Under the pieces are notes generated by a model. That model searched no databases. It was not told the origin of the DNA and was given only the letters and a program-made list of their open reading frames with translations. This document shows, piece after piece, positions 1-64,000 of a DNA stretch of 64,000 nt. Position 1 is the stretch's first letter, and every line of letters starts with the position of its first letter. The translations under genes were made by a program, and so were the position numbers. Source of the stretch: Candidatus Daviesbacteria bacterium (GTDB lineage: Bacteria; Patescibacteriota; Microgenomatia; Daviesbacterales; UBA10151); contig JACPZA010000031.1 in the NCBI GenBank assembly GCA_016195715.1, forward strand, positions 60,336 through 124,335, read 5' to 3'.

Positions 1-1
1 A

Positions 2-595
2 GTAGGCTGGCAATTATCCAGTACACCTGCCAGTGGTGTACCACAAGCTCCTATCGTGACTATTTCGTCAGATAGTTCTTGCAAAAGCGTTTCTCTTAAT
101 TGGAATGATGTTGCTAATGAAACAGGCTATATAGTGAATAGGAAAAAAACGGCTGATTCTACTTATTTAACTGTTTCTGGAACACTCCCAGCCAACACCA
201 CGACCTATACTGATAACCTAGATATTTCAGCCACTAGCTATGATTATTTAGTTAAATCCCTAAATGATTTTGGCAAATCTGATCGATCTAATATAGTCAC
301 AGCTCCAGTTACTCCAACAACCCCATCTAATTTAGCTTCTGGCGCAGTTACCAAAACTACCATTGCACTTTCTTGGATCGATAATTCTGATAATGAAACA
401 GGTTTTGTAGTTAACAGAAAAAAAACCACCGATTCTACTTATTTAACTGTTTCTGGAACTTTGCCAGCAAATACTACAACCTATACTGATAAAAACCTAG
501 CAGCAAACACTAGTTATGATTATTTGGTTAAATCAGTTAACTGTAGCGTTAAGTCAGATAGGTCAAATTTAATAACAGTTGTAACATCAAAATAA
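2..595 (+). CDS. C-terminal fragment of a surface protein with two tandem fibronectin type III-like repeats (5' end lies outside the window)
   Basis: The frame is open from the window edge. Two near-identical ~92-aa repeats (SLNWNDV..GYIVNRKKTADSTYLTVSGTLPANTTTYTD..SYDYLVKS) show the typical Fn3 W/Y/L pattern. The DNA repeat has a period of ~276 bp. Confidence 0.5.
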   Translation, partial: VGWQLSSTPASGVPQAPIVTISSDSSCKSVSLNWNDVANETGYIVNRKKTADSTYLTVSGTLPANTTTYTDNLDISATSYDYLVKSLNDFGKSDRSNIVTAPVTPTTPSNLASGAVTKTTIALSWIDNSDNETGFVVNRKKTTDSTYLTVSGTLPANTTTYTDKNLAANTSYDYLVKSVNCSVKSDRSNLITVVTSK

Positions 596-2565
596 TGAAA
601 TTAATTAGGTTGGCTATATTTTTAATAGTTTTTTCAGTATTAGGATTATTTATGGTGTCCCATTTACCTTTAACTAAAACTGTTTTAGCTGCTTCAGTTA
701 CAGTTTCAGGTAAAGCTTATGACTCAGCAACTAATAAAGCTGTGGCAGTTGGATTAAAAGTAGCAACCTGTGGATCAAGTTCTAGAGATCCAGTTATTAA
801 ATCAGATGGGACTTTTAGTTTCAGTTTAAATACCGGAGATTTATTTTGTATTCGAGGACCAGCAGTTTCTGGGTATACTAATGACTGTTGTTATGAGTGG
901 CAAATAGCTGGTATTAATTGTCCCCAAGATACGAAAAATCCTAGCTGTCAAGCTGGAGGAGCTCAAGGAGCTGTATCTCAAGATAGAGGGAGTGATTCTG
1001 GTTATAACATTATTTACACTAGTGTTCCAAGTAATGGTGGGAATGTTTCGGGAAAATTATTTGATAAAGATACCAACCAAGCTTTAGGTGTGGGTTTAAA
1101 AGTGGCAACTTGTGGTGCAAATCCCAGCCGAGATCCAACAGTCAATTCTGATGGAACATTTGAGTTTACTGTTCCCAAAGGTGGTCTGTATTGTGTCAGA
1201 GCACCTGATGTTTCTGGCTATAAAAACACCACTGGTTGTTGTTTTGAATGGCAGGTGGCTGGAATTGACTGTCAAGCAAATAAAACTAATCCCAACTGCC
1301 AGGGTAAAAATCCAGATGGAACTGGGTCAACAACTATGGATCGCTCAACTGATACAGGATATGATTTTGCTTATTCTAAAATAGTTAGCTCCCCAACTCC
1401 AACTACACCGCCCACGTCTACACCCTCAGCGACTGTCGCCCCTACCATAGTAACTAAGATTGAGTTGGCTGAAGATCCTAATTTTACCAACTCGGTGACA
1501 GTTGTCCCCTCGCCTTATAATAGCGATTCGGCTGGCAATGCCATTTCCACTTATAATTTTTTGCCAGATAGCTCAACTGGCTTAGTCTCATCTGGAATAA
1601 AAAATGTTTGGGTTAGATACAGCTCATCAGATGGTCAAACAGAGATTGCAGGGCCTGCATCGATTGAGTTTGTGGCTTCTGATCCAGTAGTTACCGAGCT
1701 TAGCTGTTTGAAGGATTCAAGTAATAATGTAACATTTAATTTTATTGGATCTGATTTTGGCCAAACTCCCGGGACAATTACTGCTGTTGTATCTGATACT
1801 CAAACTCCCTTAGCTTTGCAAGGAGTTTGGACAGAGACTTCAGTATCTGGAAGTCTGCCTAATACTCCAACTGATGTAACCACTTTTCCTGTTAGCTTAA
1901 CTCGCTTTGATGGAAAAACTGTCAGTAGTGTTTGTGATTTAACCGCAGCTCAAATTTCCATTGGTGCTGATTATTTTTGTCCAGCTATTCCAAACCATCA
2001 AGAAGATAATGTGAATATGACTATTTATGACGCAGTTTCTGGAAATAAACTAGATGATGAAACTGTTTCGATTAATCCTTTAGGGATAGTCTCCGGATAT
2101 ACATTTACTTTTATTGAAAACGGTAAATATACTCTTTCACTAAAACCGACCTTTGGTTTGCGCCGCTTTGGTAGTTTTACAGCCAAGACTAATCCAGGAA
2201 ATACCAATATTGTTAATCTTTCGCTGCCTGTTGGGGATATTGCTCCAGATAATGGTGATGGAATTATTAATGATTTTGATGGTCAAGAATTAAAGATTCA
2301 CCAATTTGGTGATGTTCCAACCGATGCTACCCGCTCCGGCGATTTTAATAAAGATAGTGCAGTTAATTCTTTCGATTGGTCTTGTATGAAATCTGATTAT
2401 TTCGAAACTGATGCACCGCTACCAAACTTTCCAGTCTCTGGTTTTGGAGCAACACCCACTCCTACACCGACACCATTTTTTAGCTCTTTCCCCACTAATA
2501 CTCCAACTCCGACTCCAACTTTAGAGCCAAGTAGCGAAGTCAGTCCAACACCAGCTAGTACATAA
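595..2565 (+). CDS. Secreted modular protein: signal peptide, 2x Cys-rich 'CCYEWQ' repeat module, beta-rich middle region, C-terminal dockerin (two Ca-binding segments) and PT-linker tail
   Basis: There is an N-terminal hydrophobic signal. A ~110-aa module is duplicated (VSGKxYD..ATCG..FC(I/V)RAP..CCYEWQ(I/V)AG(I/V)(N/D)C.). Two dockerin segments match the DxNxDGxINxxD consensus (DNGDGIINDFD, DFNKDSAVNSFD). A TPTPTP linker follows. The TAATG start overlaps the previous stop. Confidence 0.6.
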   Translation: MKLIRLAIFLIVFSVLGLFMVSHLPLTKTVLAASVTVSGKAYDSATNKAVAVGLKVATCGSSSRDPVIKSDGTFSFSLNTGDLFCIRGPAVSGYTNDCCYEWQIAGINCPQDTKNPSCQAGGAQGAVSQDRGSDSGYNIIYTSVPSNGGNVSGKLFDKDTNQALGVGLKVATCGANPSRDPTVNSDGTFEFTVPKGGLYCVRAPDVSGYKNTTGCCFEWQVAGIDCQANKTNPNCQGKNPDGTGSTTMDRSTDTGYDFAYSKIVSSPTPTTPPTSTPSATVAPTIVTKIELAEDPNFTNSVTVVPSPYNSDSAGNAISTYNFLPDSSTGLVSSGIKNVWVRYSSSDGQTEIAGPASIEFVASDPVVTELSCLKDSSNNVTFNFIGSDFGQTPGTITAVVSDTQTPLALQGVWTETSVSGSLPNTPTDVTTFPVSLTRFDGKTVSSVCDLTAAQISIGADYFCPAIPNHQEDNVNMTIYDAVSGNKLDDETVSINPLGIVSGYTFTFIENGKYTLSLKPTFGLRRFGSFTAKTNPGNTNIVNLSLPVGDIAPDNGDGIINDFDGQELKIHQFGDVPTDATRSGDFNKDSAVNSFDWSCMKSDYFETDAPLPNFPVSGFGATPTPTPTPFFSSFPTNTPTPTPTLEPSSEVSPTPAST

Positions 2566-2614
2566 AAATATATAATGAACAAGTTCTTGTTGTACAATAA
2601 ATTTAAAGCTTAAA

Positions 2615-3286
2615 ATGGGAACAGAATCTGCCGCACCAATCATCATTCATACTACTCCTTTACCTGAAAATAAGGGTATACTACCTTCTCAGTATCCAAA
2701 ATCTTTTCCCAAAATACTTTTTATAGTTTTAATTTTAATTATCATAGCTGAGTTAATTTGGGGAGCTTGGTATATTTTCAGACCCCTTCAAAAAAGAATA
2801 AACTCAAGTCCACAAAACAGTTTGGTGACCAAATTACCTAAGTCTACTGCTTCCATTAAACTTTCATCTATAAATCCTAGCGTATCAGTTGGAGATAAAC
2901 TGTCTGTGGATATTAATTTAAGTTCAAAAAACACCCCTTCAGATGGAGTGGATATAGTCATTAAATATGATCCTAACTTTCTTAGGGTTGAAGGTAAAAA
3001 TGAGGAAGTTTTTATCAAAGGTAGTGTTTTTCCAGAATACCTAGGTTACAAGGTTGATAATAAACTGGGAGTGTTGCGTATTTCTGGGATTAGTGAGGTT
3101 ACATCAGCTCCGGCAATTGCCCAGGGATTGTTTGGGACGGTTAATTTTAAAGCTGTCAATCAGGGAACAACTCAAGTGGTGGTGGATTTTAAGCCAGGAA
3201 ATACTACTGATTCTAACGTCATTGATAGTAAGTCAAATAAAGATATTCTTGACAAAGTGAGCAACCTTTCAGTTAAGATTAATTAG
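2615..3286 (+). CDS. Membrane-anchored cohesin-like domain protein
   Basis: An N-terminal TM helix (ILFIVLILIIIAELIWGAWYIF) is followed by a beta-sandwich-like domain with cohesin-type strands (DIVIKYDPNFLRVEG...GSVFP...LFGTVNFKAVNQGTTQVVVDF). Confidence 0.4.
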   Translation: MGTESAAPIIIHTTPLPENKGILPSQYPKSFPKILFIVLILIIIAELIWGAWYIFRPLQKRINSSPQNSLVTKLPKSTASIKLSSINPSVSVGDKLSVDINLSSKNTPSDGVDIVIKYDPNFLRVEGKNEEVFIKGSVFPEYLGYKVDNKLGVLRISGISEVTSAPAIAQGLFGTVNFKAVNQGTTQVVVDFKPGNTTDSNVIDSKSNKDILDKVSNLSVKIN

Positions 3287-4057
3287 ATGATTAAAAAAAT
3301 TATCGGACTTTTGGCTTTAATTGTTTTTTTAGTTACTCCATCAAGCGCACTTGCAGTTGGAGCAACTTTGTCACTTAATCCTTCCAGTTCAACTGTCAAT
3401 AAAGGTTGCAGTTTTTCTGTTGGGATTGACTTAGATACTGGAGGTAATAATACCGATGGGACTGATGTAATTTTAAAATTTGACCCAACTATTTTAACAG
3501 CTGGAGCAATTACTCAAGGTTCAGTTTATCCTGATTATCCTGGCAAATCAACAGATAACTCAGCCGGGACAGTCACTATTTCTGGACTAGCGTCAGTAAC
3601 CACCCCATTTAATGGTAGTGGCAGATTTGCTGATGTCAGTTTTACAGTTAACCCCAACGCTTCTCAATCAGTTGCTCAGATAAATTTTGATTTTGATCCC
3701 TCTAATAAAACAAATTCCCGGGATTCAAATGTGGTTCAATCAGTTAACGTGGTGGATATTTTAAATTCAGTTACTAATGGTAGTTATACAATTGCTAGTG
3801 GTGCTTGTTCAACTACAGCTACCTCTACACCTACCCCTACTCCAGTTCCTGGTGGTGGCGGAGTAATTGGTGCTTCTACCCCAACCCCTACTCCATTTGG
3901 TTTTATAAATGGAGTTCCAAAAGGTGGATTAATTGCTAGTGGCTCAGGTAATAACAACACTTTGCCTCCAGCTGGAGTTTCTGGACCAACCTTAGCGCTG
4001 TCTATTGTTGGTGTGTTTTTAGTAATTGGTGGAATACTGGGTTTAGCTTTACTTTAA
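3287..4057 (+). CDS. Cohesin-like domain protein with PT/Gly linker and C-terminal LPPAG + TM anchor
   Basis: A signal peptide precedes a cohesin-like core (VILKFDPTILTAG..GSVYPDYPG..GRFADVSFTVNPNAS). Then come a TPTPTPVPGGGG linker and a C-terminal 'LPPAG' followed by a ~25-aa hydrophobic segment ending the protein. The start is adjacent to the upstream stop (TAGATG). Confidence 0.45.
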   Translation: MIKKIIGLLALIVFLVTPSSALAVGATLSLNPSSSTVNKGCSFSVGIDLDTGGNNTDGTDVILKFDPTILTAGAITQGSVYPDYPGKSTDNSAGTVTISGLASVTTPFNGSGRFADVSFTVNPNASQSVAQINFDFDPSNKTNSRDSNVVQSVNVVDILNSVTNGSYTIASGACSTTATSTPTPTPVPGGGGVIGASTPTPTPFGFINGVPKGGLIASGSGNNNTLPPAGVSGPTLALSIVGVFLVIGGILGLALL

Positions 4058-4088
4058 GGACAGAGGACAGAAGATTGAAGATGGAAGT

Positions 4089-5012
4089 ATGAATTTATCT
4101 ACTCTGATAGCTGATTTTTTGGAATATTTAGAGTTGGAAAGAAATGTTTCCCAAAAAACAATTAAAAATTATTCTCATTATTTAAAAAGATTTTTAGATT
4201 TTGCTGGAGATATTAAAGTCTCAAATATTGATTTAAATTTAATTAGAAAATATCGGCTATTTTTAGCCAGGTTTATAGATGAACAAACCAAAAAGCCCTT
4301 AAAACGGGTTACTCAAAATTTCTTTTTAATTGCATTAAGAGCTTTCTTGAGGTATTTATCACGAATTGATGTTAAATCCCTTTCTGCTGAAAAAGTGGAG
4401 CTTGGTGAACAAGACCCCTCCCCGCTTCGTATTTTGAATGAAGATGATTTAGCCAGATTACTTCAAGCACCTGGACAAAGTTCTAAAGAAGGGATTAGAG
4501 ATAAAACTATTTTGGAGCTGCTTTTTTCAACTGGGCTTAGAGTTTCAGAACTGGCATCGCTAAATAGAGATCAAATTAATTTACAAAGACGTGAGTTTGG
4601 AGTAGTAGGAAAAGGTGGTAAAGAACGGGTAGTTTTTTTATCAGATTCTGCCGTGGAGTGGTTAGAAAGATTTTTAATGATGAGAAAAGATAGTTTTAAA
4701 CCTTTATTTATTCGTTATCAAGGTCGAGTTGAAACTTTAGATCAGGGAGAAAAAATGAGACTCACTCCTCGCTCAATTGAACGAATTGTAGAAAAATATG
4801 TTAAATTAGTTGGTCTTGCTATTAAAGCTACACCGCATACTCTAAGGCATTCATTTGCAACCGATTTATTAATAAATGGAGCGGATATTAGATCAGTTCA
4901 AGAGATGTTAGGTCATTCCAATATTTCTACCACTCAAATTTATACTCATGTAACAAACCGCCAACTCAAAGAAGTCCATAAAGCTTTTCATAGCAAAAAC
5001 CGCTCAGAGTAA
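4089..5012 (+). CDS. Tyrosine recombinase, XerC/XerD family
   Basis: The C-terminal catalytic motifs HTLRHSFATDLL...GHS..STTQIYTHV (R-H-R-Y tyrosine) are present, with a phage-integrase N-terminal SAM-like domain. Confidence 0.85.
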   Translation: MNLSTLIADFLEYLELERNVSQKTIKNYSHYLKRFLDFAGDIKVSNIDLNLIRKYRLFLARFIDEQTKKPLKRVTQNFFLIALRAFLRYLSRIDVKSLSAEKVELGEQDPSPLRILNEDDLARLLQAPGQSSKEGIRDKTILELLFSTGLRVSELASLNRDQINLQRREFGVVGKGGKERVVFLSDSAVEWLERFLMMRKDSFKPLFIRYQGRVETLDQGEKMRLTPRSIERIVEKYVKLVGLAIKATPHTLRHSFATDLLINGADIRSVQEMLGHSNISTTQIYTHVTNRQLKEVHKAFHSKNRSE

Positions 5013-5014
5013 GA

Positions 5015-5356
5015 TTAAAATTCTTTAAGAAGCATTGACAGTGCGGTAGATATCACAGATAAAACTATTGCTCCTAAAATTGCTGCCCACCAACCATCAA
5101 TAGTTAAGCCTGGAACTAAAGCTGAAGCCAGTTTTAAAACAATTGCATTCACCACAAAGGCAAATAGACCCAAAGTTAAAAAAGTTAAAGGTGCTGTTAA
5201 AATTAATAATACTGGTTTAATAAAAGTATTAATTACCCCTAAAACTATGGCAGCCAAAATAGCTGCTTGAAAATTTACAACATGAAAGCCTGGAACAAGG
5301 TAGGCTGTAATAATTAAAGCTAGTGCATTAACAAGTAATGAAATAATTAAGAACAT
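5015..5356 (-). CDS. Phage holin family (Phage_holin_4_2/YvlD-like) small membrane protein
   Basis: It is 113 aa, almost entirely 3-4 TM helices, with the characteristic ...GW..AILGAIVLSV.. pattern of the PF04020 family. Confidence 0.55.
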   Translation of the reverse strand: MFLIISLLVNALALIITAYLVPGFHVVNFQAAILAAIVLGVINTFIKPVLLILTAPLTFLTLGLFAFVVNAIVLKLASALVPGLTIDGWWAAILGAIVLSVISTALSMLLKEF

Positions 5357-5381
5357 ATATAATTCTAGTCACATCTCACAT

Positions 5382-6317
5382 TTACTTGTCAACTAAAGAT
5401 TTTAAAAGTTGAACATTTTCTAAATCAGGACCATTACCTGCAAATCCAGGGACTTCTAGAATAAAGGGTATATCTTTTAACTTGGGGTGATTAATTAAAT
5501 TAGAAAAGCCTTCTTTGCCAATAAAACCTTCACCAATATTTTCATGACGATCACGATTTGATCTATATTCTACTTTTGAATCATTAGCATGAATAACAGC
5601 TAAATTTTCTAAACCAATTTCTTGCTCAAACTCTTCCAAAACATCTTTTAATCCTAAAACTGATTTAACATCATAACCTGATGCAAAAACATGTTGCGTA
5701 TCTAAACAAATTTTTAATCTGGGGTTATCAACTTGTTTTAAAATCTCACCTAGTTCTCTAAAATTCCCTCCAAGATTTCCGCCAGCACCAGCAGAAGTTT
5801 CTAAAATTAGCTGTGGTTGTTTGAATCGTTTGGGGTCCTGCCGGTCCGCAGCTCCATCCGATGTCCTCACTGCGCTGCGGGCACTCGATGGGGCGCCCCG
5901 CTCCCCGTCACCCCTCACTTCCTTTAGGATCAAACCTAAACTTTTTATTACCTGTTCCTTAATTGCCTCAAAGCCTACTCCTTTATGAGAACCAAGATGA
6001 AAAATTACACCTTGCATTTCTAAGTCCTTGGCCAAATTTAGCGCATAAATAAGCCAATCAATTGATTTTTTTAAATGTTCTTTGTTTTGTGTTCCTAAAT
6101 TTATTAGATAAGTCCCATGGATAAAATTAGGGGAAATCCCCGACTCTTTCTGAGCTTTTAAAAAAGCTGAAACTTCATCTTCTGGATGTCTAGTTTTTAA
6201 CCATTGTTGTGGAGGTGAGATAAAAATTTGAAAACAGTCTGCATTAATTTGCTTAGCTCTTTGAAAAGCTAATTCTAAGGAAACTGAGGCTGAAACATGA
6301 GCTCCAACTTTTGGCAT
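5382..6317 (-). CDS. nfo: Deoxyribonuclease IV (endonuclease IV, AP endonuclease family 2) carrying a ~35-aa GC-rich in-frame insertion
   Basis: Nfo motifs are present: MPKVGAHVS, HANDSK, and metal-binding His/Asp/Glu in the TIM-barrel pattern. Length is 311 aa against a typical ~280. The insert RGDGERGAPSSARSAVRTSDGAADRQDPKRF is encoded by a >60% GC stretch. Confidence 0.85.
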   Translation of the reverse strand: MPKVGAHVSASVSLELAFQRAKQINADCFQIFISPPQQWLKTRHPEDEVSAFLKAQKESGISPNFIHGTYLINLGTQNKEHLKKSIDWLIYALNLAKDLEMQGVIFHLGSHKGVGFEAIKEQVIKSLGLILKEVRGDGERGAPSSARSAVRTSDGAADRQDPKRFKQPQLILETSAGAGGNLGGNFRELGEILKQVDNPRLKICLDTQHVFASGYDVKSVLGLKDVLEEFEQEIGLENLAVIHANDSKVEYRSNRDRHENIGEGFIGKEGFSNLINHPKLKDIPFILEVPGFAGNGPDLENVQLLKSLVDK

Positions 6318-6374
6318 AAAGCAATATTAACAAATTGCTTAAAAAAAAGTTAAACTTGACAGTGTTTTAAAAGT

Positions 6375-9017
6375 GTGAGTATTGTGAAAATAATGAAGAA
6401 ATTATCTCAGTCGGGGTTTGCTGGAATTTTAGGGCTTTTTAGCTTACTGATTGTGATTATGGGTATTTTAGCTGGGGTTTACTTAGTTAAAAATTATTCA
6501 ACTAATCCAAAGACCCAAGCGACAGGTGAAACTATTAAATTTGTTGATGACCAAGGAAATACTATTAACTCAACCACCTCAAATATAGTTAAAGTTTCGC
6601 TAACTGCTCCAGTTTGGTCAGCTACGTCTAGCAGTTTTTTGAAATTAATTCCTAATTTGTCTTTAATCAAAGATGCCCAAGCTGCAACTTTATATACAGT
6701 TTCAGGAAAACTCTATGATCAAAAAACTAATCAAGGAATTGGAGCAGGATTAACAATTGAAACTTGTGCTGATCCAAGTTTTAGAAGTAACCCCAAAGTA
6801 AGTTCTGATGGGACTTTTAGTTTCCAAGTTAGGGATAAAGAAACTTATTGTGTCAGGGCTCCACAAGTTTCAGGTTACAGTCTTAGTGGAACTTGTTGTT
6901 ATGAGTGGCAAATTGCCAATATTAATTGCCAGACAAGCTCAGATCCAGTTTGTGGAGGTTCATCAGATGAATCATCAGGTGCTAAAGAGCAAGATAGGTC
7001 AACTGACTCTGGTTTTAATTTTGCTTATCAAGCAAGTGGCAATAGCGGAGGGGGCGGAAGTGGTGATTCTGGCAAAGTAAAAGTTTCTGGAAAGGCTTAC
7101 GACAAAGCTACCAATAAACCAGTTGGAGTTGGACTAACTGTGGCAACTTGTGGTGGTGCAAAAAGGGATCCAGTTATTCAATCTGATGGCAGCTTTCAAT
7201 TTAAAGTTGATCAAGGCGGACTATTTTGTGTCAGAGCACCTGATGTTTCAAGATACACTAACAACTGCTGTTATGAGTGGCAAATTGCTGGGGTAGATTG
7301 TGCAGCTCATCCTAAAAGTGCTGATTGTCAGCAAGGTGATGCTAAGACCATGGACCAAAGTACAGATAGCAACTACAATATAATATACACCTCAAAAACC
7401 AAACCTACCCCAACACCTAATCCCCAAACAAAATCAGTAGTTTTAGCTGAAGATCCAAACTTTACTATTAATTCTAAAACTCTAGATTTTACAACCAGTC
7501 CAATAAGTTATACTTTTTCTGATTCAACTCCAGGTTTAAAAGTTTTATATGCTAAATTTATTGCAATTGATGGTAGAGTTCAAAACGCTTCACCCTTCCC
7601 TGCTCAAATTCAATTGATCAATGCGTCTAGCAAACCTAATATTATAGTTGTTATGACAGATGATCAAACTCTACAATCAATGGCTTATCTTCCAAAAGTT
7701 AACTCATTAATTCGTGATCAGGGTAGCGAATTTACCAATTTCTTTGTTTCTAGCTCACTTTGTTGTCCATCCCGCTCGGAATTTTTAACCGGTCAATATG
7801 CCCACAATAATGGAGTTATCTCAAATCAACCTCCAAACGGTGGTTATGACAAGCTAGATAATACCAATACTTTAGCAGTCTGGTTAAAAAATTCAGGTTA
7901 TTATACCGGACTAGTTGGCAAATATTTAAATGGTTTTGGTAATGCTAAAAATGCTGATCCCAAAGCTCTCCCACCTGGCTGGAGCGATTTTCATGGCGGT
8001 TGGGGTCAATCATTTTATAGTAGTTATTTTAACTATACTTTGGATGAAAATGGTAAATTAGTTGATTATAAAGATGATGGTGTAACTGATAATAGCTACA
8101 TGACTAATGTCTTAACCCAAAGGGCGGTTGATTTTATAAATGGCCGTAAAAATGATTCTAATCCTTTCTTTCTTTGGTTAACTTATTTTACCCCTCACGA
8201 AGATGCCTCAGTTGATGGGCCAACTCCAGCTAGAAAATACCAGGGTAAGTTTGCTAGTGAGCCTCTTCCAAAGCCTGCTAGCTTTAACGAAGCAGATGTT
8301 TCTGACAAACCCCAGATGGTCCAAGATTTTGCGCTGCTTAATTCATCAGACATCTCTCATATCACCAATCACTACCGTCATACCCTGGAAGCTTTGCAAT
8401 CTGTAGATGATGGAGTTGAAACACTAATTAATACCCTCCAAACTGCTGGTAAACTTGAGAATACAATTATTATGTTCACCTCAGACAATGGTTACTTTAA
8501 TGGAGAGCACAGAAAGCCCAAGGGTAAATCAATGCTTTATGAAAACTCGATTCATTTACCACTTTTAGTTTCTGGTCCAGGAATTCCTCATCAAAGCATT
8601 GATCGAGCAGTTGTAAACATTGATTTTGCACCAACCATTGTAGATTTTAGCGGCGCAACTGCTAAAAGAACTATGGATGGAATGTCTTTTAGAGGTTTAA
8701 TTGCCAGCCCGGCTATTTCATGGAGGGATAGTTTCTTATTAGATGGTCCAGAGAATGAATATACCGCTGTTAGAACAAAGCAATATATCTATGCCGAGCA
8801 TACCTCAGGAGGTAAGAATCCAAATGAGTTATATGATTTATTTAGTGACCCAGACGAGCTGACTAATTTAATGTATACTAACTCCAAAAGCCTAAACCAA
8901 GGATTGGTAACTATGCTCCATCAACTCAAAACTTGCAATGGTTCAAACTGTAATGTTCCCTTAGCCTCTGGATTGTTGCCTTGGACTAGTTCAACCAGTT
9001 CTGCAGGATTGAAATAA
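6375..9017 (+). CDS. Secreted/anchored fusion: N-terminal TM or pilin-like leader, 2x Cys-rich 'CCYEWQ' modules (paralogous to ORF 595) and a C-terminal sulfatase catalytic domain
   Basis: Sulfatase signature: IIVVMTDDQ...SSSLCCPSRSEFLTGQY (C-x-P-x-R formylglycine motif), with ...FTSDNGY..GEHR..KGK downstream. The upstream modules align with 595..2565 (VSGKAYDKATNKPVGVGLTVATCG..CCYEWQIAGVDC). Confidence 0.75.
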   Translation: MSIVKIMKKLSQSGFAGILGLFSLLIVIMGILAGVYLVKNYSTNPKTQATGETIKFVDDQGNTINSTTSNIVKVSLTAPVWSATSSSFLKLIPNLSLIKDAQAATLYTVSGKLYDQKTNQGIGAGLTIETCADPSFRSNPKVSSDGTFSFQVRDKETYCVRAPQVSGYSLSGTCCYEWQIANINCQTSSDPVCGGSSDESSGAKEQDRSTDSGFNFAYQASGNSGGGGSGDSGKVKVSGKAYDKATNKPVGVGLTVATCGGAKRDPVIQSDGSFQFKVDQGGLFCVRAPDVSRYTNNCCYEWQIAGVDCAAHPKSADCQQGDAKTMDQSTDSNYNIIYTSKTKPTPTPNPQTKSVVLAEDPNFTINSKTLDFTTSPISYTFSDSTPGLKVLYAKFIAIDGRVQNASPFPAQIQLINASSKPNIIVVMTDDQTLQSMAYLPKVNSLIRDQGSEFTNFFVSSSLCCPSRSEFLTGQYAHNNGVISNQPPNGGYDKLDNTNTLAVWLKNSGYYTGLVGKYLNGFGNAKNADPKALPPGWSDFHGGWGQSFYSSYFNYTLDENGKLVDYKDDGVTDNSYMTNVLTQRAVDFINGRKNDSNPFFLWLTYFTPHEDASVDGPTPARKYQGKFASEPLPKPASFNEADVSDKPQMVQDFALLNSSDISHITNHYRHTLEALQSVDDGVETLINTLQTAGKLENTIIMFTSDNGYFNGEHRKPKGKSMLYENSIHLPLLVSGPGIPHQSIDRAVVNIDFAPTIVDFSGATAKRTMDGMSFRGLIASPAISWRDSFLLDGPENEYTAVRTKQYIYAEHTSGGKNPNELYDLFSDPDELTNLMYTNSKSLNQGLVTMLHQLKTCNGSNCNVPLASGLLPWTSSTSSAGLK

Positions 9018-9094
9018 ACTAGATAATGTTTACCAAATTCTTACTTGCATCTTACATGTTTGTTACATATACTAATACTGTAATTTAAGTTTTT

Positions 9095-11650
9095 ATGTTT
9101 CTGTCCAAATTTAAAAAGCAGCTTGCTGTTTTTTTAAAAAATCAACAAGGTGCAATTCCGCTTTTGGTGCTAGTGGCAGTTTTAGGGCTAGTGGCTTTTT
9201 TGGCTATCTCTTCAACTTTTTCTTTTAGAAATAGTATTTTTTCTAGACTTTTTCCTAAACCCCCCTCTCATGCTGCAAGCAAAAATGGTCCAGTTCAAAG
9301 CATCTATACTCCTGATAATTATGGAGTTAATTATTTTGGTTTTTCAAGTGATGATACCATCCGTGGACAACAACTTGATTTAATCAAGCAAACTGGTGCC
9401 AAATGGGTACGAGGAGTGACCTGTCAATGGCAAAGTATTCAATGGGATCAAAATATGTACAGCAGCAACTTATGGAATTTTGCTGCATGCGATAAAATAG
9501 TCAATGAAATAGTTTCTCGAGGTATGACCCCGCTAATGGCACTCTGGTATTCTTCAAATTCCTGTACCACTGCTCCTTCTAATCCAATTACCCAAATTTC
9601 AGGTTACCCACCCTGTGATAATCAGAAGTTTCATGATTATGTTTATCGAGTGGTCAGCCGTTATGGATCCAATGCCAATGGCATTGTCCCTGATAAAAAT
9701 GACACAGCAGCATATGGACAAAACAAGGTGCATTTTTATGAGCTTGGTAATGAGCCAAACAGACAAAATGCATTTCCGATTGCTGATGGACTTGGTGGGA
9801 CCTATGATGCTACTAATGAGCCAGCCCACCTAGCAGCTAACACTTATGTCTCTCTTTTAAATACTGCCCATGATGCCATCAAAGGATCATCAGGGGCAGA
9901 TGCTGGTTCAAATCTGGTGGTGGCATCAATAAATGCTGGTAATGTTATTGTCCCTAGAACAGATTTCTTAACTGATGTTATAAAGGGCGCTGGGAATAAT
10001 ATTGATATCATGAACCTGCATGTCTATGGTGATCAAAAAAGTTTTGACACCTCGCTATCTCAAGCAAAGCAGGCATATGTAGATGCAGGTATAGCAGAAA
10101 AACCTTATTGGGTGACAGAGAATGGTTATGCTAGTGACTCAACCTTTAAAAGTTTCCCCTTCCCCAGCACTGAACCAGATTTTTATTGCCCAACTGGAAC
10201 TTGTTATCAGCAGCAAGCCAATTATATCAATGAAATGATTCCTTATATGTTCAATTCTGGCGTTTCAAAAGTATTTTGGTTTGCTAGTGTTGATGATCCC
10301 CAAAGCACCAGTCCTGGGTATTGTACTGATAGTTTGATGTATTACCCTGGTTATCAATGTAATCAGAATGGTCCTGCACCATCCTCTGTACCTTTAACCC
10401 AAAAAGATCCTGGGTTTACTGCCTACAAAAATTTAGTTGCCAAGCCAGACCCATTACCTCCAATTACCAGCATGGTTTCTCCAGTAGATGGATCTAGTAT
10501 TTCTGGTGCACTTACTATTTCAGCCACAGCTACAGATAATGTTGGGGTAACTAAAGTGGAGTTTTATGTTGACGGAGGAGATAATAAGGGAGGAACTGGA
10601 CCCTATAAAACTATGACTGCCCCAACCTCAGGCAGCACCTATTCTAATGACCAAAATACATTTACTTTAGTTCAGGGTTCAACCCATACTCTTTATGTTA
10701 AAGCTTATGATGCTGCCGGAAATTTTGCCCAATCTAATACTATCTCCTTTAAAGTAACTGACACTACTGCTCCAGCTGTATCTATTACCTATCCTGCCAG
10801 TTCTACCCCTCCTCTTTCTGGAGGAACAACCATTACAGCTACAGCTACAGATAATATTGCTATAGCTCATGTAGATTTTTATATTGATGGGGCACTTTTA
10901 AGCTCTGATAAAAATCCAGATAGTGGGACAAATAATTATTCAGCATTCTGGGGTTCTGGTACTTTACCTCAAGGTTCAATCCACACCATTTATGCAATAG
11001 CTTATGACACTGCTGCTACCCCAAACCAAACTACCTCCCAAACAATTACAGTCACTACTAATGATTCCTCTAAACCAGTAGTTAGCAATATAGTTCCAAC
11101 CAATTTAGCAACCATCAATTCTGGAATTATAGCTGTTTCTGCTACTGCCACAGATAATGTTGGGGTAACTAAAGTTGAGTTCTGGCAAGACTCAGATTCT
11201 GCACCTTTTGCTACAGATACATCTGCCCCCTACTCTGCTAGTTGGGATGCGACTAATTTAAGTCAAGGAGTTCAACACACTCTAACAGTTAAAGCTTACG
11301 ATGCCCAGGGAAACATTGGTAGTGGAACTTCCAAAGTAACTTTTATTGATACTACAAAGCCAGTAATTTCTAACTTACTACCAGTTAATGGTACTGTTGT
11401 TACTCTGAATGTGACTGTTAATCTTCAAGCTACAGCTACAGATAATGTCAAAATAAAAAATGTGACCTTCTCGGTGGATGGAACTCAGAAATGCTCTGTC
11501 GGATATTCCTCCGCTGTCAATGATGTTTACACCTGCTCTAATTGGAAACCAACTCTAAAATCCCATACTTATAATATTTCAGTGACAGCTAATGACACAG
11601 CCTCCTCAACCAATAGCACAACTAGTACGTATACTTTAAAAACATTATAA
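9095..11650 (+). CDS. Glycoside hydrolase, clan GH-A (GH5-like) catalytic domain + 4 bacterial Ig-like repeats + conserved C-terminal domain
   Basis: The catalytic acid/base motif YELGNEPN and the nucleophile motif WVTENGY are present. Repeats of the type ATATDNVGVTKVEFYVDG (Big-like) follow. There is an N-terminal TM or pilin-like leader. Confidence 0.65.
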   Translation: MFLSKFKKQLAVFLKNQQGAIPLLVLVAVLGLVAFLAISSTFSFRNSIFSRLFPKPPSHAASKNGPVQSIYTPDNYGVNYFGFSSDDTIRGQQLDLIKQTGAKWVRGVTCQWQSIQWDQNMYSSNLWNFAACDKIVNEIVSRGMTPLMALWYSSNSCTTAPSNPITQISGYPPCDNQKFHDYVYRVVSRYGSNANGIVPDKNDTAAYGQNKVHFYELGNEPNRQNAFPIADGLGGTYDATNEPAHLAANTYVSLLNTAHDAIKGSSGADAGSNLVVASINAGNVIVPRTDFLTDVIKGAGNNIDIMNLHVYGDQKSFDTSLSQAKQAYVDAGIAEKPYWVTENGYASDSTFKSFPFPSTEPDFYCPTGTCYQQQANYINEMIPYMFNSGVSKVFWFASVDDPQSTSPGYCTDSLMYYPGYQCNQNGPAPSSVPLTQKDPGFTAYKNLVAKPDPLPPITSMVSPVDGSSISGALTISATATDNVGVTKVEFYVDGGDNKGGTGPYKTMTAPTSGSTYSNDQNTFTLVQGSTHTLYVKAYDAAGNFAQSNTISFKVTDTTAPAVSITYPASSTPPLSGGTTITATATDNIAIAHVDFYIDGALLSSDKNPDSGTNNYSAFWGSGTLPQGSIHTIYAIAYDTAATPNQTTSQTITVTTNDSSKPVVSNIVPTNLATINSGIIAVSATATDNVGVTKVEFWQDSDSAPFATDTSAPYSASWDATNLSQGVQHTLTVKAYDAQGNIGSGTSKVTFIDTTKPVISNLLPVNGTVVTLNVTVNLQATATDNVKIKNVTFSVDGTQKCSVGYSSAVNDVYTCSNWKPTLKSHTYNISVTANDTASSTNSTTSTYTLKTL

Positions 11651-11664
11651 TGAAATAGACTGCC

Positions 11665-13836
11665 ATGCTTAAATTATTAGACCAAAAAGGTGCTATTCCA
11701 CTACTAATACTGATTGCTGGGGTTGGGTTAATTGTTTTTTTAATTATTTCTGCAACTTTTTCCTTCAGGAATCAAACCTTCCAAACTCTTTTTCCCAAAC
11801 CCTCCTCTAAAGCTGCAACACTCTATGGGCCAGATAACTATGGTGTTAATACTGGTATAGCTTTATCTGAAGCAGCTATGCCAGATGTCATGGCAAAAGA
11901 GCATGCTGCAAATATCGGTTGGATTAGATTACTTTGCAATTGGGATAGTATCCAAGCTTCTGATCCAGGACCTGTGCCAAACCCTCCCACTGGTTTAAGT
12001 AATTTTAAATTTAACTCATGCGATGCAAATATGACCAATGTTAAAAATAATTCTTTGCAACCTTTACTTGGATTTTATTATGCTTCAGCATGGTGCAATA
12101 CTGGTGGAGTTGGTTTATCTCAACAAGAAAAGTCTGCTCCTTGTGATTACAATAAATTCTATGACTTTGTTTATCATTTAGTGGCCAGGTATGGATATAC
12201 TGAACACTCTGATTTAAGCCTAACCAAAGCTAATGGTTATGCCCAAGGGATAGTTAAATATTGGGAGATTGGTAATGAACCAGATGCAGACTCTCAACTT
12301 GCTCCAGGTGGAACTGCAATTGAAATTTCTAATAATTATGCTCATATTTTACAAACTGCCCATGATGCTATTAAAGCAGCAGATCCTAATGCTAAGATTT
12401 TAATTGGGGGTTTGGTCATTCAGAGTAAGGCAGACCCAACTTTTTTCCAGGATCTGTTAAACAATACTACCTATCCCAATACCAAAAATAACTTTGATAT
12501 TGGAAACTTTCATACTTATGGAATTAAAACAGAAGCCCAATCTAAGATGAATGAAGTTAGAAATGATTTAGCAGCAGTTGGAGTAACTAAAGATACTTGG
12601 GTAACAGAGAATGGTTATCCTTCTAATCTTGCTCAACAAAATCTCCTATCTGATGCCAGGCTAGAAGCTAATTATGGAACAGATGTGCAAGGTCAAGTTA
12701 ATTATATGAATGATTTAAGGCCTTATATTTTAAAAGACTTGGGAGCTAAAAAAGTCTTTTGGTATACCAGTTTAGATGACCCTTCAGACAGTACTTCTTT
12801 TTGCAGCCATGGTTTATTTTATTACAATGGTTACCAGTGCAACCAAGCAGTTTTGCCATCTCCTGCTCCTGTAGAAACTGCTAAACCTGCTTTTGATACT
12901 TATAAAAATATTATTGCTGGAACTGATACCACTCTTCCAACTGTTTCAATGAGTCCTCTTCCTCAATATGTAACTGGCAATGTAACTTTAACAGCCAATG
13001 CTTCAGATAATATTTGGGTTTATAAAGTGGAGATTTATGTTGATGGCATAATGCAAACTGATAATAGTGGCAATCCAGATTTTTATGCACCATTTACAGA
13101 TTCTTGGCCTACAGGAACTTTAGTTCAAGGAAGCAGTCATTCTATTTATGCCAAAGCTTATGATGAAAATTTTAATATGACCCAATCTGCTCCTATCACC
13201 ACAGTTATCCAAGACACTAGTAACCCCACTATTTCTATTAACTCGCCAGTTGGAGGAAGTACTGTGACTGGAATAGTTCCTATAAGTACAACATCTTCTG
13301 ATAATGTTGGAGTAACTAAGGTAGAATTTTATTTGGATAGTTCCACCACCCCTTTTGCAACTAATTCTAACCCTTCCCCTGCTCCTTCACCTACCACTTT
13401 TAATACCACTGCTAATTGGAATTCAACCACCTTACCTCCAGACCAGCAAGGTATTTACCACACAATAGCTGTTAAAGCTTATGATGCTTATGGAAATATA
13501 AGTTTACAGCCCTCAGTCAGGGTGAAATTAGCTGATACCACTAAACCTACTTTGAGCAATTTGCTGCCTATAAATGGGACAATTATTACTGTTGGTATTT
13601 ATGCAACTTTGCAGGCTACAGCTACAGATAATGTAAGAATACTTAATGTGACCTTTTCAATTGATGGAACGCAACAGTGCTCAAAGGGTTACAGTACTGC
13701 AATCAATGATGTTTACAGTTGTACAAACTGGAAGCCAACTTTACACAACCATACCTATACTATTTCAGTTACAGCTAATGACACAGCTTCACCAGCCAAC
13801 AGCACTACTCAAACTTTTACCCTAAAAACTTTATAA
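11665..13836 (+). CDS. Glycoside hydrolase, clan GH-A (GH5-like), tandem paralog of 9095..11650
   Basis: WEIGNEPD and WVTENGY motifs are present, with Big-like repeats. The C-terminal ~100 aa are nearly identical to the upstream paralog (..LQATATDNV(K/R)I.NVTFS(V/I)DGTQ.CS.GYS.A(V/I)NDVY.C.NWKPTL..HTY.ISVTANDTAS..NSTT.T(Y/F)TLKTL). Confidence 0.65.
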   Translation: MLKLLDQKGAIPLLILIAGVGLIVFLIISATFSFRNQTFQTLFPKPSSKAATLYGPDNYGVNTGIALSEAAMPDVMAKEHAANIGWIRLLCNWDSIQASDPGPVPNPPTGLSNFKFNSCDANMTNVKNNSLQPLLGFYYASAWCNTGGVGLSQQEKSAPCDYNKFYDFVYHLVARYGYTEHSDLSLTKANGYAQGIVKYWEIGNEPDADSQLAPGGTAIEISNNYAHILQTAHDAIKAADPNAKILIGGLVIQSKADPTFFQDLLNNTTYPNTKNNFDIGNFHTYGIKTEAQSKMNEVRNDLAAVGVTKDTWVTENGYPSNLAQQNLLSDARLEANYGTDVQGQVNYMNDLRPYILKDLGAKKVFWYTSLDDPSDSTSFCSHGLFYYNGYQCNQAVLPSPAPVETAKPAFDTYKNIIAGTDTTLPTVSMSPLPQYVTGNVTLTANASDNIWVYKVEIYVDGIMQTDNSGNPDFYAPFTDSWPTGTLVQGSSHSIYAKAYDENFNMTQSAPITTVIQDTSNPTISINSPVGGSTVTGIVPISTTSSDNVGVTKVEFYLDSSTTPFATNSNPSPAPSPTTFNTTANWNSTTLPPDQQGIYHTIAVKAYDAYGNISLQPSVRVKLADTTKPTLSNLLPINGTIITVGIYATLQATATDNVRILNVTFSIDGTQQCSKGYSTAINDVYSCTNWKPTLHNHTYTISVTANDTASPANSTTQTFTLKTL

Positions 13837-13838
13837 AT

Positions 13839-14051
13839 CTATAAAGGTTTTCCGGCTAGACCATATTGGAGGAAATCAGGAGCAAAGCCAATGGCTTGAT
13901 AGGGCCAGGTTAAAATTACTACATAAAATCCAGGACTAAAGTAAGCAAATGGACTCCAATGATAAAAAAAGGCAAAAGCAAAGGCAAAAATAATTCCTAT
14001 CACAAAATAAATTGAAGCAAAAATTGGAATTTTTTTTTCAATTTTATTCAT
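13839..14051 (-). CDS. Small hypothetical membrane protein
   Basis: A 70-aa ORF with two hydrophobic helices overlaps the gyrA start by 8 nt. There is no recognisable family. Confidence 0.2.
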
Positions 14052-16641
14052 TATTAGTTTTTTCTTTAGAAGATACTACTGTTGCAGCAGCTACATTTTC
14101 TCCGCTTCTAACTCTCATTAATATTACACCTTGGGTTTGTCTTTGCAGCGTTGGAACATCTTTTAGATTGAGTTTAATCAGTTGACCTTTATTGGATGTT
14201 AATATCAAAGTATCAGCTTCTGAGTCAACTACTTGAGCGGTAACAATTTTGCCAGTTTTTTCGGTAACTTGAGCAGCTTTAATTCCATTGCCTCCCCTGC
14301 CTTGTCTTTTCCAAGCTGAGATCAAAGTTTTTTTACCTAACCCCTTTTCCATAATTACTAAAACCTCAGCTTTAGGATCATTAACTAAATTCATAGAAAC
14401 AACCTCATCATCTTTTCCCAGCATAATCCCTCTTACGCCAGACGTATCTCGATGGGTTGGTCTGACTTGAGATTCTCCAAATCTAATAGACTGACCATGA
14501 TAAGAGACAATAATGACATCATCTTGCCCAGTTGTGGGGACAACCCAACGCAGTTCATCACCTTTATCTAATTTAATTGAGATTAAACCATTTTTTCTAA
14601 TATTGGCATACTCACTAATTTGGGTTTTTTTAACATTCCCTTGTCTGGTACACATAAATAAAAATTTAGTCACATCTTTGGCGCGGGATGTTAAAATAGC
14701 AGTAATTTTTTCACCTTGATCAACATTAATTAAATTAACAATTGCTTGACCTTTAGCCACTCGAGAAGTTTCTGGAATCTCCCAAACTTTAATTTGAAAA
14801 ACTCTACCTCGATCTGTAAAAAATAATAAATTATCTAGCGTTTTGGTATAGAAAATATGAGAAACTGCATCTTCTTCTTTGGTAGTTATTCCTGAGACTC
14901 CTTTACCGCCTCTATTTTGAGTTCTAAAACTCATTGGAGATTGACGCTTGACATATCCGCCTTCTGTAACCGTGACGATCGTTACCTCATCTGCAACTAA
15001 ATCTTCTTCAGAAAATTCCCCTACTTTTTGTTTGTAAACTCGAGTTTTTCTCTCATCGCCGTAGCGTTCTTTAATTTTTAATAACTCATCTTTGATAACT
15101 TTTAAGATTTTTTCTGGGTGAGAAAGTAAGTCTTCTAAATAAGTAATTAATTCTCTAATCATTTTTAACTCATCTTCAATTTTTTGCCTCTCCAACGCTG
15201 CTAAACGGCGAAGCTGCATATCTAAAATTGCTACAGCTTGAAGTTCAGTTAATTTAAATTTGCTTATTAATGCAACTTTAGCTTCATCTGCGTCTTTGCT
15301 TTTTCTAATGGTATTAATAACTTCATCAATGTTATCAACTGCAATTTTTAAACCTTCTAAAATATGTTCTCTGGCTTTGGCTTCTGCTAGTTCAAATTCT
15401 GATCTTCTTATAACAATAACTTGGCGATGATGAATAAACTCTTCCAAAACTCGCTTTAAAGTCATTAAGTGGGGTACACCATCCGAGAGCGCTACCATGT
15501 TGACATTAAAAACAGATTGCAGGGCTGTGTGTTTATATAAATTATTTAAAACTGATTGGGGCTTGCCATCTCTTTTTAGTTCAATTACCACTCTCATTCC
15601 TTTGCGATCTGATTCATCTCTTAAATCTGAGATTCCATCAATCTTTTTCTCTTTGACTAAATCTGCAATTCTAGCAATTAAAGTGGCTTTATTAACCTGA
15701 TAAGGCAGTTCAGTAACTATAATGTCAAATCTGCCACCTTTGGTTTCTTCAATCTCAGCTTTGGCGCGCATCACAATCCTCCCTTTACCTGTAGCATAGG
15801 CTGCTAAAATTTCACTATGATCGTAAATTGATGCACCTGTTGGAAAATCTGGTCCTTTAATAAATTTCATTAAATCCTCAACAGTCGCTTCAGAAGAAAA
15901 AGTATCAGAATGCCTCTGTTCAGGGTCCTGTCCCTTCGGTTTCTCAAATCTATCCTTCGACTCAATGTCTTCGATCAAAGTCTGCGGTACGTTTTGAGAG
16001 CTCTCCTTCGGGCCACCCTTCACAATAGTTGGATTCTCAATCAGGTGAATCAAAGCATCAGTGACTTCACCTAAATTGTGTGGAGGGATTTGAGTAGCCA
16101 TTCCAACAGCAATTCCAGATGCGCCGTTAAGTAATAAATTAGGGATGACTGCAGGGAGTAAAGTTGGTTCCTCCGTTGTCCCAGAGTAATTATCAATAAA
16201 ATTAACAGTATTTTTATTAATGTCGCGAAGCAGCTCATCTGCAATCGCTGAAAGTCTGGCTTCGGTATACCTCATAGCAGCAGGTGAATCTCCATCAACT
16301 GATCCAAAGTTTCCCTGACCATCAACTAAAGGATATCTCATGGAAAAATCTTGGGCCATTCTGACCATGGCTTCATAAACTGGTGCATCACCGTGGGGGT
16401 GATAATTTTTTAAAACTTCTCCAACTACCGCTGCAGATTTTTGATAACGGCTAGTGTGATGCAGATTTTGTTGCTGCATGGCATAGATAATTCGCCGCTG
16501 AACTGGTTTTAGGCCATCTCTAACATCAGGCAGAGCGCGGGATACAATCACTGACATGGCATAATCTAAGTAGGATTTTTGCATCTCATCTGTTAAAGAT
16601 ACTGGTTCAATCTTACCGATGTTAGTTGGTTTGTTATCCAT
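14044..16641 (-). CDS. gyrA: DNA gyrase subunit A, with ~45-aa GC-rich insertion before the GPDFPT loop
   Basis: Motifs AMRYTEARL (catalytic Tyr), GPDFPT and the C-terminal beta-pinwheel repeats are present. The inserted segment [44 protein letters not shown] is encoded by GC-rich DNA at 15895-16030. Confidence 0.95.
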
Positions 16642-16652
16642 AAGAAGATCTA

Positions 16653-16676
16653 AAAAACCCCTTTTAGGGCTCTATA
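16653..16676 (-). terminator. Rho-independent terminator for the upstream minus-strand gene
   Basis: The minus strand reads GAGCCCUAAAAGGGGUUUUUU, a short GC stem followed by U6. A TATAAT element for gyrA lies just downstream. Confidence 0.4.
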
Positions 16677-16717
16677 ATTATACTGTTTTTAAGGCTAAAG
16701 AAGCAAGGTTGATTCGT

Positions 16718-17368
16718 TTATCCATTTATAACAATACCTCTTTGTGCAAAGAATTTTTTAAAATCTGAGAAAAAAATTTCAGTATTTGGTTTGGTAAATT
16801 TTGTATCACCAGATGGGTTGTGAATATAAAAAACTTTTTTATTAAAATCAAATCCAGTGATTAAAACTAAATGACCACCACTGCCTATTTTGGTTGGGTT
16901 ACTTTGAGGATTTCGGATTTGAGAACTAACTGATGCAATTACATAATTTTTGTTAACTAAGTTTTCAATGATTTCTTCTAAAACCATTGGTGAGATAATT
17001 TTTCCTTCTAAATTAAATTCTTTATAAATAAAATTTAAAAATGGTTTGTAAAATAAACCATCTAAGCCATCTGGACTGCTTTTATTTTCAATAAAACCCC
17101 CATACTCAATGCATTTTTCACCAAGTTTAAAAATGGGAATGTTTTTATTTAATTTATGAACTAGAATCATTTTCAAACAAGCCATCCCACAACCATTCTT
17201 GCTCCAAAGTTCTTTTTCTTTTTGAGTTTTTGCTCCAGTATCACCTTGTTTAAAGTAAGGGATATTAATTAAGTTGGAATTTATAGAAGGATTATAGAAA
17301 AAATACCTAAACTTTTTGCTAAATAAAATTAAATGCCAAAGTAGCTTTCTGAAGTTATGTATTTCCAT
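16718..17368 (-). CDS. Papain-like cysteine peptidase domain protein (peptidase C39-like)
   Basis: A Cys motif (NGCGMACLKMIL) and a downstream His motif (GGHLVLITGFD) fit the C39_2 fold pattern. The assignment is not certain. Confidence 0.4.
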   Translation of the reverse strand: MEIHNFRKLLWHLILFSKKFRYFFYNPSINSNLINIPYFKQGDTGAKTQKEKELWSKNGCGMACLKMILVHKLNKNIPIFKLGEKCIEYGGFIENKSSPDGLDGLFYKPFLNFIYKEFNLEGKIISPMVLEEIIENLVNKNYVIASVSSQIRNPQSNPTKIGSGGHLVLITGFDFNKKVFYIHNPSGDTKFTKPNTEIFFSDFKKFFAQRGIVING

Positions 17369-17419
17369 ATTATTACACCTCGGAGGTATATTTAGGTTTA
17401 CACCTTGGGATAGTCATCA

Positions 17420-18574
17420 TTATTTAACTTCAAAAGATGTTTTTAATTTTTGATCTCTTTGGTGCCTCTCTAAAGCCAGTTGGATTAATCTATCAATCAA
17501 TTCTGAGTAAGAAATTCCAGATGCTTCCCAGAGTTTAGGGTACATAGAAATTTTAGTAAAACCTGGAATAGTATTTATCTCATTTATTAAAACTTGCCCA
17601 TTTTCTTTTAAGAAACAATCTACTCTAGCCATGCCTTCACAACAAAGAGCTTGAAAAGTTTTGATAGCTAAATTCTGAACCCTTTTTAAAGTTTGACTAG
17701 AAATTTTTGCTGGGATTTCTAGTTTAGCTCCTAATTCATCAATATACTTGGCTTCGTAAGAATAAAATTCATGAGAGGGAATAATTTCACCTGCTACTGA
17801 AGCAATTGGCTTTTCATTGCCCAAAACTGAAACCTCTATTTCCCTTGCTTTAATAGCCTCTTCAATTAAAATTTTATTGTCATATAAAAAAGCCTTTTTA
17901 ATTGCCTTATTAAAATCCTTTTTAGAAGAAGCTTTAGACACTCCAACAGAAGAACCAAGATTAGCAGGTTTAATAAAAACAGGTAAGCCTAATTGGTTTT
18001 TAACCATATCAAATAACTTGTCATTCTGATGAGCCTCTGGCTCAGAAGAATATATATCCTTCACTTCGTTCAGGATGACATCATTTCTGTGAACCACAAT
18101 AAACTTTGCTACAGGAATATCAGCAGCTTTTAATAATCTTTTCATCACATCTTTATCCATACCAATTGCTGAACCCAAAACTGATGCTCCAACAAAAGGT
18201 AAGTTAGCTAGCTTTAATAGTCCTTGAATTGTGCCATCTTCTCCAAAAGGTCCATGCAAACTCACAAAAACTACATCAATTGATTGAGCTTGTAAATTTT
18301 TTCCAGACTCTATTAACTGATGATTTTGGTGACCAGAAAGTAGAGCTACTTCTTTGCTGGAAGCATTTAAAGAGATCAATTTGGGATTAGTTTCATTGAG
18401 CAAAAAATTAGCAGAATCTGTTTTTAACCACCTACCTTGTTTATCAATTCCTATCAAAATGGGTTGATACTTTTCTTTATCTAAGGTAGAGATTATATTC
18501 TTTGCAGATTGTAAAGAGACCTCATGTTCTGCTGATCTCCCTCCAAAAATAACTGCTACCTTTAGCTTTTTCAT
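17420..18574 (-). CDS. ddl: D-alanine--D-alanine ligase
   Basis: The N-terminus reads MKKLKVAVIFGGRSAEHEVSLQSA and the ATP-grasp C-terminus contains LGNEKP...INTIPGFT. Confidence 0.9.
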   Translation of the reverse strand: MKKLKVAVIFGGRSAEHEVSLQSAKNIISTLDKEKYQPILIGIDKQGRWLKTDSANFLLNETNPKLISLNASSKEVALLSGHQNHQLIESGKNLQAQSIDVVFVSLHGPFGEDGTIQGLLKLANLPFVGASVLGSAIGMDKDVMKRLLKAADIPVAKFIVVHRNDVILNEVKDIYSSEPEAHQNDKLFDMVKNQLGLPVFIKPANLGSSVGVSKASSKKDFNKAIKKAFLYDNKILIEEAIKAREIEVSVLGNEKPIASVAGEIIPSHEFYSYEAKYIDELGAKLEIPAKISSQTLKRVQNLAIKTFQALCCEGMARVDCFLKENGQVLINEINTIPGFTKISMYPKLWEASGISYSELIDRLIQLALERHQRDQKLKTSFEVK

Positions 18575-19881
18575 CCAAAAACTTTTTCTACAGCTGCATT
18601 AAATTTTCTTCCCCTATCAAATTCATTTTGGAAAAAATTAAAAGAGGTGGCACCAGGAGCAAAGACTATTATATCTTTTGATTTGGCATGTTTTTTTACA
18701 TCACTTAGCAATCTTTCCAAATTATCATAAGTACCCTCTACTTTTTTTCCATCTCTTAGATATTTTTTTATTTGATCAGTTGCAGTTCCATCAATAAAGA
18801 ACACCAGCTTGGCTGTTTTATCTATCTGACTTGCAAAATCTTTATAATCTAAACCTTTATCTAAACCCCCAGCAATTAAAATACAGTTAGGAAAACTTTT
18901 AAGCGCCTCAATTGCCGGAACTGGATTAGTTGCAGCTGAATCATTATAAATTTTTAAACCATTAACTTCTTTAACTAGTTGTAGCCTAAACTCTACACCT
19001 TTGAATTGCTTGACAGCTTCTAGAGCTTTTTTTTGATTAACCCCTAAAGTTTTAAGAACAGCTAAAGCTGCTGCAATATTATTTAAATTGTGACCCCCTT
19101 TAATAGTTGGAGAAAAATCAGCTGGCAAATCATCCTTATCAAAAAAAATAGGTTTAGCTTTTAATCCAACTAAAAAATCTTTAGAAATTGTAACTTGATC
19201 ATTTTTCCAAAGAAATAAATAATCAAATTTTCTTTGATATTTGGCAATAATTTTTTTTGAATAAATATAGTCTTGCATAGATTGATAATAATCCAGATGA
19301 TCAGGATAAATATTAGTTATTACTGCCCATTTTGGAGAAAGTTGGTGTTCATCAAAGCTTTCCAGCTGAAAAGAAGATAGCTCAAGAACTACTAAATGAT
19401 TTGGTTTTAAATATTCAACAGTATCTAAAACACTCTTACCAATATTTCCTGCAAATAAAACTTTCTTGCCTGCAGTTTTTAAGATCTCATAAATCAGTGA
19501 AGAAGTTGTGGATTTGCCCTTTGTACCAGTAACTCCAATAATTTGGGATGGCTTAATAAATTGCAAAAAAATTCCCATGTCCATCTCAACTTGCTTACCC
19601 TTTTCTTTAGCGTATCTTAGGAAGGGATTATTTGGTGTCAGTTTGGGATTTCTAATTATTAAATCTGCCCAATCAATATCTTCATTTTTATGCTCACCTA
19701 AATGATATTTGATATTTTTAAACTGTTTTAATTGATCAAGTGAAGGTTTTAGTTGCTCTTTTGTTTTTAAATCAGTCACTAAAACTAAAGCTCCAGCTTT
19801 GGCAAAAAATTTGGCAGATCCAACTCCACCTTGATTTAAGCCTAAACCTAGAATTAGTACCTTAGTGTTTTTATAATTCAT
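18571..19881 (-). CDS. murD: UDP-N-acetylmuramoylalanine--D-glutamate ligase
   Basis: The Mur ligase P-loop GVTGTKGKSTT is present, with the N-terminal Rossmann motif VLILGLGLNQGGVGSAKFF. The stop overlaps the ddl start. Confidence 0.85.
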   Translation of the reverse strand: MNYKNTKVLILGLGLNQGGVGSAKFFAKAGALVLVTDLKTKEQLKPSLDQLKQFKNIKYHLGEHKNEDIDWADLIIRNPKLTPNNPFLRYAKEKGKQVEMDMGIFLQFIKPSQIIGVTGTKGKSTTSSLIYEILKTAGKKVLFAGNIGKSVLDTVEYLKPNHLVVLELSSFQLESFDEHQLSPKWAVITNIYPDHLDYYQSMQDYIYSKKIIAKYQRKFDYLFLWKNDQVTISKDFLVGLKAKPIFFDKDDLPADFSPTIKGGHNLNNIAAALAVLKTLGVNQKKALEAVKQFKGVEFRLQLVKEVNGLKIYNDSAATNPVPAIEALKSFPNCILIAGGLDKGLDYKDFASQIDKTAKLVFFIDGTATDQIKKYLRDGKKVEGTYDNLERLLSDVKKHAKSKDIIVFAPGATSFNFFQNEFDRGRKFNAAVEKVFG

Positions 19882-19883
19882 AT

Positions 19884-21020
19884 TTATTCAACTATAATTC
19901 TTTTTGTTGATGGTATCAGATGAACTAATAACTCATAAGAGATTGTACCGCAAATTTTAGCAGCATTTTCAATTGAATTTAAATCACTTGGGTTATCAGA
20001 ATAAATTATTACTTCATCACCGACTTTTGGGTTTTTGACTTTAGTTAAATCAATGGTTGTGACATTCATACTGACCCGACCAATAATTTGAGAAAATTTT
20101 TCTTTGACTTTAACAAATCCAATATTTGATAATCTTCTGTCAACTCCATCATGATAACCTATTGGTAAAACTCCAGCGATAGTTTTTTTAGAAACTTCAA
20201 AGCTGCCATCATAACCTACTCTATCTCCTTTGTTCAAAATTTTTATTTGAGCAAGTTTAGTAGTTAATTTTAAAATTGGTTGTAATTTAGAGTTTGGGTG
20301 CGGAGTATATCCATATAAAGCTTTTCCACCTCGAGCTAAATTAGTATGAAGGCTAACTAAATTAAAAATATTTTTATCAGTTAATGCTCCAGTGGCTGCT
20401 AAATGAAACCATTTGGGTTGTATATTAAAATCTTTTAAAATTTCTTTAGCTTTTTTAAAATTTTCAAGTTGTTCTAGAAATAATTTATCCTTAACACTTT
20501 CAGTTGATGCCAAATGTGACATTAAACCTTCAATTCTTAAGTTAGGATATTTTTTCAATTGTTTTAAAAATTCAGGTAGTTCCTCTAAATTTATTCCTTC
20601 TCTATGCATCCCAGTGTCTACAAAAATATGAATCTTACTCCCCTTTTGAAATTCATTTAAAATCTTTAGTGTCTCCAAATTAAAAACAGCGAACTGAAAT
20701 GGCATTTTTTTTATTTTTAGAGATTCTGGATCAATATGACCCATGATTAAAATTTCTCTATTAATCCCAGCTTTTTTTAATAGATAGGCTTCATACAAAC
20801 TGTCCACACAAAAAAATGGTGGGTTTAATTCATCTAAAATTTTGGCAACTAAATTTAATCCATGTCCGTAGGCGTTACTTTTTAAAACTGGGGCAACTGC
20901 AAAGTTGGGTTTTAAAGTTGATAAATATTTATAATTACTAATTAATTTGGATCTAGAAATTTCAATTTTATTTAAAGGGTAGGATTTTTTATAAAATATT
21001 TTTTTTAGTTGATCAATCAT
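19884..21020 (-). CDS. alr: Alanine racemase
   Basis: The PLP-lysine motif AVAPVLKSNAYGHGL is present. Length is 378 aa and the gene sits in the murC-alr-murD-ddl context. Confidence 0.8.
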   Translation of the reverse strand: MIDQLKKIFYKKSYPLNKIEISRSKLISNYKYLSTLKPNFAVAPVLKSNAYGHGLNLVAKILDELNPPFFCVDSLYEAYLLKKAGINREILIMGHIDPESLKIKKMPFQFAVFNLETLKILNEFQKGSKIHIFVDTGMHREGINLEELPEFLKQLKKYPNLRIEGLMSHLASTESVKDKLFLEQLENFKKAKEILKDFNIQPKWFHLAATGALTDKNIFNLVSLHTNLARGGKALYGYTPHPNSKLQPILKLTTKLAQIKILNKGDRVGYDGSFEVSKKTIAGVLPIGYHDGVDRRLSNIGFVKVKEKFSQIIGRVSMNVTTIDLTKVKNPKVGDEVIIYSDNPSDLNSIENAAKICGTISYELLVHLIPSTKRIIVE

Positions 21021-22311
21021 TTAAAAATTGCTTTGCTAAATTATGGGTATCCCCTGCCCCCAGAAAAAAGATAATATCATCTTTTTGCAAGTTTGACTTA
21101 ATTTCTGATAATAAATTACTGGCAGAGCTTGAATAAATAATATTTGGCTTATCAATTGCTTTCACCAAATCTTTTGCAGAGACTAAACCATTGTCAATTT
21201 CTCTGGATGGATAAATATCTAAAATAAAAATTTTATCAACTAAAGCCTGTTTTAAAACTGAAACAAAATCATTAAAAAGGACTTTGGTTCTAGAAAACAT
21301 ATGAGGTTGAAAAACTACATAAATTTTATTTTTGGGAAATTTTTCTCTGGCAGCTTTTAAGGTAACTTTAATTTCGGTGGGATGATGTCCAAAATCAGAA
21401 TAAATATGAGCTTTTTTGTAATCTCCTAAATACTCAAACCTTCTGCCAATCCCAACAAAATTCATTAAACTAGTTTTAATTGCTGATGCATCTAAACCAA
21501 TTGCTAACCCCACCTGAAAAGCAGCCAGTGCATTTTGAAAGTTGTGATTGCCAACCAGTTTTAATGGCAGATCAATCTCTAAACTCTTTGAATAATCAAT
21601 AATTTCTGGGAAATGAAAATCTTTTGAAGCTTTATCTGAAACTAAAGTTTCTCTAACTCCAGCATCAGAAAGATTTGCAAAAATAGTTTGGCTAGTTTGA
21701 GATAAAAATTTTCTAAACGAATGTTTGTAATCTTCAAAGTTTTTAAAGTATTCAGGATGATCAAATTCAATTGAGGTAATAATAGAAATTTCTGGATGAA
21801 AATTTAAAAAGTTATCATTAAATTCATCTGCTTCTATAATGAAATATTTTGACTCCCCCACTCTAAAATTTGCATTCCATCTAGGAACTATTGCACCTAA
21901 AACTACTGATGGATCCAGCCCTGAATCTTCTAAAATTTCTGCAATCATACCAGTAGTTGTGGATTTACCATGAGTTCCACAAACTGCAATTATAAATTTA
22001 TCTTTCATTAAATATTTTGCTAAAAACTCATGCCAAGTTAAAATTGGGATACTCAGTTTTTTTGCCTCAATTAACTCTTCATTTTCTGGATCAAGGGATA
22101 AAATAGCTGGAGTAATAATTAACAAATCTAGGTTTACACCTCCGAGGTGTAAACCTAGATGGCCTGTATATAAAGTAGCTCTATCAAAATTCTCAGTGAA
22201 TTCAGTAAAAGGATTGCTATCACATCCACTAACCTCAAACCCCTTTGCTTTTGCCAGCGCAGCTGCTGCTGAAATCCCTGACCCGCCAATTCCTAAGAAA
22301 TGTATTTTCAT
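21013..22311 (-). CDS. murC: UDP-N-acetylmuramate--L-alanine ligase
   Basis: Motifs MKIHFLGIGGSGISAAA and the P-loop AVCGTHGKSTTTGMIAEIL are present. Confidence 0.85.
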   Translation of the reverse strand: MKIHFLGIGGSGISAAAALAKAKGFEVSGCDSNPFTEFTENFDRATLYTGHLGLHLGGVNLDLLIITPAILSLDPENEELIEAKKLSIPILTWHEFLAKYLMKDKFIIAVCGTHGKSTTTGMIAEILEDSGLDPSVVLGAIVPRWNANFRVGESKYFIIEADEFNDNFLNFHPEISIITSIEFDHPEYFKNFEDYKHSFRKFLSQTSQTIFANLSDAGVRETLVSDKASKDFHFPEIIDYSKSLEIDLPLKLVGNHNFQNALAAFQVGLAIGLDASAIKTSLMNFVGIGRRFEYLGDYKKAHIYSDFGHHPTEIKVTLKAAREKFPKNKIYVVFQPHMFSRTKVLFNDFVSVLKQALVDKIFILDIYPSREIDNGLVSAKDLVKAIDKPNIIYSSSASNLLSEIKSNLQKDDIIFFLGAGDTHNLAKQFLND

Positions 22312-22366
22312 AAGTGCTAACTATAATTCTAAAATAATTAATTTGAAAAACAACAAACAGTTAAGA

Positions 22367-22942
22367 TTATTGTGTTCTCGCCACTTTGTTGACTGGTAAG
22401 AAAAAAGGTTGTTCTACTAAAGCTAACCTACTTCCTTGTAAGTTAATAGGATTTCCTTTTTTATCAGTCAACTCAACCCACGCGCCTCCACTTATAGTCT
22501 CATCTCCTAATTTTAAAAATCTCAAATTTGGTTGAGTAATAGTTCCATTATCTTTGTGAACCTCAACCCAACGTCCAAAAACTTCTGCTCCGTAAAATGT
22601 TTCTGGGGAAATAGTAAGAGTAGGTCTTCGTTCAAATCTTAGATCAAACCACCAAGGATTTCTCTCAATGCTTTGATATCTTCTAACAATTGGTTTTTGG
22701 GATTCATATACAATATTTACACCACTATCTTGAATAAAAGTTCCTAAATGTGATTGATACTCTTGTTGATAATGAGTTTCTTGCGGACTGGGACTATTTC
22801 TAGAGCAAAGTATTGCTCCCATACCTGCTAAATAAAGAGCAAAAGCTCCGGTTTTGACAATTGTGCTTCTATAAGTTCTAACCTTTTCTCCTACTGCTTC
22901 AAACATAAAAGACATTATATACTTATTGAGAACAATTATCAA
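22367..22942 (-). CDS. Hypothetical membrane-anchored protein
   Basis: A 191-aa ORF with an N-terminal TM helix and no recognisable motifs, located between murC and gyrB. Confidence 0.3.
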   Translation of the reverse strand: MIIVLNKYIMSFMFEAVGEKVRTYRSTIVKTGAFALYLAGMGAILCSRNSPSPQETHYQQEYQSHLGTFIQDSGVNIVYESQKPIVRRYQSIERNPWWFDLRFERRPTLTISPETFYGAEVFGRWVEVHKDNGTITQPNLRFLKLGDETISGGAWVELTDKKGNPINLQGSRLALVEQPFFLPVNKVARTQ

Positions 22943-22951
22943 ACTATGGGA

Positions 22952-24991
<2,040 letters not shown>

Positions 24992-25075
24992 TTATAAGAA
25001 GTATTGGTAGTTTAACAGCTCAATCGAATTTGTGCAAGTTGGTTGTATTAGATTAGGTTGTTACAAAGGTCTAAA

Positions 25076-25708
25076 CTAAGCACTTTTTGGTAAGTTTAGC
25101 ATTAAGTATTCTAGAATAGTTCTAATATTAACATTAGCTTTACTCCACTGTTCTGCTTGCAGCAGCTGCTTAACCAAATTTACTAAATTTGGACTGCTGT
25201 GAAGCTTATTTCTATAAAAAACTACTAAGCCTGCTAAAAATTCCTGTTTTTGTTCTAGTTTTTCAATAAACTTAAATCTATCTTCGATATTCATCTCTAA
25301 AAGTTGCTCAATTTCGCTGGAGAAATCTTGGGTTTGTTCTGGCTGATTATTTAAAATCTCTATCTGACACCTAGAGATGATTGTTGGAAGGAGCGAGTCT
25401 AGATTATCAACTCCTAAATAAAATAAAGCTTGCTCTGGGAGTTCCTCTAAAGTTTTTAAAAGTGAGTTTTGAGCTGGAAGAGTAAAATTATGAGCACTAA
25501 CTAGGGCGACAGCTCTAGCTTTGGCTGAGTATGGCTTTAAACTAAAGTGCAGTTTAATTTTTTTAGTCTCTTCTACTCCTAATTTTTCAGCATCTTCAAA
25601 ATATAATAAATCTGGATGATTTAATGAAAAGTCTTGAGTTGTTAAAAGCTTTAGGACTGCTTGTTCTCTTATTTTGCTATTTTTGTGGACTAGTATTTGA
25701 GCAAGCAT
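25076..25708 (-). CDS. DNA polymerase III delta-prime-like subunit (short form lacking Walker A)
   Basis: Motifs NSLLKTLEELPEQALFYLGVDNLDSLLPTIISRCQ match the sensor/SRC region of HolB-DnaX clamp-loader subunits. No P-loop is present. Confidence 0.5.
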   Translation of the reverse strand: MLAQILVHKNSKIREQAVLKLLTTQDFSLNHPDLLYFEDAEKLGVEETKKIKLHFSLKPYSAKARAVALVSAHNFTLPAQNSLLKTLEELPEQALFYLGVDNLDSLLPTIISRCQIEILNNQPEQTQDFSSEIEQLLEMNIEDRFKFIEKLEQKQEFLAGLVVFYRNKLHSSPNLVNLVKQLLQAEQWSKANVNIRTILEYLMLNLPKSA

Positions 25709-25730
25709 AGAGAAGACATTATATTACAAA

Positions 25731-25760
25731 TTGACAGCAGCTAAATATTTGGCTGATAAT
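25731..25760 (+). promoter_or_regulatory. Candidate sigma70-type promoter for the pil operon
   Basis: TTGACA at 25731-25736, a 17-18 nt spacer, then TGATAAT at 25754-25760. The motifs lie ~40 nt upstream of the pilB start. Confidence 0.35.
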
Positions 25761-25795
25761 GAAATAAGTTCCAAAACTCTTGGGACGATTTCTAT

Positions 25796-27499
25796 ATGGC
25801 GCTAGCTGCTCAAACGATTGAAGAAATTTTGCTTAAACAAGGTTATTTACGTCCTGATCAAGTCTCAGCTATTAAGCTTGAAAGTATTAATTCTGGTCAA
25901 CCTTCGGAAAAAATTATCAGAGAACACAACTTTGCCACGGCAGAACAAGTGGCTCAAGCCCTCTCAATATTACTTGGGGTGCCATTTATCAAGTTAGAAA
26001 ATAAAGCCATTTCCACAGAAGTTTTAAATTTAATTCCTGAAGCTGTGGCAAAGCATTACCAACTAATCCCCTTTGATCGTCAGCTGGATAGGTTATCAGT
26101 AGCTATGGTTGATCCACTGGATTTACAAGTCATTCAATTTATTGAGAAAAAATCCGGACTTAAAGTTATTCCTTTTTTAGGCTATACCGAAGATATTTTA
26201 AAAGCTATCTCCAGCCAGTATTCTCAAAACCTAACCTCTGAAGTCACCTCAGCTCTAAAAGAAGTTTCTGAACTGCAGCGAGCAAATGCCCCTCAAGAGT
26301 CGATTGATCAAGCAGAAGTAATCCGCGAAGCACCAGTTTCCAATATTGTTACCCAACTTTTGGAGTATGCAGTTAAGACCCGAGCTTCAGATATTCATAT
26401 TGAACCTCAAGAAAATCAAACTAGAGTTAGATATAGAATTGATGGAATTTTGCACGAAAAAGTTATTTTACCTAAAAAAGTTCACGAAGCAGTTGTTTCT
26501 CGAGTTAAAATTTTATCAAATTTAAAAATTGATGAACGAAGGTTACCGCAAGATGGTAGGTTTACTTTTGAGTTTGCTGGAGCAGAGATTGATTTGCGTA
26601 TCTCCACTCTGCCGACAGTTTTTGGAGAAAAAGTAGTATTAAGATTGCTGCCAAAATCTGCTCAAGCACCCTCACTGACTGATTTAGGACTGCGTGGCAG
26701 TTCTCTAAAAACCCTAGAAACTCAACTCCTTCGTACCCATGGAATTATTTTAATCTGTGGCCCAACAGGTTCAGGTAAAACCACCACTTTATATTCAGTT
26801 TTATCGAAACTTTCAACAACAAAAGTAAATATTTTAACAATTGAAGATCCGGTTGAGTATGAAATTCCTGGAGCAAATCAAGTTCAAGTTAATCCCCAAA
26901 TTGGCTTAACCTTTGCCTCAGCTCTGCGGTCTTTTTTGCGCCAAGACCCAAATATTATCCTGGTTGGAGAGATTCGAGATACTGAAACTGCAGAGTTGGC
27001 TATTCAAGCTGCACTAACTGGTCACCAAGTTTTTTCTACACTACATACTAATACTGCATCAGGCGCTCTGCCTAGAATGCTAGACATGGGAACTGAGCCA
27101 TTTTTACTAGCTTCAGCTGTGAACGGAATAGCTGGGCAGAGAATTTTGCGAAAAATTTGTGAGCATTGTCGGGTTTCATTTACTCCTCCACCTGAGGTGA
27201 TTGAAAATATTAAAGTTACCTTAGGAAATCTAATCTCAACTAACAAACCAATCCAGCTTTACAAAGGTCAGGGTTGTAATTTTTGTAATCACTCTGGTTA
27301 TTTAGGACGGACAGGAATTTATGAAGTTTTATCAGTTTCAGAAAAAATTATGAAATTAATTTTAGAGCGAGCTTCATCCGTTGCTATTGAAGAACAAGCC
27401 GTATCTGAAGGGATGATTACTTTAAAACAAGATGGCTATTTAAAAGTTTTAGAAGGGGTGACCACTTTTGAGGAAGTTTTGCGTGTAGCCCAAGATTAA
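25796..27499 (+). CDS. pilB: Type IV pilus assembly ATPase PilB (GspE family)
   Basis: There is an N-terminal GSPII_E N-domain. Walker A LICGPTGSGKTTTLYS, the Asp/His boxes and a tetracysteine motif (CEHC..CNFC) are present. Confidence 0.9.
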   Translation: MALAAQTIEEILLKQGYLRPDQVSAIKLESINSGQPSEKIIREHNFATAEQVAQALSILLGVPFIKLENKAISTEVLNLIPEAVAKHYQLIPFDRQLDRLSVAMVDPLDLQVIQFIEKKSGLKVIPFLGYTEDILKAISSQYSQNLTSEVTSALKEVSELQRANAPQESIDQAEVIREAPVSNIVTQLLEYAVKTRASDIHIEPQENQTRVRYRIDGILHEKVILPKKVHEAVVSRVKILSNLKIDERRLPQDGRFTFEFAGAEIDLRISTLPTVFGEKVVLRLLPKSAQAPSLTDLGLRGSSLKTLETQLLRTHGIILICGPTGSGKTTTLYSVLSKLSTTKVNILTIEDPVEYEIPGANQVQVNPQIGLTFASALRSFLRQDPNIILVGEIRDTETAELAIQAALTGHQVFSTLHTNTASGALPRMLDMGTEPFLLASAVNGIAGQRILRKICEHCRVSFTPPPEVIENIKVTLGNLISTNKPIQLYKGQGCNFCNHSGYLGRTGIYEVLSVSEKIMKLILERASSVAIEEQAVSEGMITLKQDGYLKVLEGVTTFEEVLRVAQD

Positions 27500-27502
27500 T
27501 TT

Positions 27503-28576
27503 ATGAATATTCAACAACTACTTGACTTAACAATTGGCTCAAATGCTTCTGATTTACACCTTTTGGTGGGCTCTCCACCAACTTTAAGAATTGATGGAAA
27601 TTTAGCACCAATTAACGGTATGAATGTAATTTCTCAATCTGATTTTGAGAGTTTGGTTTTTGCGCTAATTTCTCCTTACCAAAAAGATCTTTTTTTGAGA
27701 GAATGGGAACTTGATTTAGGTTTTGATTTTGCTGGTAAAGCCAGGTTTAGGGTCAATATTTATAAACAAAGAGGAGCACTAGCCGCATCGCTTCGACTTA
27801 TACCCAAAACTATTCGATCTATTGAAGAGACCGGTTTACCGCCAATAGTTTCTAAATTAACCGAGCTTGAACAAGGTTTAGTTTTGGTGACTGGCCCAAC
27901 AGGTCATGGCAAATCCACAACTTTAGCTGCCTTAATTAATCAAATTAACAAAACCCGCTCAGTCCATATCTTAACTATTGAAGATCCAATTGAGTTTGTT
28001 TATCCAGAAGGTAAAGCTCTGATCTCTCAACGAGAACTAAACTCTGATACTAAAGCTTGGAATAACGCCCTAAAGTCTGCTTTAAGAGAAGATCCAGATG
28101 TAGTGTTAATTGGTGAGATGAGAGACTATGAAACAATTGCTTCAGCCATGACTATTGCTGAAACTGGACATTTAGTATTGGCAACGCTGCACACTAACTC
28201 TGCCTCTCAAAGTATTGATCGTATTATTGACGTTTTTCCTGAAAATCAACAACCTCAAATTCGCTCTCAGCTGGCTGAGGTGATTGAAGCAATTATCTCC
28301 CAGCGTTTAATCCCCACGATTAATCCTGGACGAGTTTTAGCAGCTGAGTTACTTTTTGCAGTCCCAGCTCTGCGAGCTATTATTCGGGAGGGAAAAAATC
28401 ACCTAATTGATAATTTAATTCAAACCTCAGCTGAAGCTGGAATGATTGGTTTGGAAACGTCTCTCGCGACATTAGTTCGGGAGGGATTAATTACTTCGGA
28501 GGTAGCTTTAAATTATGCTCTTAAACCGCAATTACTTAACAAATTTTTAGGTACTGATACTACTTCTTCAGCTTAA
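27503..28576 (+). CDS. pilT: Twitching motility ATPase PilT
   Basis: Walker A VLVTGPTGHGKSTTLAALI is present. Length is 357 aa, with the AIRNLIRE-like motif AIIREGK. Confidence 0.9.
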   Translation: MNIQQLLDLTIGSNASDLHLLVGSPPTLRIDGNLAPINGMNVISQSDFESLVFALISPYQKDLFLREWELDLGFDFAGKARFRVNIYKQRGALAASLRLIPKTIRSIEETGLPPIVSKLTELEQGLVLVTGPTGHGKSTTLAALINQINKTRSVHILTIEDPIEFVYPEGKALISQRELNSDTKAWNNALKSALREDPDVVLIGEMRDYETIASAMTIAETGHLVLATLHTNSASQSIDRIIDVFPENQQPQIRSQLAEVIEAIISQRLIPTINPGRVLAAELLFAVPALRAIIREGKNHLIDNLIQTSAEAGMIGLETSLATLVREGLITSEVALNYALKPQLLNKFLGTDTTSSA

Positions 28577-28579
28577 AAT

Positions 28580-29788
28580 ATGCCAGTTTACAATTATATT
28601 GCTAAAGATCTCAGCGGAGTTGAGCATAAAGGTACGATTGAAACCGCAGACGAACACAGCGTCAGTCGAATTTTAAGTAAAAAATCCCTGATTGTTATCT
28701 CAATCAAAGAAAAAAAAGGTAACGCTGCCAATATTTTAAATAAATTTTTAAACAAAATCTCCTTTACCCAAATTGTGATTATTACCAGGCAACTTGCCAC
28801 TATGATTGAAGCAGGTTTAGTTTTGTCTGAGGCACTAGATATCTTAGAAAGCCAGCAATCTAATAAAAAACTCAAAGACATTTTAGGAGAAGTTTCCAGA
28901 GATGTTAAATCTGGTTTAGATTTAGCTTCGGCTTTAAGGAAACATCCAGATGCTTTTCCAGCACTTTACTGTAATTTAATCAAAGCTGGTGAGTCATCAG
29001 GTAAATTAGATGATGTTTTGTTACAAATGGCGACCAGTTTAGAAAAAGATCGAGAGTTTAGAAGTCGTATCCGAGGTGCGATGATTTATCCAATTGTTAT
29101 CTCGATAATGATGGTTTTAGTTGGAGGAGTAATGATCTTTTTTGTCATCCCAAAACTAACTTCGCTTTATACTCAATCTAATATTGAACTTCCCCTGCCT
29201 ACTAAAATTTTGATTGGTACTTCTAACTTTTTTCTAGGATATTGGTGGATGATTTTAATTTTTATAGTTGTTGGAGGAATTGCTTTTAGAAGATGGACCA
29301 GCACTCCTTCAGGCAAATATATTTTTGATAGGCTTTTACTTAGAATTCCAGTAGTAAGTAAAATTATCGAAGGAACATCTTTAACTAATTTTACTCGGAC
29401 TTTTGGATTACTAATTGCTTCGGGTATACCAATTTTAGATTCGTTGGTGATTGTTAAAGATGTGATGGGAAATGCGGTTTACAAAAAAGCTATCGAAACT
29501 AGTGCTCAAGGGGTAGAGCGAGGTTTACTTTTCTCAACTCAACTTGAGCAGATAGGAATTTTTCCCAGGATTGTTCCGCAGATGTTTCGGGTTGGTGAAG
29601 AAACTGGCAAAGTTGATGATATCGCTTTTAAATTATCAGATTATTTTGAATCCGAGTCAGACCATTTGGTTAAAAATTTAACTGTTATTATTGAACCAGT
29701 AATTTTAGTAATTTTAGGTATCGGAGTAGGTTTTTTAGTTTTATCCATTATTCTGCCAATTTACAAACTAACCAATTCGTTCTCGTAA
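28580..29788 (+). CDS. pilC: Type IV pilus platform protein PilC (GspF family)
   Basis: Two GspF repeats, three TM segments and a length of 402 aa. Confidence 0.9.
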   Translation: MPVYNYIAKDLSGVEHKGTIETADEHSVSRILSKKSLIVISIKEKKGNAANILNKFLNKISFTQIVIITRQLATMIEAGLVLSEALDILESQQSNKKLKDILGEVSRDVKSGLDLASALRKHPDAFPALYCNLIKAGESSGKLDDVLLQMATSLEKDREFRSRIRGAMIYPIVISIMMVLVGGVMIFFVIPKLTSLYTQSNIELPLPTKILIGTSNFFLGYWWMILIFIVVGGIAFRRWTSTPSGKYIFDRLLLRIPVVSKIIEGTSLTNFTRTFGLLIASGIPILDSLVIVKDVMGNAVYKKAIETSAQGVERGLLFSTQLEQIGIFPRIVPQMFRVGEETGKVDDIAFKLSDYFESESDHLVKNLTVIIEPVILVILGIGVGFLVLSIILPIYKLTNSFS

Positions 29789-29879
29789 AGTATAAGTTTA
29801 ACCACTTGACTGAGTGTTAACCATTGTGTCTAAAATAAGGTTAGAGATAAAACTCTAAATTTTAAGGAGGTGAGATAGT

Positions 29880-30452
29880 TTGAGAAAATCTGCCCAAATC
29901 CGATTAAATCGGACCCAAGGGTTTACGTTAGTTGAACTCTTAGTAGTCATTGCAATTATTGCTATATTAGCAGCTGTGGTAGTCTTAATCATTAATCCAC
30001 TGGAATTAACTAGAAGAGGTCGGGATGCTGCTAGATTAACTGATTTATCTAATTTACAACAAGCCATTAATGTAGCTGTTCAAGAAGCCACTAACTCTGG
30101 CTCTCAGATTCTGTGTAATGGTGCTGCGTATCCTTGTTTTGGTAACTCTTCTACAGGTGGTAGAGGTGCGGATGGAACAGGTTGGGTGAAAGTTAATCTT
30201 GGCTCGCAACAAAGTGTATCAGTCCCAACTTTACCAGTTGATCCAGTTAACTCAACAGGCGCAGCAGGTTATCATTATGTTTACTGTGCTGATAAACCAT
30301 CAGGTTCACTTGATGGATGGGAGATAGATACTAAGCTTGAGTCTGCTCAGCAAAGTCCGAAGATGCTGCAGGATGGTGGAGATGATAGCAATCTTTACGA
30401 AACTGGTTCTAATTTATTGCTAGTTGGCGTTTCCACAGGATGTACGTATTAA
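29880..30452 (+). CDS. Type IV pilin (candidate major pilin), prepilin leader ...NRTQG|FTLVELLVV
   Basis: A TTG start with a strong SD (AAGGAGGTGA) 7 nt upstream. A class III signal with Gly-1, Phe+1 and Glu+5 is present. A C-terminal Cys pair is present. Confidence 0.8.
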   Translation: MRKSAQIRLNRTQGFTLVELLVVIAIIAILAAVVVLIINPLELTRRGRDAARLTDLSNLQQAINVAVQEATNSGSQILCNGAAYPCFGNSSTGGRGADGTGWVKVNLGSQQSVSVPTLPVDPVNSTGAAGYHYVYCADKPSGSLDGWEIDTKLESAQQSPKMLQDGGDDSNLYETGSNLLLVGVSTGCTY

Positions 30453-30458
30453 TTTGGG

Positions 30459-31367
30459 ATGGAAATATTTAGCCTAGGTTTTATATTTGGAGCGATACTG
30501 GGAAGTTTTACAAAAGCACTGGCTGATAGATCTTTGACTAAAGTATCGTTTTTTGGAAGGTCGTATTGTAATCATTGTCAAAAACAATTGGTTTGGTACG
30601 ACCTTTTTCCAATTATTTCTTACCTACTTATTAAAGGTAAGTGCCGCTACTGCAAAAAAGCTATTCCGCTTGAGTATTTATTAGTTGAAGTTTTAATGGG
30701 GGTTTTAATAGCTTGGCTTTTTTTACAAATTATCCCAACCACTTTTTTAACTTTATCCCCTATCAGCCAAAGTTTAAAAATTATTGAGGTTATCTTTAAA
30801 TCTTTTGTTTTGCTAGTTTTAGTTAGTGTTTTTTTAACAGATATCAAAAAAGGTCTAATTCCTGATCGGATTACCTACCCTGCTGTAATGATTACTTTTA
30901 TATATTTGGTGGCATTAACGATTTATAAATCAGTTATTTTATATTTTTATTTAAAAAACAATACTTTTGGAAAATTTCTTCTCCCCCCTCATTCGGACTA
31001 TTTTTTTAGGCATGTCCTCTACTCCGCTGATCCATTGATTTCCGGGGTATTGTCTGCGCTAGGGTTAGGGTTATTCTTTGGCTTAATAATTATTTTGACA
31101 AAAGGCAGAGGTATGGGTGGTGGAGATTTAAAATTAGCTATTTTTATGGGGCTGACACTAGGCTTTCCTAGTAGTCTAGTTGCTATAATTTTAGCTTTTT
31201 TATCTGGTTCAATAGTTGGTTTAGTTTTGCTGGTTATAAAGATAAAACGTTTTGGTCAAACCATTCCCTTTGGGCCTTTTCTAGCGCTGGGATCTATCAT
31301 GGCACTTTTTTGGGGGCAGCAAATTTATGATTGGTATTTGAATTTTTCAAAAGGGTCAATATTTTAA
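30459..31367 (+). CDS. pilD: Prepilin peptidase PilD (A24 family)
   Basis: The N-terminal zinc-binding CxxC..CxxC (CNHCQKQL..CRYCKKAI) is followed by a polytopic membrane domain with the conserved Asp-containing GGGDLKL motif. Confidence 0.85.
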   Translation: MEIFSLGFIFGAILGSFTKALADRSLTKVSFFGRSYCNHCQKQLVWYDLFPIISYLLIKGKCRYCKKAIPLEYLLVEVLMGVLIAWLFLQIIPTTFLTLSPISQSLKIIEVIFKSFVLLVLVSVFLTDIKKGLIPDRITYPAVMITFIYLVALTIYKSVILYFYLKNNTFGKFLLPPHSDYFFRHVLYSADPLISGVLSALGLGLFFGLIIILTKGRGMGGGDLKLAIFMGLTLGFPSSLVAIILAFLSGSIVGLVLLVIKIKRFGQTIPFGPFLALGSIMALFWGQQIYDWYLNFSKGSIF

Positions 31368-31461
31368 AATTTAGTAGCTAAATTGGGGTATTGACAGCTT
31401 AAAAAAAAGATGTAAGAGTAGATATATAAGAGAAAAATAAATTTAAGAAATTTTTCAGAAA

Positions 31462-31935
31462 ATGCTAACCCAACTGCCCAAACAATTTAAATCATCCAAA
31501 GGTTTCACATTAGTAGAGTTGTTAGTTGTAATTGCAATTATTGCTATATTAGCAACTGTTGGTTTGGTAATTTTCAGTGGTCAACAAAAAAATGCTCGAG
31601 ATTCAAAAAGAAAATCTGATATAGATGCTATCGCAACTGCTTTAGAAAATGGCAAAACTCCAGGCGGAACTAGTTATAATGGTCTAGCAATTAATCAGTT
31701 TGTTCAAAATGCAGTTCCACTTGACCCGGGAAGTAATGGAGCTGTAAATGCACAATATAGCTATACAGGATCTGCTGTGGCTGCTCCAAGCTGGGATAAT
31801 ACAACTCAAATAAATCCCACTGGTTGGAGTACAGTCGGTGTAGGTACAGGAGCAGGTGCAACAGCTTGGACTGTTTGTGCTCATTTAGAAACATCAACAA
31901 CTGCAGTATATTGTAAGTCAAATGCGCAAAGTTAA
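31462..31935 (+). CDS. Type IV pilin paralog 1
   Basis: The leader is ..SSKG|FTLVELLVVIAIIAIL. The motif GQQKNARDSKRKSDIDAI is shared with neighbouring paralogs. There is a C-terminal disulfide loop (C..C). Confidence 0.8.
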   Translation: MLTQLPKQFKSSKGFTLVELLVVIAIIAILATVGLVIFSGQQKNARDSKRKSDIDAIATALENGKTPGGTSYNGLAINQFVQNAVPLDPGSNGAVNAQYSYTGSAVAAPSWDNTTQINPTGWSTVGVGTGAGATAWTVCAHLETSTTAVYCKSNAQS

Positions 31936-31969
31936 AACTATGTATATAAAATCTATAAATAGTACAAAA

Positions 31970-32563
31970 ATGAATTTTAGCAGAGGCTTTACGTTAGTAG
32001 AATTAATGGTAGTCATTGCAATTATTGCCATCTTAGCTGCTATAGCAATTACAGTTTTTAGTGGTCAACAAAAAAATGCCAGAGATTCACAAAGAAGAGC
32101 TAATATAGATGCGATAGCTAATGCACTAGAGAGTAAAAAAGGGTCAAACGCAACATATCAGATCATATCTAGTAGTGATTTTACTTCACAAACTTTTCCA
32201 ACAGATCCAGGCTATGCAGGAGAACCCTCAAGGTATAGTATTTGTTACAATAAGACATCAGGTTCATCATTAGCACAAAATATTAGTCCAAATACAACTA
32301 CTGCAGCAAGCAGATTAGGTGGATGGCCAACAGGACATGCAGGTCCTACTGGTGCTACAGCTAATTCGACTTGTAAGGATGGAACAATAACTGATGGTCC
32401 CTTAGCTAACGCTAATGATTGGCCTCAAGTGGATACTGTCGTAACTACTGCGGCATTCTTTACTAGTGGTTTAGGTACATTTAACTGGGCAATTTGTGCT
32501 AAGCTAGAAGGAGCTGCTGGGACTCAAGCATCGCCATATTATTGTAGGACTAACAGCCAGTGA
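31970..32563 (+). CDS. Type IV pilin paralog 2 (start chosen at internal Met giving leader MNFSRG|FTLVEL)
   Basis: The track ORF starts at 31922 and overlaps the previous gene. The Met at 31970 gives a canonical short prepilin leader. The shared motif GQQKNARDSQRRANIDAI is present. Confidence 0.7.
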   Translation: MNFSRGFTLVELMVVIAIIAILAAIAITVFSGQQKNARDSQRRANIDAIANALESKKGSNATYQIISSSDFTSQTFPTDPGYAGEPSRYSICYNKTSGSSLAQNISPNTTTAASRLGGWPTGHAGPTGATANSTCKDGTITDGPLANANDWPQVDTVVTTAAFFTSGLGTFNWAICAKLEGAAGTQASPYYCRTNSQ

Positions 32564-32579
32564 AGAAAGGAAGTAAAAA

Positions 32580-33080
32580 ATGGATAGATTACATAAAAAG
32601 ATAAATATAATAAATAATAAAGGCTTTACCTTGATTGAGTTAATGGTTGTAGTAGTAATAATTGCTATTTTAGCAATTGTGGGTATAACTGTTTATAGTG
32701 GCCAACAAGCCAGTGCCAGAGATAGTAGAAGGAGACAAGATATTGATTCTATTGGAAACGCATTAGAAGCTCATTTTAATCCAGTTGCTAATGCAAATTG
32801 TAGTAGTGGTGCTGCAGGAACTTATTGTTCCATTGATTCAAATTTACAAGCGACATGGTTTGCGGCGGGTAGTGTCCCAGTTGATCCGATTGGGAGCAAT
32901 GGGTATGTTTATACTTACACTCCTGCTGGTGCAGGAACTGTCCTTTATGCGGGTGCTTCTACTTATGTAGTTTGTGCAAAATTGGAAAATACAAATGGAA
33001 CTGGAAATTCAAGTAGCAATACTTCTATTAATACAGTTGGTCCACTACAATACTATTGTAGACAAAATCAACAAACTTAA
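32580..33080 (+). CDS. Type IV pilin paralog 3
   Basis: The leader is ..NNKG|FTLIELMVVV. The motif GQQASARDSRRRQDIDSI and a C-terminal Cys pair are present. Confidence 0.8.
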   Translation: MDRLHKKINIINNKGFTLIELMVVVVIIAILAIVGITVYSGQQASARDSRRRQDIDSIGNALEAHFNPVANANCSSGAAGTYCSIDSNLQATWFAAGSVPVDPIGSNGYVYTYTPAGAGTVLYAGASTYVVCAKLENTNGTGNSSSNTSINTVGPLQYYCRQNQQT

Positions 33081-33150
33081 TTTCCCTGATCCTCTCTTTT
33101 TTACTAATTTCACTTTATTTCTCATCAACTAATGTGATACATTAAATTTA

Positions 33151-33642
33151 ATGCTCAAATCTTTAGGATTTACACTTATTGAATTAATGGTAACTATTGC
33201 CATTATTGGAATTTTATCAGCTGTGGGGCTTACTGTTTTTTCTGGTACTCAAAAAAATGCTAGGGATGCAAAAAGAAAGGGAGATATTGATGAGATAACT
33301 AAAGCTATGGAGCTTCATTATGGCTATTTTAAACCTAATCTCTATGCTGGTCTTTGTCAGATAAATAAAGCTGGCGCTGCACCAGGGGATTTTGATTGTA
33401 CTCAGTGGTTTCCTACTGGCAATATACCCCAGGATCCTAATTCAGGACCTACAGTTGGTTATTGCGCCTTTTATGACACTTCTCCACCTCCACCGAACAC
33501 CACTTGTAATAATACAAATACAAATAGATATTTAAAATCAGGTCCTGGCCCAATACCAGCTATTGATCAAACTTACTGGGTAATTTGTGCCACCTTAGAA
33601 AACCCTTCAGGATTAACTTATTGCCGCTACAATCAACGTTAA
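33151..33642 (+). CDS. Type IV pilin paralog 4
   Basis: The leader is MLKSLG|FTLIELMV. The motif GTQKNARDAKRKGDIDEI and C-terminal cysteines are present. Confidence 0.8.
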   Translation: MLKSLGFTLIELMVTIAIIGILSAVGLTVFSGTQKNARDAKRKGDIDEITKAMELHYGYFKPNLYAGLCQINKAGAAPGDFDCTQWFPTGNIPQDPNSGPTVGYCAFYDTSPPPPNTTCNNTNTNRYLKSGPGPIPAIDQTYWVICATLENPSGLTYCRYNQR

Positions 33643-33643
33643 T

Positions 33644-34099
33644 ATGAATATGGATTTTAAAAAAGGCTTTACGCTAATTGAAATTATGGTAGCTATTACT
33701 ATTATTGGAGTGGTTTTTGGGGTGATTATTACCTCAGCTGGGGCAATTCAGCGCAACTCCAGGGATACTAAAAGAAAATCTGATTTAAGTAATATTCAAG
33801 GAGCGCTAGAACAATATCATGCTGATGCTGGCTATTATCCATATAACCTACCTTCTTCAGGTTCTTTTAAAAGTGACGATGGTCAAAAAACTTATTTGCA
33901 AAATGTCCCAGTTGATCCCCAAACCTCCAATCCATATAAATATGATGGTTATACAAATGACGGATTGACTTTATGCGTAGGTCCTTCTGATTGTGTAAAC
34001 TACTGCTTATATGCTGATCTTGAAAATACTCCCACCCAGGATCCAAGTACTACCTGTACCCCACCGGCAGGTTACAACTATTATGTAACTCAGCCTTAA
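33644..34099 (+). CDS. Type IV pilin paralog 5
   Basis: The leader is ..FKKG|FTLIEIMVAI. The motif RNSRDTKRKSDLSNI and a C-terminal Cys cluster are present. Confidence 0.75.
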   Translation: MNMDFKKGFTLIEIMVAITIIGVVFGVIITSAGAIQRNSRDTKRKSDLSNIQGALEQYHADAGYYPYNLPSSGSFKSDDGQKTYLQNVPVDPQTSNPYKYDGYTNDGLTLCVGPSDCVNYCLYADLENTPTQDPSTTCTPPAGYNYYVTQP

Positions 34100-34133
34100 A
34101 ATTACTTCTTTTACTAGTGACTAGCAAGCTAAA

Positions 34134-34727
34134 ATGTGTTACGTTAAAGTAATGTTTAGGCTTTTTTGCCCAAGCTTAAAAACAGCCTCTTTGGGTTTTA
34201 CTCTGGTTGAAATAATAGTAGCTATAGCTATTTTATCTCTTGCAGCTGTTGTAGCTATACCCGGTTTTAATAAATTTAACCAAGATCAAGTCTTAAGCTT
34301 AGCAACTGGTGAATTAATTACTACTTTGCGCCAAGCCGAAGGTAATGCCCAATCTGGAGTCAAATGTGGCGATAATAATGGTAGTCCCTCAATTAACTGG
34401 TATATCTCTTTCTCAAGTTTTAATGACTACTATGAACTTAAGGCAACCTGCCAAACTGATCCTATTCTAACAATTTATTCTAAAAAAAAAGTCACTCCAG
34501 ACTCCATAACTGTTTCAACTATTTGTAGTGATGGTTCAACTCCTACAACTGGGGATTTTATAACTTTTAATAGCACAACTTATCCTAGTTCCCCGCCAGT
34601 TTATCCTTGTGTTGCTCCTGCAATTTTTATGATTAAGTTGACCTCACTAAAATCCAATAAATCTGATTATGTTCGAGTTGATCAAGGCGGAGCAATTTAT
34701 GAAACACAATCCACTCCAGGTTCTTAA
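34134..34727 (+). CDS. Minor pilin/pseudopilin (GspH/FimT-like)
   Basis: The leader is ..KTASLG|FTLVEIIVAIAIL, followed by a beta-rich domain. Confidence 0.6.
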   Translation: MCYVKVMFRLFCPSLKTASLGFTLVEIIVAIAILSLAAVVAIPGFNKFNQDQVLSLATGELITTLRQAEGNAQSGVKCGDNNGSPSINWYISFSSFNDYYELKATCQTDPILTIYSKKKVTPDSITVSTICSDGSTPTTGDFITFNSTTYPSSPPVYPCVAPAIFMIKLTSLKSNKSDYVRVDQGGAIYETQSTPGS

Positions 34728-35229
34728 ATTAGAATCTGGTCAATCATTACTAGAAATAACTGTTGCTTTATCTGTGGCAGCAATTGCTATTGGCGCTTTA
34801 ACTATTACTACTTTAATTGGCTTAAAAAATAGCCAGTTTTCTCAAAATCAAGTTCTAGCCACTAAATATGGCCAAGAAGAGCTAGAAATTATTCGATCGA
34901 TGCGAGATCGCAACATTTGTGTACAATCTGGATCGGTGAAGTATTTTTGGAATGATAGTGATCTGACTCTCCAACCAACCCTTTGGGGGAGTGATTTTGG
35001 TAGTCAAACTTTTTATTTAGTTAGCAATCCTCCTGATGGGGTGTGTCAGCTGACTGACGTAGCTCCTGGTACTGGAACTGGGGAACTAGCTTTAGCTAAT
35101 AAATTTAAACGAACAGCTTCAATTATTAATATATCTGCTGATCAAAAAAAATTCACAGTTAAAGTAGCTTGGAGTGATTCATCTGGAACTCATCAATCAA
35201 ATTTAGAAACGATACTCTCAAATTATTAA
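34699..35229 (+). CDS. Pilin-like protein, leader MKHNPLQVLKLESG|QSLLEITVAL
   Basis: Gly-1 and Glu+5 are present. The internal Met at 34699 is preferred over the track start 34669 because it avoids a long overlap. Confidence 0.5.
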   Translation: MKHNPLQVLKLESGQSLLEITVALSVAAIAIGALTITTLIGLKNSQFSQNQVLATKYGQEELEIIRSMRDRNICVQSGSVKYFWNDSDLTLQPTLWGSDFGSQTFYLVSNPPDGVCQLTDVAPGTGTGELALANKFKRTASIINISADQKKFTVKVAWSDSSGTHQSNLETILSNY

Positions 35230-35238
35230 TTACAAATT

Positions 35239-35850
35239 ATGAATTATAAATTAAAAAATACAGGTTTTACACTGATTGAAGCTTTAATTGCAGTGACTAT
35301 TTTTGCAGTGATTGGTATTGTGGCTGCAGATTTACTAAATAGAAGTTTTCAAGGTAATAATAAAGCTACTTTGGTTTCAAAACTTAAACAAAATGGTCAA
35401 TCAGCACTAAATATTATGGGAGAAACAATTAGAAGTTCTGATGCAGTAATTTGCACTGGAACTTATCCTGACGATCCAGCTTATTCAAATGATACTATCG
35501 TAATTGTTAAAAATGGGGTTTATACTAGATTTAGGTTCTATTTGCAAAAAGCCTTAAGTGCTAATAATGGTTACATCGCTCAGGATTTAATTACCCTAAC
35601 TGGTCAAGACAGTCAAGTTTTATGTAGCGCAACACAAATACCAATGAGTACTAACCAGTCCTATTTAACTGATACTGATATTAATAATGGAATTTCAATT
35701 AAAAGTGGTGTGTTTGATTATGTAAAAAAAGATGGGGTTAAAGATTTAGTAACTATCAAATTCAGTATCTCTCAAGGGGTTAATGCAATTAAAGGAGTTG
35801 ATACCCAAACTAATGATGTTTCTTTTGAAACAACAGTCACACTAAGATGA
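35239..35850 (+). CDS. Minor pilin (prepilin-type N-terminal cleavage/methylation domain)
   Basis: The leader is ..KNTG|FTLIEALIAVTIFAV. Confidence 0.6.
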   Translation: MNYKLKNTGFTLIEALIAVTIFAVIGIVAADLLNRSFQGNNKATLVSKLKQNGQSALNIMGETIRSSDAVICTGTYPDDPAYSNDTIVIVKNGVYTRFRFYLQKALSANNGYIAQDLITLTGQDSQVLCSATQIPMSTNQSYLTDTDINNGISIKSGVFDYVKKDGVKDLVTIKFSISQGVNAIKGVDTQTNDVSFETTVTLR

Positions 35851-36734
35851 AAAACCAAACAGGCCAAGTAATAATAATACTGCTGCTCATAATATTAGTT
35901 GCTTTAACCATTGGAGTAGCAATTGTTCAAAACTCACTTTCTGATGTTTCAACTTCTACTAAAACTGAACAATCATCCCGAGCTTTTTCCGCTGCTGAAG
36001 CTGGAATTGAGCAAGCACTAATTACTAATACTTCTGGACCTGTTAGTTTGGATAATAGTTCAACAGCTGATATTAATGTACTTTTAGATTTACCAGCTAA
36101 TGCCTCTACTGCTTTGGAATATCCCCCAATAACTAAAGCAGATTTTGCCCAATTTTGGCTAGCAGATCCAACTACTCAAGCAACTTTTTTTAATGGCAGC
36201 AGTTTTCAAGTTTATTTTGGCAATTGTTCACAAAATCCTTGCGAAGCAGTTTCTGATAAGCCAGCAATTGAAGTGGATACAGTTATCAAAGATTCACTCA
36301 CTGGCAATTATCGTTGGGACAAACAGTATTTTGATTCAGATGGCTCAAGAACTAATACTAATAACTTTCAAAAAATTAATGGTGCAGGATGTGATAACAA
36401 TATGGGTGGAGGAAGCACCATTAATGCCAATACCACTAACTCTCCAACCAGTCAATTTTATTGTTATGTTAATGTTTTATACTCAAGCGTCTCAACAGAT
36501 ATTCCTATTTTGGTAAGAGTGAGAATTCTTTACTCTTCAACAGCTCAAAAAATTGCTTTGATGCCTATACCTGGCAATAATGGTAAGGGTTTGCCTGCCC
36601 AAGCTACAACTTATACCTCAGTTGGTAAATCTGGAGAATCTATTAGACAGGTTAAAATCTTTAAAGAGCAAAACGTAGTTCCTTATTTTTTTGATTTTGC
36701 CATATTTTCAACAGCACCTATCACCAAACAATGA
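35847..36734 (+). CDS. PilX-like minor pilin / pilus-associated protein
   Basis: An N-terminal leader KNQTG|QVIIILLLIILVAL with a hydrophobic helix, followed by a Cys-containing globular domain. Its start overlaps the previous stop. Confidence 0.45.
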   Translation: MKNQTGQVIIILLLIILVALTIGVAIVQNSLSDVSTSTKTEQSSRAFSAAEAGIEQALITNTSGPVSLDNSSTADINVLLDLPANASTALEYPPITKADFAQFWLADPTTQATFFNGSSFQVYFGNCSQNPCEAVSDKPAIEVDTVIKDSLTGNYRWDKQYFDSDGSRTNTNNFQKINGAGCDNNMGGGSTINANTTNSPTSQFYCYVNVLYSSVSTDIPILVRVRILYSSTAQKIALMPIPGNNGKGLPAQATTYTSVGKSGESIRQVKIFKEQNVVPYFFDFAIFSTAPITKQ

Positions 36735-37156
36735 GTAACTTTAAAAGATATTTAAGGGAAAAAGGTTTTTCAATAATTGAAATCTTGCTCGTTGTAATGA
36801 TTGTTGGATTTATTACTTCTTTAGTCTTACTTCTACCCTCTTCAATTGGTTTGGTTGGAGATAGTAAAAGTACCGCACTTGCTAAAGACATTGCTAGCCG
36901 ACAAATGGAGTCGTTAAGGGCAAAGGGTTATGATAATTTGCTTGGACTTCGGGGTCCAGCTACTAATATTTCTGATTCTAGAGTAAGCCAACTTCAAAGC
37001 GGCAGTGCCACTTTTACTATCTCAGATTGCCCAATAGATATTTGCACTAATAATGAGCAAATTGTTAAAGCAATAGTGGCTGTTAACTGGAAAGAGAAAA
37101 ATCAAACCAAAACTGTTAGTTTATCTACTTTGATTGCAAAAGGAGGTCTGCAGTGA
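36731..37156 (+). CDS. Minor pilin (prepilin-type)
   Basis: The leader is ..REKG|FSIIEILLVVMIVG. Confidence 0.6.
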   Translation: MSNFKRYLREKGFSIIEILLVVMIVGFITSLVLLLPSSIGLVGDSKSTALAKDIASRQMESLRAKGYDNLLGLRGPATNISDSRVSQLQSGSATFTISDCPIDICTNNEQIVKAIVAVNWKEKNQTKTVSLSTLIAKGGLQ

Positions 37157-37728
37157 GAAAATCTCTGGGTTTTTCATTATTTGAAGTAATTTTAGTAATT
37201 GGTTTAGGAGCTGTGGTGGGGAGTTTAATTTTAAGATTATTGACAGTTAATAGCGGGGTTTATAACGATCAGATTGCCCAGGTTAATCAAGGTTTAGGAT
37301 TAAATAGTAGCATTTCTCAAATTGAATCAGATCTTAAACCAGCCGCCGGAGTTGTGACAAGCTATACCAATGGTTCAAATACATATTCCAGCTCTTTAAA
37401 CTCTTTGGTTTTAAAACTTGCTTCGCTAGATAGCCAAGGAAAAGTTTTGGCTAATACTTTTGACTATATAGTAATCGTTGCTGATTCCTCTAATCCTAAA
37501 ATATTAAGACGAAGAATTTTTGCCGATCCTTCAAGTTCCCGTAAAAATGCCAATCAGGTACTACTGACTAATTTGTCTTTAATTAATTTTTTTTATTACG
37601 ATCAAAATGATTTAATTGTTTCCCCATCAACTGCAGTGAAAGTAAATTTTGTGCTAAATACTGCCAGTAATATTGGTAAATCTTCAATAAGTAGTGCTAG
37701 TAGTGCTGTTAACTTGCGTAATCAATAG
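37153..37728 (+). CDS. Minor pilin (prepilin-type)
   Basis: The leader is MRKSLG|FSLFEVILVIGL. Confidence 0.6.
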   Translation: MRKSLGFSLFEVILVIGLGAVVGSLILRLLTVNSGVYNDQIAQVNQGLGLNSSISQIESDLKPAAGVVTSYTNGSNTYSSSLNSLVLKLASLDSQGKVLANTFDYIVIVADSSNPKILRRRIFADPSSSRKNANQVLLTNLSLINFFYYDQNDLIVSPSTAVKVNFVLNTASNIGKSSISSASSAVNLRNQ

Positions 37729-37745
37729 CTTAAAATAAAAACAAA

Positions 37746-39575
37746 ATGAAAAAACTATTAAACCAAAAAGGACAAATGTTTATTTTAGGGACAATTGTCT
37801 TAACTTTAGTAATGATTAATACTATCCTGATTATTAGTAATGCCTTAACTTTTAGCCAAAGCTCCAAATATACAGTAAATAGTTTAAAAGCCTCAAATCT
37901 AGCAGAAGCAGGCCTTGATAAAGCAATCGCCTCTTTAAATAAAGGTGGCTCTTATACTGATGATGGGAGTGTGGAACACACTTTTGGTGATGGGACTTAT
38001 ACAATTTCCATTGGCACAAACGCAGATGGTAGTAAAAATATTACTGCTGTAGGCTATATTCCAAATAAAGCCTCGGCTAAATCAAAAAGAACTATATCTG
38101 TTACCTTAGGAAAAGGAGCTGGTTTTTCTTTTGCATATGCACTCCAAGCTGGTTCAGGGGGTTTAATATTAAATAATAATGCGACAGTAAATGGTCCGGT
38201 TTACTCAAATTACAATGTTTCAATGGGTAACGGAGCAGCAATTAATGGAGATACTTACGTGGCTGGAGGTACTCAACCGACAGCTGAGGAGCAAACTGAA
38301 TGTTTGCCTACTCCCCCTTCTTCAAACTGTAAAGAATTTTTTCAAGGCTCTTTAATCAGTAACCAAAGACAGCTTGATTCTGCTCAAAGCTTTAAGACGA
38401 ATATCCCTCCTCCTAGTGATAATGTTTTAAGCAAAATTTCCCTGAAATTAAAAAAAGTCGGAAATCCAAGTTCTGATATACCAGTTAAGTTAACCACAGA
38501 TAAAAATGGCAAACCAGATAAAAATGGTGTTCTAACAACTGGCGTGATTTATAATAGCTTGGTTACTTCCTCATATAGCTGGGTTGACGTCGAATTTGCT
38601 AGCCGTCCGGTTTTAAGTGATCAGACTACTTATTGGATTGTGATCGATACATCAAGCTATGATCCAAATAATTACTGGGCCTGGTCAGCTAATAAAGATG
38701 GGACTGGCTATACTCGGGGTAAGTCTTATTGGTCACCAGATTGGAGCGTTTCAAATCCGGTCTGGAATGACGTAGGGACTGACCTGGATTTTAAAACTTT
38801 TATGGGTGGAGTCCCTACTTCAATTACTGGAGGAAATATCAATAATGGCGACGCTCACGCAAATACAATTAATAACACTGAGATTTCCTCTGGTACTGCT
38901 TATTATCAAGCCCAACAAGGTATTACGGTTAGAGGAAGTAGCTGCACTAATAATCAATATTGTATACCTGTAACCTCTGATCCACCGGCTAAAGTAATGC
39001 CAATTTCTGATGCTAATATTCAGGATTGGAAAACCCAGGCAGCCATACCCTCTCATAGCGGATTTTCCAATTGTCCGAGTCCGGCAGTACTAGGCCCAGG
39101 CAAATATATAGGAGATGTAACAATAAAATGTAATGTTACAGTAAATGATCCTATTTGGATTACTGGAAATTTAACTATTAATAACAATGCCACTATACAG
39201 TTAAATCCTGCTTATGGTGCATCTTCGGGGATGATTATTGTTGATGGAAAAATTGCTGTTAGTAATGGTGCTACTATTACAGGATCAGGTGTTTCAGGAA
39301 GTTATATAACCACTTTAACTACTTATTCTTCGGTAGATAGCAGTGATTATGCCATTGATTTGTCTAATAATTCATCGACAGATATATTATATGCCGGAGA
39401 TGGAACAATTCATTTTAACAATCTGGGAGGTACTGCAAAAGAGATTACCGCTAAAACTGTGGTATTAGATCCGAATGCGGTTGTTAGTTATCAGACTGGT
39501 TTATCATCTGTAGTTTTTTCCTCAGGCCCGTCTGGGTCTTATAATATCATCAAAGGTACCTATCAAAATAAGTGA
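37746..39575 (+). CDS. Large pilin-anchored protein, candidate pilus tip adhesin (PilY1-like role)
   Basis: The leader is ..LNQKG|QMFILGTIVLTLVM. The 609-aa protein is rich in Gly/Asn/Thr repeats (..NNNATVNGPV.., ..ITGNLTINNNATIQ..) suggestive of a beta-helix. It sits at the end of the minor pilin set. Confidence 0.45.
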   Translation: MKKLLNQKGQMFILGTIVLTLVMINTILIISNALTFSQSSKYTVNSLKASNLAEAGLDKAIASLNKGGSYTDDGSVEHTFGDGTYTISIGTNADGSKNITAVGYIPNKASAKSKRTISVTLGKGAGFSFAYALQAGSGGLILNNNATVNGPVYSNYNVSMGNGAAINGDTYVAGGTQPTAEEQTECLPTPPSSNCKEFFQGSLISNQRQLDSAQSFKTNIPPPSDNVLSKISLKLKKVGNPSSDIPVKLTTDKNGKPDKNGVLTTGVIYNSLVTSSYSWVDVEFASRPVLSDQTTYWIVIDTSSYDPNNYWAWSANKDGTGYTRGKSYWSPDWSVSNPVWNDVGTDLDFKTFMGGVPTSITGGNINNGDAHANTINNTEISSGTAYYQAQQGITVRGSSCTNNQYCIPVTSDPPAKVMPISDANIQDWKTQAAIPSHSGFSNCPSPAVLGPGKYIGDVTIKCNVTVNDPIWITGNLTINNNATIQLNPAYGASSGMIIVDGKIAVSNGATITGSGVSGSYITTLTTYSSVDSSDYAIDLSNNSSTDILYAGDGTIHFNNLGGTAKEITAKTVVLDPNAVVSYQTGLSSVVFSSGPSGSYNIIKGTYQNK

Positions 39576-39737
39576 AGAGCTAGTTGCTAGAATCTTGAAT
39601 CTAGTTATACAATCAATTAGGAGTTATGAATTTAAAATTAAGAATTAAGCATCTAAAACAGAAGAAAGGTGGTGATAGTCAATTTGGCTGTAGAAATAGT
39701 TAAACAGATAAAGATTGTCCAAATTGACTAAAGTCCC

Positions 39738-40778
39738 TTGGCTGCTCAAATAAAAATTGGTTTAGATATTGGTTTAGCATTAATTAAAGTTGTTGTTTTA
39801 TCAACCAAAGATACACCGCGCCGACTTTTATCATTGGGTCAAATCGCCTCTCCTCAACCAGGAATTATTTCAGATTCAGATCTAGATTTAGAGTCGGTTG
39901 CAAATGCTATAAAAAATTTAATGACAGAGATTAAAGCTCCAGAAAAACAAGTCATTGTGGCTTTACCTGAATCAAAAATCTTCACTAGAGTAATTTATGA
40001 CCTGCCTTTTTTGACAAATGAAGAGTTAGCTCAAGCAATTAAATATGCCGCCGAAGAGTTTGTACCTATGCCAATTACCCAGGTGAATCTAAACTATCAA
40101 GTTATTTTTAGAAGTAAAGAAAAAGGCCCCAAAAGTCGAACAGTAGTTTTTGTAGTAGCTTCACCTAAAAACATGGTTAATAAATATTTAAAAGTTTTGA
40201 GCATGGCAGACTTAAAACCTATTGCCATAGAAACTGAGTTGATTGCTTCGGCAAGAGCTTTGGTTGGTAGTAATCCTTTTTCACCAACGACTTTAATTGT
40301 TCAATTTGGGGCAACTACCACGGATTTTGCCGTCGTATCGGAAGGATTGATATTGCTAACTCGTTCTATTTCCACTGGGGCTGTTGCATTGACTCGAGCA
40401 ATTGCTCAAGCTTTTAATTTTGAACTAATTCAAGCTGAGGAATACAAAAAAGTCTATGGAATATTGGAAGATCAGCTGGAGGGAAAGTTATTCCAAGTTT
40501 TAAAACCAATTGTGGATGTAATTTTGTCTGAAACTAGAAGAGTGATTCAAGCCCATGAGACTCAAAATCCCCAAAGAGCCGTCAAGCGAGTTGTTTTAAC
40601 CGGTGGTGGCGCCAAATTACCTGGTTTAGTAGTTTATTTAGCTAATTCGCTAGGTTTAGAAGTTCAAGAAGCAGACCCTTGGGAGGGTTTGAGTAAAGAC
40701 CCAGCCTTAAAAAATAAACTTGTTGCTGATGCGCCGGTGTATTCTGTAGCCGTTGGGTTAGCGTTAAGGGAAGATTAA
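39738..40778 (+). CDS. pilM: Type IV pilus assembly protein PilM (actin-like ATPase fold)
   Basis: A TTG start. Motifs IGLDIGLALIKVVVL and the C-terminal ..LTGGGAKLPGL.. fit the actin/FtsA-like PilM pattern. Confidence 0.8.
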   Translation: MAAQIKIGLDIGLALIKVVVLSTKDTPRRLLSLGQIASPQPGIISDSDLDLESVANAIKNLMTEIKAPEKQVIVALPESKIFTRVIYDLPFLTNEELAQAIKYAAEEFVPMPITQVNLNYQVIFRSKEKGPKSRTVVFVVASPKNMVNKYLKVLSMADLKPIAIETELIASARALVGSNPFSPTTLIVQFGATTTDFAVVSEGLILLTRSISTGAVALTRAIAQAFNFELIQAEEYKKVYGILEDQLEGKLFQVLKPIVDVILSETRRVIQAHETQNPQRAVKRVVLTGGGAKLPGLVVYLANSLGLEVQEADPWEGLSKDPALKNKLVADAPVYSVAVGLALRED

Positions 40779-40779
40779 A

Positions 40780-41319
40780 ATGAATAAAATTTCTATTAAT
40801 TTACTTCCAGCAGAGTTAGGCGTTGCTGAAAAAAAACAGTTCCGCAAAATTTGGATAATTCGAATTACTGTTGTGGTGATCGGAGTAATTAGCGCTCTAG
40901 CAGCTGTAGCTTTGGGGTTGGTAATTTTTAAAAATAATGAGCAATCTCAGGTAAATCTTCGATTAAAGCAAGCTGAGCAGCAAGTTGCATCTTTAAATGA
41001 ACAGGAAGGATATTTAACACTTCTTCGTCAAAGATTAGACAGCGTTATTACCTTACAACAAAAGGAAAATAAGCAAACTCAAGGATTAAGTTCTATTACT
41101 CAAATCGTTCCCGAAGAAGTTGCTATTAATTCTTTAGCAGTTGATCGCAACGGAACAATTCTTCTGAGTGGACTAAGCAACGGTGTAATTGGGTTAAACT
41201 CACTGGTTAACGCTTTGGGTGATAGCACAAAAAATAATTTTACCAAAACTAACATTGATAGCTTGTCTAAAGGGACAACAGATTCTTATAGATTTGATAT
41301 AAGTACCAAACTAAAATGA
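40780..41319 (+). CDS. pilN: Type IV pilus assembly protein PilN
   Basis: The conserved N-terminal INLLP motif (KISINLLPAE) is followed by a TM helix and a coiled-coil. Confidence 0.7.
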   Translation: MNKISINLLPAELGVAEKKQFRKIWIIRITVVVIGVISALAAVALGLVIFKNNEQSQVNLRLKQAEQQVASLNEQEGYLTLLRQRLDSVITLQQKENKQTQGLSSITQIVPEEVAINSLAVDRNGTILLSGLSNGVIGLNSLVNALGDSTKNNFTKTNIDSLSKGTTDSYRFDISTKLK

Positions 41320-42023
41320 AGCTTAAATTACCTCAACTGCCTTCTGGTGCAGAAAGATATCAGCTATTAATTTGGCCATTAGTTGGGATAGGTATATCAA
41401 TTCTGTTGTTGGTACTGGTGATTATTCCTCAATTACTTCGGATTTGGGCAACTAATCAAAAAATTGAAACCACCAAAGATAAGATTACAACTTTAAATCA
41501 AAAATATGATCAACTGAAAAGAATTGATCTTAATGAATACAAACAAAACTTAAATGAAGCTTTAATTGCTCTGCCTTTGGATAAAGATATTCCATCAGGA
41601 ATTAGCCAGATTCAAACAGTAGCTTTAAATGATCAAATACAAATTAGTGGTCTGATTGTTGGTAGTGGTACTACTACAAGTAATCCGGCATCTTATCAGT
41701 TTAAAATAGAGGGGGTTGGCAGTTTAGATTCAGTTAAAAAATTTATTGCAGATATTCAAAAAGGTCCAAGGGTTATGAGTCTTGATTCAGTTGAGTTAAG
41801 CAGTGGCAATAAGGAAGGATCGGTTTATAGTGTTAATTTAGGTATCACGACTTATTCACAAGTTCAGGAAACTAAGCTTGGTCCACTTGATCAACCGGTT
41901 GTGAATTTAAATGATAAAGAAATAGCAGTTTTAACTGCAATCAAGCAAAGTACTCAGAATACTCAAATTATTTCTCAAAATGGTACGACTGGAGCTAAAG
42001 GTAAATCAGATCCGTTTCAGTAA
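41316..42023 (+). CDS. pilO: Type IV pilus assembly protein PilO
   Basis: A bitopic protein with a TM helix, a coiled-coil and a C-terminal ferredoxin-like domain. The gene is translationally coupled (ATGA) to pilN. Confidence 0.6.
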   Translation: MKLKLPQLPSGAERYQLLIWPLVGIGISILLLVLVIIPQLLRIWATNQKIETTKDKITTLNQKYDQLKRIDLNEYKQNLNEALIALPLDKDIPSGISQIQTVALNDQIQISGLIVGSGTTTSNPASYQFKIEGVGSLDSVKKFIADIQKGPRVMSLDSVELSSGNKEGSVYSVNLGITTYSQVQETKLGPLDQPVVNLNDKEIAVLTAIKQSTQNTQIISQNGTTGAKGKSDPFQ

Positions 42024-42109
42024 AAATTTGGACAATTCTACCAAACTCTATCTGTTATTTTGTTACATTACCGAATTGTCCATTAGGAGCTTTATTTCGA
42101 TATTTATGA

Positions 42110-42787
42110 TTAATTTTTCTTTAAAAGGTCAGGCCTAAGTTTTTTAGTTTTTTCCAAAGATTTTTCTTTCCGCCAATTTGCTATAGCTTGATGATTACCT
42201 GAAAGTAAAATTTCTGGGACTTTTAAATTTTCAAACTTTTCTGGTCTGGTATAGTGAGGATATTCTAGTAAATTATCTTCAAAGCTTTCATTTTTTATAG
42301 CCTCTGCTTTTTCTAAAACTCCTTTAATTAATCTAGTAGTTGAATCCACTATTACCATGGCTGGAATTTCCCCACCAGTTAAAATAAAATCCCCAATTGA
42401 TATTTCCTCGTCTACATATTTTTCTATAAATCGCTGATCCACTCCTTCGTAGTGACCACAAATAATAATTAGATGTTTAAGTTTAGAAAGTTGTTTAGCT
42501 TTTGTTTGAGTATAAGTTTGACCAGAGGCTGAAGTTAACAAAACCAAAGTTTGTTTAGTTTTTTTGATACTTAAAAGCGCTTTGGTTAGTACATCAGCTT
42601 TTAATATCATCCCAACTCCCCCACCGTAGGGCCTATCATCAACTGTTTTGTGTTGACTCTGCCCAAAATCTCTTAAATTAATAATTTCAAATTCAACTTT
42701 AGTCTTATTTTGAGCTCTCTTTAAAATAGAAGAATTTAAAATTGGGGTAAAAACTTCTGGAAAAAGAGTGATAATAGAAAATTTCAT
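42110..42787 (-). CDS. trmD: tRNA (guanine37-N1)-methyltransferase
   Basis: The SPOUT N-terminus MKFSIITLFPEVF is present, along with ..GGGVGMIL.. and ..ICGHYEGVDQR.. Confidence 0.9.
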   Translation of the reverse strand: MKFSIITLFPEVFTPILNSSILKRAQNKTKVEFEIINLRDFGQSQHKTVDDRPYGGGVGMILKADVLTKALLSIKKTKQTLVLLTSASGQTYTQTKAKQLSKLKHLIIICGHYEGVDQRFIEKYVDEEISIGDFILTGGEIPAMVIVDSTTRLIKGVLEKAEAIKNESFEDNLLEYPHYTRPEKFENLKVPEILLSGNHQAIANWRKEKSLEKTKKLRPDLLKKN

Positions 42788-43035
42788 TCAGCAGCTTGCA
42801 CTTGGGGTTCAGAGATCTGTAAACTAACTCTGACATTTTCAGCCATGGCTCGAACTGTTAGTAGCTTTCTAATAGCTTTAATCATTTGCCCACCTTTGCC
42901 AATGACTAAACCCATATCCTTGGGATCTACATTTAAATTTAAATTAACTTGACCCTCAGCAGATTCTTCAGTGATTAAAACTACTTCTGGATTTGAAACA
43001 ATATTTTTAACGATATAATCCACCAAGTCCTTCAT
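42784..43035 (-). CDS. KH-domain RNA-binding protein (YlqC/UPF0109 family)
   Basis: 83 aa with a GxxG KH motif (VIGKGGQMIKAIR). It occupies the conserved position between rpsP and trmD. Confidence 0.7.
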   Translation of the reverse strand: MKDLVDYIVKNIVSNPEVVLITEESAEGQVNLNLNVDPKDMGLVIGKGGQMIKAIRKLLTVRAMAENVRVSLQISEPQVQAAE

Positions 43036-43037
43036 CT

Positions 43038-43463
43038 TTATTTCTCTTTCTTTTCTTCAGGTTGAGCTTCCTCCACTTCTGGCTTGGGTTGTTCAGCTTC
43101 CACTTTAGGTTCCTCTGCTGGTTTTTCCTCGCCCGATGTACCTTTAGCGGAGGTGGGTTCTTCAGGTTGAGCTGGTTGTTCCGCAGGAGCAGCTGCTTTT
43201 TCTTTCTTGGGTTTTCTGGGAGGCCTTTGTGGAGCTTTGCCGGTCATTCTTAAAAATCCATCTGATAATACAGCTCCTTTTTTAATCCATTGATCAACTT
43301 TTTTTTCATCTAATTTAATTTCTTTTGGGTTAGTAAGTGGGTTAAATGTTCCAAGTAAATCTAAATATCCACCACTTCTTTTTTTGCGTTCATCAATAGC
43401 CACCACTCTATAAAATGGTCTTTTTTTCGCTCCTATTCGCATTAATCTAATTTTTACCGGCAT
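43038..43463 (-). CDS. rpsP: 30S ribosomal protein S16 with acidic/Pro-rich C-terminal extension
   Basis: The core reads MPVKIRLMRIGAKKRPFYRVVAIDERKKRSG. An ~60-aa KPEEP-rich tail is appended. Confidence 0.9.
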   Translation of the reverse strand: MPVKIRLMRIGAKKRPFYRVVAIDERKKRSGGYLDLLGTFNPLTNPKEIKLDEKKVDQWIKKGAVLSDGFLRMTGKAPQRPPRKPKKEKAAAPAEQPAQPEEPTSAKGTSGEEKPAEEPKVEAEQPKPEVEEAQPEEKKEK

Positions 43464-43613
43464 ATAAGTTTATGGTAGTTCTCGACTATCGCTCGAACAA
43501 TACTTCGATACAGTCTCAGTACAAGTATTCTTCGACCAAAGTGGAGAAGTACATACCTTTTTGTCTTGGTAAGTATACTGGATCAAGCTTAGAAACGTCA
43601 ACTAAGAAGCCAT

Positions 43614-44309
43614 TTATCCTTGTTCTAAACTTTTTAAAGCAGTTTTAGCAGCAGCTTCTTCAGCAGTTTGTTTAGATAAACCTTCTCCTTCACCAATTTT
43701 CTCCCCTTGTAAAAAAACTCCAACTGTAAAGTGTTTAGCATGATCTGGTCCTTCAGTTTTTAAAATTTTATATTTTGGTGATTGTTTGGTGCTAATTTGG
43801 GAAAGCTCCTGGAGTTTAGACTTTGCATCTTTGGGTGGACCAACTTTTAACTCTTCTTCAAATAAAACTAATAAGTTGTCTTCCACAAATTTCTCCGCAT
43901 TTTTTAATCCTTGGCTTAAATAGATTGCCCCAAGTAAAGCTTCAAAAGTATTAGCTAAAAGTTGAGGATTTTCTCTACCACCAGAGCGTTCTTCGCCCTT
44001 GGACATCCTTAAATATTTTCCCAACTTTAAATTTTTAGCAGCTTTAGCTAAGGAGGCTGTTTTAACAATAAAAGAACGCAAATTAGTTAACTCTCCTTCT
44101 GCATCCGAACCTCTTGTGGAAAATAAAAAAGTTGAGATTATGAAAGATAAAACTGAATCGCCTAAAAACTCAAGTCTTTCATTAGACTGCTTTTCTGCTG
44201 GGTATTCATTTAAGTAAGATCGATGGGTAAATGCAGTTTTAAATAAGGGATCCGTTAATAAACTTTCATCAAACATAAAAAGGGAATTATTCCAAGAGTA
44301 AATCCTCAA
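43614..44309 (-). CDS. rnc: Ribonuclease III
   Basis: The RNase III signature ERLEFLGDSVL is present with a C-terminal dsRBD (..GPDHAKHFTVGV..). Confidence 0.9.
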   Translation of the reverse strand: MRIYSWNNSLFMFDESLLTDPLFKTAFTHRSYLNEYPAEKQSNERLEFLGDSVLSFIISTFLFSTRGSDAEGELTNLRSFIVKTASLAKAAKNLKLGKYLRMSKGEERSGGRENPQLLANTFEALLGAIYLSQGLKNAEKFVEDNLLVLFEEELKVGPPKDAKSKLQELSQISTKQSPKYKILKTEGPDHAKHFTVGVFLQGEKIGEGEGLSKQTAEEAAAKTALKSLEQG

Positions 44310-44550
44310 TAATCACTACTAAATCACTGACAGTTTCAATTTCTTCAATCTCGGTGGGATCAAAAGTGATATTAAATTTATTTGAGAGTTCAGATAATAA
44401 ATCCGCTCGCTCCAGTGGGCCTAGTCCTAAATCAGTTTCTAAATTAGAATTTGTATCAATATCTTGAGGAGTGACTCCTAAATGTTTAGCAATTGCTGCA
44501 ACTATTTCTCTAGTTTGATCGTTCATAAAAATTTGGACATTTTCGGACAA
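44287..44550 (-). CDS. Acyl carrier protein-like four-helix protein lacking the phosphopantetheine-attachment serine
   Basis: Helix II reads DLGLGPLERADLLSELSNKF against the canonical [20 protein letters not shown], with Pro in place of the conserved Ser. It is upstream of rnc, as acpP is in many bacteria. Confidence 0.5.
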   Translation of the reverse strand: MSENVQIFMNDQTREIVAAIAKHLGVTPQDIDTNSNLETDLGLGPLERADLLSELSNKFNITFDPTEIEEIETVSDLVVIIEDLLLE

Positions 44551-44616
44551 ACTTTAACCTATCTTAAGTTTTTCTACCGAAAAGTCCAGTCCAGTTTTTT
44601 TGTTATTTAAGAAATT

Positions 44617-45000
44617 TTATTTATCAATACCTATCTTCTCTTCTGTAATTACTTTTCCTAAAACTCCATTTACAAAGCTAGATGATGACTCACTACCATA
44701 TTCTTTCGCAATCTCTATTGCTTCGTCAACTACTACTTTTGGAGGAGTAATACTTTCAAATACTAATTCAAAAATTGCTAGTCTTAATATAGCTAAATCT
44801 ATTTTATTAATTTTGTCAATTGGCCAAGATGGAGCAGTTTTTTCAATTATTTGATCAATCTTAGCTAAATTTGCATGAATTTTTTTAAGAACTTTATTTA
44901 TCTCTGGATCGCTTGATAAATTTTCACTTTCTTTACGAGCAAATAGCCCTTGTATGATTTTAATTCTTCTTAAATGCCTTGGGTCTTTAGATGTTTTCAT
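44617..45000 (-). CDS. nusB: Transcription antitermination factor NusB
   Basis: The N-terminus is DPRHLRRIKIIQGLF. It is all-helical, ~127 aa, with AIFEL-like motif AILRLAIFEL. Confidence 0.8.
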   Translation of the reverse strand: MKTSKDPRHLRRIKIIQGLFARKESENLSSDPEINKVLKKIHANLAKIDQIIEKTAPSWPIDKINKIDLAILRLAIFELVFESITPPKVVVDEAIEIAKEYGSESSSSFVNGVLGKVITEEKIGIDK

Positions 45001-45072
45001 AAATCAAAGTATAATAAATACAAAAGTAACAAGTAAAAAGTTATTTTTCAAGTAAGTTACCAAGATAAAGTA

Positions 45073-45276
45073 TTATAAGAACTCTAAATAGGACTGGTAG
45101 AGAATAGTTGCCATCGATTTTTGTGATTCGCGAGATAACCAGTTTGAAAACGGTGCATCAAGCTGTCTCAGAGTATAAACGAACACTGGTAAGCGATTTG
45201 GCTCAAGGTCTCCTAAAGTTACCCCTCTACCTATTTCTGTACTTTGATAATAACTAACTCTTGGTTCTCTATCCAT
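45073..45276 (-). CDS. Hypothetical small protein (uncertain)
   Basis: A 67-aa ORF with no recognisable family, in the slot where a DUF177/YceD gene often precedes rpmF. Confidence 0.2.
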   Translation of the reverse strand: MDREPRVSYYQSTEIGRGVTLGDLEPNRLPVFVYTLRQLDAPFSNWLSRESQKSMATILYQSYLEFL

Positions 45277-45277
45277 T

Positions 45278-45484
45278 TTAATTTGCTCTAGTTACAATTG
45301 CTTTTTGTTTAATTTCTCTAGTTTGTTTGCCAGCGTAGAAGCCACAACTGCGGCAGGCCATGTGGGCTAGAGTTTTTTCTTTGCAATTTTTGCAAACAAT
45401 TAAATTCGCAGCTTCTAATCTAATAGAAGCTCTTCTGATTCTTTTGACTGCTTTACTATGTTTTTTCTTTGGTTCGTGTGGCAT
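45278..45484 (-). CDS. rpmF: 50S ribosomal protein L32
   Basis: A basic N-terminus (KKKHSKAVKRIRRA) precedes a zinc-ribbon CKNC..CRSC followed by GFYAGKQ. Confidence 0.75.
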   Translation of the reverse strand: MPHEPKKKHSKAVKRIRRASIRLEAANLIVCKNCKEKTLAHMACRSCGFYAGKQTREIKQKAIVTRAN

Positions 45485-45494
45485 ATAAACTTCT

Positions 45495-47516
45495 TTAATC
45501 AGGCATTACTTCCTGGCTAATCTCTGCTAATTTTGCCTTGAGAAGCGGGTATTTGTCAAGTGAAACATCTTCTTTTAATATTTGCCCTGCCTTGTTTCTG
45601 GTTTGTTCAAGCAAAGTTAAATCAGAAAATGAGGCTATTTTTAAATTAAACCTGCCAGATTGGGCTGTCCCAAAAATTTCTCCAGAGCCTCTAATTTTTA
45701 AATCCAGTTCAGCTAACTCAAGCCCATTTTGAGTTCTCTCTAAATTTTTTAGTCTGTTTAAAACTGAAGAATTTTCATTTTCAGCAAATAAAAAACAAAA
45801 TGATTCTTTCTCTCCTCTACCAACTCTACCTCTAAGTTGATGCAATTGGGCTAATCCAAATCTCTCAGCTCCCTCAACTATCATAATAGTAGCATTAGCT
45901 ACATCTACCCCAACCTCCACCACAGAGGTAGAAACTAAAATATCAGTTTTCCCATCTTTAAAATCATTAATTGCAAGTTCCTTTTCGCTAGATTTCAATC
46001 TACCATGAAGTAAGCCTAATTTTAATTTTGGGAAAACTTTTTTTAAATTTTCAAATTCTATTTTGGCAGCTTTAACGCTAGTTTGAGTTTCAGAGGGTTC
46101 GATAAATGGAGTAATAATATAAACTTGGTCTCCTGCTTTGACTTTTTTTTCAATAAATTTATATGAATCTAATCTTTTTTTATTTGGCACAACAAAAGTT
46201 TTAACAATTTTACGACCTTTAGGCATCTCATCAATAATGGATAAATCCAGGTCTCCATATAAAGTTAGCGCCACAGTTCGAGGAATTGGAGTTGCGGTCA
46301 TGGTTAAAAAATGGGGAATTTTAGCTTTTGAACGCAAAAAACTGCGCTGCTCTACTCCAAATCTTTGTTGTTCATCTACTACAATCAAGCCAATATTTTC
46401 TGGTAAAAGTTTTTTTGATAAAAGTGCATGGGTTCCCACAATTACATCAGCTTCTTGGGCTTTTTTCTTGCTGCCAGTGTAAATTCCAACTTTTAAATTA
46501 AATGGTTCAAGTAAGTTTTTTAAAGTTGAAAAATGTTGGAAAGCTAAAATTTCAGTTGGTGCCATGAAAAAACTCTTTAAATTATTTTGAAAAATTAAAT
46601 AACAAATTGCTGCTGCAACGACTGTTTTTCCAGAACCAACTTCTCCCTGAACTAATCTGTTCATGGGAAAATCTTTTTGTAAATCTTTAATAATTTCATC
46701 AATGACTTTAAGTTGAGCACTAGTTAATTTAAAAGGTAAACTTTTTATAAATTCTCTTAAGTTTTTTGAATTAATTTTTAAAGGCTCAAGAACTTGTTTT
46801 TTTTGCCAATTTTTACGGGTTTTTAAAGTGGCCAGTTGAATGTAAAATAACTCATCAAACCCTAATCTTTGTTTTGCTAAATCAACATCATTATAATTTT
46901 GGGGAAAATGAATTTTATTTAAAGCATCTGCTAAATTTAGCATTGAATCTTTAATGGATTCTGGAAGTGGATCTTGAATCTCTTTTAAAACTTGGGGTAA
47001 AAAACTAGCTATCTTTTGACGAAGCCATTTAGAAGTTAAACCAAAAGTTTCTGGGTAAACTGGGACAAGCCTGCCAGTATGAAGTGATGAGTTGTGGGTT
47101 GTGGGTAATTTGTCAGTCAACTTTTCCCAAACTGGAGCCATGATGGAAAGCTTATTTTTGTATTTGCTAACTTTGCCAGAAATTTGTAACTTATCTCCAA
47201 CTAAAATATTTTTAGTTAGCCAAGATTGATTAAACCAAGTTAACTCAATTGGTGAATTGCCATCATTAAAAATCGCTTGAGTTAAAATTTTTCTGGATCT
47301 AGTATAAATATTTTTAATTGACCAAATTTCTCCAACTAAGGTTACTTTCTCTCCTACTTTAGCATCCAAAGTTGTAGAGATATTAGAAAAGTCATCATAT
47401 CTAAATGGATAGTGATTAATCAAATCCTCAACGGTCAAAAGCTCAAGTTTTTCAAGCCTCCATGCTAGAGTTGGTCCAATGCCTAAGATATGGGTAAGTT
47501 TAGTATCTAAATTCAT
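45495..47516 (-). CDS. recG: ATP-dependent DNA helicase RecG
   Basis: There is an N-terminal wedge/OB domain. Helicase motif I is GEVGSGKTVVAAA, motif II is DEQQRFG, and motif VI is QLHQLRGRVGRG. Confidence 0.9.
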   Translation of the reverse strand: MNLDTKLTHILGIGPTLAWRLEKLELLTVEDLINHYPFRYDDFSNISTTLDAKVGEKVTLVGEIWSIKNIYTRSRKILTQAIFNDGNSPIELTWFNQSWLTKNILVGDKLQISGKVSKYKNKLSIMAPVWEKLTDKLPTTHNSSLHTGRLVPVYPETFGLTSKWLRQKIASFLPQVLKEIQDPLPESIKDSMLNLADALNKIHFPQNYNDVDLAKQRLGFDELFYIQLATLKTRKNWQKKQVLEPLKINSKNLREFIKSLPFKLTSAQLKVIDEIIKDLQKDFPMNRLVQGEVGSGKTVVAAAICYLIFQNNLKSFFMAPTEILAFQHFSTLKNLLEPFNLKVGIYTGSKKKAQEADVIVGTHALLSKKLLPENIGLIVVDEQQRFGVEQRSFLRSKAKIPHFLTMTATPIPRTVALTLYGDLDLSIIDEMPKGRKIVKTFVVPNKKRLDSYKFIEKKVKAGDQVYIITPFIEPSETQTSVKAAKIEFENLKKVFPKLKLGLLHGRLKSSEKELAINDFKDGKTDILVSTSVVEVGVDVANATIMIVEGAERFGLAQLHQLRGRVGRGEKESFCFLFAENENSSVLNRLKNLERTQNGLELAELDLKIRGSGEIFGTAQSGRFNLKIASFSDLTLLEQTRNKAGQILKEDVSLDKYPLLKAKLAEISQEVMPD

Positions 47517-47585
47517 TTGAGAGAATTATACAACTTAAATATCTTTGCTTGATTTTTTATAGCCCGATAGTATAAAATAAAACTG

Positions 47586-48263
47586 ATGGAAAGATCAGCT
47601 GAATATTTAAATTCTTTCGCTAGGGCAAGTACTGAGTCTTTTGTTAACGTGCCAGAAGATACTACGAGTTGGAAAGAATATGCCAAACAAAGGCTTGATT
47701 CTCTTAATCAACAAAGAGAAGAAACTAAAGAACACACAGGCAAAGAGTATAAAAGGGTCCGCTCAAATGCTTATAGAAGGATCAGATACTGGGAAACTAA
47801 ATGGCGCGATCTTTTGACAGACTTAGAATCAACTATACCAGCTTCAAGAAATAGTGGGATTTCAATTCAAGAAACTTCAAATGAGAAGGCTCTTATGCTG
47901 GAACAAAAGACTCAGATTCCTCAGAAAAGAAGATCTAGAGATTTAGCCATGAGCGCTTTAATTGATTTTGTTAATCAGCGAAAAGAGATTGTCGCACAGT
48001 GGGCTCCTCAGCCATTTGAAAGCGATGGTGTTGTTTCGCAACCAAAACCTTTTAATACAAGAAGATTAGGACCAGGAACTCTAGCTAGACTATTTAGAAA
48101 TAGATTGCCCGAATGGAGAGAAAATACTGATGGGATTAGTCCATTTATTGACGAACTTTATCTGCAAAGACCTACAGTTCCTCAGCCTATTAGACAATTA
48201 GGAAGACTTATTGCTACAGGATTAGAAGTTACTCGTCAACAACCCATAAGCAAAGCTTCTTAA
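47586..48263 (+). CDS. Hypothetical protein (Arg/Glu-rich, GC-elevated)
   Basis: A 225-aa ORF in a locally GC-elevated (~43%) segment, with no recognisable motifs. Confidence 0.35.
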   Translation: MERSAEYLNSFARASTESFVNVPEDTTSWKEYAKQRLDSLNQQREETKEHTGKEYKRVRSNAYRRIRYWETKWRDLLTDLESTIPASRNSGISIQETSNEKALMLEQKTQIPQKRRSRDLAMSALIDFVNQRKEIVAQWAPQPFESDGVVSQPKPFNTRRLGPGTLARLFRNRLPEWRENTDGISPFIDELYLQRPTVPQPIRQLGRLIATGLEVTRQQPISKAS

Positions 48264-48435
48264 ATTTATCTGCTATAAAAAAGGGGTAAAAGAGAAAAAA
48301 CAATTAGAGAAATTGTGCCAACAGCAGTAATTATTATCCAAACCCATTTATATTTTTTAGATATATTATCCATAAATCAATTTTAACACAAAGTTTAGTC
48401 TTGTCAGTTCTTTAAGCAAGCAGTATATTATTTTC

Positions 48436-48744
48436 ATGGCTCAAGGATTCCCTGAGATGAGTGGTAGTAGAGTTTTTGTAGATGCGCTTGCTGCAGCTTA
48501 TAGAGGTGAAAGAATGTTTGGACCTCTTCAGAGGAGAAGTAAACCACCATTCATTAGGTTAAACTCTCACCAAATTGAACAAATTGCTGGCTTTGTAGGA
48601 ACCATTACTGCTTTATCTCTAGTAGCAAAACATCCAAATAAAGATAGGCTAGAATTTTTAATACCCAGAGTTGTTGAAGGTTGGAATGTAGGTGTTTATG
48701 CTGCTAGAACAATCGAAGGATTAATGTACCCACCTACTACTTAG
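48436..48744 (+). CDS. Hypothetical protein
   Basis: A 102-aa ORF in the same GC-elevated segment. Confidence 0.3.
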   Translation: MAQGFPEMSGSRVFVDALAAAYRGERMFGPLQRRSKPPFIRLNSHQIEQIAGFVGTITALSLVAKHPNKDRLEFLIPRVVEGWNVGVYAARTIEGLMYPPTT

Positions 48745-49843
48745 AAGTTAATTTTTCAATCTCTTGCAAAGCTGCTTGCCTTTTGGGATCTTCAAAATAC
48801 TTTCTAGCTGGTTCAAGTTTTTTTATTAACCATTCAGCAACAGCTAACTTTAAATCTTGAGGATGAAGTTTTTTCTCTGCATAATCTTTTTCTAAATCTT
48901 GATAAGAATTATAACTTAAATCCCCTCCCCATTTTGGATCCCTTTTAATAGTAAAAGTAGTGTTTTCTTCATAAAAAATTAAATGCTTAACCCAGTCTAA
49001 AATAGGGTTAAATTCTATCACTCCTTCTGGAGCATAGGCACCATTGATTTTTCTTTTGATAGTCTCAGAATCATCATGGATAAAAATAGCAGAATCAGGT
49101 TTGGACTTGCTCATTTTTGCAGCTTCTAAATCCATAACTTTTTTGCCAGTTTCTGAGTCGTCAACTAAAATAGGAGGTAAAAGTCCTTGCAATAAATGAG
49201 TATGAATAGCTATTGGTTTTTGGTAACCTAATTCAACTGCGCAGTCTCTGGCAACAATATGAACATTTCTTTGATCAGTTCCAGCATGAGCAATATTAAT
49301 TCCCATCATAAAAATATCTGCAGACTGCATTGCTGGATAAATCAACATAGCAGAATCAGTTACCTCAGCCTCTTTTCTGCCCATAATAGTAGTACTTCTG
49401 AGCATTCTAGATAAGGTTGTGGCTTTAGAGACCCTTACCACTGTTGCCCAATAATCTAATCCTAGCTTTTGATAAAGTTCACTGCCCAAAACAAAATTAA
49501 TTTTTTCAGGATCTGCTCCAACACAAAGAGCGCTAGCTTTAAATGCTTCCATTAAATAATTTTTGCCAACTTTGGTAATAGTTTCTAGTTCGCCATCTAA
49601 TTTTTTATTTAACCAAGCGTGCCAGTCAGCCAAGAAAACCGTCACCTCTACTCCAGCTTCTTGCAGGTCTTTAATTTTCATTAAAGTATACAGACCTTGA
49701 CCAATATGCAAAATTCCTGAAACTTCATAACCAATATAATGTTTTAAAGGGGTTCCAGAATCTATTAAAGCTTTTAGTTCTTCTTCAGTTAAAACTTCTT
49801 CTAGATTTCTGGTTATTAATTTAATTTTTTCTTCAGTTGTCAT
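48737..49843 (-). CDS. tyrS: Tyrosine--tRNA ligase, archaeal/eukaryotic type (class Ic; TrpRS not fully excluded)
   Basis: A HIGH-like motif (GILHIGQG), an ADWHA motif (archaeal TyrRS has ADLHAYLN), YPAMQSADI...GTDQRNVHIVARD, and KMSKS followed by ..KRKINGAYAPEG (compare archaeal TyrRS KKAYCPAG). Confidence 0.65.
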   Translation of the reverse strand: MTTEEKIKLITRNLEEVLTEEELKALIDSGTPLKHYIGYEVSGILHIGQGLYTLMKIKDLQEAGVEVTVFLADWHAWLNKKLDGELETITKVGKNYLMEAFKASALCVGADPEKINFVLGSELYQKLGLDYWATVVRVSKATTLSRMLRSTTIMGRKEAEVTDSAMLIYPAMQSADIFMMGINIAHAGTDQRNVHIVARDCAVELGYQKPIAIHTHLLQGLLPPILVDDSETGKKVMDLEAAKMSKSKPDSAIFIHDDSETIKRKINGAYAPEGVIEFNPILDWVKHLIFYEENTTFTIKRDPKWGGDLSYNSYQDLEKDYAEKKLHPQDLKLAVAEWLIKKLEPARKYFEDPKRQAALQEIEKLTSK

Positions 49844-49935
49844 AAATTTTAGCTAATAAAATGTAACATAAATTTTTCCTGGGGTACAGTTGCTAGTGCA
49901 CTTCCAAAAGTACCCCAAGAAGGTAATACTCAGGA

Positions 49936-50259
49936 TCAGCCATTTTGTTCTTGGTTTGTCTTGATTAACCTGAGAACTCTTCTACCTGCGTCAAATGCTA
50001 AAGCAGCACTTAAACTTGTTAAAAGAAAAGCTGTAGTTATTGGTGAAAATCCCAAATCTAGACCTTCCTGTACAAGTTTTCCAGGTTGTAAACCCAACCA
50101 ATTTCTCTCACCAGTGATCATAGTCTGTAAATGCTCAGTTCTGCCGCTAGCTAAATCATTAGTAAGGTTAAAAAAGTCTGGTTCACATGCTCCAACGACC
50201 CCTTCTCCTAGCGCAATTGCTGCTTCAGCTGCGATATCAGATTTATTTTTACTTTCCAT
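49936..50259 (-). CDS. Small protein directly downstream of T-box leader; weak Asp23/Gls24 (DUF322)-like N-terminus
   Basis: A strong SD (AAAGGAGGUGA) lies 6 nt upstream of the ATG at 50259. The N-terminus KSDIAAEAAIALGEGVVGA..LTNDLASG resembles the Asp23 family motif. Confidence 0.35.
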   Translation of the reverse strand: MESKNKSDIAAEAAIALGEGVVGACEPDFFNLTNDLASGRTEHLQTMITGERNWLGLQPGKLVQEGLDLGFSPITTAFLLTSLSAALAFDAGRRVLRLIKTNQEQNG

Positions 50260-50289
50260 TATTCTCACCTCCTTTTAGGGCTAAATTTT

Positions 50290-50624
50290 TAACAAAAAAA
50301 CCCTTGTCTGATTACCAAAATTGATAAACAGACAAGGGCCAACAAAAATGGCGTTACCACCTTGTATTTAAATCTATTAAAAAACAGGCCGTGTCGCCTG
50401 TTAACTTAAAGATTTCTTTAAGTGCTCCGATTATTCGACACACTCTTTTCGCTATTACGGTGCTGCCCGGCATGCCTTAATTTGAGTTCTCATTTCAGGG
50501 TGCAACTCAGGAGGGTAATTCAAAATAAACTTTTCGCTAAGCTTTCACCAACCGCTTAGTCTCTTTTGTCTACCAGTTTACTTCTACTCTTTCTCCTTCA
50601 ACGTCTTTCAAATATTAAATTGTA
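50290..50624 (-). promoter_or_regulatory. T-box riboswitch leader, tyrosine-specific (specifier UAC, discriminator-reading bulge UGGU)
   Basis: Minus-strand RNA shows AGAG/AGUA boxes and a GGUGA distal motif. The candidate specifier is GAA-UUAC-C. The T-box sequence AAGGUGGUAACGCC matches 10/12 of GGUGGNACCGCG. The antiterminator is ACAAGG / 7-nt bulge UGGUAAC / GCCA-loop-UGGC / CCUUGU, overlapping the 5' half of the terminator. Confidence 0.6.
50294..50338 (-). terminator. Rho-independent terminator (T-box leader terminator)
   Basis: The minus strand reads CCCUUGUCUG-(18 nt loop)-CAGACAAGGG followed by UUUUUUU. Confidence 0.65.
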
Positions 50625-50630
50625 AAATTT

Positions 50631-50659
50631 ATTATATCACAACTCTAAATTATGTCAAC
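50631..50659 (-). promoter_or_regulatory. Consensus sigma70 promoter with extended -10 driving the T-box leader
   Basis: The minus strand reads TTGACA - 16 nt - TGaTATAAT. It sits immediately downstream of the stop of ORF 50666..51268. Confidence 0.55.
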
Positions 50660-50665
50660 TATAGG

Positions 50666-51268
50666 TTACGGCGATTCTGAAAACATTTGTGAAGATCTTC
50701 TTGGGCGGGTGTGTGGAGGCATTACCAAAAAGTATTCTTCCCAGCTAACCATATTAGCGGCCATCCATCTAATTCCTCCCCAAAGCAGTCTAAAGCTTTC
50801 TATTGAAGGGTTACGAGCATAATCTTCTGCAGATATACTAATACCAAAATCCTTGTAAAAGAACCCTAACGTTAAACTTCGGGAATCTTGGCCAAGTGGT
50901 AAAGAACATCTTATTAATACTGAATCAGCGAGTCCTGTAGCTATCCCTCCTGCACTTAACTCAACTCGTGGATTAAAAGCTGACAGTTCTTCTTCCGGTT
51001 CCGCAACTAGTGTAGCAACACCAAGTTGTGAAGGTTTACGAATAACATATGCTCCAATTACTCTGGAATATTTCTTAAGTAACTCTCTACCAACAATTCG
51101 AAATGATTCTGCTAAAGTTTGAGGATCAATGCCTACTAAATTCATCAAATCTTCTGGATCATGAAATAAATCTTCCGGTGTATCAGTAATTCTTCGAAGA
51201 TTTCCTCTTGCTTGTTCTAATAGTAGTCTTTCTTTTCGGGAAAGTTTCCTTTCTTTTCTTTCAACCAT
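50666..51268 (-). CDS. Hypothetical protein (GC-elevated)
   Basis: A 200-aa ORF with ~48% GC locally and no recognisable motifs. Confidence 0.3.
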   Translation of the reverse strand: MVERKERKLSRKERLLLEQARGNLRRITDTPEDLFHDPEDLMNLVGIDPQTLAESFRIVGRELLKKYSRVIGAYVIRKPSQLGVATLVAEPEEELSAFNPRVELSAGGIATGLADSVLIRCSLPLGQDSRSLTLGFFYKDFGISISAEDYARNPSIESFRLLWGGIRWMAANMVSWEEYFLVMPPHTRPRRSSQMFSESP

Positions 51269-51369
51269 AGATTTAAAATTGTAACAGAGGTAGTTCTTAA
51301 AATCAACCTATAGTTAACCACACGAACTGATTGACTCAAGTTAAGCTTATTCAGTAAAATATTCTTGTT

Positions 51370-52110
51370 ATGGAAACTATTTCTTTGGTTGCAGATAAGA
51401 TTGGACAAATTGGACCAGTTCCAGTAACTAATACTTTACTTGTTAGCTGGATTGTCTCAGTTTTTTTAATAATTATTAGCTTAATTGCTACCAGAAAAGT
51501 TAGTTTAGTTCCTACTCCCTTGCAAAACTTTTTTGAATTTATAATTGATACAGGTTATGCTCAAGTTGAAGATTTATCTCATGACAAAGCTAAAGTTATT
51601 TTTCCTTTAGTAATGACATTTTTTTTGTTTATAATTTGTGCTAATTGGATTGGACTGCTGCCTGGATTTGGGACAATTGGGTTTAGGGAGCTAAAAGATG
51701 GTAAAGAAGTTTTTGTACCAATTTTTCGTTCAATAAATGCTGATTTAAATATGACCTTAGCGCTAGCTTTAGTTTCTGCAGTTGCAACTCATGTTTTAGC
51801 CATTAAATATCTTGGAATTTGGGATTACTTAAAACGCTGGGTATCGCTAAATCCCATTTTTCTATTTGTGGGAATTTTGGAAATTATTTCTGAGTTTACA
51901 AAAATCATCTCGCTTTCTTTTAGGCTTTTTGGTAATATATTTGCGGGAGAGGTTGTACTGGCAACAGTGTCAAGCATTTTTGCCTTTTTTGTGCCTTTGC
52001 CTTTTTATTTTCTAGAGTTAATTGTGGGATTTGTTCAAGCAGCGGTGTTTATGATGTTAACTCTAGTTTTTATTGTGCTACTTACAGAAAAGCACGGAGA
52101 AGAACATTAA
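51370..52110 (+). CDS. atpB: F-type ATP synthase Fo subunit a
   Basis: Polytopic, with the conserved Arg helix RLFGNIFAGEVVL. Confidence 0.9.
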   Translation: METISLVADKIGQIGPVPVTNTLLVSWIVSVFLIIISLIATRKVSLVPTPLQNFFEFIIDTGYAQVEDLSHDKAKVIFPLVMTFFLFIICANWIGLLPGFGTIGFRELKDGKEVFVPIFRSINADLNMTLALALVSAVATHVLAIKYLGIWDYLKRWVSLNPIFLFVGILEIISEFTKIISLSFRLFGNIFAGEVVLATVSSIFAFFVPLPFYFLELIVGFVQAAVFMMLTLVFIVLLTEKHGEEH

Positions 52111-52133
52111 AGAAAGGAGGAATAAACTTTTAA

Positions 52134-52352
<219 letters not shown>

Positions 52353-52456
52353 TTTAAGCTCTTTTGCACCAAACTTTAGTTAATTTAAATAGTTTGGGTT
52401 GAGCAAAAGAGCTTTTGCGTTGCGCGGTCTGATAAAATAATTTAAAATTTAACGGC

Positions 52457-52957
52457 ATGGAAATATTACAAAGTTTTGGTATTCAGCCTCTATTACTTGC
52501 GGCTCAAATAGTTAATTTTTTAGTACTTTTATTTATTTTAAAGCGCTTTTTATATAAACCAATTTTAAAAGTTTTAGCTGATAGAAAAGAAAAAATTGCC
52601 GAAAGCTTAAAAAATGCAGAGGAAATTGAAAAAAGACTTTTACAAATCGGGATTGATAGAGAAAAAAAATTAAAAGAAGCTTCGCTTGAAGCAACAAAAA
52701 TGCTTGAAGATGCCACCAAAACTGGTGATCAAATTATTAAAGAGTCCCACAACAAAGCTGCATTAGATATTAAAAAATTAGTGGAAAAAGCGGAAACTCA
52801 GATGAAACAAGACCGAGAAAAAATGAATCAAGAGGTTAAACAACATTTAGCAGATTTACTAGTTTTAAGTTTTGAAAAATTAGCTGATAAAGTTTTAAGT
52901 GAAAAAGATCAAAAAGAGATGATTAGAAAATCCATTGAGGAGATAAAGTATGATTAG
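52457..52957 (+). CDS. atpF: F-type ATP synthase Fo subunit b
   Basis: An N-terminal TM helix is followed by a long charged coiled-coil, in operon position. Confidence 0.75.
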   Translation: MEILQSFGIQPLLLAAQIVNFLVLLFILKRFLYKPILKVLADRKEKIAESLKNAEEIEKRLLQIGIDREKKLKEASLEATKMLEDATKTGDQIIKESHNKAALDIKKLVEKAETQMKQDREKMNQEVKQHLADLLVLSFEKLADKVLSEKDQKEMIRKSIEEIKYD

Positions 52958-53348
52958 AAACCGTCGCTTAAATAATTTAATAGGTAAAATGGTGAAAAAT
53001 AGTTTAGATAAAAATGGTCAAGTTGATGAAAAAAAAGCCCTAAAGTTTGTTAAAGTTTTAAAAAGTTTTAAATCAGGTTTAGCTTTAGCTTCTTTAATAG
53101 AATTTAAAAAAAGATTAAAAAAAGAGTTGGAAAAACATATTCTATATATTGAATCAGTTACAGAGTTTCCAAAAGAATTAACCAAAGAAGCTGTCAAATT
53201 AGTTTTTAAAAATTATGCTGTAACTTCTGTAGAAAATAAAATTAACCCTTCACTTTTAGGAGGGATTCGTCTTAAAATTGCAGATACTGTTTTGGATGAT
53301 AGTTTATTAAAAAAATTAGAACAGTTAGAAAAAAAGCTTTATGAGTAA
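52950..53348 (+). CDS. atpH: F-type ATP synthase subunit delta (OSCP), short form
   Basis: Operon position between b and alpha. It is helical, 132 aa, with an LGG(I/V)R(L/V) motif. Confidence 0.6.
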
Positions 53349-54900
53349 CTTAATTACTGAGATTGAAAAAGAAATTAAAGATTTAAAAACTAAAGCTGTC
53401 AAAGAAAATGTCGGAGTTGTTACAGAGGTTGGAGATGGAATTGCCAGAATTGAAGGGTTATCTGATGTTAAGTCTTCAGAGATGATTGCTTTTCCTCACG
53501 GACTTTTTGGTTTAGCGCTAAATCTAGAGCAATTTGGAGTTGGATCAGTTATTTTAGGAGATTTTACTAAAATTAAAGAAGGAGACCAAGTTAAAACTAC
53601 TGGGCAAATTTTACAAGTTCCAGTGGGTGAAGCTTTAGTTGGTCGAGTGGTTAATGGTTTAGCCCAACCAATTGATGCTAAAGGCCCAATTAAAACAAGT
53701 AAGCATTACCCAATTGAAAAAATTGCTCCTGGAGTCATTACTCGCCAAGGTGTTTCTGTGCCTTTGCAAACTGGTATTAAAGCTATCGATACGATGATTC
53801 CAGTTGGCCGGGGTCAGCGAGAATTAATCATTGGAGATCGAAATACTGGCAAAACTACCATAGTAATAGACACCATTATTAATCAGAAAGATGTGATTTG
53901 TATTTATGTAGCAATTGGTCAAAAAACTTCTAAAATCGCCCAAATTGTAGCTAGATTAGAAGAACTTGGAGCAATGGAACATACTATTGTAGTTTGTGCA
54001 TCAGCTGCTGACTCAGCAACTATGCAATATATTGCGCCATATGCTGGTTGTAGCATTGGTGAATATTTTATGGATCAAGGTAAAGATGCATTAATTATTT
54101 ATGATGATTTGAGTAAACACGCGGCTGCTTATCGTCAGATGTCTCTACTGCTCAGACGTCCTTCAGGCAGAGAAGCTTATCCAGGCGATGTATTTTATTT
54201 GCATTCCAGATTACTGGAGAGGGCTGCCAGATTAAACAAAGACTATGGCGGAGGTTCACTAACTGCTCTGCCAATTATTGAAACTCAAGCTGGAGATGTT
54301 TCAGCTTATATTCCAACCAATGTGATCTCTATTACTGATGGACAAATTTTTCTAGAATCAGATTTATTTTATTCTGGAATCAGACCTGCAATTAATGTTG
54401 GTTTATCAGTTTCTCGAGTTGGAGGTTCTGCCCAAACTAAAGCAATGAAAGGGGTGGCTGGAAAGCTTAGATTAGATTTAGCTCAATTTAGAGCTTTAGC
54501 TGCTTTTGCTCAATTTTCATCGGACTTAGATCCAGAAACTAAATCTCAAATTGAACGAGGCAAAAGATTAACAGAAATTTTAAAGCAACCTCCCTATTCC
54601 CCTGTTCCCATGGAAGAACAAGTGGTGATGTTATGGGTTGCTACCAATGGCTATTTAGATGAGATAGAAGTTGAAAAAATTAGAGAGTTTGAAAATAAGT
54701 TTGTGGCAAACTTGCGACTGAAAGAAAAAAAGTTGTTATCTGAAATTGCAGATAAAAAAGTTATGGATGAAAAAATGATTGAGCAACTTAAAAAAATTAC
54801 TGAGGATTTCTTAAAACTATTTGGTTCTGGAAAGACTATTAAAACGGAAGAACCAACTGAGAGTAAGAAAAAACCAACTAAAAATAGCAAAAGAAAATAA
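53341..54900 (+). CDS. atpA: F-type ATP synthase subunit alpha
   Basis: The P-loop GDRNTGKTT is present, along with ..[28 protein letters not shown].. Confidence 0.95.
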
Positions 54901-54973
54901 TTTTTAAAGTAGTTCTCGACTGTCGCTCGAACAATAATAGTCTTCGACCGTAAGTGGAGAAGCACAAAAATTT

Positions 54974-55927
54974 ATGGCAAATAATACCAAAGCTTTAAGA
55001 CGCAGGATAAAATCAGTTCAAAATACTTCTCAAATCACTAAAGCTATGCAAATGGTGGCAGCAACTAAAATGCGCAAAGCTCAACTGCAAGCGCTAGCTG
55101 GCAGACCCTATTCAGAAACTTTAACCAATGTTTTATTAAAATTATCTTCCAAAATAAATCCAGAGATGCATAAATTACTTCAAGAAAATAATGCAGATAA
55201 CATTGGAGTGATAGTTTTGTCTTCAGATAAAGGTCTTTGCGGAGCACTAAACACCAATCTTTTTAGAGCACTCCATAATTTTTTAAAGGAAGTAAAAGGT
55301 AACGTAAATTTCTATACAGTAGGTAAAAAAGGCAGAGGTTTTATTTTGCGAAGCAAAACAGCATCTGAAGGAAGTGAAGGGCTGATAGTTAAAACACAAA
55401 AAGCTCTGCAAGCAGATTTTGAAAATCCAGAGTTAGTAACTTTTAGACAAGCTTCACAAATCGCTAAATTAGTAGTTAATTCATTTTTAGCATCAGAGAT
55501 AAGAGAAGCTTATGTTCTTTTCCCTCAATTTATCTCTACGCTGCGCCAAGAACCAAGAATAATCAGACTCTTACCAGTAAGCCCTTCAGTCATCCTGAAC
55601 GACAGTGAAGGATCTCCAAGCCAGAACAAGTCTTTAGATTCTTCGCCTAATATGGCTCAGAATGACAATAATGATTATTTATATGAACCAAATGTGGATA
55701 ATTTATTAGACTATTTATTAACTCACTATGTTGAAACAAAAATCTATCAAGCTTTACTTGAAACTAAAGCTTCAGAACACTCTAGTAGAATGATAGCTAT
55801 GCAAAATGCTACAGACAATGCTAAAGATCTTGTTGAGGATTTAAAATTAACTTATAATCAAACCCGCCAAGAAGCAATTACTAAAGAGCTTTTGGAGATA
55901 ACCACAGCCAGTTTAGCGCTGCAATAA
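54974..55927 (+). CDS. atpG: F-type ATP synthase subunit gamma
   Basis: Motifs MANNTKALRRRIKSVQNTSQITKAMQMVAATKMRKAQ and ..SDKGLCGALN.. are present. Confidence 0.9.
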   Translation: MANNTKALRRRIKSVQNTSQITKAMQMVAATKMRKAQLQALAGRPYSETLTNVLLKLSSKINPEMHKLLQENNADNIGVIVLSSDKGLCGALNTNLFRALHNFLKEVKGNVNFYTVGKKGRGFILRSKTASEGSEGLIVKTQKALQADFENPELVTFRQASQIAKLVVNSFLASEIREAYVLFPQFISTLRQEPRIIRLLPVSPSVILNDSEGSPSQNKSLDSSPNMAQNDNNDYLYEPNVDNLLDYLLTHYVETKIYQALLETKASEHSSRMIAMQNATDNAKDLVEDLKLTYNQTRQEAITKELLEITTASLALQ

Positions 55928-57738
<1,811 letters not shown>

Positions 57739-58092
57739 AACTATTCCTATAAAAGCATCTTGCCCTCTTAAGCCTCCTGGTGCAAAATGCCAAGCAAAAT
57801 GATAGTTACCATAAGTGGTTCCTTGATCTCCTAAAAGAGCAAAATGAATACATTCAGGAAAAGGGTTCCATGTTATTGCTCCAACAGCGCTTGCTGTCTT
57901 ATCCCTCTTTCTATAAGTGACTGAATTTTGGTCATATATCCACCAAAAACTAAATTTCCAGGAGCAAAAACTCTCTCAACTAACTCCCTATTTTGACTCA
58001 TGTGAAGAATTATATCTTATTAAGTTAGCGCCAGCAAACTATAGGTTGGAGTTTGCGCTTTTGGCAGACAAAATTCAATCCTTCAGCTATGC

Positions 58093-58362
58093 TCATTTTT
58101 TGTAAACTTCATCATGGGTGCCTAGTTTAAAAAAATAGAAATCACCATTCTCTGTATAAAGCATTCGGTAGCCTTTATCTATTGAAATACTCCAGGTATT
58201 TTTTACTTCTCTTGTGATCTTGTGCAAACGTAAGGATTTATGCCGAGGATTTTGCTTGAATAATTCTAACTGTTTTTGGATTTTATCAAATAATTTAATA
58301 TCTCTCCTCTGAAGTATCTGTAGCTTTTTATGAAAGTCAGGACTAAATTTAATGGATTTCAC
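58093..58362 (-). CDS. Type II toxin, RelE/ParE superfamily (YafQ/RelE-like mRNA interferase)
   Basis: 89 aa, containing ..KSLRLHKITREVKNTWSISIDKGYRMLYTENGDFYFFKLGTHDEVYKK. It overlaps the upstream small gene by 4 nt. Confidence 0.55.
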   Translation of the reverse strand: MKSIKFSPDFHKKLQILQRRDIKLFDKIQKQLELFKQNPRHKSLRLHKITREVKNTWSISIDKGYRMLYTENGDFYFFKLGTHDEVYKK

Positions 58363-58649
58363 AAATTCTTGAAGAATTCGTCTATATCTTTAACCTCAAT
58401 TGCTTTATCCTTGTCCTTTAATGCCTTTTTATATGCCTTAATTGTACTGTCTGATGCTTCAAAGATTGGATAATCCATATCTTCTACATCTTTTAAAATT
58501 AAATGTTTAACATAACTTGCTAAAGGCAAGCCAAACTTACTCGCCTTACTTTCAAGGAAATCTTTTAAAGCAACTGGTAGGTTAATTTTAATTTGGGTTT
58601 GTTGGGTAATCATAAATAATATTTTATCACCAATTCCAGGACTTTTCAA
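58359..58649 (-). CDS. Antitoxin, ribbon-helix-helix-like
   Basis: 96 aa, with IKINLPVALKDFLESKASKFGLPLASYVKHLI (beta-strand followed by two helices). It is translationally coupled to the toxin. Confidence 0.45.
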   Translation of the reverse strand: MKSPGIGDKILFMITQQTQIKINLPVALKDFLESKASKFGLPLASYVKHLILKDVEDMDYPIFEASDSTIKAYKKALKDKDKAIEVKDIDEFFKNL

Positions 58650-58718
58650 GGACTAAATTAATCTTTAATCATTTTTATCAACATCTCAGGAATTGGTCTG
58701 CAGGCACAAAATATTGAA

Positions 58719-59078
58719 TTAGTTTATTTCTTCAAAGTTGCCATCTAAGTGTAAATAATAAGTTTCTACTGCTATATCAGGATATTTTTCTTTAATTTTA
58801 TCTGCAGCTGTTTTTAGATCTTCAGCATGCTTTTCTGGCGTTCCCTCTTCTCCATAAGCTCCACAATCTTCATGGTTAACTAAAACTATCTTATGAATAT
58901 CATGTAAACGCTTAGAAATTTCAATTTGTTTAAAAATATTTTCAAAATCTTTAACTCCTCCAGCCAAAGCCACTCTATCAAAAGTTTTTGGTTGAAAATA
59001 TTTTGCAATCCATTGATTGATAAAATCCTGAAAGCGAAAATCAATACAAGTTACTACTAATCCTTCACAGCTGTGCAT
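58719..59078 (-). CDS. Short beta-class carbonic anhydrase-like protein
   Basis: The zinc-ligand motifs CxDxR (VVTCIDFR) and HxxCG (VNHEDCGAYG) are present. At 119 aa it is shorter than typical beta-CAs. Confidence 0.45.
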   Translation of the reverse strand: MHSCEGLVVTCIDFRFQDFINQWIAKYFQPKTFDRVALAGGVKDFENIFKQIEISKRLHDIHKIVLVNHEDCGAYGEEGTPEKHAEDLKTAADKIKEKYPDIAVETYYLHLDGNFEEIN

Positions 59079-59167
59079 ATTAAAGCTGATAATATAATAT
59101 CTTTATTTTTCTGACAAGGTTACAAGTAAAGTAACTCATTAGAGTATTTAAGAATGCTATAATTGGA

Positions 59168-59584
59168 TTGTCTATGGCTCAACTGCATTTAAAAATTGTT
59201 ACTCCAGAAAAGTTAATTTATGAAGAGGATGTAGATCAAGTCAATGTGCCATCAGTTGATGGTGAGCTTGGCATACTTCCTCATCACGCTAATTTAATGG
59301 CCAGGCTTAAATCGGGTGAGCTAAGAATTAAAAATGGTTCTAAAGTAGAAGTGATGGCTTTAGGAGGTGGTTTTATTCAAATGGATAATAATAATTTAAC
59401 TGTGATGACAGATTTAGCAATTTCCCCAGAAGAGATTGATGAAAAAGCAGTTGAGGAAGCTAAAAAGCGAGCAGAGCAAGCTTTGGAACAAAAATTATCA
59501 GATGAAGAATATGCAACCACCATCTCTCTACTAGAAAAATCCATCGCTCAACTTAATGTTAAACGTCGCCACAGGGTTCGATAA
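59168..59584 (+). CDS. atpC: F-type ATP synthase subunit epsilon, displaced from atpD by 1.85 kb
   Basis: Motifs LHLKIVTPEKLIYEEDVDQVNVPSVDGELGILPHHANLMARLKSGELRI are present. A TATAAT sits at 59157-59162. Confidence 0.85.
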   Translation: MSMAQLHLKIVTPEKLIYEEDVDQVNVPSVDGELGILPHHANLMARLKSGELRIKNGSKVEVMALGGGFIQMDNNNLTVMTDLAISPEEIDEKAVEEAKKRAEQALEQKLSDEEYATTISLLEKSIAQLNVKRRHRVR

Positions 59585-59631
59585 TAATTTGTTATTGACA
59601 AATTAGCTTTTTTCTTCTAGTGTAGACCTTA

Positions 59632-60153
59632 ATGAACAATCGCTACTACATGTTAATTGGTGCAGTTGTAGTTTTAGCTGTTTTGGGCTTTGTGTTAATC
59701 TCTAGAAACTCAAGTAACCAAACTCCATCCCCAACTCCAGAATCAACTCAGATGATGAAAAGTACTGAATCTAGTTCTGGTGCAATGATGAATGAGTCAA
59801 GCTCAGGAGCAATGATGACTAAGGGTCAAACAGTAACTTTAATAGAAAGAAATTCATCTGGTGAATCTGGAACAGCTAAACTAGAAGAAGTTAATGGCAA
59901 AGTGGTTGTAACTCTAGCTATTACTGGAGAAGGGACTGGAGTTGTTCAGCCAGCTCATATTCATGTTGGAACTTGTCCAGACGTCGGTGCGGTTAAATAT
60001 CCTTTGACCAATGTAGTAAATGGCAGTTCAGTCACAACTTTAGATGTATCGATGGCGACTTTGCTTTCTCAACTTCCACTTGGAATTAATGTTCATAAAT
60101 CAGCTGCTGAAGTTAAAATTTATGTTGCCTGTGGCGATATAAAAAATCAATAA
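59632..60153 (+). CDS. Secreted CHRD-domain protein
   Basis: An N-terminal TM/signal and a Ser-rich linker precede the motif QPAHIHVGTCPDVGAVKYPL, which is typical of CHRD domains (AHIH.G..G..G.V..PL). Confidence 0.45.
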   Translation: MNNRYYMLIGAVVVLAVLGFVLISRNSSNQTPSPTPESTQMMKSTESSSGAMMNESSSGAMMTKGQTVTLIERNSSGESGTAKLEEVNGKVVVTLAITGEGTGVVQPAHIHVGTCPDVGAVKYPLTNVVNGSSVTTLDVSMATLLSQLPLGINVHKSAAEVKIYVACGDIKNQ

Positions 60154-60159
60154 GTCTTC

Positions 60160-60474
60160 TTAAATTGGGATGTGTTTTTGAGGTGGATGGAAAGCAATAT
60201 CAATTACCTCCATAATTAAATAAATAACCAGTAAATAAATAACTAGCGCTGCAATTGCTACTATATCTAGCGTTTCTCCATTTCTTAGTTGTAAATTTCT
60301 AAAAATATTATGGAAAGGATAAATTAAACTATTGCTGACTTTAACAATCCATTCTACAAATGGAGTGTTGGGATTTGCAGAAAATAATCTTAAAATAATC
60401 CGAAGACCTAAAAAGAAACTAATTACCCCAGAAACAATATCTAAAAAGCTAATTAAAAAATTTCTTAAAGACAT
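60160..60474 (-). CDS. YggT family membrane protein
   Basis: 104 aa with two TM helices and the pattern LRIILRLFSANPNTPFVEWIVKVSNSLIYPF. Confidence 0.6.
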   Translation of the reverse strand: MSLRNFLISFLDIVSGVISFFLGLRIILRLFSANPNTPFVEWIVKVSNSLIYPFHNIFRNLQLRNGETLDIVAIAALVIYLLVIYLIMEVIDIAFHPPQKHIPI

Positions 60475-60595
60475 TTTATAATCACTATTCTAAATTGCTT
60501 GTAATAAATTGTGGCTAAAATGTTGTAAGAAAGGCATAAGAAAATTACTGAGTTTACTGATTCAAGGCTAAACTATATAATATAAGTCTGGAAAT

Positions 60596-60668
60596 CCAGA
60601 GTTGGCAGAGCGGTCGATGCGTCGGTCTGTAAAACCGATTTAGCCTGGTTCGACTCCAGGACTCTGGA
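60596..60668 (+). tRNA. tRNA-Tyr (anticodon GUA), class I (short variable arm), C1:G72, A73, CCA not encoded
   Basis: Cloverleaf: acceptor CCAGAGU/ACUCUGG, D-arm GCAG..GG..UGC, anticodon stem UCGGU/ACCGA with loop CUGUAAA (U33, G34-U35-A36), 5-nt variable region, T-arm CCUGG-UUCGACU-CCAGG. A TATAAT lies ~25 nt upstream. Confidence 0.85.
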
Positions 60669-60712
60669 CTTAATTTAAAAAGTTCAGCCTCTTTTTGTTA
60701 TAATTTGCTTGT

Positions 60713-63241
60713 ATGCCACTTCGCCGTATTGTTAAAAGATCAGATTATTCCAATTTTGGTAAAGTTAAATTGCTCTCCAGTCTTTCAACAGGGCTTTTGG
60801 TAGCTATTTTAGTGTTTATTGTCTCAATAATTGGGGTGGTTGTTTTTTTTGCCACCCAAGTCCCCTCTCCAGAAGCTTTGCAAAATAGAGATATTGCTTC
60901 AGCCACCAAAATTTATGATCGAAACGGGGATTTACTCTATGATATTTTTCAAAACCAAAATCGCACACCCGTAAAGCTTTCAGATATGCCAGATTCAGTT
61001 AAAAAAGCCACCATTTCTATTGAGGATAAGGACTTTTATAAACACGGTGGTTTTTCAGTAACCGGCATTGCCAGAGCACTTTTTGAACTGGTTATTCATC
61101 GTCAAGTAGAAGGAGGAGGTTCCACCCTAACTCAACAGCTGGTTAAGAATGCGCTATTAACTTCTGATCAATCAGTTATTAGAAAAATTAAAGAACTGAT
61201 TTTATCTATTGAAGTCGAAAGATCATATACTAAGGATCAAATCTTAGAGTTTTATTTAAATGAAATTCCTTATGGTGGTACAGCCTATGGAATTGAGGCG
61301 GCAGCTAATTTATATTTTGGAAAGCACGCCAGTGAACTAGATTTAGCTGAATCAGCCCTGCTGGCTGGATTACCCCAGCGGCCCTCTGTTTATTCTCCTT
61401 ATGGCACTCATCCAGAGCTAGCTACAGAGCGCCAAAGTGAAGTTTTAAGAAGAATGGTTGAAGATGGGTATATTACTAAAGATCAATCAGATAAAGCTAA
61501 AGCTGAAAAATTAACTTATCGAACTGCTCAAAATGAGATCGGTTTTAAAGCGCCTCACTTTGTTTTATATGTCAAACAAAAATTAATTGAACAATACGGC
61601 GATAAATTAGTTGAGCAAGGAGGTTTAAAAGTCACAACCACTTTGGATTATGGTCTACAACAAAAAGTAGAAGATATTGTTAAAACTGAGGTAGACAAAC
61701 TCAAAGATTTTAATGTCGGAAATGGTGCAGCTGTAGTTATGAATCCCAAAAATGGCCAGATTTTATCAATGGTTGGATCAAAAGACTATTTTGCTAAAGA
61801 TTATGATGGCAATGTTAATGTGACACTTTCTCTAAGGCAACCAGGTTCAGCAACTAAACCGATCAATTATGCAGCTGGATTTATTAAAGGTTATACTCCA
61901 GCTTCAGTTTTAGTGGATGTAAAAACTGAATTTCCTGGTGGCGATAAACCCTCATATGTTCCAGTAAACTACGACGGACAATTTCATGGGCCTGTTCAAA
62001 TCCGATACGATCTTGGTAATTCTTATAATATTCCAGCTGTTAAAATGTTAGCTTTGGTAGGGGTAAAAAATGTTTTAGATTTGGGTTTTAGGATGGGTTT
62101 AACTACTTGGGAACCAACTGAGGATAATGTTAATTCAGTTGGTCTATCTTTAGTGTTAGGAGGTAGAGAAGTTCGATTGCTTGATCTAACCTCAGCTTAT
62201 TCTGTTTTTGCCAACAAGGGTAAGAAAAATGACCCGGTTTCAATTTTAAAGGTCTCAGATTCTAAGGGAAAAACTTTATATGAATATCATGATTCTGATG
62301 GGACTCAAATTATGGATGAGGGGATCGCTTTTTTGATTTCCAATATCTTAGCAGACAATGGAGCTAGATCTGCTGCTTTTGGTTCAAACTCAGTTCTAAA
62401 TGTTTCTGGAAGAACTGTATCAGTGAAGACTGGAACTACAGATCAAAAAAGGGATAATTGGGCGGTTGGCTATACCCCCTCAATAGTAACTGGAGTTTGG
62501 GTTGGTAACAATGATAATTCAGTTATGAATCCAGCTATCGCTTCTGGTGTTACTGGAGCATCCCCTATTTGGCAAAAAATCATGATTGCTGCACTTAAGG
62601 ATAAGCCAGATGAAAAGTTTGATCCACCATCTAACATTAGCTATATTGATATTGACGGACTAATGGGCGGTACGCCTAAGGATGGCTCCCCAACTCGCAA
62701 GGAATACTTTTTTAAAGGTACTGAGCCAACGACAGTTTCTAATACTTATCAACACCAAAAGGTCTGTAAAGTTAATAATCACCGATTAGCCAATGATGGT
62801 GAAGATGCAGAGGATAAAGATGTGATTGTGTTATCTGAAAGTGATCCAACTGGAGCAAATAAGTGGCAAGCAGGGATTGATCAGTGGGTGTTAACAGCTG
62901 CTGATTCTAGGTTAGTGGGTGCAACCAAAGGTTGTAACGGCATTCCAGGATTTAGTAGTGCCGGGACTCAGGGAGCAATAATTTCTATAGTTAATGTCAG
63001 CAACGGTGCCAATGTGCCAAGAGTGTTTGATGTACTTGCTAAAACTAACTCCCCATTTGGAGTTAAAAAAGTCACTTGGACAATAGACGGTGCAGTTAAA
63101 TCGACTCAAACTGGTGAACCATTTGCTTTGCATGTAGAATTCCCTGAAGGCGATAAGGGCTCACATACTATTTCTGCAACGCTGGAGGATAATAATGGTG
63201 GGAGTTTTTCTTCCACGATTGGAGTGACTGTAGCACTTTAA
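60713..63241 (+). CDS. Class A penicillin-binding protein (bifunctional transglycosylase/transpeptidase) with C-terminal extension
   Basis: GT51 motifs (EDKDFYKHGG, GGSTLTQQL, ..RKIKE..) and transpeptidase motifs SATKP, SYN and KTGTT are present. There is an N-terminal TM anchor. Confidence 0.9.
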   Translation: MPLRRIVKRSDYSNFGKVKLLSSLSTGLLVAILVFIVSIIGVVVFFATQVPSPEALQNRDIASATKIYDRNGDLLYDIFQNQNRTPVKLSDMPDSVKKATISIEDKDFYKHGGFSVTGIARALFELVIHRQVEGGGSTLTQQLVKNALLTSDQSVIRKIKELILSIEVERSYTKDQILEFYLNEIPYGGTAYGIEAAANLYFGKHASELDLAESALLAGLPQRPSVYSPYGTHPELATERQSEVLRRMVEDGYITKDQSDKAKAEKLTYRTAQNEIGFKAPHFVLYVKQKLIEQYGDKLVEQGGLKVTTTLDYGLQQKVEDIVKTEVDKLKDFNVGNGAAVVMNPKNGQILSMVGSKDYFAKDYDGNVNVTLSLRQPGSATKPINYAAGFIKGYTPASVLVDVKTEFPGGDKPSYVPVNYDGQFHGPVQIRYDLGNSYNIPAVKMLALVGVKNVLDLGFRMGLTTWEPTEDNVNSVGLSLVLGGREVRLLDLTSAYSVFANKGKKNDPVSILKVSDSKGKTLYEYHDSDGTQIMDEGIAFLISNILADNGARSAAFGSNSVLNVSGRTVSVKTGTTDQKRDNWAVGYTPSIVTGVWVGNNDNSVMNPAIASGVTGASPIWQKIMIAALKDKPDEKFDPPSNISYIDIDGLMGGTPKDGSPTRKEYFFKGTEPTTVSNTYQHQKVCKVNNHRLANDGEDAEDKDVIVLSESDPTGANKWQAGIDQWVLTAADSRLVGATKGCNGIPGFSSAGTQGAIISIVNVSNGANVPRVFDVLAKTNSPFGVKKVTWTIDGAVKSTQTGEPFALHVEFPEGDKGSHTISATLEDNNGGSFSSTIGVTVAL

Positions 63242-63259
63242 TTTAGTATCATCTTATTA

Positions 63260-64000
63260 ATGCCCAAAAATAAAAATACTCGGCTAACTTTGTTAGTGGT
63301 AGCTTTAGGACTTATAATATTTGTTTTAACTTCCTTTTTTTTCCAATTTAAAAAACCACCTTTTAGTTTCTTATATCCCAAACCTCCATCTAAAGCTGCT
63401 AGCGGTGATATATCTGAGAACTCTTTTAGTTTAGTTTCTTCAAATAATGCTCCGAATATTGGTGATCAAATAGCAGTTTCAATATATGCTAGATCTGATA
63501 CTACTCCGGCTAATTTGTTTATCTCCAAAATCAATTTTTCTGCTGACAAATTACAAGTCACTCATTTAGACGTAAGTGCGGGTTTTCCAGTTTTGTGGCC
63601 AGATAGATTTTATGACAATCAGACTGGAGTAATTTCTATCATCGGTGCAGTCCCAACTCCTGGAATCCAGACTACTAGTACAGATTTACTTCTTGCAGTT
63701 TTAACTATTAATGTAGTGGCTTCTGGTGATGCTAGTATAACTTTTGATCCAAGTTCGGCAATTTTAAATAATATTGATAGTAGTAATATTTTAACTATCA
63801 AAAGAGATTTAACGTTAACAGTCCCCTCTCCAGTGGTAACAACTTCTGATAGTGGTGGTTCATCTGGCGGAGGTGGAGGCGGTGGGGGCGGCGGCGGAGG
63901 AGGTGGGGGTGGAGGTTCTTCCGGTGGCAGTGGGGGTGGAGGCGGTGCGCCAGCCGCTCCTAGAAGAGGTATTGATTTGAATGGTGATGGCCGAGTTAAT
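63260..64000 (+). CDS. Partial CDS (3' end lies outside the window): TM anchor, 'LYPKPPSKAAS' motif, cohesin-like domain, poly-Gly linker, start of a dockerin (DLNGDGRVN)
   Basis: An ATG at 63260 with the frame open to the window end. The cohesin-like core is ..IAVSIYARSD..LQVTHLDVSAG..ASITFDPSSAIL.. A Gly run of more than 30 residues follows, then GIDLNGDGRVN, which matches the first dockerin Ca-binding segment. Confidence 0.5.
   Translation, partial: MPKNKNTRLTLLVVALGLIIFVLTSFFFQFKKPPFSFLYPKPPSKAASGDISENSFSLVSSNNAPNIGDQIAVSIYARSDTTPANLFISKINFSADKLQVTHLDVSAGFPVLWPDRFYDNQTGVISIIGAVPTPGIQTTSTDLLLAVLTINVVASGDASITFDPSSAILNNIDSSNILTIKRDLTLTVPSPVVTTSDSGGSSGGGGGGGGGGGGGGGGGSSGGSGGGGGAPAAPRRGIDLNGDGRVN

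Follow-up and report, generated by a model that had tools for sequence, protein, structure and literature searches.

Pilin-like N-termini on secreted enzymes

Do the secreted hydrolases encoded in this window (the whole stretch of DNA analysed, 64,000 nucleotides) carry prepilin-type signals, and are they handled by the type IV pilus machinery encoded in the same window? A preliminary description had quoted four N-termini as Gly-ending basic leaders without Glu+5, and had proposed that the hydrolases are displayed on pilus-like fibres by way of the prepilin peptidase PilD. All four N-termini were found in the sequence, each with a short, basic, hydrophilic leader up to Gly (Gly19 in ORF 9095, Gly9 in ORF 11665, Gly14 in ORF 6375 and Gly9 in ORF 37746), followed by 20-25 uncharged residues in which Glu+5 is absent.

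Two of these N-termini belong to paralogous enzymes. The gene at 9095-11650 (plus strand; protein P0003) encodes an 851-aa leader-bearing paralog of a GH5/GH53-like protein, with four Big_7 Ig domains, which has no direct glycoside hydrolase match and is 36% identical, across 92% of its length, to the product of ORF 11665 (11665-13836, plus strand), a 723-aa leader-bearing GH53/GH5-like glycoside hydrolase with three Big_7 domains (Glyco_hydro_53, 1.9e-9; Cellulase (GH5), 2.6e-6). Their earlier designation as GH5-like enzymes thus holds, for the one by domain match and for the other by paralogy. The leader of ORF 9095 (aa 1-60; 9095-9274, plus strand; leader HMM 85.4 bits, E 3e-26) begins MFLSKFKKQLAVFLKNQQG|AIPLLVLVA, its first 35 codons being nucleotides 9095-9200, and is laid out as the n-region MFLSKFKKQLAVFLKNQQ, Gly19 (9149-9151), an uncharged AIPLL..TFSF tract, the segment RNSIFSRLF and PKPPSHA, with its end at Ala60 (9272-9274). 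The leader of ORF 11665 (aa 1-50; 11665-11814, plus strand; 81.3 bits) begins MLKLLDQKG|AIPLLILIA and reads MLKLLDQKG(9)|AIPLLILIAGVGLIVFLIISATFSF-RNQTFQTLF-PKPSSKA(50). Both ORFs open with a modular leader of about 50 residues, x-N-Q-K-G | AIPLLILLAAvGLIxFLLISNTFSF-KDKLFSxLF-PKPxSxA. The second half of this leader (..FSFKDKLF..LFPKPxSxA) is itself conserved and had been overlooked in the preliminary description.

Two further forms of the leader are encoded in the window. ORF 6375 (6375-9017, plus strand) is an 880-aa sulfatase fusion in which the sulfatase domain lies behind a Cys-rich repeat region at the N-terminus (Sulfatase, 2.2e-48; SGSH_C, 1.7e-16), and its N-terminus, ..KKLSQSG|FAGILGLFSLLIV, is a short divergent variant recognised from the sequence (aa 1-49; 6375-6521, plus strand) that gave no match to the main leader HMM. 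It reads ..KKLSQSG(14)|FAGILGLFSLLIVIMGILAGVYLV-KNYSTNPKTQA(49), without the FSFKDKLF segment. Leaders of the same 'G..GVYL..PK[AT]' class were found in protein P0008 and at loci L004, L011 and L078, and the ..IKFVDDQGNTI.. domain behind the ORF 6375 leader directly follows S-x-A in three full-leader proteins (P0075, P0100 and P0115). ORF 6375 is a shortened form of the leader, and ORF 63260 is its Gly-less form. The latter leader (63260-63397, plus strand; leader HMM E 1.6e-13, over model positions 9-48 only) reads MPKNKNTR|LTLLVVALGLIIFVLTSFFFQF-KKPPFSFLY-PKPPSKA(46), in an ORF that continues beyond the window end; this gene had also escaped earlier notice.

Extent of the leader and its passengers

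When 1.84 billion representatives were searched with the leader profile, 602 clusters were matched at E<=1e-3, of which 255 also passed E<=1e-10. In the 150 best listed clusters of the 602, the match lay within the first ~75 residues and, in all 150, started within the first ~30. Organism names were recovered for few of the clusters, and the named sources were Candidatus Daviesbacteria in every case. The motif occurs far beyond chance. As an N-terminal module the leader is both conserved and transferable, and its genes are found in tandem arrays. A genome-locus search with another leader alignment (A1) returned 9 loci only, and a word-indexed protein search with a 100-sequence leader alignment returned no matches.

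No model covering the leader was found in Pfam or NCBIfam, and isolated N-termini compared with these libraries, even at E<=10, gave noise only, with no N_methyl, IV_pilin_GFxxxE, PilX_N or YSIRK-type model among the hits. No description of the leader was found in literature searches. The leader is an export tag not previously described, present on hundreds of secreted Daviesbacteria proteins. Its passengers are varied and extracellular, and include S8 peptidases, GH5-type hydrolases, a sulfatase, cohesin, dockerin and CBMs. By Pfam, 78 leader proteins contained Big_7 (25), Peptidase_S8 (20), Dockerin (9) and Cohesin (4), together with CBMs, GH5, GHL15, Sulfatase, M11 and purple acid phosphatase.

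Similarity to PilX-like subunits of the pilus locus

The large type IV pilus locus named in the preliminary description was recovered at 25796-42023 (plus strand), with ATPase, PilC/M/N/O and pilin genes (T2SSE twice, T2SSF, PilM, PilN, PilO and about ten GF[TS]LxE pilins); its products are PilB, PilT, PilC, a major pilin, PilD, about nine more GF[TS]LxE pilins, two PilX-like proteins and PilM/N/O, with the minor pilins encoded at 34134-37728. PilD, a candidate for cleavage after Gly, was likewise confirmed (30459-31367, plus strand; A24_N_bact, 5.7e-25; Peptidase_A24, 1.6e-10) and appears intact, with a Cys-rich N-domain and the GGGDLKL motif. Of the two PilX-like proteins, that at 35847-36734 (plus strand) is a PilX_N-domain minor-pilin-like protein (PF14341, 25.5 bits for the whole protein and 29.8 bits for the N-terminus) beginning MKNQTG|QVIIILL.., without Glu5. 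The other, at 37746-39575 (plus strand), is a 609-aa large subunit of PilX/GspK type with a choice_anch_R domain; it had been called pilus tip-like, and is indeed a pilus-operon subunit, but simply a minor-pilin-like protein of the known PilX kind. Its N-terminus, MKKLLNQKG|QMFILGT, shows 29% identity to that of the PilX_N protein (E 2e-6), its 411 homologs have the consensus N-Q-x-G|Q, and it is the closest relative of the N-terminal part of the enzyme leader.

Alignment of the leader with the N-termini of the 37746 family by hhalign gave a probability of 82% (E 1e-5, score 27.6), compared with scores of 9.3+/-2.0 (maximum 15.6) for column-shuffled and 12.6+/-2.4 (maximum 19.0) for block-shuffled controls, whereas the probability for canonical pilins (GFTLxE) was 4.7%. 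At the level of profile comparison, the first ~14-33 leader residues (N-Q-x-G plus the hydrophobic tract) are shown to be specifically similar to the class III-type signal of this PilX/GspK-like protein of ~600 aa, and the prepilin-type likeness noted earlier is real and specific. Q/E at -3 and Gly at -1 are kept among leaders that are otherwise more than 50% divergent, and are common to the operon-encoded PilX-like proteins; elsewhere in the window, Gly at the boundary of the n- and h-regions occurs only in pilin-like proteins of the pilus operon and in no non-pilus anchor protein. Such conservation and restriction speak for a function of the Gly motif, the simplest being that PilD cuts there. 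The Q-K-G motif, whose absence from homologs had been set beforehand as a finding against the proposal, was present in most of them.

These results bear on one alternative explanation, namely that the enzymes carry ordinary signal peptides whose basic n-region and Gly look pilin-like by chance. Although K-G ahead of a hydrophobic stretch arises easily, and other secreted proteins in the window have plain signal peptides, chance is very improbable as the origin of this leader: all 50 residues are conserved, each in its position, in hundreds of clusters; a normal signal peptide is far shorter; and significant similarity was found to PilX-like N-termini, with none to canonical pilins or in the shuffled controls.

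Another alternative is a true class III signal, in which PilD would cut after Gly and the helix would be handled by the pilus machinery like a PilX/GspK-type subunit; the enzyme would then be shown at a pilus tip or in a bindosome-like assembly, or pushed through the envelope, and P-K-P-x-S-x-A would be a linker or later release site. The leader conforms to class III signals as defined in the literature, with a hydrophilic stretch up to Gly ahead of ~21 hydrophobic residues (PMC8179133, PMC4471445), its post-Gly tract of 20-25 uncharged residues being mostly aliphatic. At +5 it has Leu, and Glu5, which belongs to the methylation motif (PF07963 / TIGR02532 / IPR012902), is absent, unlike the true pilins of the window, which do match N-terminal methylation models; for prepilin-peptidase cleavage, however, Glu5 is dispensable and Gly critical, and Glu5-less subunits can co-assemble (PMC4471445). 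The shared N-Q-x-G, the pilus-restricted boundary Gly and the apparently intact PilD favour the same explanation. For the leader of ORF 11665 alone, AlphaFold gave a single helix at residues 7-42 with coil after PKP (pLDDT 74, from a shallow MSA of 6 sequences, which does not decide topology or cleavage). This predicted 36-residue helix resembles a 'headless' pilin, of which Flp and Geobacter PilA-N are examples. The enzyme leaders nevertheless lack any pilin head, N_methyl or PilX_N match: PF14341 is matched by ORF 35847 alone, the '..A.AEAG..' alpha1-C segment is missing, and the predicted helix ends at P-K-P, short of the ~50-residue alpha1 helix that carries the globular head in a pilin, with no pilin-module match and the enzyme following directly.

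Gly-less members and linkage to pilus genes

For an estimate of how general the Gly is, 65 distinct leaders were gathered by the C-terminal motif alone, the N-terminus playing no part in the selection. Gly was present in ~47 of the 65 and Ala in 1, and ~16 had neither. In the Gly-less leaders K-N-x-R|L.. stands where others have Gly, and the rest of the leader is kept. Gly-less and Gly-type leaders often co-occur on one contig. A division of passengers between the two types was considered and rejected, since Gly-less leaders precede the same kinds of protein (S8 peptidases, metallopeptidases, propellers and cohesin/dockerin proteins) as the Gly type. As members without Gly carry the same passengers, PilD trimming at Gly cannot be a common, essential step.

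The enzymes had been described as adjacent to the pilus locus; they do share the window with it, but the adjacency is loose, since housekeeping genes on the opposite strand (gyrA, ddl, mur genes, alr and gyrB) occupy the ~12 kb in between. No PilB/T/C/D/M/N/O homologs of the type IV filament machinery were found at 80 other leader-gene loci (~575 kb). Orphan pilin genes adjoin leader genes in three loci only (L003, L006 and L038), a point in favour of a class III signal. With ~25% of the family missing the critical Gly, machinery absent at those 80 loci and 12 kb away behind housekeeping genes here, numerous paralogous passengers in each genome, 500-1,600 aa in length, that would compete for the tip position, and an invariant S-x-A left unexplained unless a cut is made there, we regard a true class III signal as unlikely. 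Obligatory display of the hydrolases on pilus-like fibres via PilD, as first proposed, was not borne out, given the ~16 of 65 Gly-less leaders, the S-x-A end, and the absence of a pilin module and of linked machinery; display on pili is possible but not supported.

The S-x-A end of the leader

The most constant part of the leader is its C-terminal end. In 154 aligned leaders, Ala51 was present in 154, Ser/Thr49 in 153 and Lys46 in 153, the Lys flanked by Pro45 and Pro47, an invariance of positions 49 and 51 measured on leader sets selected by profile or by motif. Various residues (H, Q, K, F, Y or N) occupy position 50, those listed for position 52 are A/S/Q/V/E/T, with no Pro among them, and information content collapses afterwards; Pro at +1 was found in 0 of the 65 leaders of the C-terminal-motif sample. 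The near-invariant F/Y-P-K-P-x-S-x-A ends the leader, and the passenger domain (S8 prodomain, sulfatase core or GH) begins ~5-10 residues beyond the Ala. Such spacing is that found behind ordinary signal peptides, as in subtilisin and sulfatase precursors. A type I signal peptidase site is typified by small -3 and -1 residues around an unconstrained -2, by a +1 residue other than Pro and by a helix-breaker ahead of the site. The leader shows all of these features, and S-x-A with the collapse of conservation after it looks like the signature of such a site.

The dimensions are those of an oversized signal. A canonical signal peptide has an h-region of 7-15 residues and a c-region of 3-7 (PMC6579943), whereas the leader has an uncharged tract of 20-25 residues and a further 16-18 from the hydrophobic core to Ala, so that canonical signal peptidase I might fail to reach S-x-A. 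An amphipathic interfacial helix returning S-x-A to the membrane was considered for the post-membrane segment and rejected, as its muH of 0.26 equals the shuffle mean. No dedicated signal peptidase I gene was found near leader genes in 640 kb, a weak negative obtained by phmmer with an approximate B. subtilis SipS query and by S26 motifs.

The same dimensions suit an uncleaved N-terminal anchor, by which the enzymes would be tethered to the cell surface as type II membrane proteins, with the F-rich segment and P-K-P-x-S-x-A as a stalk or docking motif (wall, S-layer or glycosyltransferase). The tract is of transmembrane length, S-x-A lies far from it, the helix is predicted to be continuous, and retaining hydrolases on the surface would be sensible for an ultra-small symbiont or scavenger. 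Yet an invariant small -3/-1 with a free -2 and no +1 Pro is hard to explain without a peptidase, conservation stops exactly at S-x-A with no spacer ahead of the catalytic domains, and dockerin-bearing passengers suggest other means of attachment; an uncleaved anchor is accordingly rated improbable, to the same degree as a true class III signal.

Proposed processing and significance

The explanation we favour, at a probability of roughly 0.45, is that the leader is a lineage-specific, chimeric, bipartite and cleavable export leader that a wide range of unrelated extracellular enzymes, as well as cohesin/dockerin proteins, have acquired in Daviesbacteria. Its hydrophobic tract would act as a Sec/SRP-dependent signal-anchor carrying the passenger over the membrane, and the passenger would be released, or at least freed from the anchor, by a cut after S-x-A under the -3/-1 rule of type I signal peptidase. 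All 50 residues would then amount to an unusually long, specialised, cleavable signal peptide, with a front end borrowed from a gene of minor-pilin-like type. Where Gly is kept, as in three quarters of the family and in both GH5-like enzymes, PilD could plausibly trim the short n-region as well. A cleavable leader is favoured by the modularity, the S-x-A pattern, the passenger spacing, the Gly-less members, the PilX-type front and the absent pilus linkage; it is weakened by the oversize dimensions, the non-amphipathic segment, the continuous AlphaFold helix to residue 42 and the conserved Gly motif.

A bolder arrangement, which we consider more doubtful still than either the anchor or the true class III signal, is that the signal of a PilX/GspK-like tip subunit has been turned into a general secretion tag. 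PilD would trim N-Q-x-G, and the pilus machine would accept the headless helix as a substitute for the ~600-aa tip subunit and extrude it. A cut at P-K-P-x-S-x-A would then free the hydrolase away from the cell, while Gly-less paralogs would be retained in the membrane or be Sec-only. If true, an ultra-small monoderm bacterium would possess a route that resembles type II secretion or displays enzymes at the pilus tip.

Candidate-phyla bacteria depend on surface and outside proteins, and their secretion signals are poorly charted. At least 600 clusters, comprising secreted proteases, glycosidases, sulfatases and cohesin/dockerin proteins, can be recognised by this leader, and, as it is missing from the domain libraries, it offers a direct way into the exoproteome of Daviesbacteria. 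Its length is unusual and may influence the classification of these proteins by standard tools. If prepilin peptidase processes the enzymes, this would suggest that monoderm bacteria can secrete or display proteins by way of pili. Should that peptidase not process them, the leader would still define a class of long specialised signal peptides that is new and sharply delimited.

Comparison with known systems

The leader shares with GspK/PilX-type minor (pseudo)pilins (PF14341) the Q/E-x-Gly end, a small or aliphatic +1 residue, the lack of Glu5 and a hydrophobic tract of ~21 residues. It differs from them in having no PF14341 or N_methyl match, no '..LAEAG..' segment and no pilin/GspK globular domain, in that its helix is ended by P-K-P-x-S-x-A with the enzyme directly behind, and in that a quarter of the family is Gly-less.

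Archaeal bindosome substrates likewise have a prepilin-like signal joined directly to a non-pilin soluble domain, with many passengers per signal type. The archaeal signals, however, require a basic -2 residue, have been shown to be cut by PibD and need dedicated Bas assembly genes, whereas the leader belongs to a different domain of life and has a second, SPase I-like site and no dedicated assembly genes found linked to it. To our knowledge, processing of non-pilin enzymes by a prepilin peptidase is established for the archaeal bindosome substrates only.

In modular type IV pilins, such as S. sanguinis PilB/PilC, functional modules, including peptidase- and glucanase-type ones, are also grafted behind a pilin-type N-terminus, and more than 1,200 proteins in 264 architectures are on record, with candidate-phyla bacteria among the examples (PMC8179133). 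Those proteins retain both the complete pilin module, IPR012902 motif included, and Glu5; the Daviesbacteria leader has neither, so that the survey of modular pilins (PMC8179133) could not have caught it.

Like the YSIRK-G/S and KxYKxGKxW signals, the leader is a long signal with a conserved motif on many surface or secreted proteins of one lineage. In those signals, which type I signal peptidase removes, the shared motif sets the secretion route or site. The leader has no sequence relationship to them (no NCBIfam match of any kind), and, in contrast to them, its conserved parts include the whole h-region, the 16-residue post-membrane segment and the putative cut site.

Leader-bearing genes and the pilus locus

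The four N-termini quoted in the preliminary description matched the window sequence exactly, all on real genes. The leader-bearing enzymes were a glycoside hydrolase (ORF 11665, 11665-13836; Glyco_hydro_53 and Cellulase (GH5) matches, three Big_7 domains), its paralog ORF 9095 (36% identity to ORF 11665; four Big_7 domains) and a sulfatase (ORF 6375, 6375-9017; Sulfatase and SGSH_C). The type IV pilus locus (25796-42023) encoded PilB, PilT, PilC, PilD (A24_N_bact and Peptidase_A24 domains), PilM, PilN, PilO and pilins, a full set for a monoderm system; about 10 pilins carried G/F[TS]LxE (slash, n-region/hydrophobic boundary), and two Glu5-less PilX-like proteins were encoded beside them. The locus had been called adjacent to the enzymes; it is present, but about 12 kb away, with opposite-strand gyrA, ddl, mur genes, alr and gyrB between. 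A Peptidase_C39_2-like protein (16718-17368, minus strand, 4.5e-14) was encoded between gyrA and the D-Ala-D-Ala ligase/mur genes. Within the locus, the pilin-like ORFs 34134-34727 and 34669-35229 overlapped by about 59 nt; the latter (..LKLESG/QSLLEITVAL..; weak PilV and N_methyl matches) had Gln at +1 as in PilX-like proteins and kept Glu5.

The leader as a conserved module

The leader, an N-terminal module of about 50 residues, was first seen among homologs of ORF 11665, in which unrelated passengers (S8 peptidases P0016 and P0019; NHL-repeat protein P0032) shared the N-terminus. Six leaders were combined into a 58-position profile, and a search of 1.84 billion representative proteins with it matched 602 clusters at E<=1e-3, of which 255 reached E<=1e-10; in 150/150 matches listed the match began at most about 30 residues from the protein start. 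The consensus was x-N-Q-K-G-[AVIF]-[AIV]-[PH]-[IL]-L-x-L-x-A-A-x-G-L-I-x-F-L-L-I-S-N-T-F-x-F-K-D-x-L-F-S-x-L-[FY]-P-K-P-x-S-x-A. In an alignment of 154 leaders, Gly10 was found in 153/153, Gln/Glu8 in 143, Pro/His13 in 148, Lys46 and Ser/Thr49 each in 153/154 and Ala51 in 154/154, and conservation collapsed beyond position 52. The leader is a conserved module and not a look-alike, with a far wider reach than the four quoted N-termini suggested; no Pfam or NCBIfam model touched it, and a literature search found no description of it. The residue at +3 after Gly was Pro in 111 and His in 37 leaders (148/154; e.g. window 9149-9160 and 11689-11700), an unusual alternation at the cytoplasmic end of the hydrophobic tract, absent in Gly-less leaders and the PilX-like family.

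Pfam assignment of 78 full-length members gave Peptidase_S8 with a fervidolysin-type prodomain (20), Big_7 (25), Dockerin_1 (9), Cohesin (4), several CBMs, GH5, GHL15, Glyco_hydro_cc, Sulfatase, M11 and purple acid phosphatase; given such diverse extracellular passengers, the leader is a generic tag for extracellular proteins. Leader genes stood in tandem arrays, a locus of 12-20 kb holding as many as four, and all named sources were Candidatus Daviesbacteria. They also occurred on MAG contigs titled 'uncultured Gammaproteobacteria' (loci L002, L004, L005, L006 and L007), labels that are probably placeholders or mislabelling, and twice (L042 and L073) on metagenome contig Ga0209514_10000005 (1,023,025 bp), probably a near-complete genome.

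The sulfatase had a short variant, S-Q-S-G/FAG..GVYLV..NPKTQA/TGE, shared with P0008 and proteins of L004, L011 and L078. Several full-leader proteins have this variant's downstream domain immediately after S-x-A, so T-Q-A is probably the counterpart of S-x-A. A Cys-rich module of about 100 aa (..VSGKAYD..ATCG..CCYEWQIAG[IV][ND]C..), with only a weak CarboxypepD_reg-like match in Pfam, was present in two copies each in ORF 595 and in the N-terminal half of the sulfatase fusion.

Cohesin and dockerin matches in the window and the leader family hint at a cellulosome-like system: ORF 2615 (2615-3286) matched Cohesin over the cutoff (26.6 bits), ORF 595 (595-2565) matched Dockerin_1 weakly, and ORF 63260 (63260-64000) ended dockerin-like (..IDLNGDGRVN). 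The secreted protein at 3287-4057, neighbouring the cohesin-like ORF, had a plain signal peptide and ended in LPPAG and a hydrophobic tail (..LPPAGVSGPTLALSIVGVFLVIGGILGLALL), which may be a sortase-type C-terminal anchor.

Likeness to pilin signals and the question of pilus display

A class III signal is defined as a hydrophilic leader with terminal Gly followed by about 21 mainly hydrophobic residues, Gly being critical and Glu5 dispensable for prepilin-peptidase cleavage (PMC8179133; PMC4471445); ORFs 9095, 11665 and 6375 agree with this minimal definition, as had been proposed. By hhalign, the leader aligned over 33 columns with N-termini of the PilX-like family (score 27.6, Prob 82%, E 1e-5) and scarcely with the window's canonical pilins (Prob 4.7%). 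Null scores were 9.3+/-2.0 after column shuffling, never above 15.6, and 12.6+/-2.4 after block shuffling, never above 19.0. The signal came mainly from N-Q-x-G and the first nine hydrophobic residues, which alone scored 20.3 (Prob 91%). Elsewhere in the window, Gly at the boundary occurred only in pilus-operon proteins and in no ordinary secreted or anchored protein. With this specific likeness and a Gly so confined, the pilin resemblance had been rightly perceived, although the front end is more exactly of PilX/GspK type than a canonical pilin signal. Protein 37746 (609 aa, 411 homologs), encoded among minor pilins and formerly termed pilus tip-like, carries a choice-of-anchor R domain and is better described as a large minor-pilin-like subunit of PilX type, which is among the known kinds of pilus component; over the N-terminus it shared 29% identity with the PilX_N protein 35847.

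Leaders were also collected independently of Gly, by scanning metagenome contigs with a degenerate DNA pattern for the C-terminal F-x4-F-x2-L-[FY]-P-K-P-x-S-x-A. Among 65 distinct leaders (this sample plus earlier loci), about 47 had Gly, 1 had Ala and about 16, including that of ORF 63260 in the window, had neither, showing instead a K-N-x-R/L.. front and a hydrophobic tract three residues shorter. Both types were found together on contigs, on passengers of the same kinds (S8 peptidases, metallopeptidases, propellers, cohesin/dockerin). Three quarters of the leaders keep N-Q-x-G although they otherwise diverge, and a second conserved n-region type, without Gly, stands beside it in the same genomes; this suggests that something reads the n-region, PilD being the obvious candidate; by sequence, PilD processing would not be essential to the family.

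Display of the enzymes on pili via PilD, proposed from the pilin-like front, is not the best explanation. Gly is not universal, the leader terminates in a type I signal peptidase-like -3/-1 site, the enzymes lack a pilin head, an alpha1-C segment and Glu5, and AlphaFold predicts one helix over residues 7-42, terminated by P-K-P. No PilB/T/C/D/M/N/O homolog was found in 80 other leader-gene loci (about 575 kb), where the sole pilus-type genes were orphan pilin genes in three contexts; neither gene context nor architecture supports display. These GFTLxE orphans, remote from pilus machinery and some bearing long extensions at the C-terminus (225-303 aa), lay directly beside leader-bearing enzyme genes (L003 18753-19430; L006 1659-2570; contig ends of L038, L041 and L061).

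The leader end and comparison with known signals

Judged from sequence, the leader most likely serves export as a cleavable chimera of unusual length that is specific to Daviesbacteria. Its end combines near-invariant Ser and Ala around a free residue, prolines upstream and, in all sampled leaders, a residue other than Pro at +1, which is the classical -3/-1 signature of a type I signal peptidase site; catalytic domains or pro-domains begin 5-10 residues past S-x-A. An amphipathic F-rich segment between tract and S-x-A was ruled out by computed amphipathicity, so a membrane-bound signal peptidase has no evident way to reach the site. It is possible that a dedicated protease cuts S-x-A or that the leader is left uncleaved. 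The leader belongs with specialised signal peptides or class III-like signals. Its N-Q-x-G is shared with the 37746 family of PilX-like proteins (N-Q-[SKR]-G/Q-[IVM]-[LF]-[VI]-L; Gly 116/116, Gln or Glu at -2 94/116). The h-region (7-15 residues) and c-region (3-7 residues) of an ordinary signal peptide (PMC6579943) are shorter than, respectively, the leader's hydrophobic tract of 20-25 residues and the 16-18 residues from tract to S-x-A.

Follow-up and report, generated by a model that had tools for sequence, protein, structure and literature searches.

One invariant pilin and a copy-number-variable slot of divergent pilins in a type IV pilus locus of an uncultured Candidatus Daviesbacteria bacterium

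A 64-kb stretch of the genome of an uncultured groundwater Candidatus Daviesbacteria bacterium (Microgenomates, in the candidate phyla radiation, CPR), below called the window, carries a type IV pilus locus. As recognized with Pfam, its genes follow each other on the forward strand in the order pilB-pilT-pilC-P0-pilD-five pilin genes (P1 to P5)-six small pilin-like genes (m1 to m6)-a gene for a 609-aa protein-pilM-pilN-pilO (Table 1). Both this order and the five consecutive, intact pilin ORFs, which occupy exactly 31462 to 34099, had been described in the original prediction, as had a sixth pilin gene, P0, that starts at 29880 upstream of pilD behind a strong SD, AAGGAGGTGA (dG -12.4), and all of this is borne out. 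The five products match Pfam N_methyl (PF07963) at 30-36.6 bits against a gathering cutoff of 21.2 (E 3e-7 to 3e-9), exceed the cutoff of NCBIfam TIGR02532 and carry the class III (prepilin) signal with G-1, F+1 and E+5 after leaders of 6-22 aa. The cognate peptidase gene, pilD, and the machinery genes pilB, T, C, M, N and O are in the operon, and the lollipop fold of type IV pilins, a long alpha1 helix on a small beta-sheet head, is found as well. All five genes encode prepilins.

Table 1. Features of the pilus locus, with positions in the 64-kb window.
Feature	Position	Strand	Description
pilB	25796-27499	+	assembly ATPase; Pfam T2SSE 445 bits, and MshEN
pilT	27503-28576	+	retraction ATPase; Pfam T2SSE 148 bits
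pilC	28580-29788	+	platform protein; Pfam T2SSF 202 bits
P0 promoter-like element and SD	29806-29873	+	-35 TTGACT 29806-29811; TG-extended -10 TAAAAT 29831-29836
P0 consensus SD	29864-29873	+	AAGGAGGTGA; dG -12.4, strongest SD in the window
P0	29880-30452	+	invariant-type pilin, 190 aa; TTG start; 4 invariant Cys; N_methyl 35.3 bits
pilD	30459-31367	+	prepilin peptidase; A24_N_bact 87.6 bits, Peptidase_A24 41.8 bits
Promoter-like block before P1	31385-31419	+	GGGGTATTGACA; -35 31391-31396; weak -10 AAGAGT 31414-31419
P1	31462-31935	+	V-type pilin, canonical subtype, 157 aa; leader MLTQLPKQFKSSKG; mature 143 aa
P2	31970-32563	+	V-type pilin, 197 aa (form in NCBI record P0055)
P3	32580-33080	+	V-type pilin, subtype with long (27-residue) Cys-Cys loop, 166 aa
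P4	33151-33642	+	V-type pilin, 163 aa; 6 Cys
P5	33644-34099	+	conserved GspG-like pilin, 151 aa
m1-m6	34134-37728	+	six small pilin-like genes (minor-pilin set), conserved
609-aa protein	37746-39575	+	N-terminal hydrophobic segment; putative pilus-associated adhesin or tip protein
pilM, pilN, pilO	39738-42023	+	alignment complex; PilM_2 173 bits, PilN 26.5 bits, PilO 47.3 bits

Genome contigs were probed for related loci with the C-terminal domain of P0, chosen for its specificity; a search of the contigs with a V-family profile gave patterns stemming from the generic pilin N-terminus, the only true relative among the matches listed being L005. Across the related loci pilB, pilT and pilC have 58-74% identity to their orthologs, the 609-aa protein 40-46%, and m1 to m6, all syntenic, 25-47%. 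Of these six products, m1 and m3 exceed the N_methyl cutoff, m5 and m6 fall below it, m4 matches PilX_N at the cutoff and m2 is without a Pfam match. The Pfam search likewise gave no match for the 609-aa protein, which scores 32 bits (cutoff 30) for the NCBIfam choice-of-anchor R domain and whose ortholog in one related locus, L085, has DUF7305. No secretin was found by Pfam in the pilus operon, and an Rfam search of the region returned no RNA element. The locus had been thought unusually compact, a view that has to be given up, as the same gene order recurs in those related loci long enough to show it. It is the standard Daviesbacteria arrangement, and a compact pilBTC...MNO locus lacking pilQ is normal for CPR bacteria (PMC6744442).

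The idea that the five genes are paralogs is right for P1 to P4, which form one family, here the V family (134-191 bits with its HMM, P1 scoring best at 191), while P5, at 67 bits, is a separate, conserved, single-copy orthologous group outside it. An ortholog of P5 (35-45% identity) lies directly before the first minor pilin gene in every syntenic locus. The N-terminal motifs first ascribed to all five genes divide in the same way: GQQKNARDS(K/R)R(K/R).DID(A/S)I is exact in P1, approximate in P2 to P4 and poorly matched in P5 (GAIQRNSRDTKRKSDLSNI), and G|FTL(V/I)EL gives way to GFTLIEI in P5. Against the GspG model TIGR01710 (cutoff 88.85) P5 has 53 bits, from an alignment to model positions 1-104 of 134, and a weak match to Pfam T2SSG, with P1 to P4 reaching 32-41 bits through alpha1 only. 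P5 is thus the closest of them to a major pseudopilin of type II secretion, at a score below the equivalog cutoff and in an operon with PilT and no secretin. It probably belongs with the minor-pilin set that follows it.

The V family is hyper-diverse, with 461 clusters at 50% identity at E <= 1e-30, and P1, P2 and P4 are each the representative of a cluster of their own at that level. P1 keeps the family-typical leader ('LPK') and has its Cys residues at 125 and 137 of the mature protein. Alternative starts of P2 at 31940 and 31922 would give a protein of 213 aa and a 14-nt overlap with P1. The best relatives of P3 are not its neighbors but proteins elsewhere (P0098, L141, L130 and L172; 41-50% identity), and those of P4 are encoded in L119 (49%) and L136 (44%). 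All four have the size of major pilins, a short leader and a predicted D-region disulfide, and GAST content is highest in P1 and P2 (42-44%, with P2 at 44%), in the range quoted for major pilins (PMC11623550). P2 and P3 show some enrichment in N-x-S/T sequons (24-30 per 1000 aa), much of which is explained by their Asn-rich composition, and no oligosaccharyltransferase was seen.

Variation within these proteins is not where it was first placed. Rather than the C-terminal Cys...Cys hairpin, it is the middle of the protein that is hypervariable: pN among P1 to P4 is 0.44-0.60 there, compared with 0.13-0.30 in alpha1 and 0.32-0.39 in the C-terminal part. The motif W.[VI]CA.LE...Y.C[RK].N.Q and both its Cys residues are conserved across the V family, C139 and C151 being invariant in 34 sequences and placed in the final two strands of the predicted structure (137-141 and 149-153), where they are predicted to form a disulfide. 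Only the length (11-27 residues) and the filling of the Cys-Cys loop vary. In alpha1, 31-36 of the 48-63 aligned positions are identical between P1 to P4, the best pair being P1 and P2 with 36 of 48, so that these are not tandem major pilins with a (nearly) identical alpha1.

P1 to P4 are four old and very divergent members of their family and not recent duplicates. Their mutual identity is 31-47%, closer relatives in other genomes are 45-56% identical, and, when the 209 family members are ranked for each of P1 to P4, its co-resident paralogs come only 19th to 148th. Neither the low synonymous divergence nor the mutual closest relationship of a recent tandem array is present: saturation at synonymous sites extends to the conserved helix (pS 0.53-0.89), leaving dS undefined for several pairs. 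The dN/dS comparison that had been proposed as a check is accordingly uninformative when run on P1 to P4, although pN is raised in the middle; wherever it is calculable the ratio is below 1, and in alpha1 it is 0.12-0.28. The intactness of P2 to P4 in the face of such divergence speaks for long-term purifying selection on each of them. At the DNA level the conserved 150 nt of the N-terminal part are 64-76% identical between copies, and repeat analysis revealed no long identical tracts between P1 to P4 and, in the region, no inverted repeats or invertible segments of note. A look at variation between strains had also been proposed. Four independent assemblies, all of one sequencing project, match the window with 100% identity from 30557 to 33343, a span that covers P1 to P3 and part of P4. 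Since, in addition, no variants of P1, P3 or P4 with at least 90% identity occur among 15 billion proteins, there is no sign of ongoing switching of the antigenic-variation type. The diversification proposed at the outset is consistent, in a functional or surface sense, with the hyper-diversity of the family and with differences between genomes; it is its antigenic-variation form that finds no counterpart.

Those differences between genomes center on the interval from pilD to P5, which is a copy-number-variable slot for V pilins. Among 29 non-redundant complete slots, 36 to 8965 nt long, the number of V genes ranges from 0 to 7 and is most commonly one (none in 2 loci, one in 19, two in 4, three in 2, four in the window and seven in 1 other locus), and toxin-antitoxin modules and LamG (lectin)-fused pilins are also found in the slots of relatives. 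From the two loci with no V gene in the slot it follows that V pilins are either dispensable for the machine or encoded elsewhere there. The border of the slot is sharp in the closest relative, L093, where homology (83.6% DNA identity) runs precisely to the stop codon of pilD, is interrupted by a BrnT/BrnA insertion of 790 bp, and picks up again at the promoter block of P1. Taken as a proxy for strain heterogeneity, the hazard of a contig end is modestly greater downstream of pilD (0.10-0.23 per 500 nt) than upstream (0.06-0.16), a comparison confounded by many short contigs. The locus in the window is an expanded but ordinary kind of pilin locus.

P0 is of a very different character. With its counterparts in five Daviesbacteria genomes it shares 64-67% identity, a level equal to that of GyrB and PilB, as against 32-43% for V genes and their relatives; its best 120 database clusters are 63-92% identical, and mean column identity is 64% over its whole length. 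(An AF2 model of it, from a shallow alignment of low diversity, is poor, with a pLDDT of 50.) Of 68 non-identical regions upstream of P0, 59 contain the promoter-like element TTGACN-N-TGnTAnAAT, compared with 0.6% of background, and 64 a GGAGGTGA-type SD, which is followed by a TTG start in 60. An SD with a dG of -8 or lower is reached by only 2 of the 51 window ORFs of at least 150 aa. No recognizable SD precedes P1, P2, P4 or P5, and that of P3 is weak, as is common in the window, where most genes are without one. A second conserved promoter belongs to the slot. Of 47 regions downstream of pilD, 27 have TTGACA-N16-19-AATAAT-like elements (0.6% of background), and the block before P1 is kept in L093 across the 790-bp insertion, though its -10 in the window, AAGAGT, matches the consensus poorly. 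Both conserved promoters emerged only by comparison across loci; a generic scan for promoters and terminators gave no enrichment over shuffled sequences and missed the two of them. As far as sequence proxies can indicate a major subunit, they conflict, with SD, promoter and conservation pointing to P0, and GAST content and classical major-pilin architecture pointing to P1 and P2.

Most likely, a single pilus machine polymerises an invariant pilin and exchangeable, surface-variable pilins. The adjacent PilD would cleave all five prepilins after the conserved Gly, and the machine of PilB, PilT, PilC and PilMNO would polymerise them through the hydrophobic alpha1 helix. P0, with its own promoter and consensus SD, may be the constrained structural or functional subunit, and the V pilins would combine a common assembly helix and a disulfide-stapled C-terminal hairpin with a presumably exposed middle that differs from one to the next. 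They could be co-assembled in the same filament or used in alternative filaments by the same machine; as alpha1 is not identical among P1 to P4, mixed filaments are not guaranteed, a mismatch that lowers the claim to membership of the Streptococcus sanguinis type and not the possibility of co-assembly. The cell would thereby have several pilus surfaces, with which it could attach to a variety of partners or substrates or evade phages specific for pili. The four copies may have come together through ancient duplication and differential loss, through allele exchange at the slot, or through a combination of the two, not through recent tandem duplication, and programmed switching would play no part. 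A probability of about 55% is given to this explanation as a whole, including the placing of P5 with the minor set; within it, the identity of the genes, the structure of the family, the variability of the slot, the age of the copies and the conservation of promoters and SD are demonstrated, and co-assembly, exposure of the variable part and an adhesive or evasive role are inferred.

P0 could instead be the only major pilin, with P1 to P4 as interchangeable adhesin modules of low abundance, either in a tip or priming complex or sparse in the filament. The strength of its SD, its conserved TG-extended promoter and its universal single-copy presence would suit P0 to that role, two slots have no V genes, and LamG-fused pilins, as in the slots of relatives, are typical adhesive minor pilins, with lectin-like minor pilins known in TM7x (PMC11623550). 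This is nevertheless unlikely: a full conserved minor set (P5, m1 to m6 and the 609-aa protein) is already present downstream, and P1 to P4, behind a dedicated consensus -35 promoter, have the size, leader and disulfide of classical majors, with the GAST content of P1 and P2 to match. Slightly less likely still is the proposal that P1 is the only significant pilus subunit and P2 to P4 are redundant, poorly expressed leftovers heading for loss. One V gene is indeed the commonest state of the slot (19 of 29 loci), P1 comes first behind the conserved promoter with the best family-profile match and the typical leader, and P2 and P4 have neither an SD nor a separate promoter-like element. Set against this, leader, G-1, E+5, both Cys and the C-terminal motif are all intact in P2 to P4 despite synonymous saturation, alpha1 has the low dN/dS given above, each of the three has full-length relatives in other genomes, and gaps of 16 nt and 1 nt fit co-transcription as an operon. 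That all these proteins are pseudopilins of a secretion system like type II, or of a DNA-uptake (Com) pseudopilus, and not subunits of an extended pilus, is improbable. Their NCBI name is 'type II secretion system protein', the sub-threshold GspG and ComG matches come via the N-terminal helix, and the type IV pili of CPR bacteria have been suggested to serve in competence (PMC6744442; PMC10187176); but the equivalog matches are far below cutoff and, except in P5, confined to alpha1, the PilT retraction ATPase and PilMNO are in the operon, a feature of type IVa pili, both the outer membrane and the secretin that secretion would need are absent (PMC6744442), and thin pili have been seen on cultivated CPR bacteria (PMC11623550).

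The two remaining histories concern how the array arose. Recent tandem duplication followed by positive diversifying selection, as the original prediction implied, is very improbable. Adjacency, common strand and family, and a pN higher in the middle than in alpha1 are what it would give, but it is at odds with synonymous saturation even in the conserved helix, with copies closer to pilins of other genomes than to their neighbors, with P3 and P4 falling in recognizable subtypes found in other genomes, and with dN/dS below 1 wherever calculable. Programmed variation of the Neisseria type, in which donor cassettes recombine into an expression locus, is scarcely credible and already largely refuted. 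Tandem variable pilins with conserved flanks, the N-terminus and the Cys-region motif, do recall it. Every copy is, however, complete with start codon, leader and alpha1, so that P1 to P4 are not silent cassettes, the conserved DNA has no tracts long enough in identity for gene conversion, no significant inverted repeat or invertible element is present, and neither the window, the four identical assemblies nor the protein collection, with its lack of close variants, yielded evidence of cassette switching.

A bolder extension of the preferred reading is offered tentatively and is itself rather unlikely. In it the interval from pilD to the GspG-like pilin gene would, in Daviesbacteria and their Microgenomates relatives, be an integration hotspot with a promoter of its own. 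Divergent alleles of pilins, pilins fused to lectins, and toxin-antitoxin or defence modules would come and go there and might be swapped horizontally. More than anything else, its content would decide which partner cells or surfaces these epibionts can grasp, or which pilus-specific phages can infect them, and P0 would serve a purpose common to all, such as DNA uptake or motility driven by retraction. If that is so, the pilus would be a two-tier, invariant-plus-cassette structure resembling the tail-fibre cassette systems of phages, and the host range of uncultured CPR bacteria could be approached through their genomes. Type IV pili are the best-supported tool for the attachment of CPR/Patescibacteria to, and their dependence on, other cells, and knowledge of them comes almost wholly from a few cultivated Saccharibacteria. 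The locus shows a division between a pilin as conserved as housekeeping proteins and, beside it, a promoter-equipped slot with 0-7 very divergent ones. If it is the variable pilins that determine what a cell attaches to, the genes seen in the slot in metagenomes could serve to mark the range of its partners or the pressure exerted by phages.

Pseudomonas aeruginosa likewise has a fixed slot by conserved pilus genes, between pilB and tRNA-Thr, that holds divergent pilin alleles (pilA groups I-V) and variable, group-specific accessory genes, and there too allele similarity is uncoupled from genome relatedness. It has one pilA per genome, accompanied by glycosyltransferases or TfpY/Z, whereas a slot in Daviesbacteria can contain as many as 4-7 pilins, and the companions are toxin-antitoxin modules or LamG pilins. 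In Thermus thermophilus one machinery makes both wide pili of PilA4 and narrow pili of PilA5 (PDB 6xxd, 6xxe), but, unlike Daviesbacteria, Thermus is diderm and has a secretin, and a variable tandem slot is not known among its pilin genes. With Neisseria pilE/pilS the likeness lies in several variable pilin sequences flanked by a conserved N-terminus and Cys region. The pilS copies are promoterless, lack the N-terminus and recombine via long identical tracts; in Daviesbacteria the genes are complete, their conserved part does not exceed 76% identity at the DNA level, and no variation was seen among samples.

The monoderm S. sanguinis builds a heteropolymeric type IV pilus from the tandem major pilins PilE1 and PilE2 (PMC10628169, PDB 8pfb). 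These are close paralogs with identical alpha1, in contrast to P1 to P4 with their 31-47% identity, non-identical alpha1 and saturated synonymous divergence, and Daviesbacteria has in addition P0, an invariant pilin with a promoter of its own. Nearer in relationship is the saccharibacterium Nanosynbacter lyticus TM7x with 12 pilins and two filament types (PMC11623550). It has two machineries at four loci, and one machinery is visible in Daviesbacteria, within the 64-kb window; the layout of an invariant pilin plus a variable slot is absent from the description of TM7x (PMC11623550). Both are CPR bacteria in which pilBTC-pilD-pilMNO and several pilins share a locus, the pilins of both are far less conserved than the machinery and include lectin-like ones, and both have a large pilin-like protein without a canonical PilD signal. 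The Daviesbacteria locus is a well-documented example of the multi-pilin loci already known in monoderm and CPR bacteria rather than a new mechanism.

Four of the five adjacent pilin genes, P1 to P4, belong to a single hyper-diverse family, here called V-type, and the fifth, P5, lies outside it. Profile scores for the family are 134-191 bits for P1-P4 versus 67 bits for P5, so the original prediction of five tandem paralogs holds for the first four genes only. The best matches of P5 (35-45% identity) are, in all syntenic loci, the genes directly ahead of the first minor pilin. With the GspG model TIGR01710 it scores 53 bits, short of the 88.85 cutoff, over positions 1-104 of the 134-position model, and among P1-P5 it is only in P5 that GspG similarity reaches the globular domain. 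Judged by sequence and position, P5 is a conserved single-copy GspG-like pilin grouped with the downstream minor-pilin set of six small genes, m1-m6. The coordinates and gene calls for all five were right, each being an open reading frame whose product scores above the Pfam N_methyl gathering threshold (30-36.6 bits versus 21.2) and the NCBIfam TIGR02532 cutoff, with a leader that has Gly as its last residue and F-T-L-[VI]-E directly after it. Public annotation calls P3 and P4 'type II secretion system protein'. The genes stand in the order pilB, pilT, pilC, P0 (a sixth pilin), pilD, the five pilins, six small pilin-like genes, the gene for a 609-aa protein, pilM, pilN and pilO, and the gaps from P1 to P5 are -14 (or +34), 16, 70 and 1 nt. 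For P2 there are three candidate ATG starts, at 31922 (22-aa leader, 14-nt overlap with P1), at 31940 (16-aa leader) and at 31970 (6-aa leader MNFSRG, the NCBI call), and a Shine-Dalgarno (SD) site is absent at all three. P1 has a 100% identical match in a Candidatus Daviesbacteria MAG; the genome belongs to the CPR/Patescibacteria (Microgenomates), and G+C across the window is 29-40%.

Features of the window, with positions in window coordinates
Feature	Position	Strand	Details
Cohesin-domain protein	2615-3286		
XerC/D-type integrase	4089-5012		
Sulfatase/LtaS-like protein	6375-9017		880 aa
Large Big_7 Ig-domain protein, first	9095-11650		
Large Big_7 Ig-domain protein, second	11665-13836		with GH53/GH5-like domain
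P0 promoter elements	29806-29836		conserved across loci, TG-extended
P0 SD	29864-29873		consensus, conserved
P0	29880-30452		sixth pilin, upstream of pilD
Post-pilD promoter, -35	31391-31396		perfect -35; weak -10 AAGAGT
P1	31462-31935	+	ORF, 157 aa
P2	31922-32563	+	ORF, 213 aa (197 aa from 31970, start used in NCBI record)
P3	32580-33080	+	ORF, 166 aa; MBI3486386.1
P4	33151-33642	+	ORF, 163 aa; MBI3486387.1
P5	33644-34099	+	ORF, 151 aa
m6 start	37153		minor pilin, GTG start
609-aa protein	37746-39575		
Aminoacyl-tRNA synthetase	48737-49843	-	class I (Trp/Tyr-type)
T-box leader	50331-50610	-	Rfam RF00230, 97 bits

Alignments of the window paralogs among themselves and with 34 family members divide V pilins into three zones. 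The alpha1 zone is conserved (G-FTLVEL...SGxQKNARDxRRxxDIxAIxxALE), the middle is hypervariable, and the C-terminal zone is again conserved (W-x-[VI]-C-A-x-L-E...Y-x-C-[RK]-x-N-x-Q), where the two Cys are invariant in all 34 members. Non-synonymous differences among P1-P4 are 0.13-0.30 in alpha1, 0.44-0.60 in the middle and 0.32-0.39 in the C-terminal segment. The loop between the two Cys varies in length (11, 15, 27 and 11 residues in P1-P4; family median 12) between fixed flanks, and so it was inaccurate to place hypervariability in a C-terminal disulfide loop; the variability is in the middle part, which in an AF2 model falls in the alpha-beta loop and the first strands.

Recent tandem amplification of P1-P4 was considered and is rejected, given saturated synonymous sites and closer relatives in other genomes. 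The conserved N-terminal 150-nt coding segments are only 64-76% identical in pairwise comparison, and long identical DNA tracts between them were sought and none found. Within a pool of 209 family members the best matches of each of P1-P4 are in other genomes (45-56% identity), and the co-resident paralogs rank 19th to 148th (31-47%). The P3 subtype, with a loop of 26-30 residues, is also found in other loci, and P4 groups with genes of two related loci, L119 and L136. The closest homolog of P1 (56%) sits in a genome whose PilD is only 45-52% identical, so pilin similarity does not track that of the flanking genes. Searched exhaustively by profile (E <= 1e-30), the family comprises 461 clusters at 50% identity, with P1, P2 and P4 each representing its own cluster. 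From these comparisons the array is best described as several old lineages of one hyper-diverse family standing side by side; ancient duplication followed by differential loss, exchange at the site, or a combination of the two would account for its assembly. The dN/dS comparison proposed earlier was run on P1-P4 and is unable to detect positive selection there because synonymous sites are saturated, alpha1 included (pS 0.53-0.89; dS 0.9 to undefined); where it can be computed, the ratio is 0.12-0.28 for alpha1 and 0.36-0.69 for the middle.

The interval between pilD and P5, the slot, was followed in syntenic Daviesbacteria loci gathered by exact-protein look-ups and by scanning metagenomes with a specific probe, the P0 C-terminal domain. 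All loci of sufficient length have the order murC-gyrB-holB, pilB pilT pilC P0 pilD [slot] P5 m1-m6, a protein of ~600 aa, pilM pilN pilO, trmD, and therefore the compactness regarded as unusual in the original prediction is the norm of the lineage; CPR bacteria in general are reported to have the same kind of compact locus, with pilQ absent (PMC6744442). Across 29 non-redundant complete slots, 36 to 8965 nt long, a single V gene is found in 19 and none in 2; two are present in 4 loci, three in 2, four in the window only and seven in one locus. Other slot contents include RelB and HepT/MNT toxin-antitoxin pairs, an AAA_14/DUF4143 ATPase (toxin-antitoxin/ATPase positions 10649-11865 and 13275-14570 in L088) and two Laminin_G_3 proteins in L087/L088, and an MNT/HepT-like pair in L133 (2226-3084). 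One Laminin_G_3 protein of L088 has a prepilin N-terminus (14660-15877), the other has only a LamG match on record (11909-13231), and L089 encodes a 361-aa pilin-LamG fusion with a prepilin N-terminus (10522-11607); these lectin-like proteins are candidate adhesive pilins. A 404-aa ORF in the L148 slot is put down as LamG-type from its length alone. The closest available relative, L093 (PilB 93%, PilC 96%, P0 92% and PilD 85% identical), matches the window at 83.6% in DNA from 25000 up to the exact pilD stop at 31367, after which a 790-bp BrnT/BrnA module is inserted (BrnT/BrnA at 11464-12004 in L093); homology restarts (80%) at window 31378-31505, a stretch made up of the P1 leader and a conserved block ahead of it, where the L093 contig stops. 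Since toxin-antitoxin modules and the AAA_14/DUF4143 ATPase lie right after pilD in relatives, the slot has the character of a small integration or defence-island hotspot. In L159 (11671-20381) two V pilins are followed, in place of P5 and the minor pilins, by what appears from N-terminal sequences to be a glycosyltransferase and membrane-protein cluster, which may serve pilin glycosylation or the cell envelope. L141 (80-8370) and L168 (310-9648) carry the P0-pilD module in the opposite orientation to pilBTC and the V/P5/minor-pilin genes, with three divergently oriented V-type pilin genes upstream of P0.

The sixth pilin with a strong SD upstream of pilD proved real. SDs are rare in the window, with a median dG of ~0 for ORFs of at least 150 aa; a strong one (dG <= -8) precedes only 2 of 51 such ORFs, P0 (AAGGAGGTGA, dG -12.4) and m6 (AAAGGAGG). 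The P0 promoter, TTGACN-~17-TGnTAnAAT, recurs in 59 of 68 non-identical upstream regions versus 0.6% in background, with the SD in 64 and a TTG start in 60 of the 68. A second conserved promoter, GGGGTATTGACA-N18-AATAAT-like, is at or just after the pilD end in 27 of 47 loci (background 0.6%). Because each has a conserved predicted promoter, transcription of P0 and of the V slot is apparently independent of pilBTC and pilD. P0 shares 64-67% identity with its orthologs in five other genomes, where GyrB is 68-70%, PilB 66-71%, PilT 62-70%, V genes 32-43% and minor pilins 25-45% identical. Its best 120 database clusters all fall at 63-92% identity along the full length, and four Cys are invariant among them. 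Constraint at the level of GyrB and PilB along the whole length is unusually strong for a surface filament subunit.

An Rfam scan of the pilin region returned no RNA element; elsewhere in the window a T-box leader lies upstream of an aminoacyl-tRNA synthetase gene, and 2615-13836 holds a cluster of probable surface/envelope proteins. The 609-aa protein has an N-terminal hydrophobic segment without a canonical prepilin cleavage motif and a NCBIfam 'choice-of-anchor R' domain (residues 207-341, 32 bits versus cutoff 30), and its ortholog in L085 carries DUF7305.

Evidence on the identity of the major pilin conflicts. P0 is favored by the strength of its SD, the quality of its promoter, its universality and its sequence constraint, while P1 and P2 have classical type IVa major-pilin architecture and a high Gly+Ala+Ser+Thr content (42-44%, versus 35% in P0 and 25-29% in cytoplasmic proteins), the range quoted for major pilins being 38-47% (PMC11623550). 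The two loci whose slots lack V genes suggest that V pilins are dispensable for assembly. Given this conflict, a two-tier model is favored, with an invariant pilin and exchangeable V pilins. Sharing the assembly helix, V pilins would use the same PilBTC-MNO machine for polymerization, and the product would be either one mixed filament or a set of alternative filaments; the selective driver may be attachment specificity or phage evasion. Strain-level variation at the locus was absent from four independent assemblies (SRR12113388, SRR12113410, SRR12113414, SRR12113415), which match the window with 100% identity over 30557-33343; coming from one project and probably one population, they are not a strong test of longer-term diversification. 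This identity, and the fact that P1, P3 and P4 are singletons at 90% clustering of ~15 billion proteins, argue against fast Neisseria-like switching.

Thermus PilA4 and PilA5 (PDB 6xxd, 6xxe) are a precedent for a multi-pilin model. Another is the PilE1 and PilE2 heteropolymer of S. sanguinis (PMC10628169). A third is the Saccharibacterium strain TM7x, which has two pilus types and 12 pilins, with lectin-like pilins implicated in host binding, and resembles the Daviesbacteria locus in that its pilins are far more divergent than the machinery (PMC11623550). Multi-pilin loci, tandem major pilins, strongly divergent CPR pilins and secretin-less compact operons are all known; specific to this analysis are the division, in Daviesbacteria, between an invariant P0 and a V slot with a promoter and a variable copy number, the age of the four V lineages in the window, and the recognition of P5 as a conserved GspG-like pilin.

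Follow-up and report, generated by a model that had tools for sequence, protein, structure and literature searches.

The leader of Bacillus subtilis tyrS is the founding T-box (Grundy & Henkin 1993, cited in PMC7778990), and T-boxes are also known in Actinobacteria, Chloroflexi, Deinococcus-Thermus and two delta-proteobacteria (Wels et al. 2008, PMC2494555). Those outside the Firmicutes are sporadic, occur in low copy number and mostly precede aminoacyl-tRNA synthetase genes, and have been explained either by an ancestor common to Firmicutes, Actinobacteria, Chloroflexi and Deinococcus-Thermus or by horizontal transfer (PMC2494555; TBDB preprint 10.1101/2020.06.17.157016). The ileS T-boxes of Actinobacteria are translational (class II), and their stem I is truncated (Sherwood et al. 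2015, cited in PMC7778990). CPR/Patescibacteria are not listed in the surveys of T-boxes outside the Firmicutes (PMC2494555; 10.1101/2020.06.17.157016), and a search of the open-access literature, which is weak evidence of absence, returned no T-boxes linked with CPR, Patescibacteria, Microgenomates or Saccharibacteria.

The stretch of DNA analysed here (the window, 64,000 nucleotides) belongs to Candidatus Daviesbacteria, an ultrasmall groundwater bacterium of the CPR/Patescibacteria. On its minus strand lies what is very probably, judging from its sequence, a genuine class I (transcriptional) T-box riboswitch specific for tRNA-Tyr and working by the ordinary mechanism. The covariance model RF00230 matches 50610..50331 (-) along its entire length (model positions 1-219 of 219) with 97.0 bits (E = 4.5e-20 for the 64-kb window), a small margin above the gathering score of 93, and even at E <= 0.1 Rfam finds no other T-box in the window. 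As in B. subtilis tyrS and RF00230 class I leaders generally, stem I carries a K-turn, a putative S-turn specifier loop, an AG bulge and a distal loop, and is followed by regions that Rfam aligns with stem II and IIA/B, by stem III, a 7-nt UGGN bulge and a competing terminator with U-tract; shared with B. subtilis tyrS in particular are the UAC specifier, a UGGU matching A73 and a tyrosyl-tRNA synthetase gene as presumed target. The host is a CPR bacterium rather than a Firmicute. The initial annotation had considered a T-box unusual in a reduced low-GC genome, here one of the Daviesbacteria/CPR, but its description of T-boxes as classically a Firmicutes feature overstates the point, since they are documented elsewhere (PMC2494555). 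The elements of the leader, in order of transcription, are as follows.

50631..50658, minus strand: sigma-70-type promoter, with -35 TTGACA (50658-50653), a 16-nt spacer and a TG-extended -10 TGaTATAAT (50639-50631)
50331..50610, minus strand: T-box leader matched by RF00230 (stem I, stem II, IIA/B, stem III, antiterminator)
50505..50601, minus strand: stem I, from the RF00230 alignment and motif coordinates
50601-50593 / 50513-50505, minus strand: K-turn strands UUGAAGGAG / CUCCUGAGU at the base of stem I
50590-50584, minus strand: AGUA motif of stem I
50565-50559, minus strand: AGAGA bulge of stem I
50555-50541, minus strand: distal loop GCGGUUGGUGAAAGC of stem I
50521-50514, minus strand: 3' side of the specifier loop, GAAUUACC, in stem I
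50515..50517, minus strand: specifier UAC (Tyr), complementary to anticodon GUA, in the context GAA-U-UAC-C
50454..50504, minus strand: stem II (50504-50471) and IIA/B with F-box-like CCGUAA (50470-50454), from the Rfam alignment
50420..50445, minus strand: extra hairpin GAGUGUGUCGAAUAAUCGGAGCACUU, a family-conserved insertion relative to the Rfam model (24 nt in the RF00230 alignment)
50370..50415, minus strand: long stem III, with an inner G+C-rich hairpin (50402-50383) and then a U-run (50384-50379)
50332..50365, minus strand: antiterminator, with A1 ACAAGG/CCUUGU, the 7-nt bulge UGGUAAC (50359-50353) and A2 GCCA/UGGC
50294..50339, minus strand: intrinsic terminator, an 11+6-bp hairpin (50339-50300) with U7 (50300-50294)

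Much of this had been proposed in the initial annotation, namely a tyrosine-specific T-box with promoter, leader, antiterminator and terminator, and all of these elements are present on the minus strand where it had placed them. The promoter, described as TTGACA-16-TG-TATAAT, agrees with the consensus at 12 of 12 hexamer positions, has the TG, and is the top-scoring site of the 3-kb region scanned; transcription is predicted to start at ~50623, so that the leader, U-tract included, measures ~330 nt, little short of the ~335 nt anticipated. The covariance search recommended there gave the 97.0-bit match, the AGAG/AGUA/GGUGA elements of stem I and the candidate UAC specifier were found, and the canonical antiterminator with bulge UGGUAAC, formed by pairing of the T-box sequence with the 5' half of the terminator, was recovered at 50365-50332. 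The terminator had been given as a 10-bp stem plus U7, of which the U7 stands and the stem is in fact an interrupted one of 11+6 bp.

Unlike the T-boxes described outside the Firmicutes, this leader has about 20 distinct kin, many of them driving a tRNA gene, which were recovered as homologous leaders in a scan of metagenomes (nhmmer E down to 5e-24). The window leader scores 170.8 bits against the profile of this family, and all seven homologues tested are called T-boxes by Rfam (74-117 bits). Compensatory changes affect 29 of 45 pairs in the family alignment, and 17 of 24 in helices 1-4, which constitute stem I; paired cells amount to 93.5 %, against 76.4 % in shuffles and <= 51 % when partners are slid, and none of 500 shuffles reached the observed covariation values. 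This covariation supports the leader fold. None of the homologous leaders departs from UAC, AGAGA, the distal loop or GGUGGUA, promoters scoring 10-12 out of 12 lie 7-19 nt upstream of nearly all 20 of them, and a weaker antiterminator overlapping a stronger terminator with U5-8 occurs in almost every one tested.

Stem I of the window leader has its K-turn base, AGUA/GAA specifier-loop motifs, AG bulge and distal loop within 50601-50505, and AGAGA and GCGGUUGGUGAAAG are invariant across the 21 leaders of the family alignment. It is full-length, in contrast to that of the actinobacterial ileS T-boxes, which also sense their tRNA through a specifier and a UGGN bulge. The default frame of TBDB counts from the 3' end of the specifier bulge and takes nucleotides 2-4 as the specifier (PMC7778990), and UAC fits this frame in the window. 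It thus occupies the canonical loop position, its amino-acid class is that of the downstream TyrRS, and it is unchanged in 21/21 leaders, the base before it being U, G or A. Immediately 3' of the specifier stands a C (50514), as in 20/21 leaders of the family. Canonical T-boxes have a conserved purine directly after the specifier, a typical though not strictly defining feature; no purine was found there in the window leader, unlike in B. subtilis tyrS and RF00230, and the C is recorded as a family-specific deviation.

That C makes ACC, the threonine codon of the +1 frame, nearly invariant as well, so that tyrosine specificity leans partly on the cargo. The switch might then sense a different tRNA in a shifted frame, either ACC/Thr (+1) or UUA/Leu (-1), both frames being permitted by TBDB (PMC7778990), and the missing purine would fit such a shift. 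The variable base preceding UAC excludes the -1 frame, however, and 12-13 loci of the family carry tRNA-Tyr(GUA) as cargo and at least 11 carry TyrRS, but none ThrRS or LeuRS; moreover, 99 % of the Tyr T-boxes in TBDB have the specifier UAC, not UAU. A shifted frame is accordingly considered extremely improbable, and the leader is taken to read tRNA-Tyr.

Between stem I and the antiterminator the leader departs from B. subtilis tyrS and RF00230 in two respects. The CGG/CCG helix of the stem II-IIA/B region is conserved (helix 5 of the family alignment), but an extra conserved hairpin (helices 6 and 7), with compensatory changes in 7 of 9 pairs, is inserted between IIA/B and stem III; and stem III is long, with a terminator-like hairpin whose inner pairs covary (helix 8) and five U's (50384-50380) that are invariant in 21 leaders. 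The inner hairpin and U-run look like an intrinsic terminator or pause signal, and stem III may act as a pause site. This terminator-like structure sits upstream of the antiterminator, which was counted against the preferred explanation.

Folding gives the antiterminator -9.5 to -10.7 kcal/mol. The UGGU of its bulge, which reads UGGUAAC and not the UGGUACC of B. subtilis tyrS and RF00230, complements the tRNA 3' end ACCA, with U matching A73, and lies in GGUGGUA, invariant in 21 leaders. The terminator hairpin reaches -24.5 kcal/mol, compared with about -9.5 for the antiterminator; forcing the antiterminator raises the energy of the whole leader from -90.1 kcal/mol, its value in the terminator form, to -80.7. 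CCCUUGU serves both as the 5' strand of the terminator and as the 3' strand of the antiterminator, and the two helices are therefore mutually exclusive, which the fold check suggested by the initial annotation was meant to establish. A stronger terminator overlapping a weaker antiterminator implies that the default state is OFF. As for a class II (translational) arrangement, none was seen at this locus: U7 abuts the terminator hairpin, a true terminator with U-tract that the actinobacterial ileS T-boxes do not share, and the Shine-Dalgarno (SD) sequence at 50275-50266 falls outside the helix. Because that sequence lies 18 nt past the U-tract and is unsequestered, control is predicted to be transcriptional.

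The genes that the switch may govern, and the tRNA that it is predicted to bind, are the following.

49936..50275, minus strand: SD sequence AAAGGAGGUG (50275-50266) and ORF107 (107 aa; ATG 50259, stop 49936), the first gene past the switch
49844..49935, minus strand: 92-nt spacer separating ORF107 from tyrS and containing a stable hairpin of 12 bp (49921-49876)
48737..49843, minus strand: tyrS, archaeal-type tyrosyl-tRNA synthetase of 368 aa (PF00579, NF006330)
60596..60669, plus strand: tRNA-Tyr(GUA), the predicted ligand, with A73, C1-G72, a short variable arm and CCA unencoded

The initial annotation placed the leader in control of an archaeal-type TyrRS locus. The enzyme is indeed archaeal in type, unlike that of B. 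subtilis: it scores 427 bits against NF006330 (PRK08560; cutoff 220) but 112.7 bits against the bacterial TIGR00234, under the cutoff of 113.8, and its top PDB matches are archaeal (2cyc, 2cya, 2cyb and 1j1u, E = 1e-110 to 1e-56; bacterial 1h3e, 2e-11). It is 100 % identical to a Daviesbacteria protein at NCBI. Although tyrS does lie downstream, beginning at 49843, the orphan ORF107, which has no counterpart between leader and tyrS in B. subtilis, comes first and had been overlooked. The tRNA fared better: the UGGU bulge had been taken to predict a tRNA with A73, matching the tRNA-Tyr encoded at 60596, and both A73 and the anticodon GUA are confirmed; the tRNA-Tyr genes adjacent to homologous leaders likewise all have A73.

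The window tRNA-Tyr appears archaeal-like by its C1-G72 pair and short variable arm, whereas that of B. subtilis is a bacterial long-arm tRNA, and its gene lies ~10 kb from the leader on the opposite strand. A T-box reads just the anticodon, elbow and NCCA end of a tRNA, so the combination of a bacterial T-box with an archaeal-style tRNA-Tyr and TyrRS is to be expected mechanistically.

ORF107 matches no Pfam or NCBIfam family and is a near-orphan: 1.8 billion representative proteins yielded a single credible homologue, P0126, at 29 % identity. Large repeat proteins (P0123-P0125) also matched in HMMER but were rejected as repeat or composition artefacts. Its single-sequence AlphaFold model has a pLDDT of 62, and no relationship was found between ORF200 and the 138-aa ORF upstream of P0126. 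SD-like motifs precede just 2 of the 37 large ORFs of the window.

RNA polymerase starting at ~50623 would transcribe the ~330-nt leader, in which stem I would hold tRNA-Tyr by UAC:GUA pairing and by docking of the tRNA elbow on the platform of AGAGA and the distal loop. If the tRNA is uncharged, its free ACCA end would pair with UGGU in the T-box bulge, stabilising the weak antiterminator and permitting tRNA-dependent read-through into ORF107 and, most likely, a co-transcribed tyrS, which the switch presumably serves above all; with charged tRNA, or none, the far more stable terminator would form and transcription would stop at the U7 tract. In this Daviesbacteria genome a classic T-box thus probably adjusts tyrS expression to the charging of tRNA-Tyr. 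Against this, ORF107 intervenes between switch and tyrS, and the spacer hairpin (-25.1 kcal/mol, z = -3.6) could limit read-through into tyrS.

The same hairpin would suit a narrower arrangement in which the T-box works but governs ORF107 alone, tyrS being transcribed separately or cut off or processed at the spacer. A weak promoter-like site (9/12) within ORF107 at 50022-49995 could serve for separate transcription, and the tyrS genes of close relatives run from promoters of their own. The hairpin is without a U-tract, however, and the promoter scan found no promoter-like site on the minus strand of the spacer. Nor is the relatives' promoter sequence kept in the window: in the closest relative, whose TyrRS is 91 % identical, it adjoins the tyrS ATG, and homology to the window ends exactly at that ATG. 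A UAC specifier is biologically sensible only with tyrS, and three homologous leaders (L110, L097 and L118) have the same order of a small ORF and then tyrS. Control of ORF107 alone is therefore judged unlikely, and control reaching tyrS is preferred.

The T-box belongs to a 1.5-kb block missing from the closest relative and from about 26 other Daviesbacteria loci. No T-box was detected in 40 related tyrS loci at the Rfam gathering threshold; as that cutoff is high, 17 of them were searched again at E <= 1, and of the related loci re-searched by this means, by blastn/nhmmer, by a structure-aware antiterminator scan (which is positive solely in the window and L028) and with the family profile, L028 alone was positive. 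L028, from Shapirobacteria, has a related leader that has lost most of stem I and in this resembles the short-stem-I forms of actinobacterial ileS. Shapirobacteria-like contigs, and others too, also carry the leader. That the closest relatives express tyrS with no T-box at all indicates that this regulation is dispensable in the lineage. An assembly chimera is rejected, the block being 100 % identical over 1,922 nt in an independent Logan assembly (L061), and so is insertion of a mobile element, for which no convincing terminal repeats were found, a 14-nt inverted repeat around ORF200 being at about chance level. At about 0.38-0.39, where its flanks have 0.30-0.35, the block is not distinctive in G+C content because the window reaches 0.38 elsewhere.

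Rearrangement might have left the leader as a decaying, non-switching relic of an ancestral operon of T-box, tRNA-Tyr and tyrS. The block is bordered by orphan genes and lacking in relatives, and the tRNA-Tyr that normally adjoins such leaders is 10 kb off on the other strand. Decay is nevertheless hard to reconcile with a perfect-consensus promoter, with terminator and antiterminator intact and separated by the usual energy gap, and with family-invariant positions that are all preserved (97 bits with Rfam, 171 with the family profile). A relic is hence very unlikely, and a functional switch remains the preferred reading.

The leader family occurs in apparently CPR-like contigs, with a usual layout of promoter, T-box, tRNA-Tyr, accessory genes and tyrS. 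Of 25 matched loci, at least 17 have tyrS and/or tRNA-Tyr(GUA) downstream of the leader and six have unrelated genes, while in a few the contig ends before any cargo. The tRNA-Tyr gene comes directly past the terminator in 12-13 of the 25, starting 0-30 nt after the U-tract, and is then followed by tyrS of archaeal or bacterial type; gaps this short leave no room in several loci for a promoter of the tRNA's own, and in loci such as L089, L077 and L135 the tRNA abuts the U-tract with not one nucleotide in between. Between tRNA-Tyr and tyrS are accessory genes for an aminoacyl-tRNA editing-domain protein and for proteins of 297 aa and ~330 aa, the recurrent 297-aa protein having no relative in the PDB. 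Under this one leader family are found both bacterial-type pairs (G1-C72, long-arm tRNA with S4-domain TyrRS) and archaeal-type pairs (C1-G72, short-arm tRNA with archaeal TyrRS). In the window, the usual place of the tRNA gene after the leader is taken by an orphan ORF.

A broader reading, to which we give roughly even odds, is that these leaders form an undescribed CPR-associated clade of Tyr T-boxes whose cargo is typically, and probably ancestrally, the gene of the sensed tRNA itself, so that ligand and charging enzyme would be autoregulated together; the leader would have persisted through replacement of tRNA and synthetase identity, and the window would show a derived arrangement, its tRNA gene having been relocated. 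No description of such a T-box family, and no report of T-boxes in front of tRNA genes, was found in the open-access literature, which is weak evidence of absence.

To our knowledge, very few regulators are known in CPR/Patescibacteria, and we know of no genetic tools for them. Riboswitches have been named as promising tools in the group (PMC11665869), and the window extends T-box regulation to it. The patchy spread of the leader bears on whether the T-boxes of CPR are ancestral or acquired. The window also suggests that a bacterial T-box can serve an archaeal-style pair of tRNA-Tyr and TyrRS, of which no report was found in the open-access literature. Control of the sensed tRNA's own gene by a T-box would add a regulatory logic in which tRNA and synthetase are co-regulated by the charging ratio.

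The leader upstream of ORF107 (an ORF of 107 aa) and tyrS matches the Rfam covariance model of the T-box (RF00230, 50610..50331, minus strand) over all 219 model positions with 97.0 bits, above the gathering score of 93 (E = 4.5e-20, computed for the whole window), and even a more permissive scan returned no second T-box in the 64 kb. The initial annotation had proposed a tyrosine-specific T-box here, and both this observation and its interpretation are confirmed overall: every motif that it listed is found on the minus strand. The promoter (50658..50631) is the top promoter-like site of the region and lies immediately 5' of the leader, which is about 330 nt long given a predicted start near 50623.

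Features of the leader, its operon and the window tRNA (window positions)
50658..50631, minus strand: promoter, TTGACA, 16-nt spacer, TG-extended TATAAT, with 12 of 12 hexamer positions matching
50601-50593 and 50513-50505, minus strand: strands of the K-turn
50590-50584, minus strand: AGUA
50565-50559, minus strand: AGAGA bulge
50555-50541, minus strand: distal loop, GCGGUUGGUGAAAGC
50521-50514, minus strand: 3' side of the specifier loop, GAA-U-UAC-C
Stem II and stem IIA/B, minus strand: F-box-like CCGUAA present
50415-50370, minus strand: stem III, long
50365-50332, minus strand: antiterminator, ACAAGG / UGGUAAC / GCCA...UGGC / CCUUGU
50339-50300, minus strand: terminator, then U7
50259-49936, minus strand: ORF107, first gene past the switch, ahead of tyrS
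ORF107-tyrS spacer, 92 nt, minus strand: stable 12-bp hairpin at 49876-49921
60596-60669, plus strand: tRNA-Tyr(GUA), sole tRNA in the window

The 3' strand of the antiterminator is the 5' strand of the terminator, and this sharing, together with the folding energies, bears out the earlier proposal that the two structures are mutually exclusive. For the terminator hairpin the energy is -24.5 kcal/mol, for the antiterminator about -9.5, and the whole leader folds to -90.1 kcal/mol in the terminator form versus -80.7 with the antiterminator forced; because the terminator form is the more stable, the switch is OFF by default, like classical T-boxes. The leader also folds better than its own shuffles (z = -4.2). 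In mechanism and architecture it is the same as class I T-boxes such as that of Bacillus subtilis tyrS.

The T-box database (TBDB) numbers the specifier bulge from its 3' end and takes nucleotides 2-4 as the specifier (PMC7778990), which here gives UAC (50517-50515). The window tRNA-Tyr(GUA) has C1-G72, a short variable arm and no encoded CCA, and it carries the A73 that had been predicted from the UGGU bulge, to the U of which it is complementary. C1-G72 and a short variable arm are identity features of archaeal and eukaryotic tRNA-Tyr. The tyrS product (48737-49843), which matches an NCBI protein of Candidatus Daviesbacteria (Microgenomates group, CPR) at 100% identity, scores 427 bits against NCBIfam NF006330 (cutoff 220), and its closest solved structures are archaeal (2cyc, 2cya, 2cyb, 1j1u), with bacterial TyrRS reached only at E = 2e-11, so that its description as archaeal-type holds. 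The window tRNA-Tyr, archaeal/eukaryotic in style but encoded in a bacterium, is consistent with such an enzyme.

A metagenome scan anchored on the AG bulge, distal loop and T-box bulge, at the long spacing of the window leader, returned 73 loci, of which 25, representing about 20 different sequences, could be aligned to the window leader over nearly its full length (nhmmer E down to 5e-24, 51-63% identity); all seven family members tested are called full-length T-boxes by Rfam (74-117 bits). A MAFFT alignment of 21 homologous leaders (A1) has UAC in every sequence, after a variable base (U, G or A), which fixes the specifier frame; AGAGA, GCGGUUGGUGAAAG and GGUGGUA are likewise invariant, and the base 3' of UAC is C in 20 of 21 rather than the usual purine. 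RNAalifold predicts 45 base pairs, of which 29 show compensatory changes. For this structure, which came from the same alignment on which it was tested, 93.5% of cells are paired, shuffles giving 76.4% and slid partners no more than 51%; double-change cells number 161 where 54 are expected, the covariation score is 0.543 versus 0.225, and none of 500 shuffles reached the observed values. A weaker antiterminator overlaps a stronger terminator with U5-8 in almost every family leader tested, and a strong promoter lies 7-19 nt 5' of nearly all of them.

Between IIA/B and stem III the family leaders keep an additional hairpin (window 50445-50420, minus strand; 7 of 9 pairs covary), which the Rfam T-box model lacks. 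The 3' side of stem I holds one copy of an imperfect 22-nt direct repeat (50518-50539 and 50433-50454, UAGCGAAAAG...GAAU, 77% identity), whose second copy lies just before and within this hairpin; the repeat may be either a trace of internal duplication or chance. Stem III contains, at 50402-50379 (minus strand; A1 columns 256-276), a family-specific, G+C-rich inner hairpin and then a U-run, five U's of which (50384-50380) are invariant in 21/21 leaders, a sequence that looks like an intrinsic terminator or pause signal upstream of the real switch. Transcription pausing is known in the glyQS leader, and this analogy would suggest a pause signal.

The T-box is absent from the closest relatives. 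In L060, the closest relative locus available, TyrRS is 91% identical and the atp-operon, tyrS and recG flanks are conserved, but homology ends exactly at the tyrS ATG, and the 1.5-kb block comprising the orphan ORF200, promoter, leader, ORF107 and spacer (51342-49845) has no counterpart. The L060 tyrS promoter (TTGCTG-18-TATAAT, 2950-3003) ends 6 nt before the ATG that it abuts, which suggests that this mRNA, having no T-box, would be leaderless or nearly so. No T-box was found upstream of tyrS in about 26 Daviesbacteria species-level loci, where upstream gaps are mostly under 110 nt. The window arrangement recurs in an independent Logan assembly, 100% identical to it across 1,922 nt. A 14-nt inverted repeat (50654-50667 and 51305-51318, 13/14 complementary) flanks ORF200 and overlaps the -35 box, but is probably not meaningful, roughly 0.3 being expected by chance in the region.

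In front of ORF107 stands a perfect Shine-Dalgarno sequence (AAAGGAGGUG, 50266-50275), a motif whose like occurs at only 2 of 37 window ORFs of at least 200 aa; comparably strong ones stand before the small ORFs that follow the L110 and L028 leaders. ORF107 matched no Pfam or NCBIfam family, and a search of 1.8 billion representative proteins gave it one credible homologue, P0126 (106 aa, L063 751-1071; 29% identical over 97 aa, gapless), encoded directly upstream of a tRNA-related gene for an AlaXM-like editing protein; from this context the two small proteins may make up a tiny, two-member family linked to aaRS genes. The ORF107-tyrS spacer folds to -25 kcal/mol (z = -3.6), and a sequence scan found neither a U-tract nor a promoter-like site in it; its hairpin might serve for processing, for stabilisation or for partial termination.

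The window-like layout of a small ORF and then tyrS recurs in L110 and L097, where recG is next, and in L118, whose TyrRS shares 75% identity with the enzyme of a MAG labelled Shapirobacteria. In 12 of the 25 family loci a tRNA-Tyr(GUA) gene, confirmed with the Rfam tRNA model, lies 0-30 nt past the U-tract on the same strand (L076, L113, L081/L136, L118/L130, L065, L089, L077, L072, L096, L135); a thirteenth case, L105, is truncated where its contig ends. The same scan also yielded 47 T-box loci outside the family, and none of them has a tRNA at that position. Accessory genes and then tyrS follow the leader-linked tRNA-Tyr.

Features of related loci
L113, 9980-10267: leader
L113, 10313-10384: tRNA-Tyr
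L076, 444-1804, and L113, 772-2134 (both from leader start): recurrent cargo proteins, also in L065, L096, L089 and L135
L028 (Candidatus Shapirobacteria UBA2283), 563-784, plus strand: homologous leader

In L076, L113, L081 and L118 the tRNA is short (C1-G72) and the TyrRS archaeal-type; in L065, L072 and L096 a long-arm tRNA (G1-C72) goes with a bacterial S4-domain TyrRS; every leader-linked tRNA-Tyr has A73, fitting UGGU. In loci that have tyrS, the recurrent cargo lies between it and tRNA-Tyr; this cargo comprises a 297-aa family without a Pfam family or PDB relative, a family of about 330 aa, and a 153-aa aminoacyl-tRNA editing-domain protein (PF04073). The L028 leader, without most of stem I, covers family-profile positions 93-313 and scores 52 bits, below the Rfam gathering score; its specifier (...AAUACA) is apparently in a terminal loop, and a 56-aa ORF, tRNA-Tyr, two genes and tyrS follow.

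Published surveys assign more than 95% of T-boxes to Firmicutes and a few to Actinobacteria, Chloroflexi, Deinococcus-Thermus and two delta-proteobacteria (PMC2494555; TBDB preprint). No link of T-boxes to CPR and no description of a tRNA gene as T-box cargo was found in open-access papers, a scope that makes both negatives weak evidence. The mechanism is standard; the window element gains interest from being in a CPR bacterium, from having an archaeal-type tRNA/TyrRS pair as partner and from a patchy distribution; the chief interest lies in the related operons with a T-box directly ahead of tRNA-Tyr, in which, from gene order, the T-box apparently controls the gene of the very tRNA that it senses.

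Follow-up and report, generated by a model that had tools for sequence, protein, structure and literature searches.

The locus described here raises the question of how a bacterium came to carry a tyrosyl-tRNA synthetase (TyrRS) of archaeal type together with a tRNATyr bearing the archaeal/eukaryal identity set and a T-box leader, and we need to explain which of these components was imported, which was adapted and which was added later. A sequence-only reading of this DNA had suggested that the Tyr module was replaced wholesale, with a bacterial-style T-box lying on top of an archaeal-like pair. The host is a groundwater Candidatus Daviesbacteria, one of the Microgenomates within the CPR. Its Tyr genes were surveyed in a window of 64 kb, by which we mean the whole stretch of DNA analysed (64,000 nt), taken from a contig no shorter than 128 kb. 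The neighbours of the Tyr genes are bacterial, and include recG, L32, the ATP synthase operon and a gene for a PBP1A-type penicillin-binding protein.

The gene for tRNA-Tyr(GUA), 73 nt in length, lies on the forward strand at 60596..60668, and was delimited by ARAGORN, by the Rfam tRNA model RF00005 (56.5 bits, E 1.6e-9, 60596-60668) and by segmentation of the cloverleaf, which gives CCAGAGT-TG-GCA-GAGCGGTCGA-TGC-G-TCGGT-CTGTAAA-ACCGA-TTTAG-CCTGG-TTCGACT-CCAGG-ACTCTGG-A. Scanning the 64-kb window with ARAGORN returned exactly one tRNA, of isotype Tyr (tRNA-Tyr(gta), 60596-60669(+)). These results bear out the features that had been read from the sequence, namely a C1:G72 pair, A73 and TTTAG as a variable region of only 5 nt, and with the GUA anticodon the archaeal/eukaryal identity set is complete; in contrast, E. 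coli tyrT, which was fetched for comparison, has G1:C72 and a variable arm of 13 nt. The D-arm of the window tRNA consists of a 3-bp stem and the loop GAGCGGTCGA. The gene does not encode the CCA end, which must therefore be supplied post-transcriptionally.

The synthetase gene, tyrS, occupies 48737..49843 on the reverse strand and encodes a protein of 368 aa, and here too the expectation of an archaeal/eukaryal-type enzyme was confirmed. The protein scores 426.8 bits on NCBIfam NF006330/PRK08560, the archaeal-type model (cutoff 220), and with the bacterial tyrS model TIGR00234 it reaches 112.7 bits, just below the cutoff of 113.8; it carries the motifs HIGQ (residues 46-49), ADWHA (72-76), KMSKS (243-247) and AYAPEG (269-274). 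A Pfam search identified PF00579 alone (residues 31-343 of 368), and the C-terminal S4-like domain, which binds the long variable arm (V-arm) in bacterial TyrRS, is absent by the same search. The top four matches in the PDB were 2cyc (~371 bits), 7fg6 (334 bits), 2cya (295 bits) and 2cyb (238 bits), of which we take 2cyc, 2cya and 2cyb to be archaeal TyrRS and the best solved relative to be that of Pyrococcus, and the bacterial structure 1h3e reached only 47 bits. TyrRS from Methanocaldococcus jannaschii is 41% identical and scored 194 bits in the PDB search. Its residues R132 and D286, presumably a sequence-level hint toward a preference for C1:G72, correspond to R149 and D330 in the window protein, and both are invariant across the Daviesbacteria TyrRS clade.

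A protein 100% identical to the window TyrRS bears the name tyrosine--tRNA ligase [Ca. Daviesbacteria], and a genome scan found Daviesbacteria loci at 59-79% identity, in ~47 species-level Daviesbacteria-like genomes and often in syntenic positions. The next matches came from Promethearchaeota (52%), Pacearchaeota (50%), Woesearchaeota (48%) and Micrarchaeota (42-48%), and the Asgard and DPANN sequences together span 41-52% identity. In a neighbour-joining tree, a quick sketch without bootstrap, the Daviesbacteria TyrRS are monophyletic and nested among archaeal sequences (DPANN, Asgard).

The history of the tRNA is a separate matter, and comparison of tRNATyr structures across relatives indicates that C1:G72 is constant and the V-arm is either present or lost. 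All five tRNATyr genes located near tyrS in the Daviesbacteria clade have C1:G72 with A73, and all five have a 3-bp D-stem; a V-arm of 13-14 nt is found in two of them (L046 and L037), while the variable region is 5 nt long in the window and in two others (L023 and L040). L046 comes from a complete chromosome and falls in a basal TyrRS branch, and its tRNATyr, which combines a V-arm with C1:G72 in 84 nt, has an acceptor stem that is unlike that of the window tRNA at one position. The tRNATyr gene adjoins PBP1A in the window, L023, L040 and L046, and atpC in L037. PBP1A itself (60713..63241, forward strand, with Pfam Transgly and Transpeptidase domains) has homologues beside tRNA-Tyr in L023, L040 and L046 that are 70-73% identical by tblastn; it stands outside the Tyr system, and provides a synteny anchor by which the tRNA loci of the different Daviesbacteria can be recognised as orthologous. 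The D-arm of E. coli tyrT has the 3-bp stem and GAGCGGYCRA loop seen in the window tRNA, and so do the D-arms of those Daviesbacteria tRNAs that keep a V-arm. By comparison, the M. jannaschii tRNATyr has a 4-bp D-stem, unlike the window tRNA, and neither an archaeal-type D-arm architecture nor an archaeal genomic origin, the marks of an archaeal-type tRNA body, was found for the tRNA-Tyr in the window.

Given its bacterial class-II-like D-arm, and a PBP1A neighbour shared with a relative that retains the V-arm, the tRNA appears to have been remodelled in place, and the occurrence of C1:G72 tRNAs with and without a V-arm at an orthologous locus lends support to a stepwise remodelling of a bacterial tRNA. 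The notion of wholesale replacement thus stands for the synthetase, which looks horizontally acquired, and not for the tRNA, which keeps its bacterial D-arm and its orthologous locus; from these sequences we infer that the enzyme alone was acquired and that the tRNA was not imported. The contrary proposition, that an archaeon supplied both TyrRS and a class I tRNATyr, which then took the place of the bacterial pair, seems to us very improbable, since it would require a D-arm of the 4-bp archaeal type where we observe a 3-bp stem with a GAGCGG-type loop, since the orthologous position beside PBP1A in L046 holds an 84-nt tRNATyr with a V-arm, and since tRNA-Tyr and tyrS lie ~10.7 kb apart and form no linked cassette. 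It does draw on the presence of every archaeal identity feature in the tRNA (C1:G72, A73 and the 5-nt variable loop), and on the description by Mukai et al. (2017, PMC5370408) of CPR tRNATyr and tRNATrp genes with 'bacterial or archaeal origins'. Equally hard to credit is that the archaeal-type pair is auxiliary, and that other parts of the genome encode a canonical TyrRS of bacterial type along with a class II tRNATyr bearing G1:C72. Our view of the genome is the 64 kb of the window; but the archaeal-type tyrS is kept throughout the ~47 species-level genomes, and C1:G72 is already present in every tRNATyr seen in the clade, those with a V-arm included. Under the rules of tRNA identity, a bacterial TyrRS is expected to charge a C1:G72 tRNATyr poorly. 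Such coexistence would have a parallel in the double Trp systems of Beckwithbacteria, and was documented for TrpRS-A by Mukai et al. (PMC5370408), but that paper reports no bacterial TyrRS alongside the archaeal type in these groups.

We turn to the leader. A T-box of the transcription-termination type lies on the reverse strand at 50331..50610, where it matches Rfam RF00230 at 97 bits (gathering score 93; E 4.5e-20) across model positions 1-219 of 219, and so includes Stem I, Stem II with IIA/B, Stem III and the antiterminator; its folding z-score is -4.39. The base that follows a T-box specifier is usually a purine. In this leader the specifier context is GAA-U-UAC-C-CUCC, with UAC (50517-50515), the specifier preferred for Tyr, at the canonical position that TBDB uses, C as the next base and tyrS downstream, and the UGGU bulge (50359-50356) is complementary to A73 of the sole tRNATyr seen in the 64-kb window. 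The leader is preceded by a sigma-70-type promoter on the same strand (50631..50658), in which TTGACA, a 16-nt spacer and a TG-extended TATAAT agree with the consensus at 12 of 12 positions. At its 3' end an intrinsic terminator was identified by folding (50294..50338, reverse strand; CCCUUGUCUG...CAGACAAGGG then U7), with a folding energy of -24.8 kcal/mol against -11.2 kcal/mol for the antiterminator, and because the 5' arm of the terminator shares nucleotides with CCUUGU, the antiterminator's 3' arm, the two structures are predicted to be mutually exclusive.

The first ORF beyond the terminator is not tyrS but orf107 (49936..50259, reverse strand), a hypothetical protein of 107 aa with locus tag HY025_05745, which has a strong Shine-Dalgarno sequence (AAGGAGGTG) and contains no Tyr codon. 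Searches for homologues gave no Pfam match, nothing in 83 loci and, among 5.8 billion proteins, orf107 itself alone; as an orphan it was dropped as a lead to the origin of the T-box. The tyrS ATG lies 487 nt downstream of the T-box 3' end, with orf107 in between and a 93-nt spacer, containing a hairpin (GGGGTAC...GTACCCC), between orf107 and tyrS. An ORF and this spacer separate the T-box from tyrS, which speaks against the presumed co-transcription of the two. From the terminator to tyrS, a promoter scan of the minus strand found none matching at least 10 of 12 consensus positions, whereas the relative L081 has a comparable promoter directly before tyrS. The placing of a T-box upon an archaeal-like pair is therefore upheld to the extent that the UGGU bulge matches A73 and that leader and tyrS probably belong to one transcription unit, but the leader is not adjacent to tyrS.

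The T-box is probably a recent feature of the locus, and not an ancestral one retained above the pair. It sits in a species-specific segment of 1,498 nt (49845..51342; blastn breakpoints 51343 and 49844) that comprises orf200 (50666-51268, reverse strand), the promoter, the T-box and orf107, and in the 91%-identical relative L081 blastn finds 572 nt in its place. No T-box was found before tyrS in ~50 other Daviesbacteria loci by nhmmer, motif scans and, on a subset, Rfam; the window T-box is a call from a single sequence, at one of ~50 Daviesbacteria tyrS loci, and has no covariation of its own to support it. When 80 loci were searched by nhmmer with the window leader, the trpE leader of another Daviesbacterium (L043) was recovered and nothing ahead of any tyrS. 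Scans upstream of tyrS for GGGTGGTACCGCG-like and GGTGG.A motifs gave nothing credible in Daviesbacteria, and pointed solely to L063, a member of the Dojkabacteria; Rfam at its gathering threshold detected no T-box in eight loci, and at an E-value threshold, in seven loci, it detected one in L063 alone (45 bits). Two further attempts yielded no candidates. A heuristic seeking a helix plus T-run over all loci gave matches that were mostly due to chance, and its repeated match in L004 and L007 precedes atpB and is not a T-box; the three-sequence alignment on which we meant to build our own covariance model for the discriminator domain was too poor and was dropped.

Being confined to one species, the T-box before the archaeal-type tyrS was probably gained recently. 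The window leader and the T-box-like trpE leader of L043 share idiosyncratic stretches, and we can suggest a source on this basis: after the synthetase swap, a native leader of the trpE type may have been duplicated or moved with the 1.5-kb segment and re-specified to UAC and UGGU. We consider this recruitment a plausible origin, while stopping somewhat short of calling it probable.

Two doubts might be raised about this arrangement, the one functional and the other technical. The T-box could be a relic, or could control orf107 alone, with tyrS served by a promoter of its own that escaped recognition. The 93-nt spacer with its hairpin between orf107 and tyrS would fit such a state of affairs, as would the C that follows the specifier in place of the usual purine and the fact that nearly all relatives express tyrS without a T-box; nevertheless, we think it unlikely, because a perfect promoter, a full-length Rfam match above threshold, the UGGU bulge and the terminator are all intact, because UAC fits the amino acid of the only recognisable gene downstream, and because the promoter scan was negative from the terminator to tyrS. 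The whole locus could alternatively be an artefact of assembly or binning in which a fragment of archaeal contig was joined to bacterial DNA, and cross-contamination of CPR and DPANN bins is indeed known (Mukai et al. 2017, PMC5370408). This is effectively refuted, and we attach next to no probability to it: a single contig holds tyrS with recG on one side of it and the ATP synthase operon on the other, gene order around it is the same in L081 at 83-85% nucleotide identity, the gene is present in ~50 genomes from unrelated studies, and from orf200 through the T-box and orf107 to the start of tyrS the sequence is matched at 100% identity by two Logan read assemblies made independently (L086 and L087). 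Groundwater data under SRR12113409/10 seem to be assembled from the same population.

The model that we favour, and hold with considerable confidence, consists of a swap of TyrRS, adaptation of the tRNA in place and a later gain of the T-box in one species. Initially, horizontal transfer from a donor resembling DPANN or Asgard archaea would have brought in an archaeal-type TyrRS that displaced the bacterial one. The class II tRNATyr already resident in the bacterium would then have adapted to the new enzyme, its first pair flipping to C1:G72, and would have lost its long variable arm only afterwards, within the clade, leaving a 73-nt tRNA in which a bacterial body bears the identity set of archaea and eukaryotes. 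Finally, in one species the tyrS unit would have gained a T-box leader that is transcribed along with the orphan 107-aa ORF. According to this scheme, uncharged tRNATyr would pair with the leader at two sites, GUA anticodon to UAC specifier and A73-CCA end to UGGU bulge, and this pairing would stabilise the antiterminator and allow RNA polymerase to read through to orf107 and tyrS. Charged tRNA cannot pair in that way, and under the proposed control the terminator would form. A T-box senses the anticodon, the elbow and the NCCA end of a tRNA, and ignores both pair 1:72 and the variable arm; this blindness makes it compatible with a tRNA whose identity has been switched. As for the direction of transfer, Mukai et al. 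(2017, PMC5370408) considered the reverse, that is, not from archaea to bacteria, to be possible.

The core of this finding is already known, because Mukai, Reynolds, Crnkovic and Soll (2017, Life 7:8, PMC5370408) reported the combination of archaea/eukarya-type TyrRS and C1-G72 tRNATyr in OD1, OP11, WS6 and WWE3, and listed Daviesbacteria as a major group. The window resembles their systems in its CPR host, its enzyme, its tRNA and its lineage. They also described CPR tRNATyr as usually a modified bacterial tRNATyr, and noted a tRNATyr lacking the V-arm for one Roizmanbacteria genome; the difference here is that C1:G72 tRNAs with and without the V-arm occur among Daviesbacteria at one orthologous locus. 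A further difference is the leader, since PMC5370408 nowhere mentions a T-box, riboswitch or leader, and our searches of the literature turned up no paper that links T-boxes to CPR, Patescibacteria or Microgenomates.

The tyrS T-box of Bacillus subtilis (RF00230) shares with the window leader the Stem I features modelled by Rfam and the UAC specifier; in both, the UGGU bulge fits A73, antiterminator and terminator overlap, and the leader precedes an aaRS gene. The B. subtilis ligand, however, is a class II tRNATyr, while the one in the window belongs to class I, having C1:G72 and lacking the V-arm, and the window further differs in its archaeal-type enzyme, the orphan ORF before tyrS, the C after the specifier and its CPR host. 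The TyrRS/tRNATyr pair of M. jannaschii (PDB 1J1U), employed as an orthogonal pair for expansion of the E. coli code, is comparable in having a compact enzyme without the S4 domain and a tRNA with the same identity set, C1:G72 and A73 with only a short variable loop; but the tRNA body in the window is bacterial in its D-arm, and where the M. jannaschii pair is an addition to its host, the window pair is presumed to be the only Tyr system of the cell, inside a bacterium. A further parallel is L063 from the Dojkabacteria (WS6; DAOOWV010000017.1), also of the CPR, in which an archaeal-type tyrS (46% identical) stands behind a T-box-like leader whose specifier is UAC, whose bulge is UGGU and which includes a terminator. 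That leader lies directly before tyrS with no intervening ORF, is shorter than that of the window and lacks the Stem II region, its 45 bits in Rfam being under the gathering score, and beyond the core motifs the two leaders are unrelated in sequence.

A switch of tyrosine identity in a bacterium bears on how fixed tRNA identity is across domains and on the engineering of orthogonal pairs, as was argued in 2017 for this lineage. Our additions are modest and leave the established picture unchanged; they comprise a within-clade series of C1:G72 tRNAs with and without the V-arm at an orthologous locus, a T-box ahead of an archaeal-type tyrS, of which literature searches found no report, and a parallel case of T-box and archaeal-type tyrS in Dojkabacteria. 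If the T-box was recruited in the manner suggested, nature would have rebuilt a bacterial riboswitch that senses tRNA around a synthetase of archaeal type and a class I tRNATyr with C1:G72. Such a case would demonstrate directly that T-box sensing ignores the domain-specific elements of pair 1:72 and the V-arm, and it would offer a ready-made regulatory part for orthogonal pairs of the M. jannaschii type.

The archaeal-type pairing of tRNATyr and TyrRS in this DNA is already published for the Daviesbacteria lineage, since Mukai et al. (PMC5370408) report it and list Daviesbacteria, in the legend of their Figure 2, among the major bacterial groups with the enzyme. The only tRNA that ARAGORN finds in the 64-kb window is tRNA-Tyr(gta) at 60596-60669 on the plus strand (Rfam tRNA model on 60596-60668: 56.5 bits, E 1.6e-9). 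Its acceptor stem (CCAGAGT/ACTCTGG) closes with C1:G72, the discriminator is A73, the variable region has 5 nt (TTTAG) and CCA is not encoded; the E. coli tyrT gene, taken for comparison, shows G1:C72 and 13 nt in its variable arm. The sequence-only reading had named C1:G72, A73 and the 5-nt variable region, and ARAGORN, Rfam and the cloverleaf bear it out, isotype included.

The synthetase (48737-49843, minus strand; 368 aa) carries ADWHA at residues 72-76, KMSKS at 243-247 and AYAPEG at 269-274, motifs that had been called archaeal-type and are backed by NF006330, Pfam and solved structures. NCBIfam NF006330/PRK08560 gives it 426.8 bits, and the bacterial tyrS model TIGR00234 gives 112.7 bits, slightly below the cutoff of 113.8; in Pfam it matches the class Ic catalytic family alone, with no S4 domain. 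The four best solved relatives are 2cyc (371 bits), 7fg6 (334), 2cya (295) and 2cyb (238), of which 2cyc, 2cya and 2cyb are archaeal TyrRS. M. jannaschii 1j1u follows at 194 bits and human cytoplasmic TyrRS at 162 bits, while the best bacterial structure, 1h3e, reaches just 47 bits, covering the Rossmann half. A 100% identical protein, encoded on a contig of 128,664 bp, is on deposit as tyrosine--tRNA ligase of Candidatus Daviesbacteria.

Conserved TyrRS peptides, used as queries against one genome per species (GTDB), recovered about 47 Daviesbacteria-like loci at 59-79% identity, followed by Promethearchaeota (52%), Pacearchaeota (50%), Woesearchaeota (48%), Micrarchaeota (42-48%) and a single locus of Dojkabacteria (46%). 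Many of the Daviesbacteria-like MAG records (L001-L006, L009, L011-L014 and other CAY*/CAZ* TPA_asm entries) are titled 'uncultured Gammaproteobacteria bacterium'; they are syntenic, with TyrRS 65-79% identical, and clearly Daviesbacteria-like, so that the title is evidently a placeholder or mislabel. In a quick neighbour-joining tree without bootstrap support, the Daviesbacteria enzymes form one clade, which branches from among DPANN and Asgard sequences. This agrees with the horizontal-transfer reading of Mukai et al. (PMC5370408); the direction of transfer is something we infer. Bacterial genes surround tyrS and the tRNA (recG, the ATP synthase operon, PBP1A), and contamination is excluded: the same bacterial neighbours flank tyrS in L081, a relative with TyrRS 91% identical to that of the window, at 83-85% nucleotide identity; tyrS recurs in dozens of unrelated MAGs; and over this region the window sequence is matched at 100% identity by two read assemblies made independently.

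It had further been proposed that the Tyr decoding module was replaced wholesale. The observation itself was correct, and the interpretation stands for the enzyme, the identity set and the T-box; for the tRNA it needs correcting. We compared the window with four relatives whose tRNATyr lies within 10 kb of tyrS (L046, L037, L023 and L040). All five tRNAs share C1:G72 and A73, and all have a D-stem of 3 bp; that of M. jannaschii tRNATyr has 4 bp. The D-loop (GAGCGGTCGA in the window) resembles that of bacterial class II tRNATyr (E. coli tyrT: GAGCGGCCAAA). The variable region has 5 nt in the window, L023 and L040, and is a long V-arm in L037 (13 nt) and in L046 (14 nt), a complete chromosome (CP066688.1) on the basal TyrRS branch at 59% identity. 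The gene adjoins the same PBP1A gene (60713-63241 in the window) in the window, L023, L040 and L046, and atpC in L037. A bacterial class II-like D-arm, at a locus held in common with the V-arm-bearing L046, thus points to a remodelled bacterial tRNA and not to an import. The simplest reading of these sequences is that pair 1:72 of the resident bacterial tRNA flipped first and that the V-arm was lost later within the clade; a V-arm has no known use to an enzyme without an S4 domain. That forms with and without the V-arm occupy an orthologous locus is a modest addition. Mukai et al. (PMC5370408) noted that many such tRNAs retain the V-arm, and hence derive from bacterial tRNATyr, and described a tRNATyr lacking it in a Roizmanbacteria genome.

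In the ATP synthase operon of the window, an insertion of about 1.85 kb (57317-59167) separates atpD from atpC, and every gene in it runs in the opposite direction: an orphan 157-aa ORF (57265-57738), a RelE/ParE-like 89-aa ORF (58093-58362), its overlapping 96-aa partner (58359-58649) and a Cys/His-rich 119-aa ORF (58719-59078). On the JGI contig with P0004, a close relative, 23S_rRNA_IVP-family genes (PF05635) are interleaved in the ATP synthase operon.

The bacterial-style T-box, with a UGGU bulge matching A73, is confirmed by a full-length Rfam match at 50331-50610 on the minus strand (97 bits, where the gathering score is 93; E 4.5e-20). On that strand, a TTGACA-16-TGnTATAAT promoter (50658-50631; 12 of 12 consensus positions) precedes the specifier UAC (50517-50515), which lies in GAA-U-UAC-C ahead of a CUCC helix strand, the bulge (50359-50356), which complements A73-CCA, and a terminator that ends in U7 (50338-50294). 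For Tyr the specifier most favoured is UAC, which here stands at the position used by TBDB; the one deviation is the C after it, where a purine is usual in T-boxes. The 5' arm of the terminator (-24.8 kcal/mol) overlaps the antiterminator (-11.2 kcal/mol), and the folding z-score of the whole leader is -4.39.

The leader is not adjacent to tyrS. After the terminator, orf107 (49936-50259, 107 aa) starts with the ATG at 50259, behind a strong Shine-Dalgarno sequence. It has no Pfam match and finds only itself among 5.8 billion proteins; a spacer of 93 nt separates it from tyrS. Given this gene order, and since we found no good promoter immediately before tyrS, where L081 by contrast has TTGCTG-17-TATAAT, leader, orf107 and tyrS probably form a single transcript. 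Orf107, the first gene under a Tyr T-box, has zero tyrosine codons, which may be chance in so short a protein and also fits a protein made under Tyr starvation. Variable orphan ORFs without Pfam matches flank tyrS on both sides. In the window (47586-48744 and 50666-51268) they are 225, 102 and 200 aa long; the 91%-identical relative L081 (7152-9053) has others, 116 and 461 aa long, and the site has the appearance of a hot spot of gene turnover. In one relative, L082, the gene that directly follows the archaeal-type tyrS (11207-11674) is of the Trp_repressor family (PF01371); Mukai et al. (PMC5370408) noted trp repressor genes adjoining TrpRS-A operons.

In a blastn alignment of the window with L081, homology is interrupted precisely from the end of atpB (51343) to the ATG of tyrS (49844), an interval of 1,498 nt in the window (orf200, promoter, T-box and orf107) and of 572 nt in L081. 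The gap upstream of tyrS is below 100 nt in most Daviesbacteria, and Rfam E-value scans or inspection found no T-box in those with longer gaps, nor was there one in eight loci at the Rfam gathering threshold or in the closest relatives, L084 and L085. On these comparisons the T-box on tyrS is species-specific, again a modest addition. In another Daviesbacterium (L043, 18955-19300), a trpE-like (chorismate-binding) gene of 458 aa is preceded by a T-box-like leader whose bulge reads UGGC, with a strong terminator and a folding z of -5.9; Stem I departs from the canonical form, and at E<=0.01 the leader is absent from the Rfam matches. It has several idiosyncratic stretches in common with the window leader (promoter, terminator, TTACAATTTAATA and TGTGTCGAA.A.TCGGAGCA), which suggests that the Tyr leader was recruited from a native stock, and not kept from an ancestral bacterial tyrS. 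In a genome of Dojkabacteria (WS6; L063, 9704-9900), an archaeal-type tyrS has right in front of it a short T-box with UAC then A, UGGU and a terminator, which at 45 bits (E 8e-7) stays under the gathering score of Rfam. The pairing of T-box and archaeal-type tyrS has therefore arisen at least twice in CPR. Mukai et al. (PMC5370408) make no mention of a T-box, and we found no paper in the literature searched linking T-boxes with CPR, Patescibacteria or Microgenomates.

The features of the leader are present in the DNA, and from them we infer that it would act as a riboswitch. Under Tyr limitation, uncharged tRNATyr(GUA) would dock on Stem I, its anticodon on UAC and its elbow on the distal platform; A73-C-C-A would pair with UGGU, stabilising the antiterminator and allowing readthrough into orf107 and tyrS. 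Charged tRNA would be unable to pair in this way and transcription would halt at the U-run. A T-box, by its established mechanism, does not sense the sequence of pair 1:72 or of the variable arm, and for this reason a tRNA that had switched to the synthetase identity of another domain would serve the riboswitch just as well.
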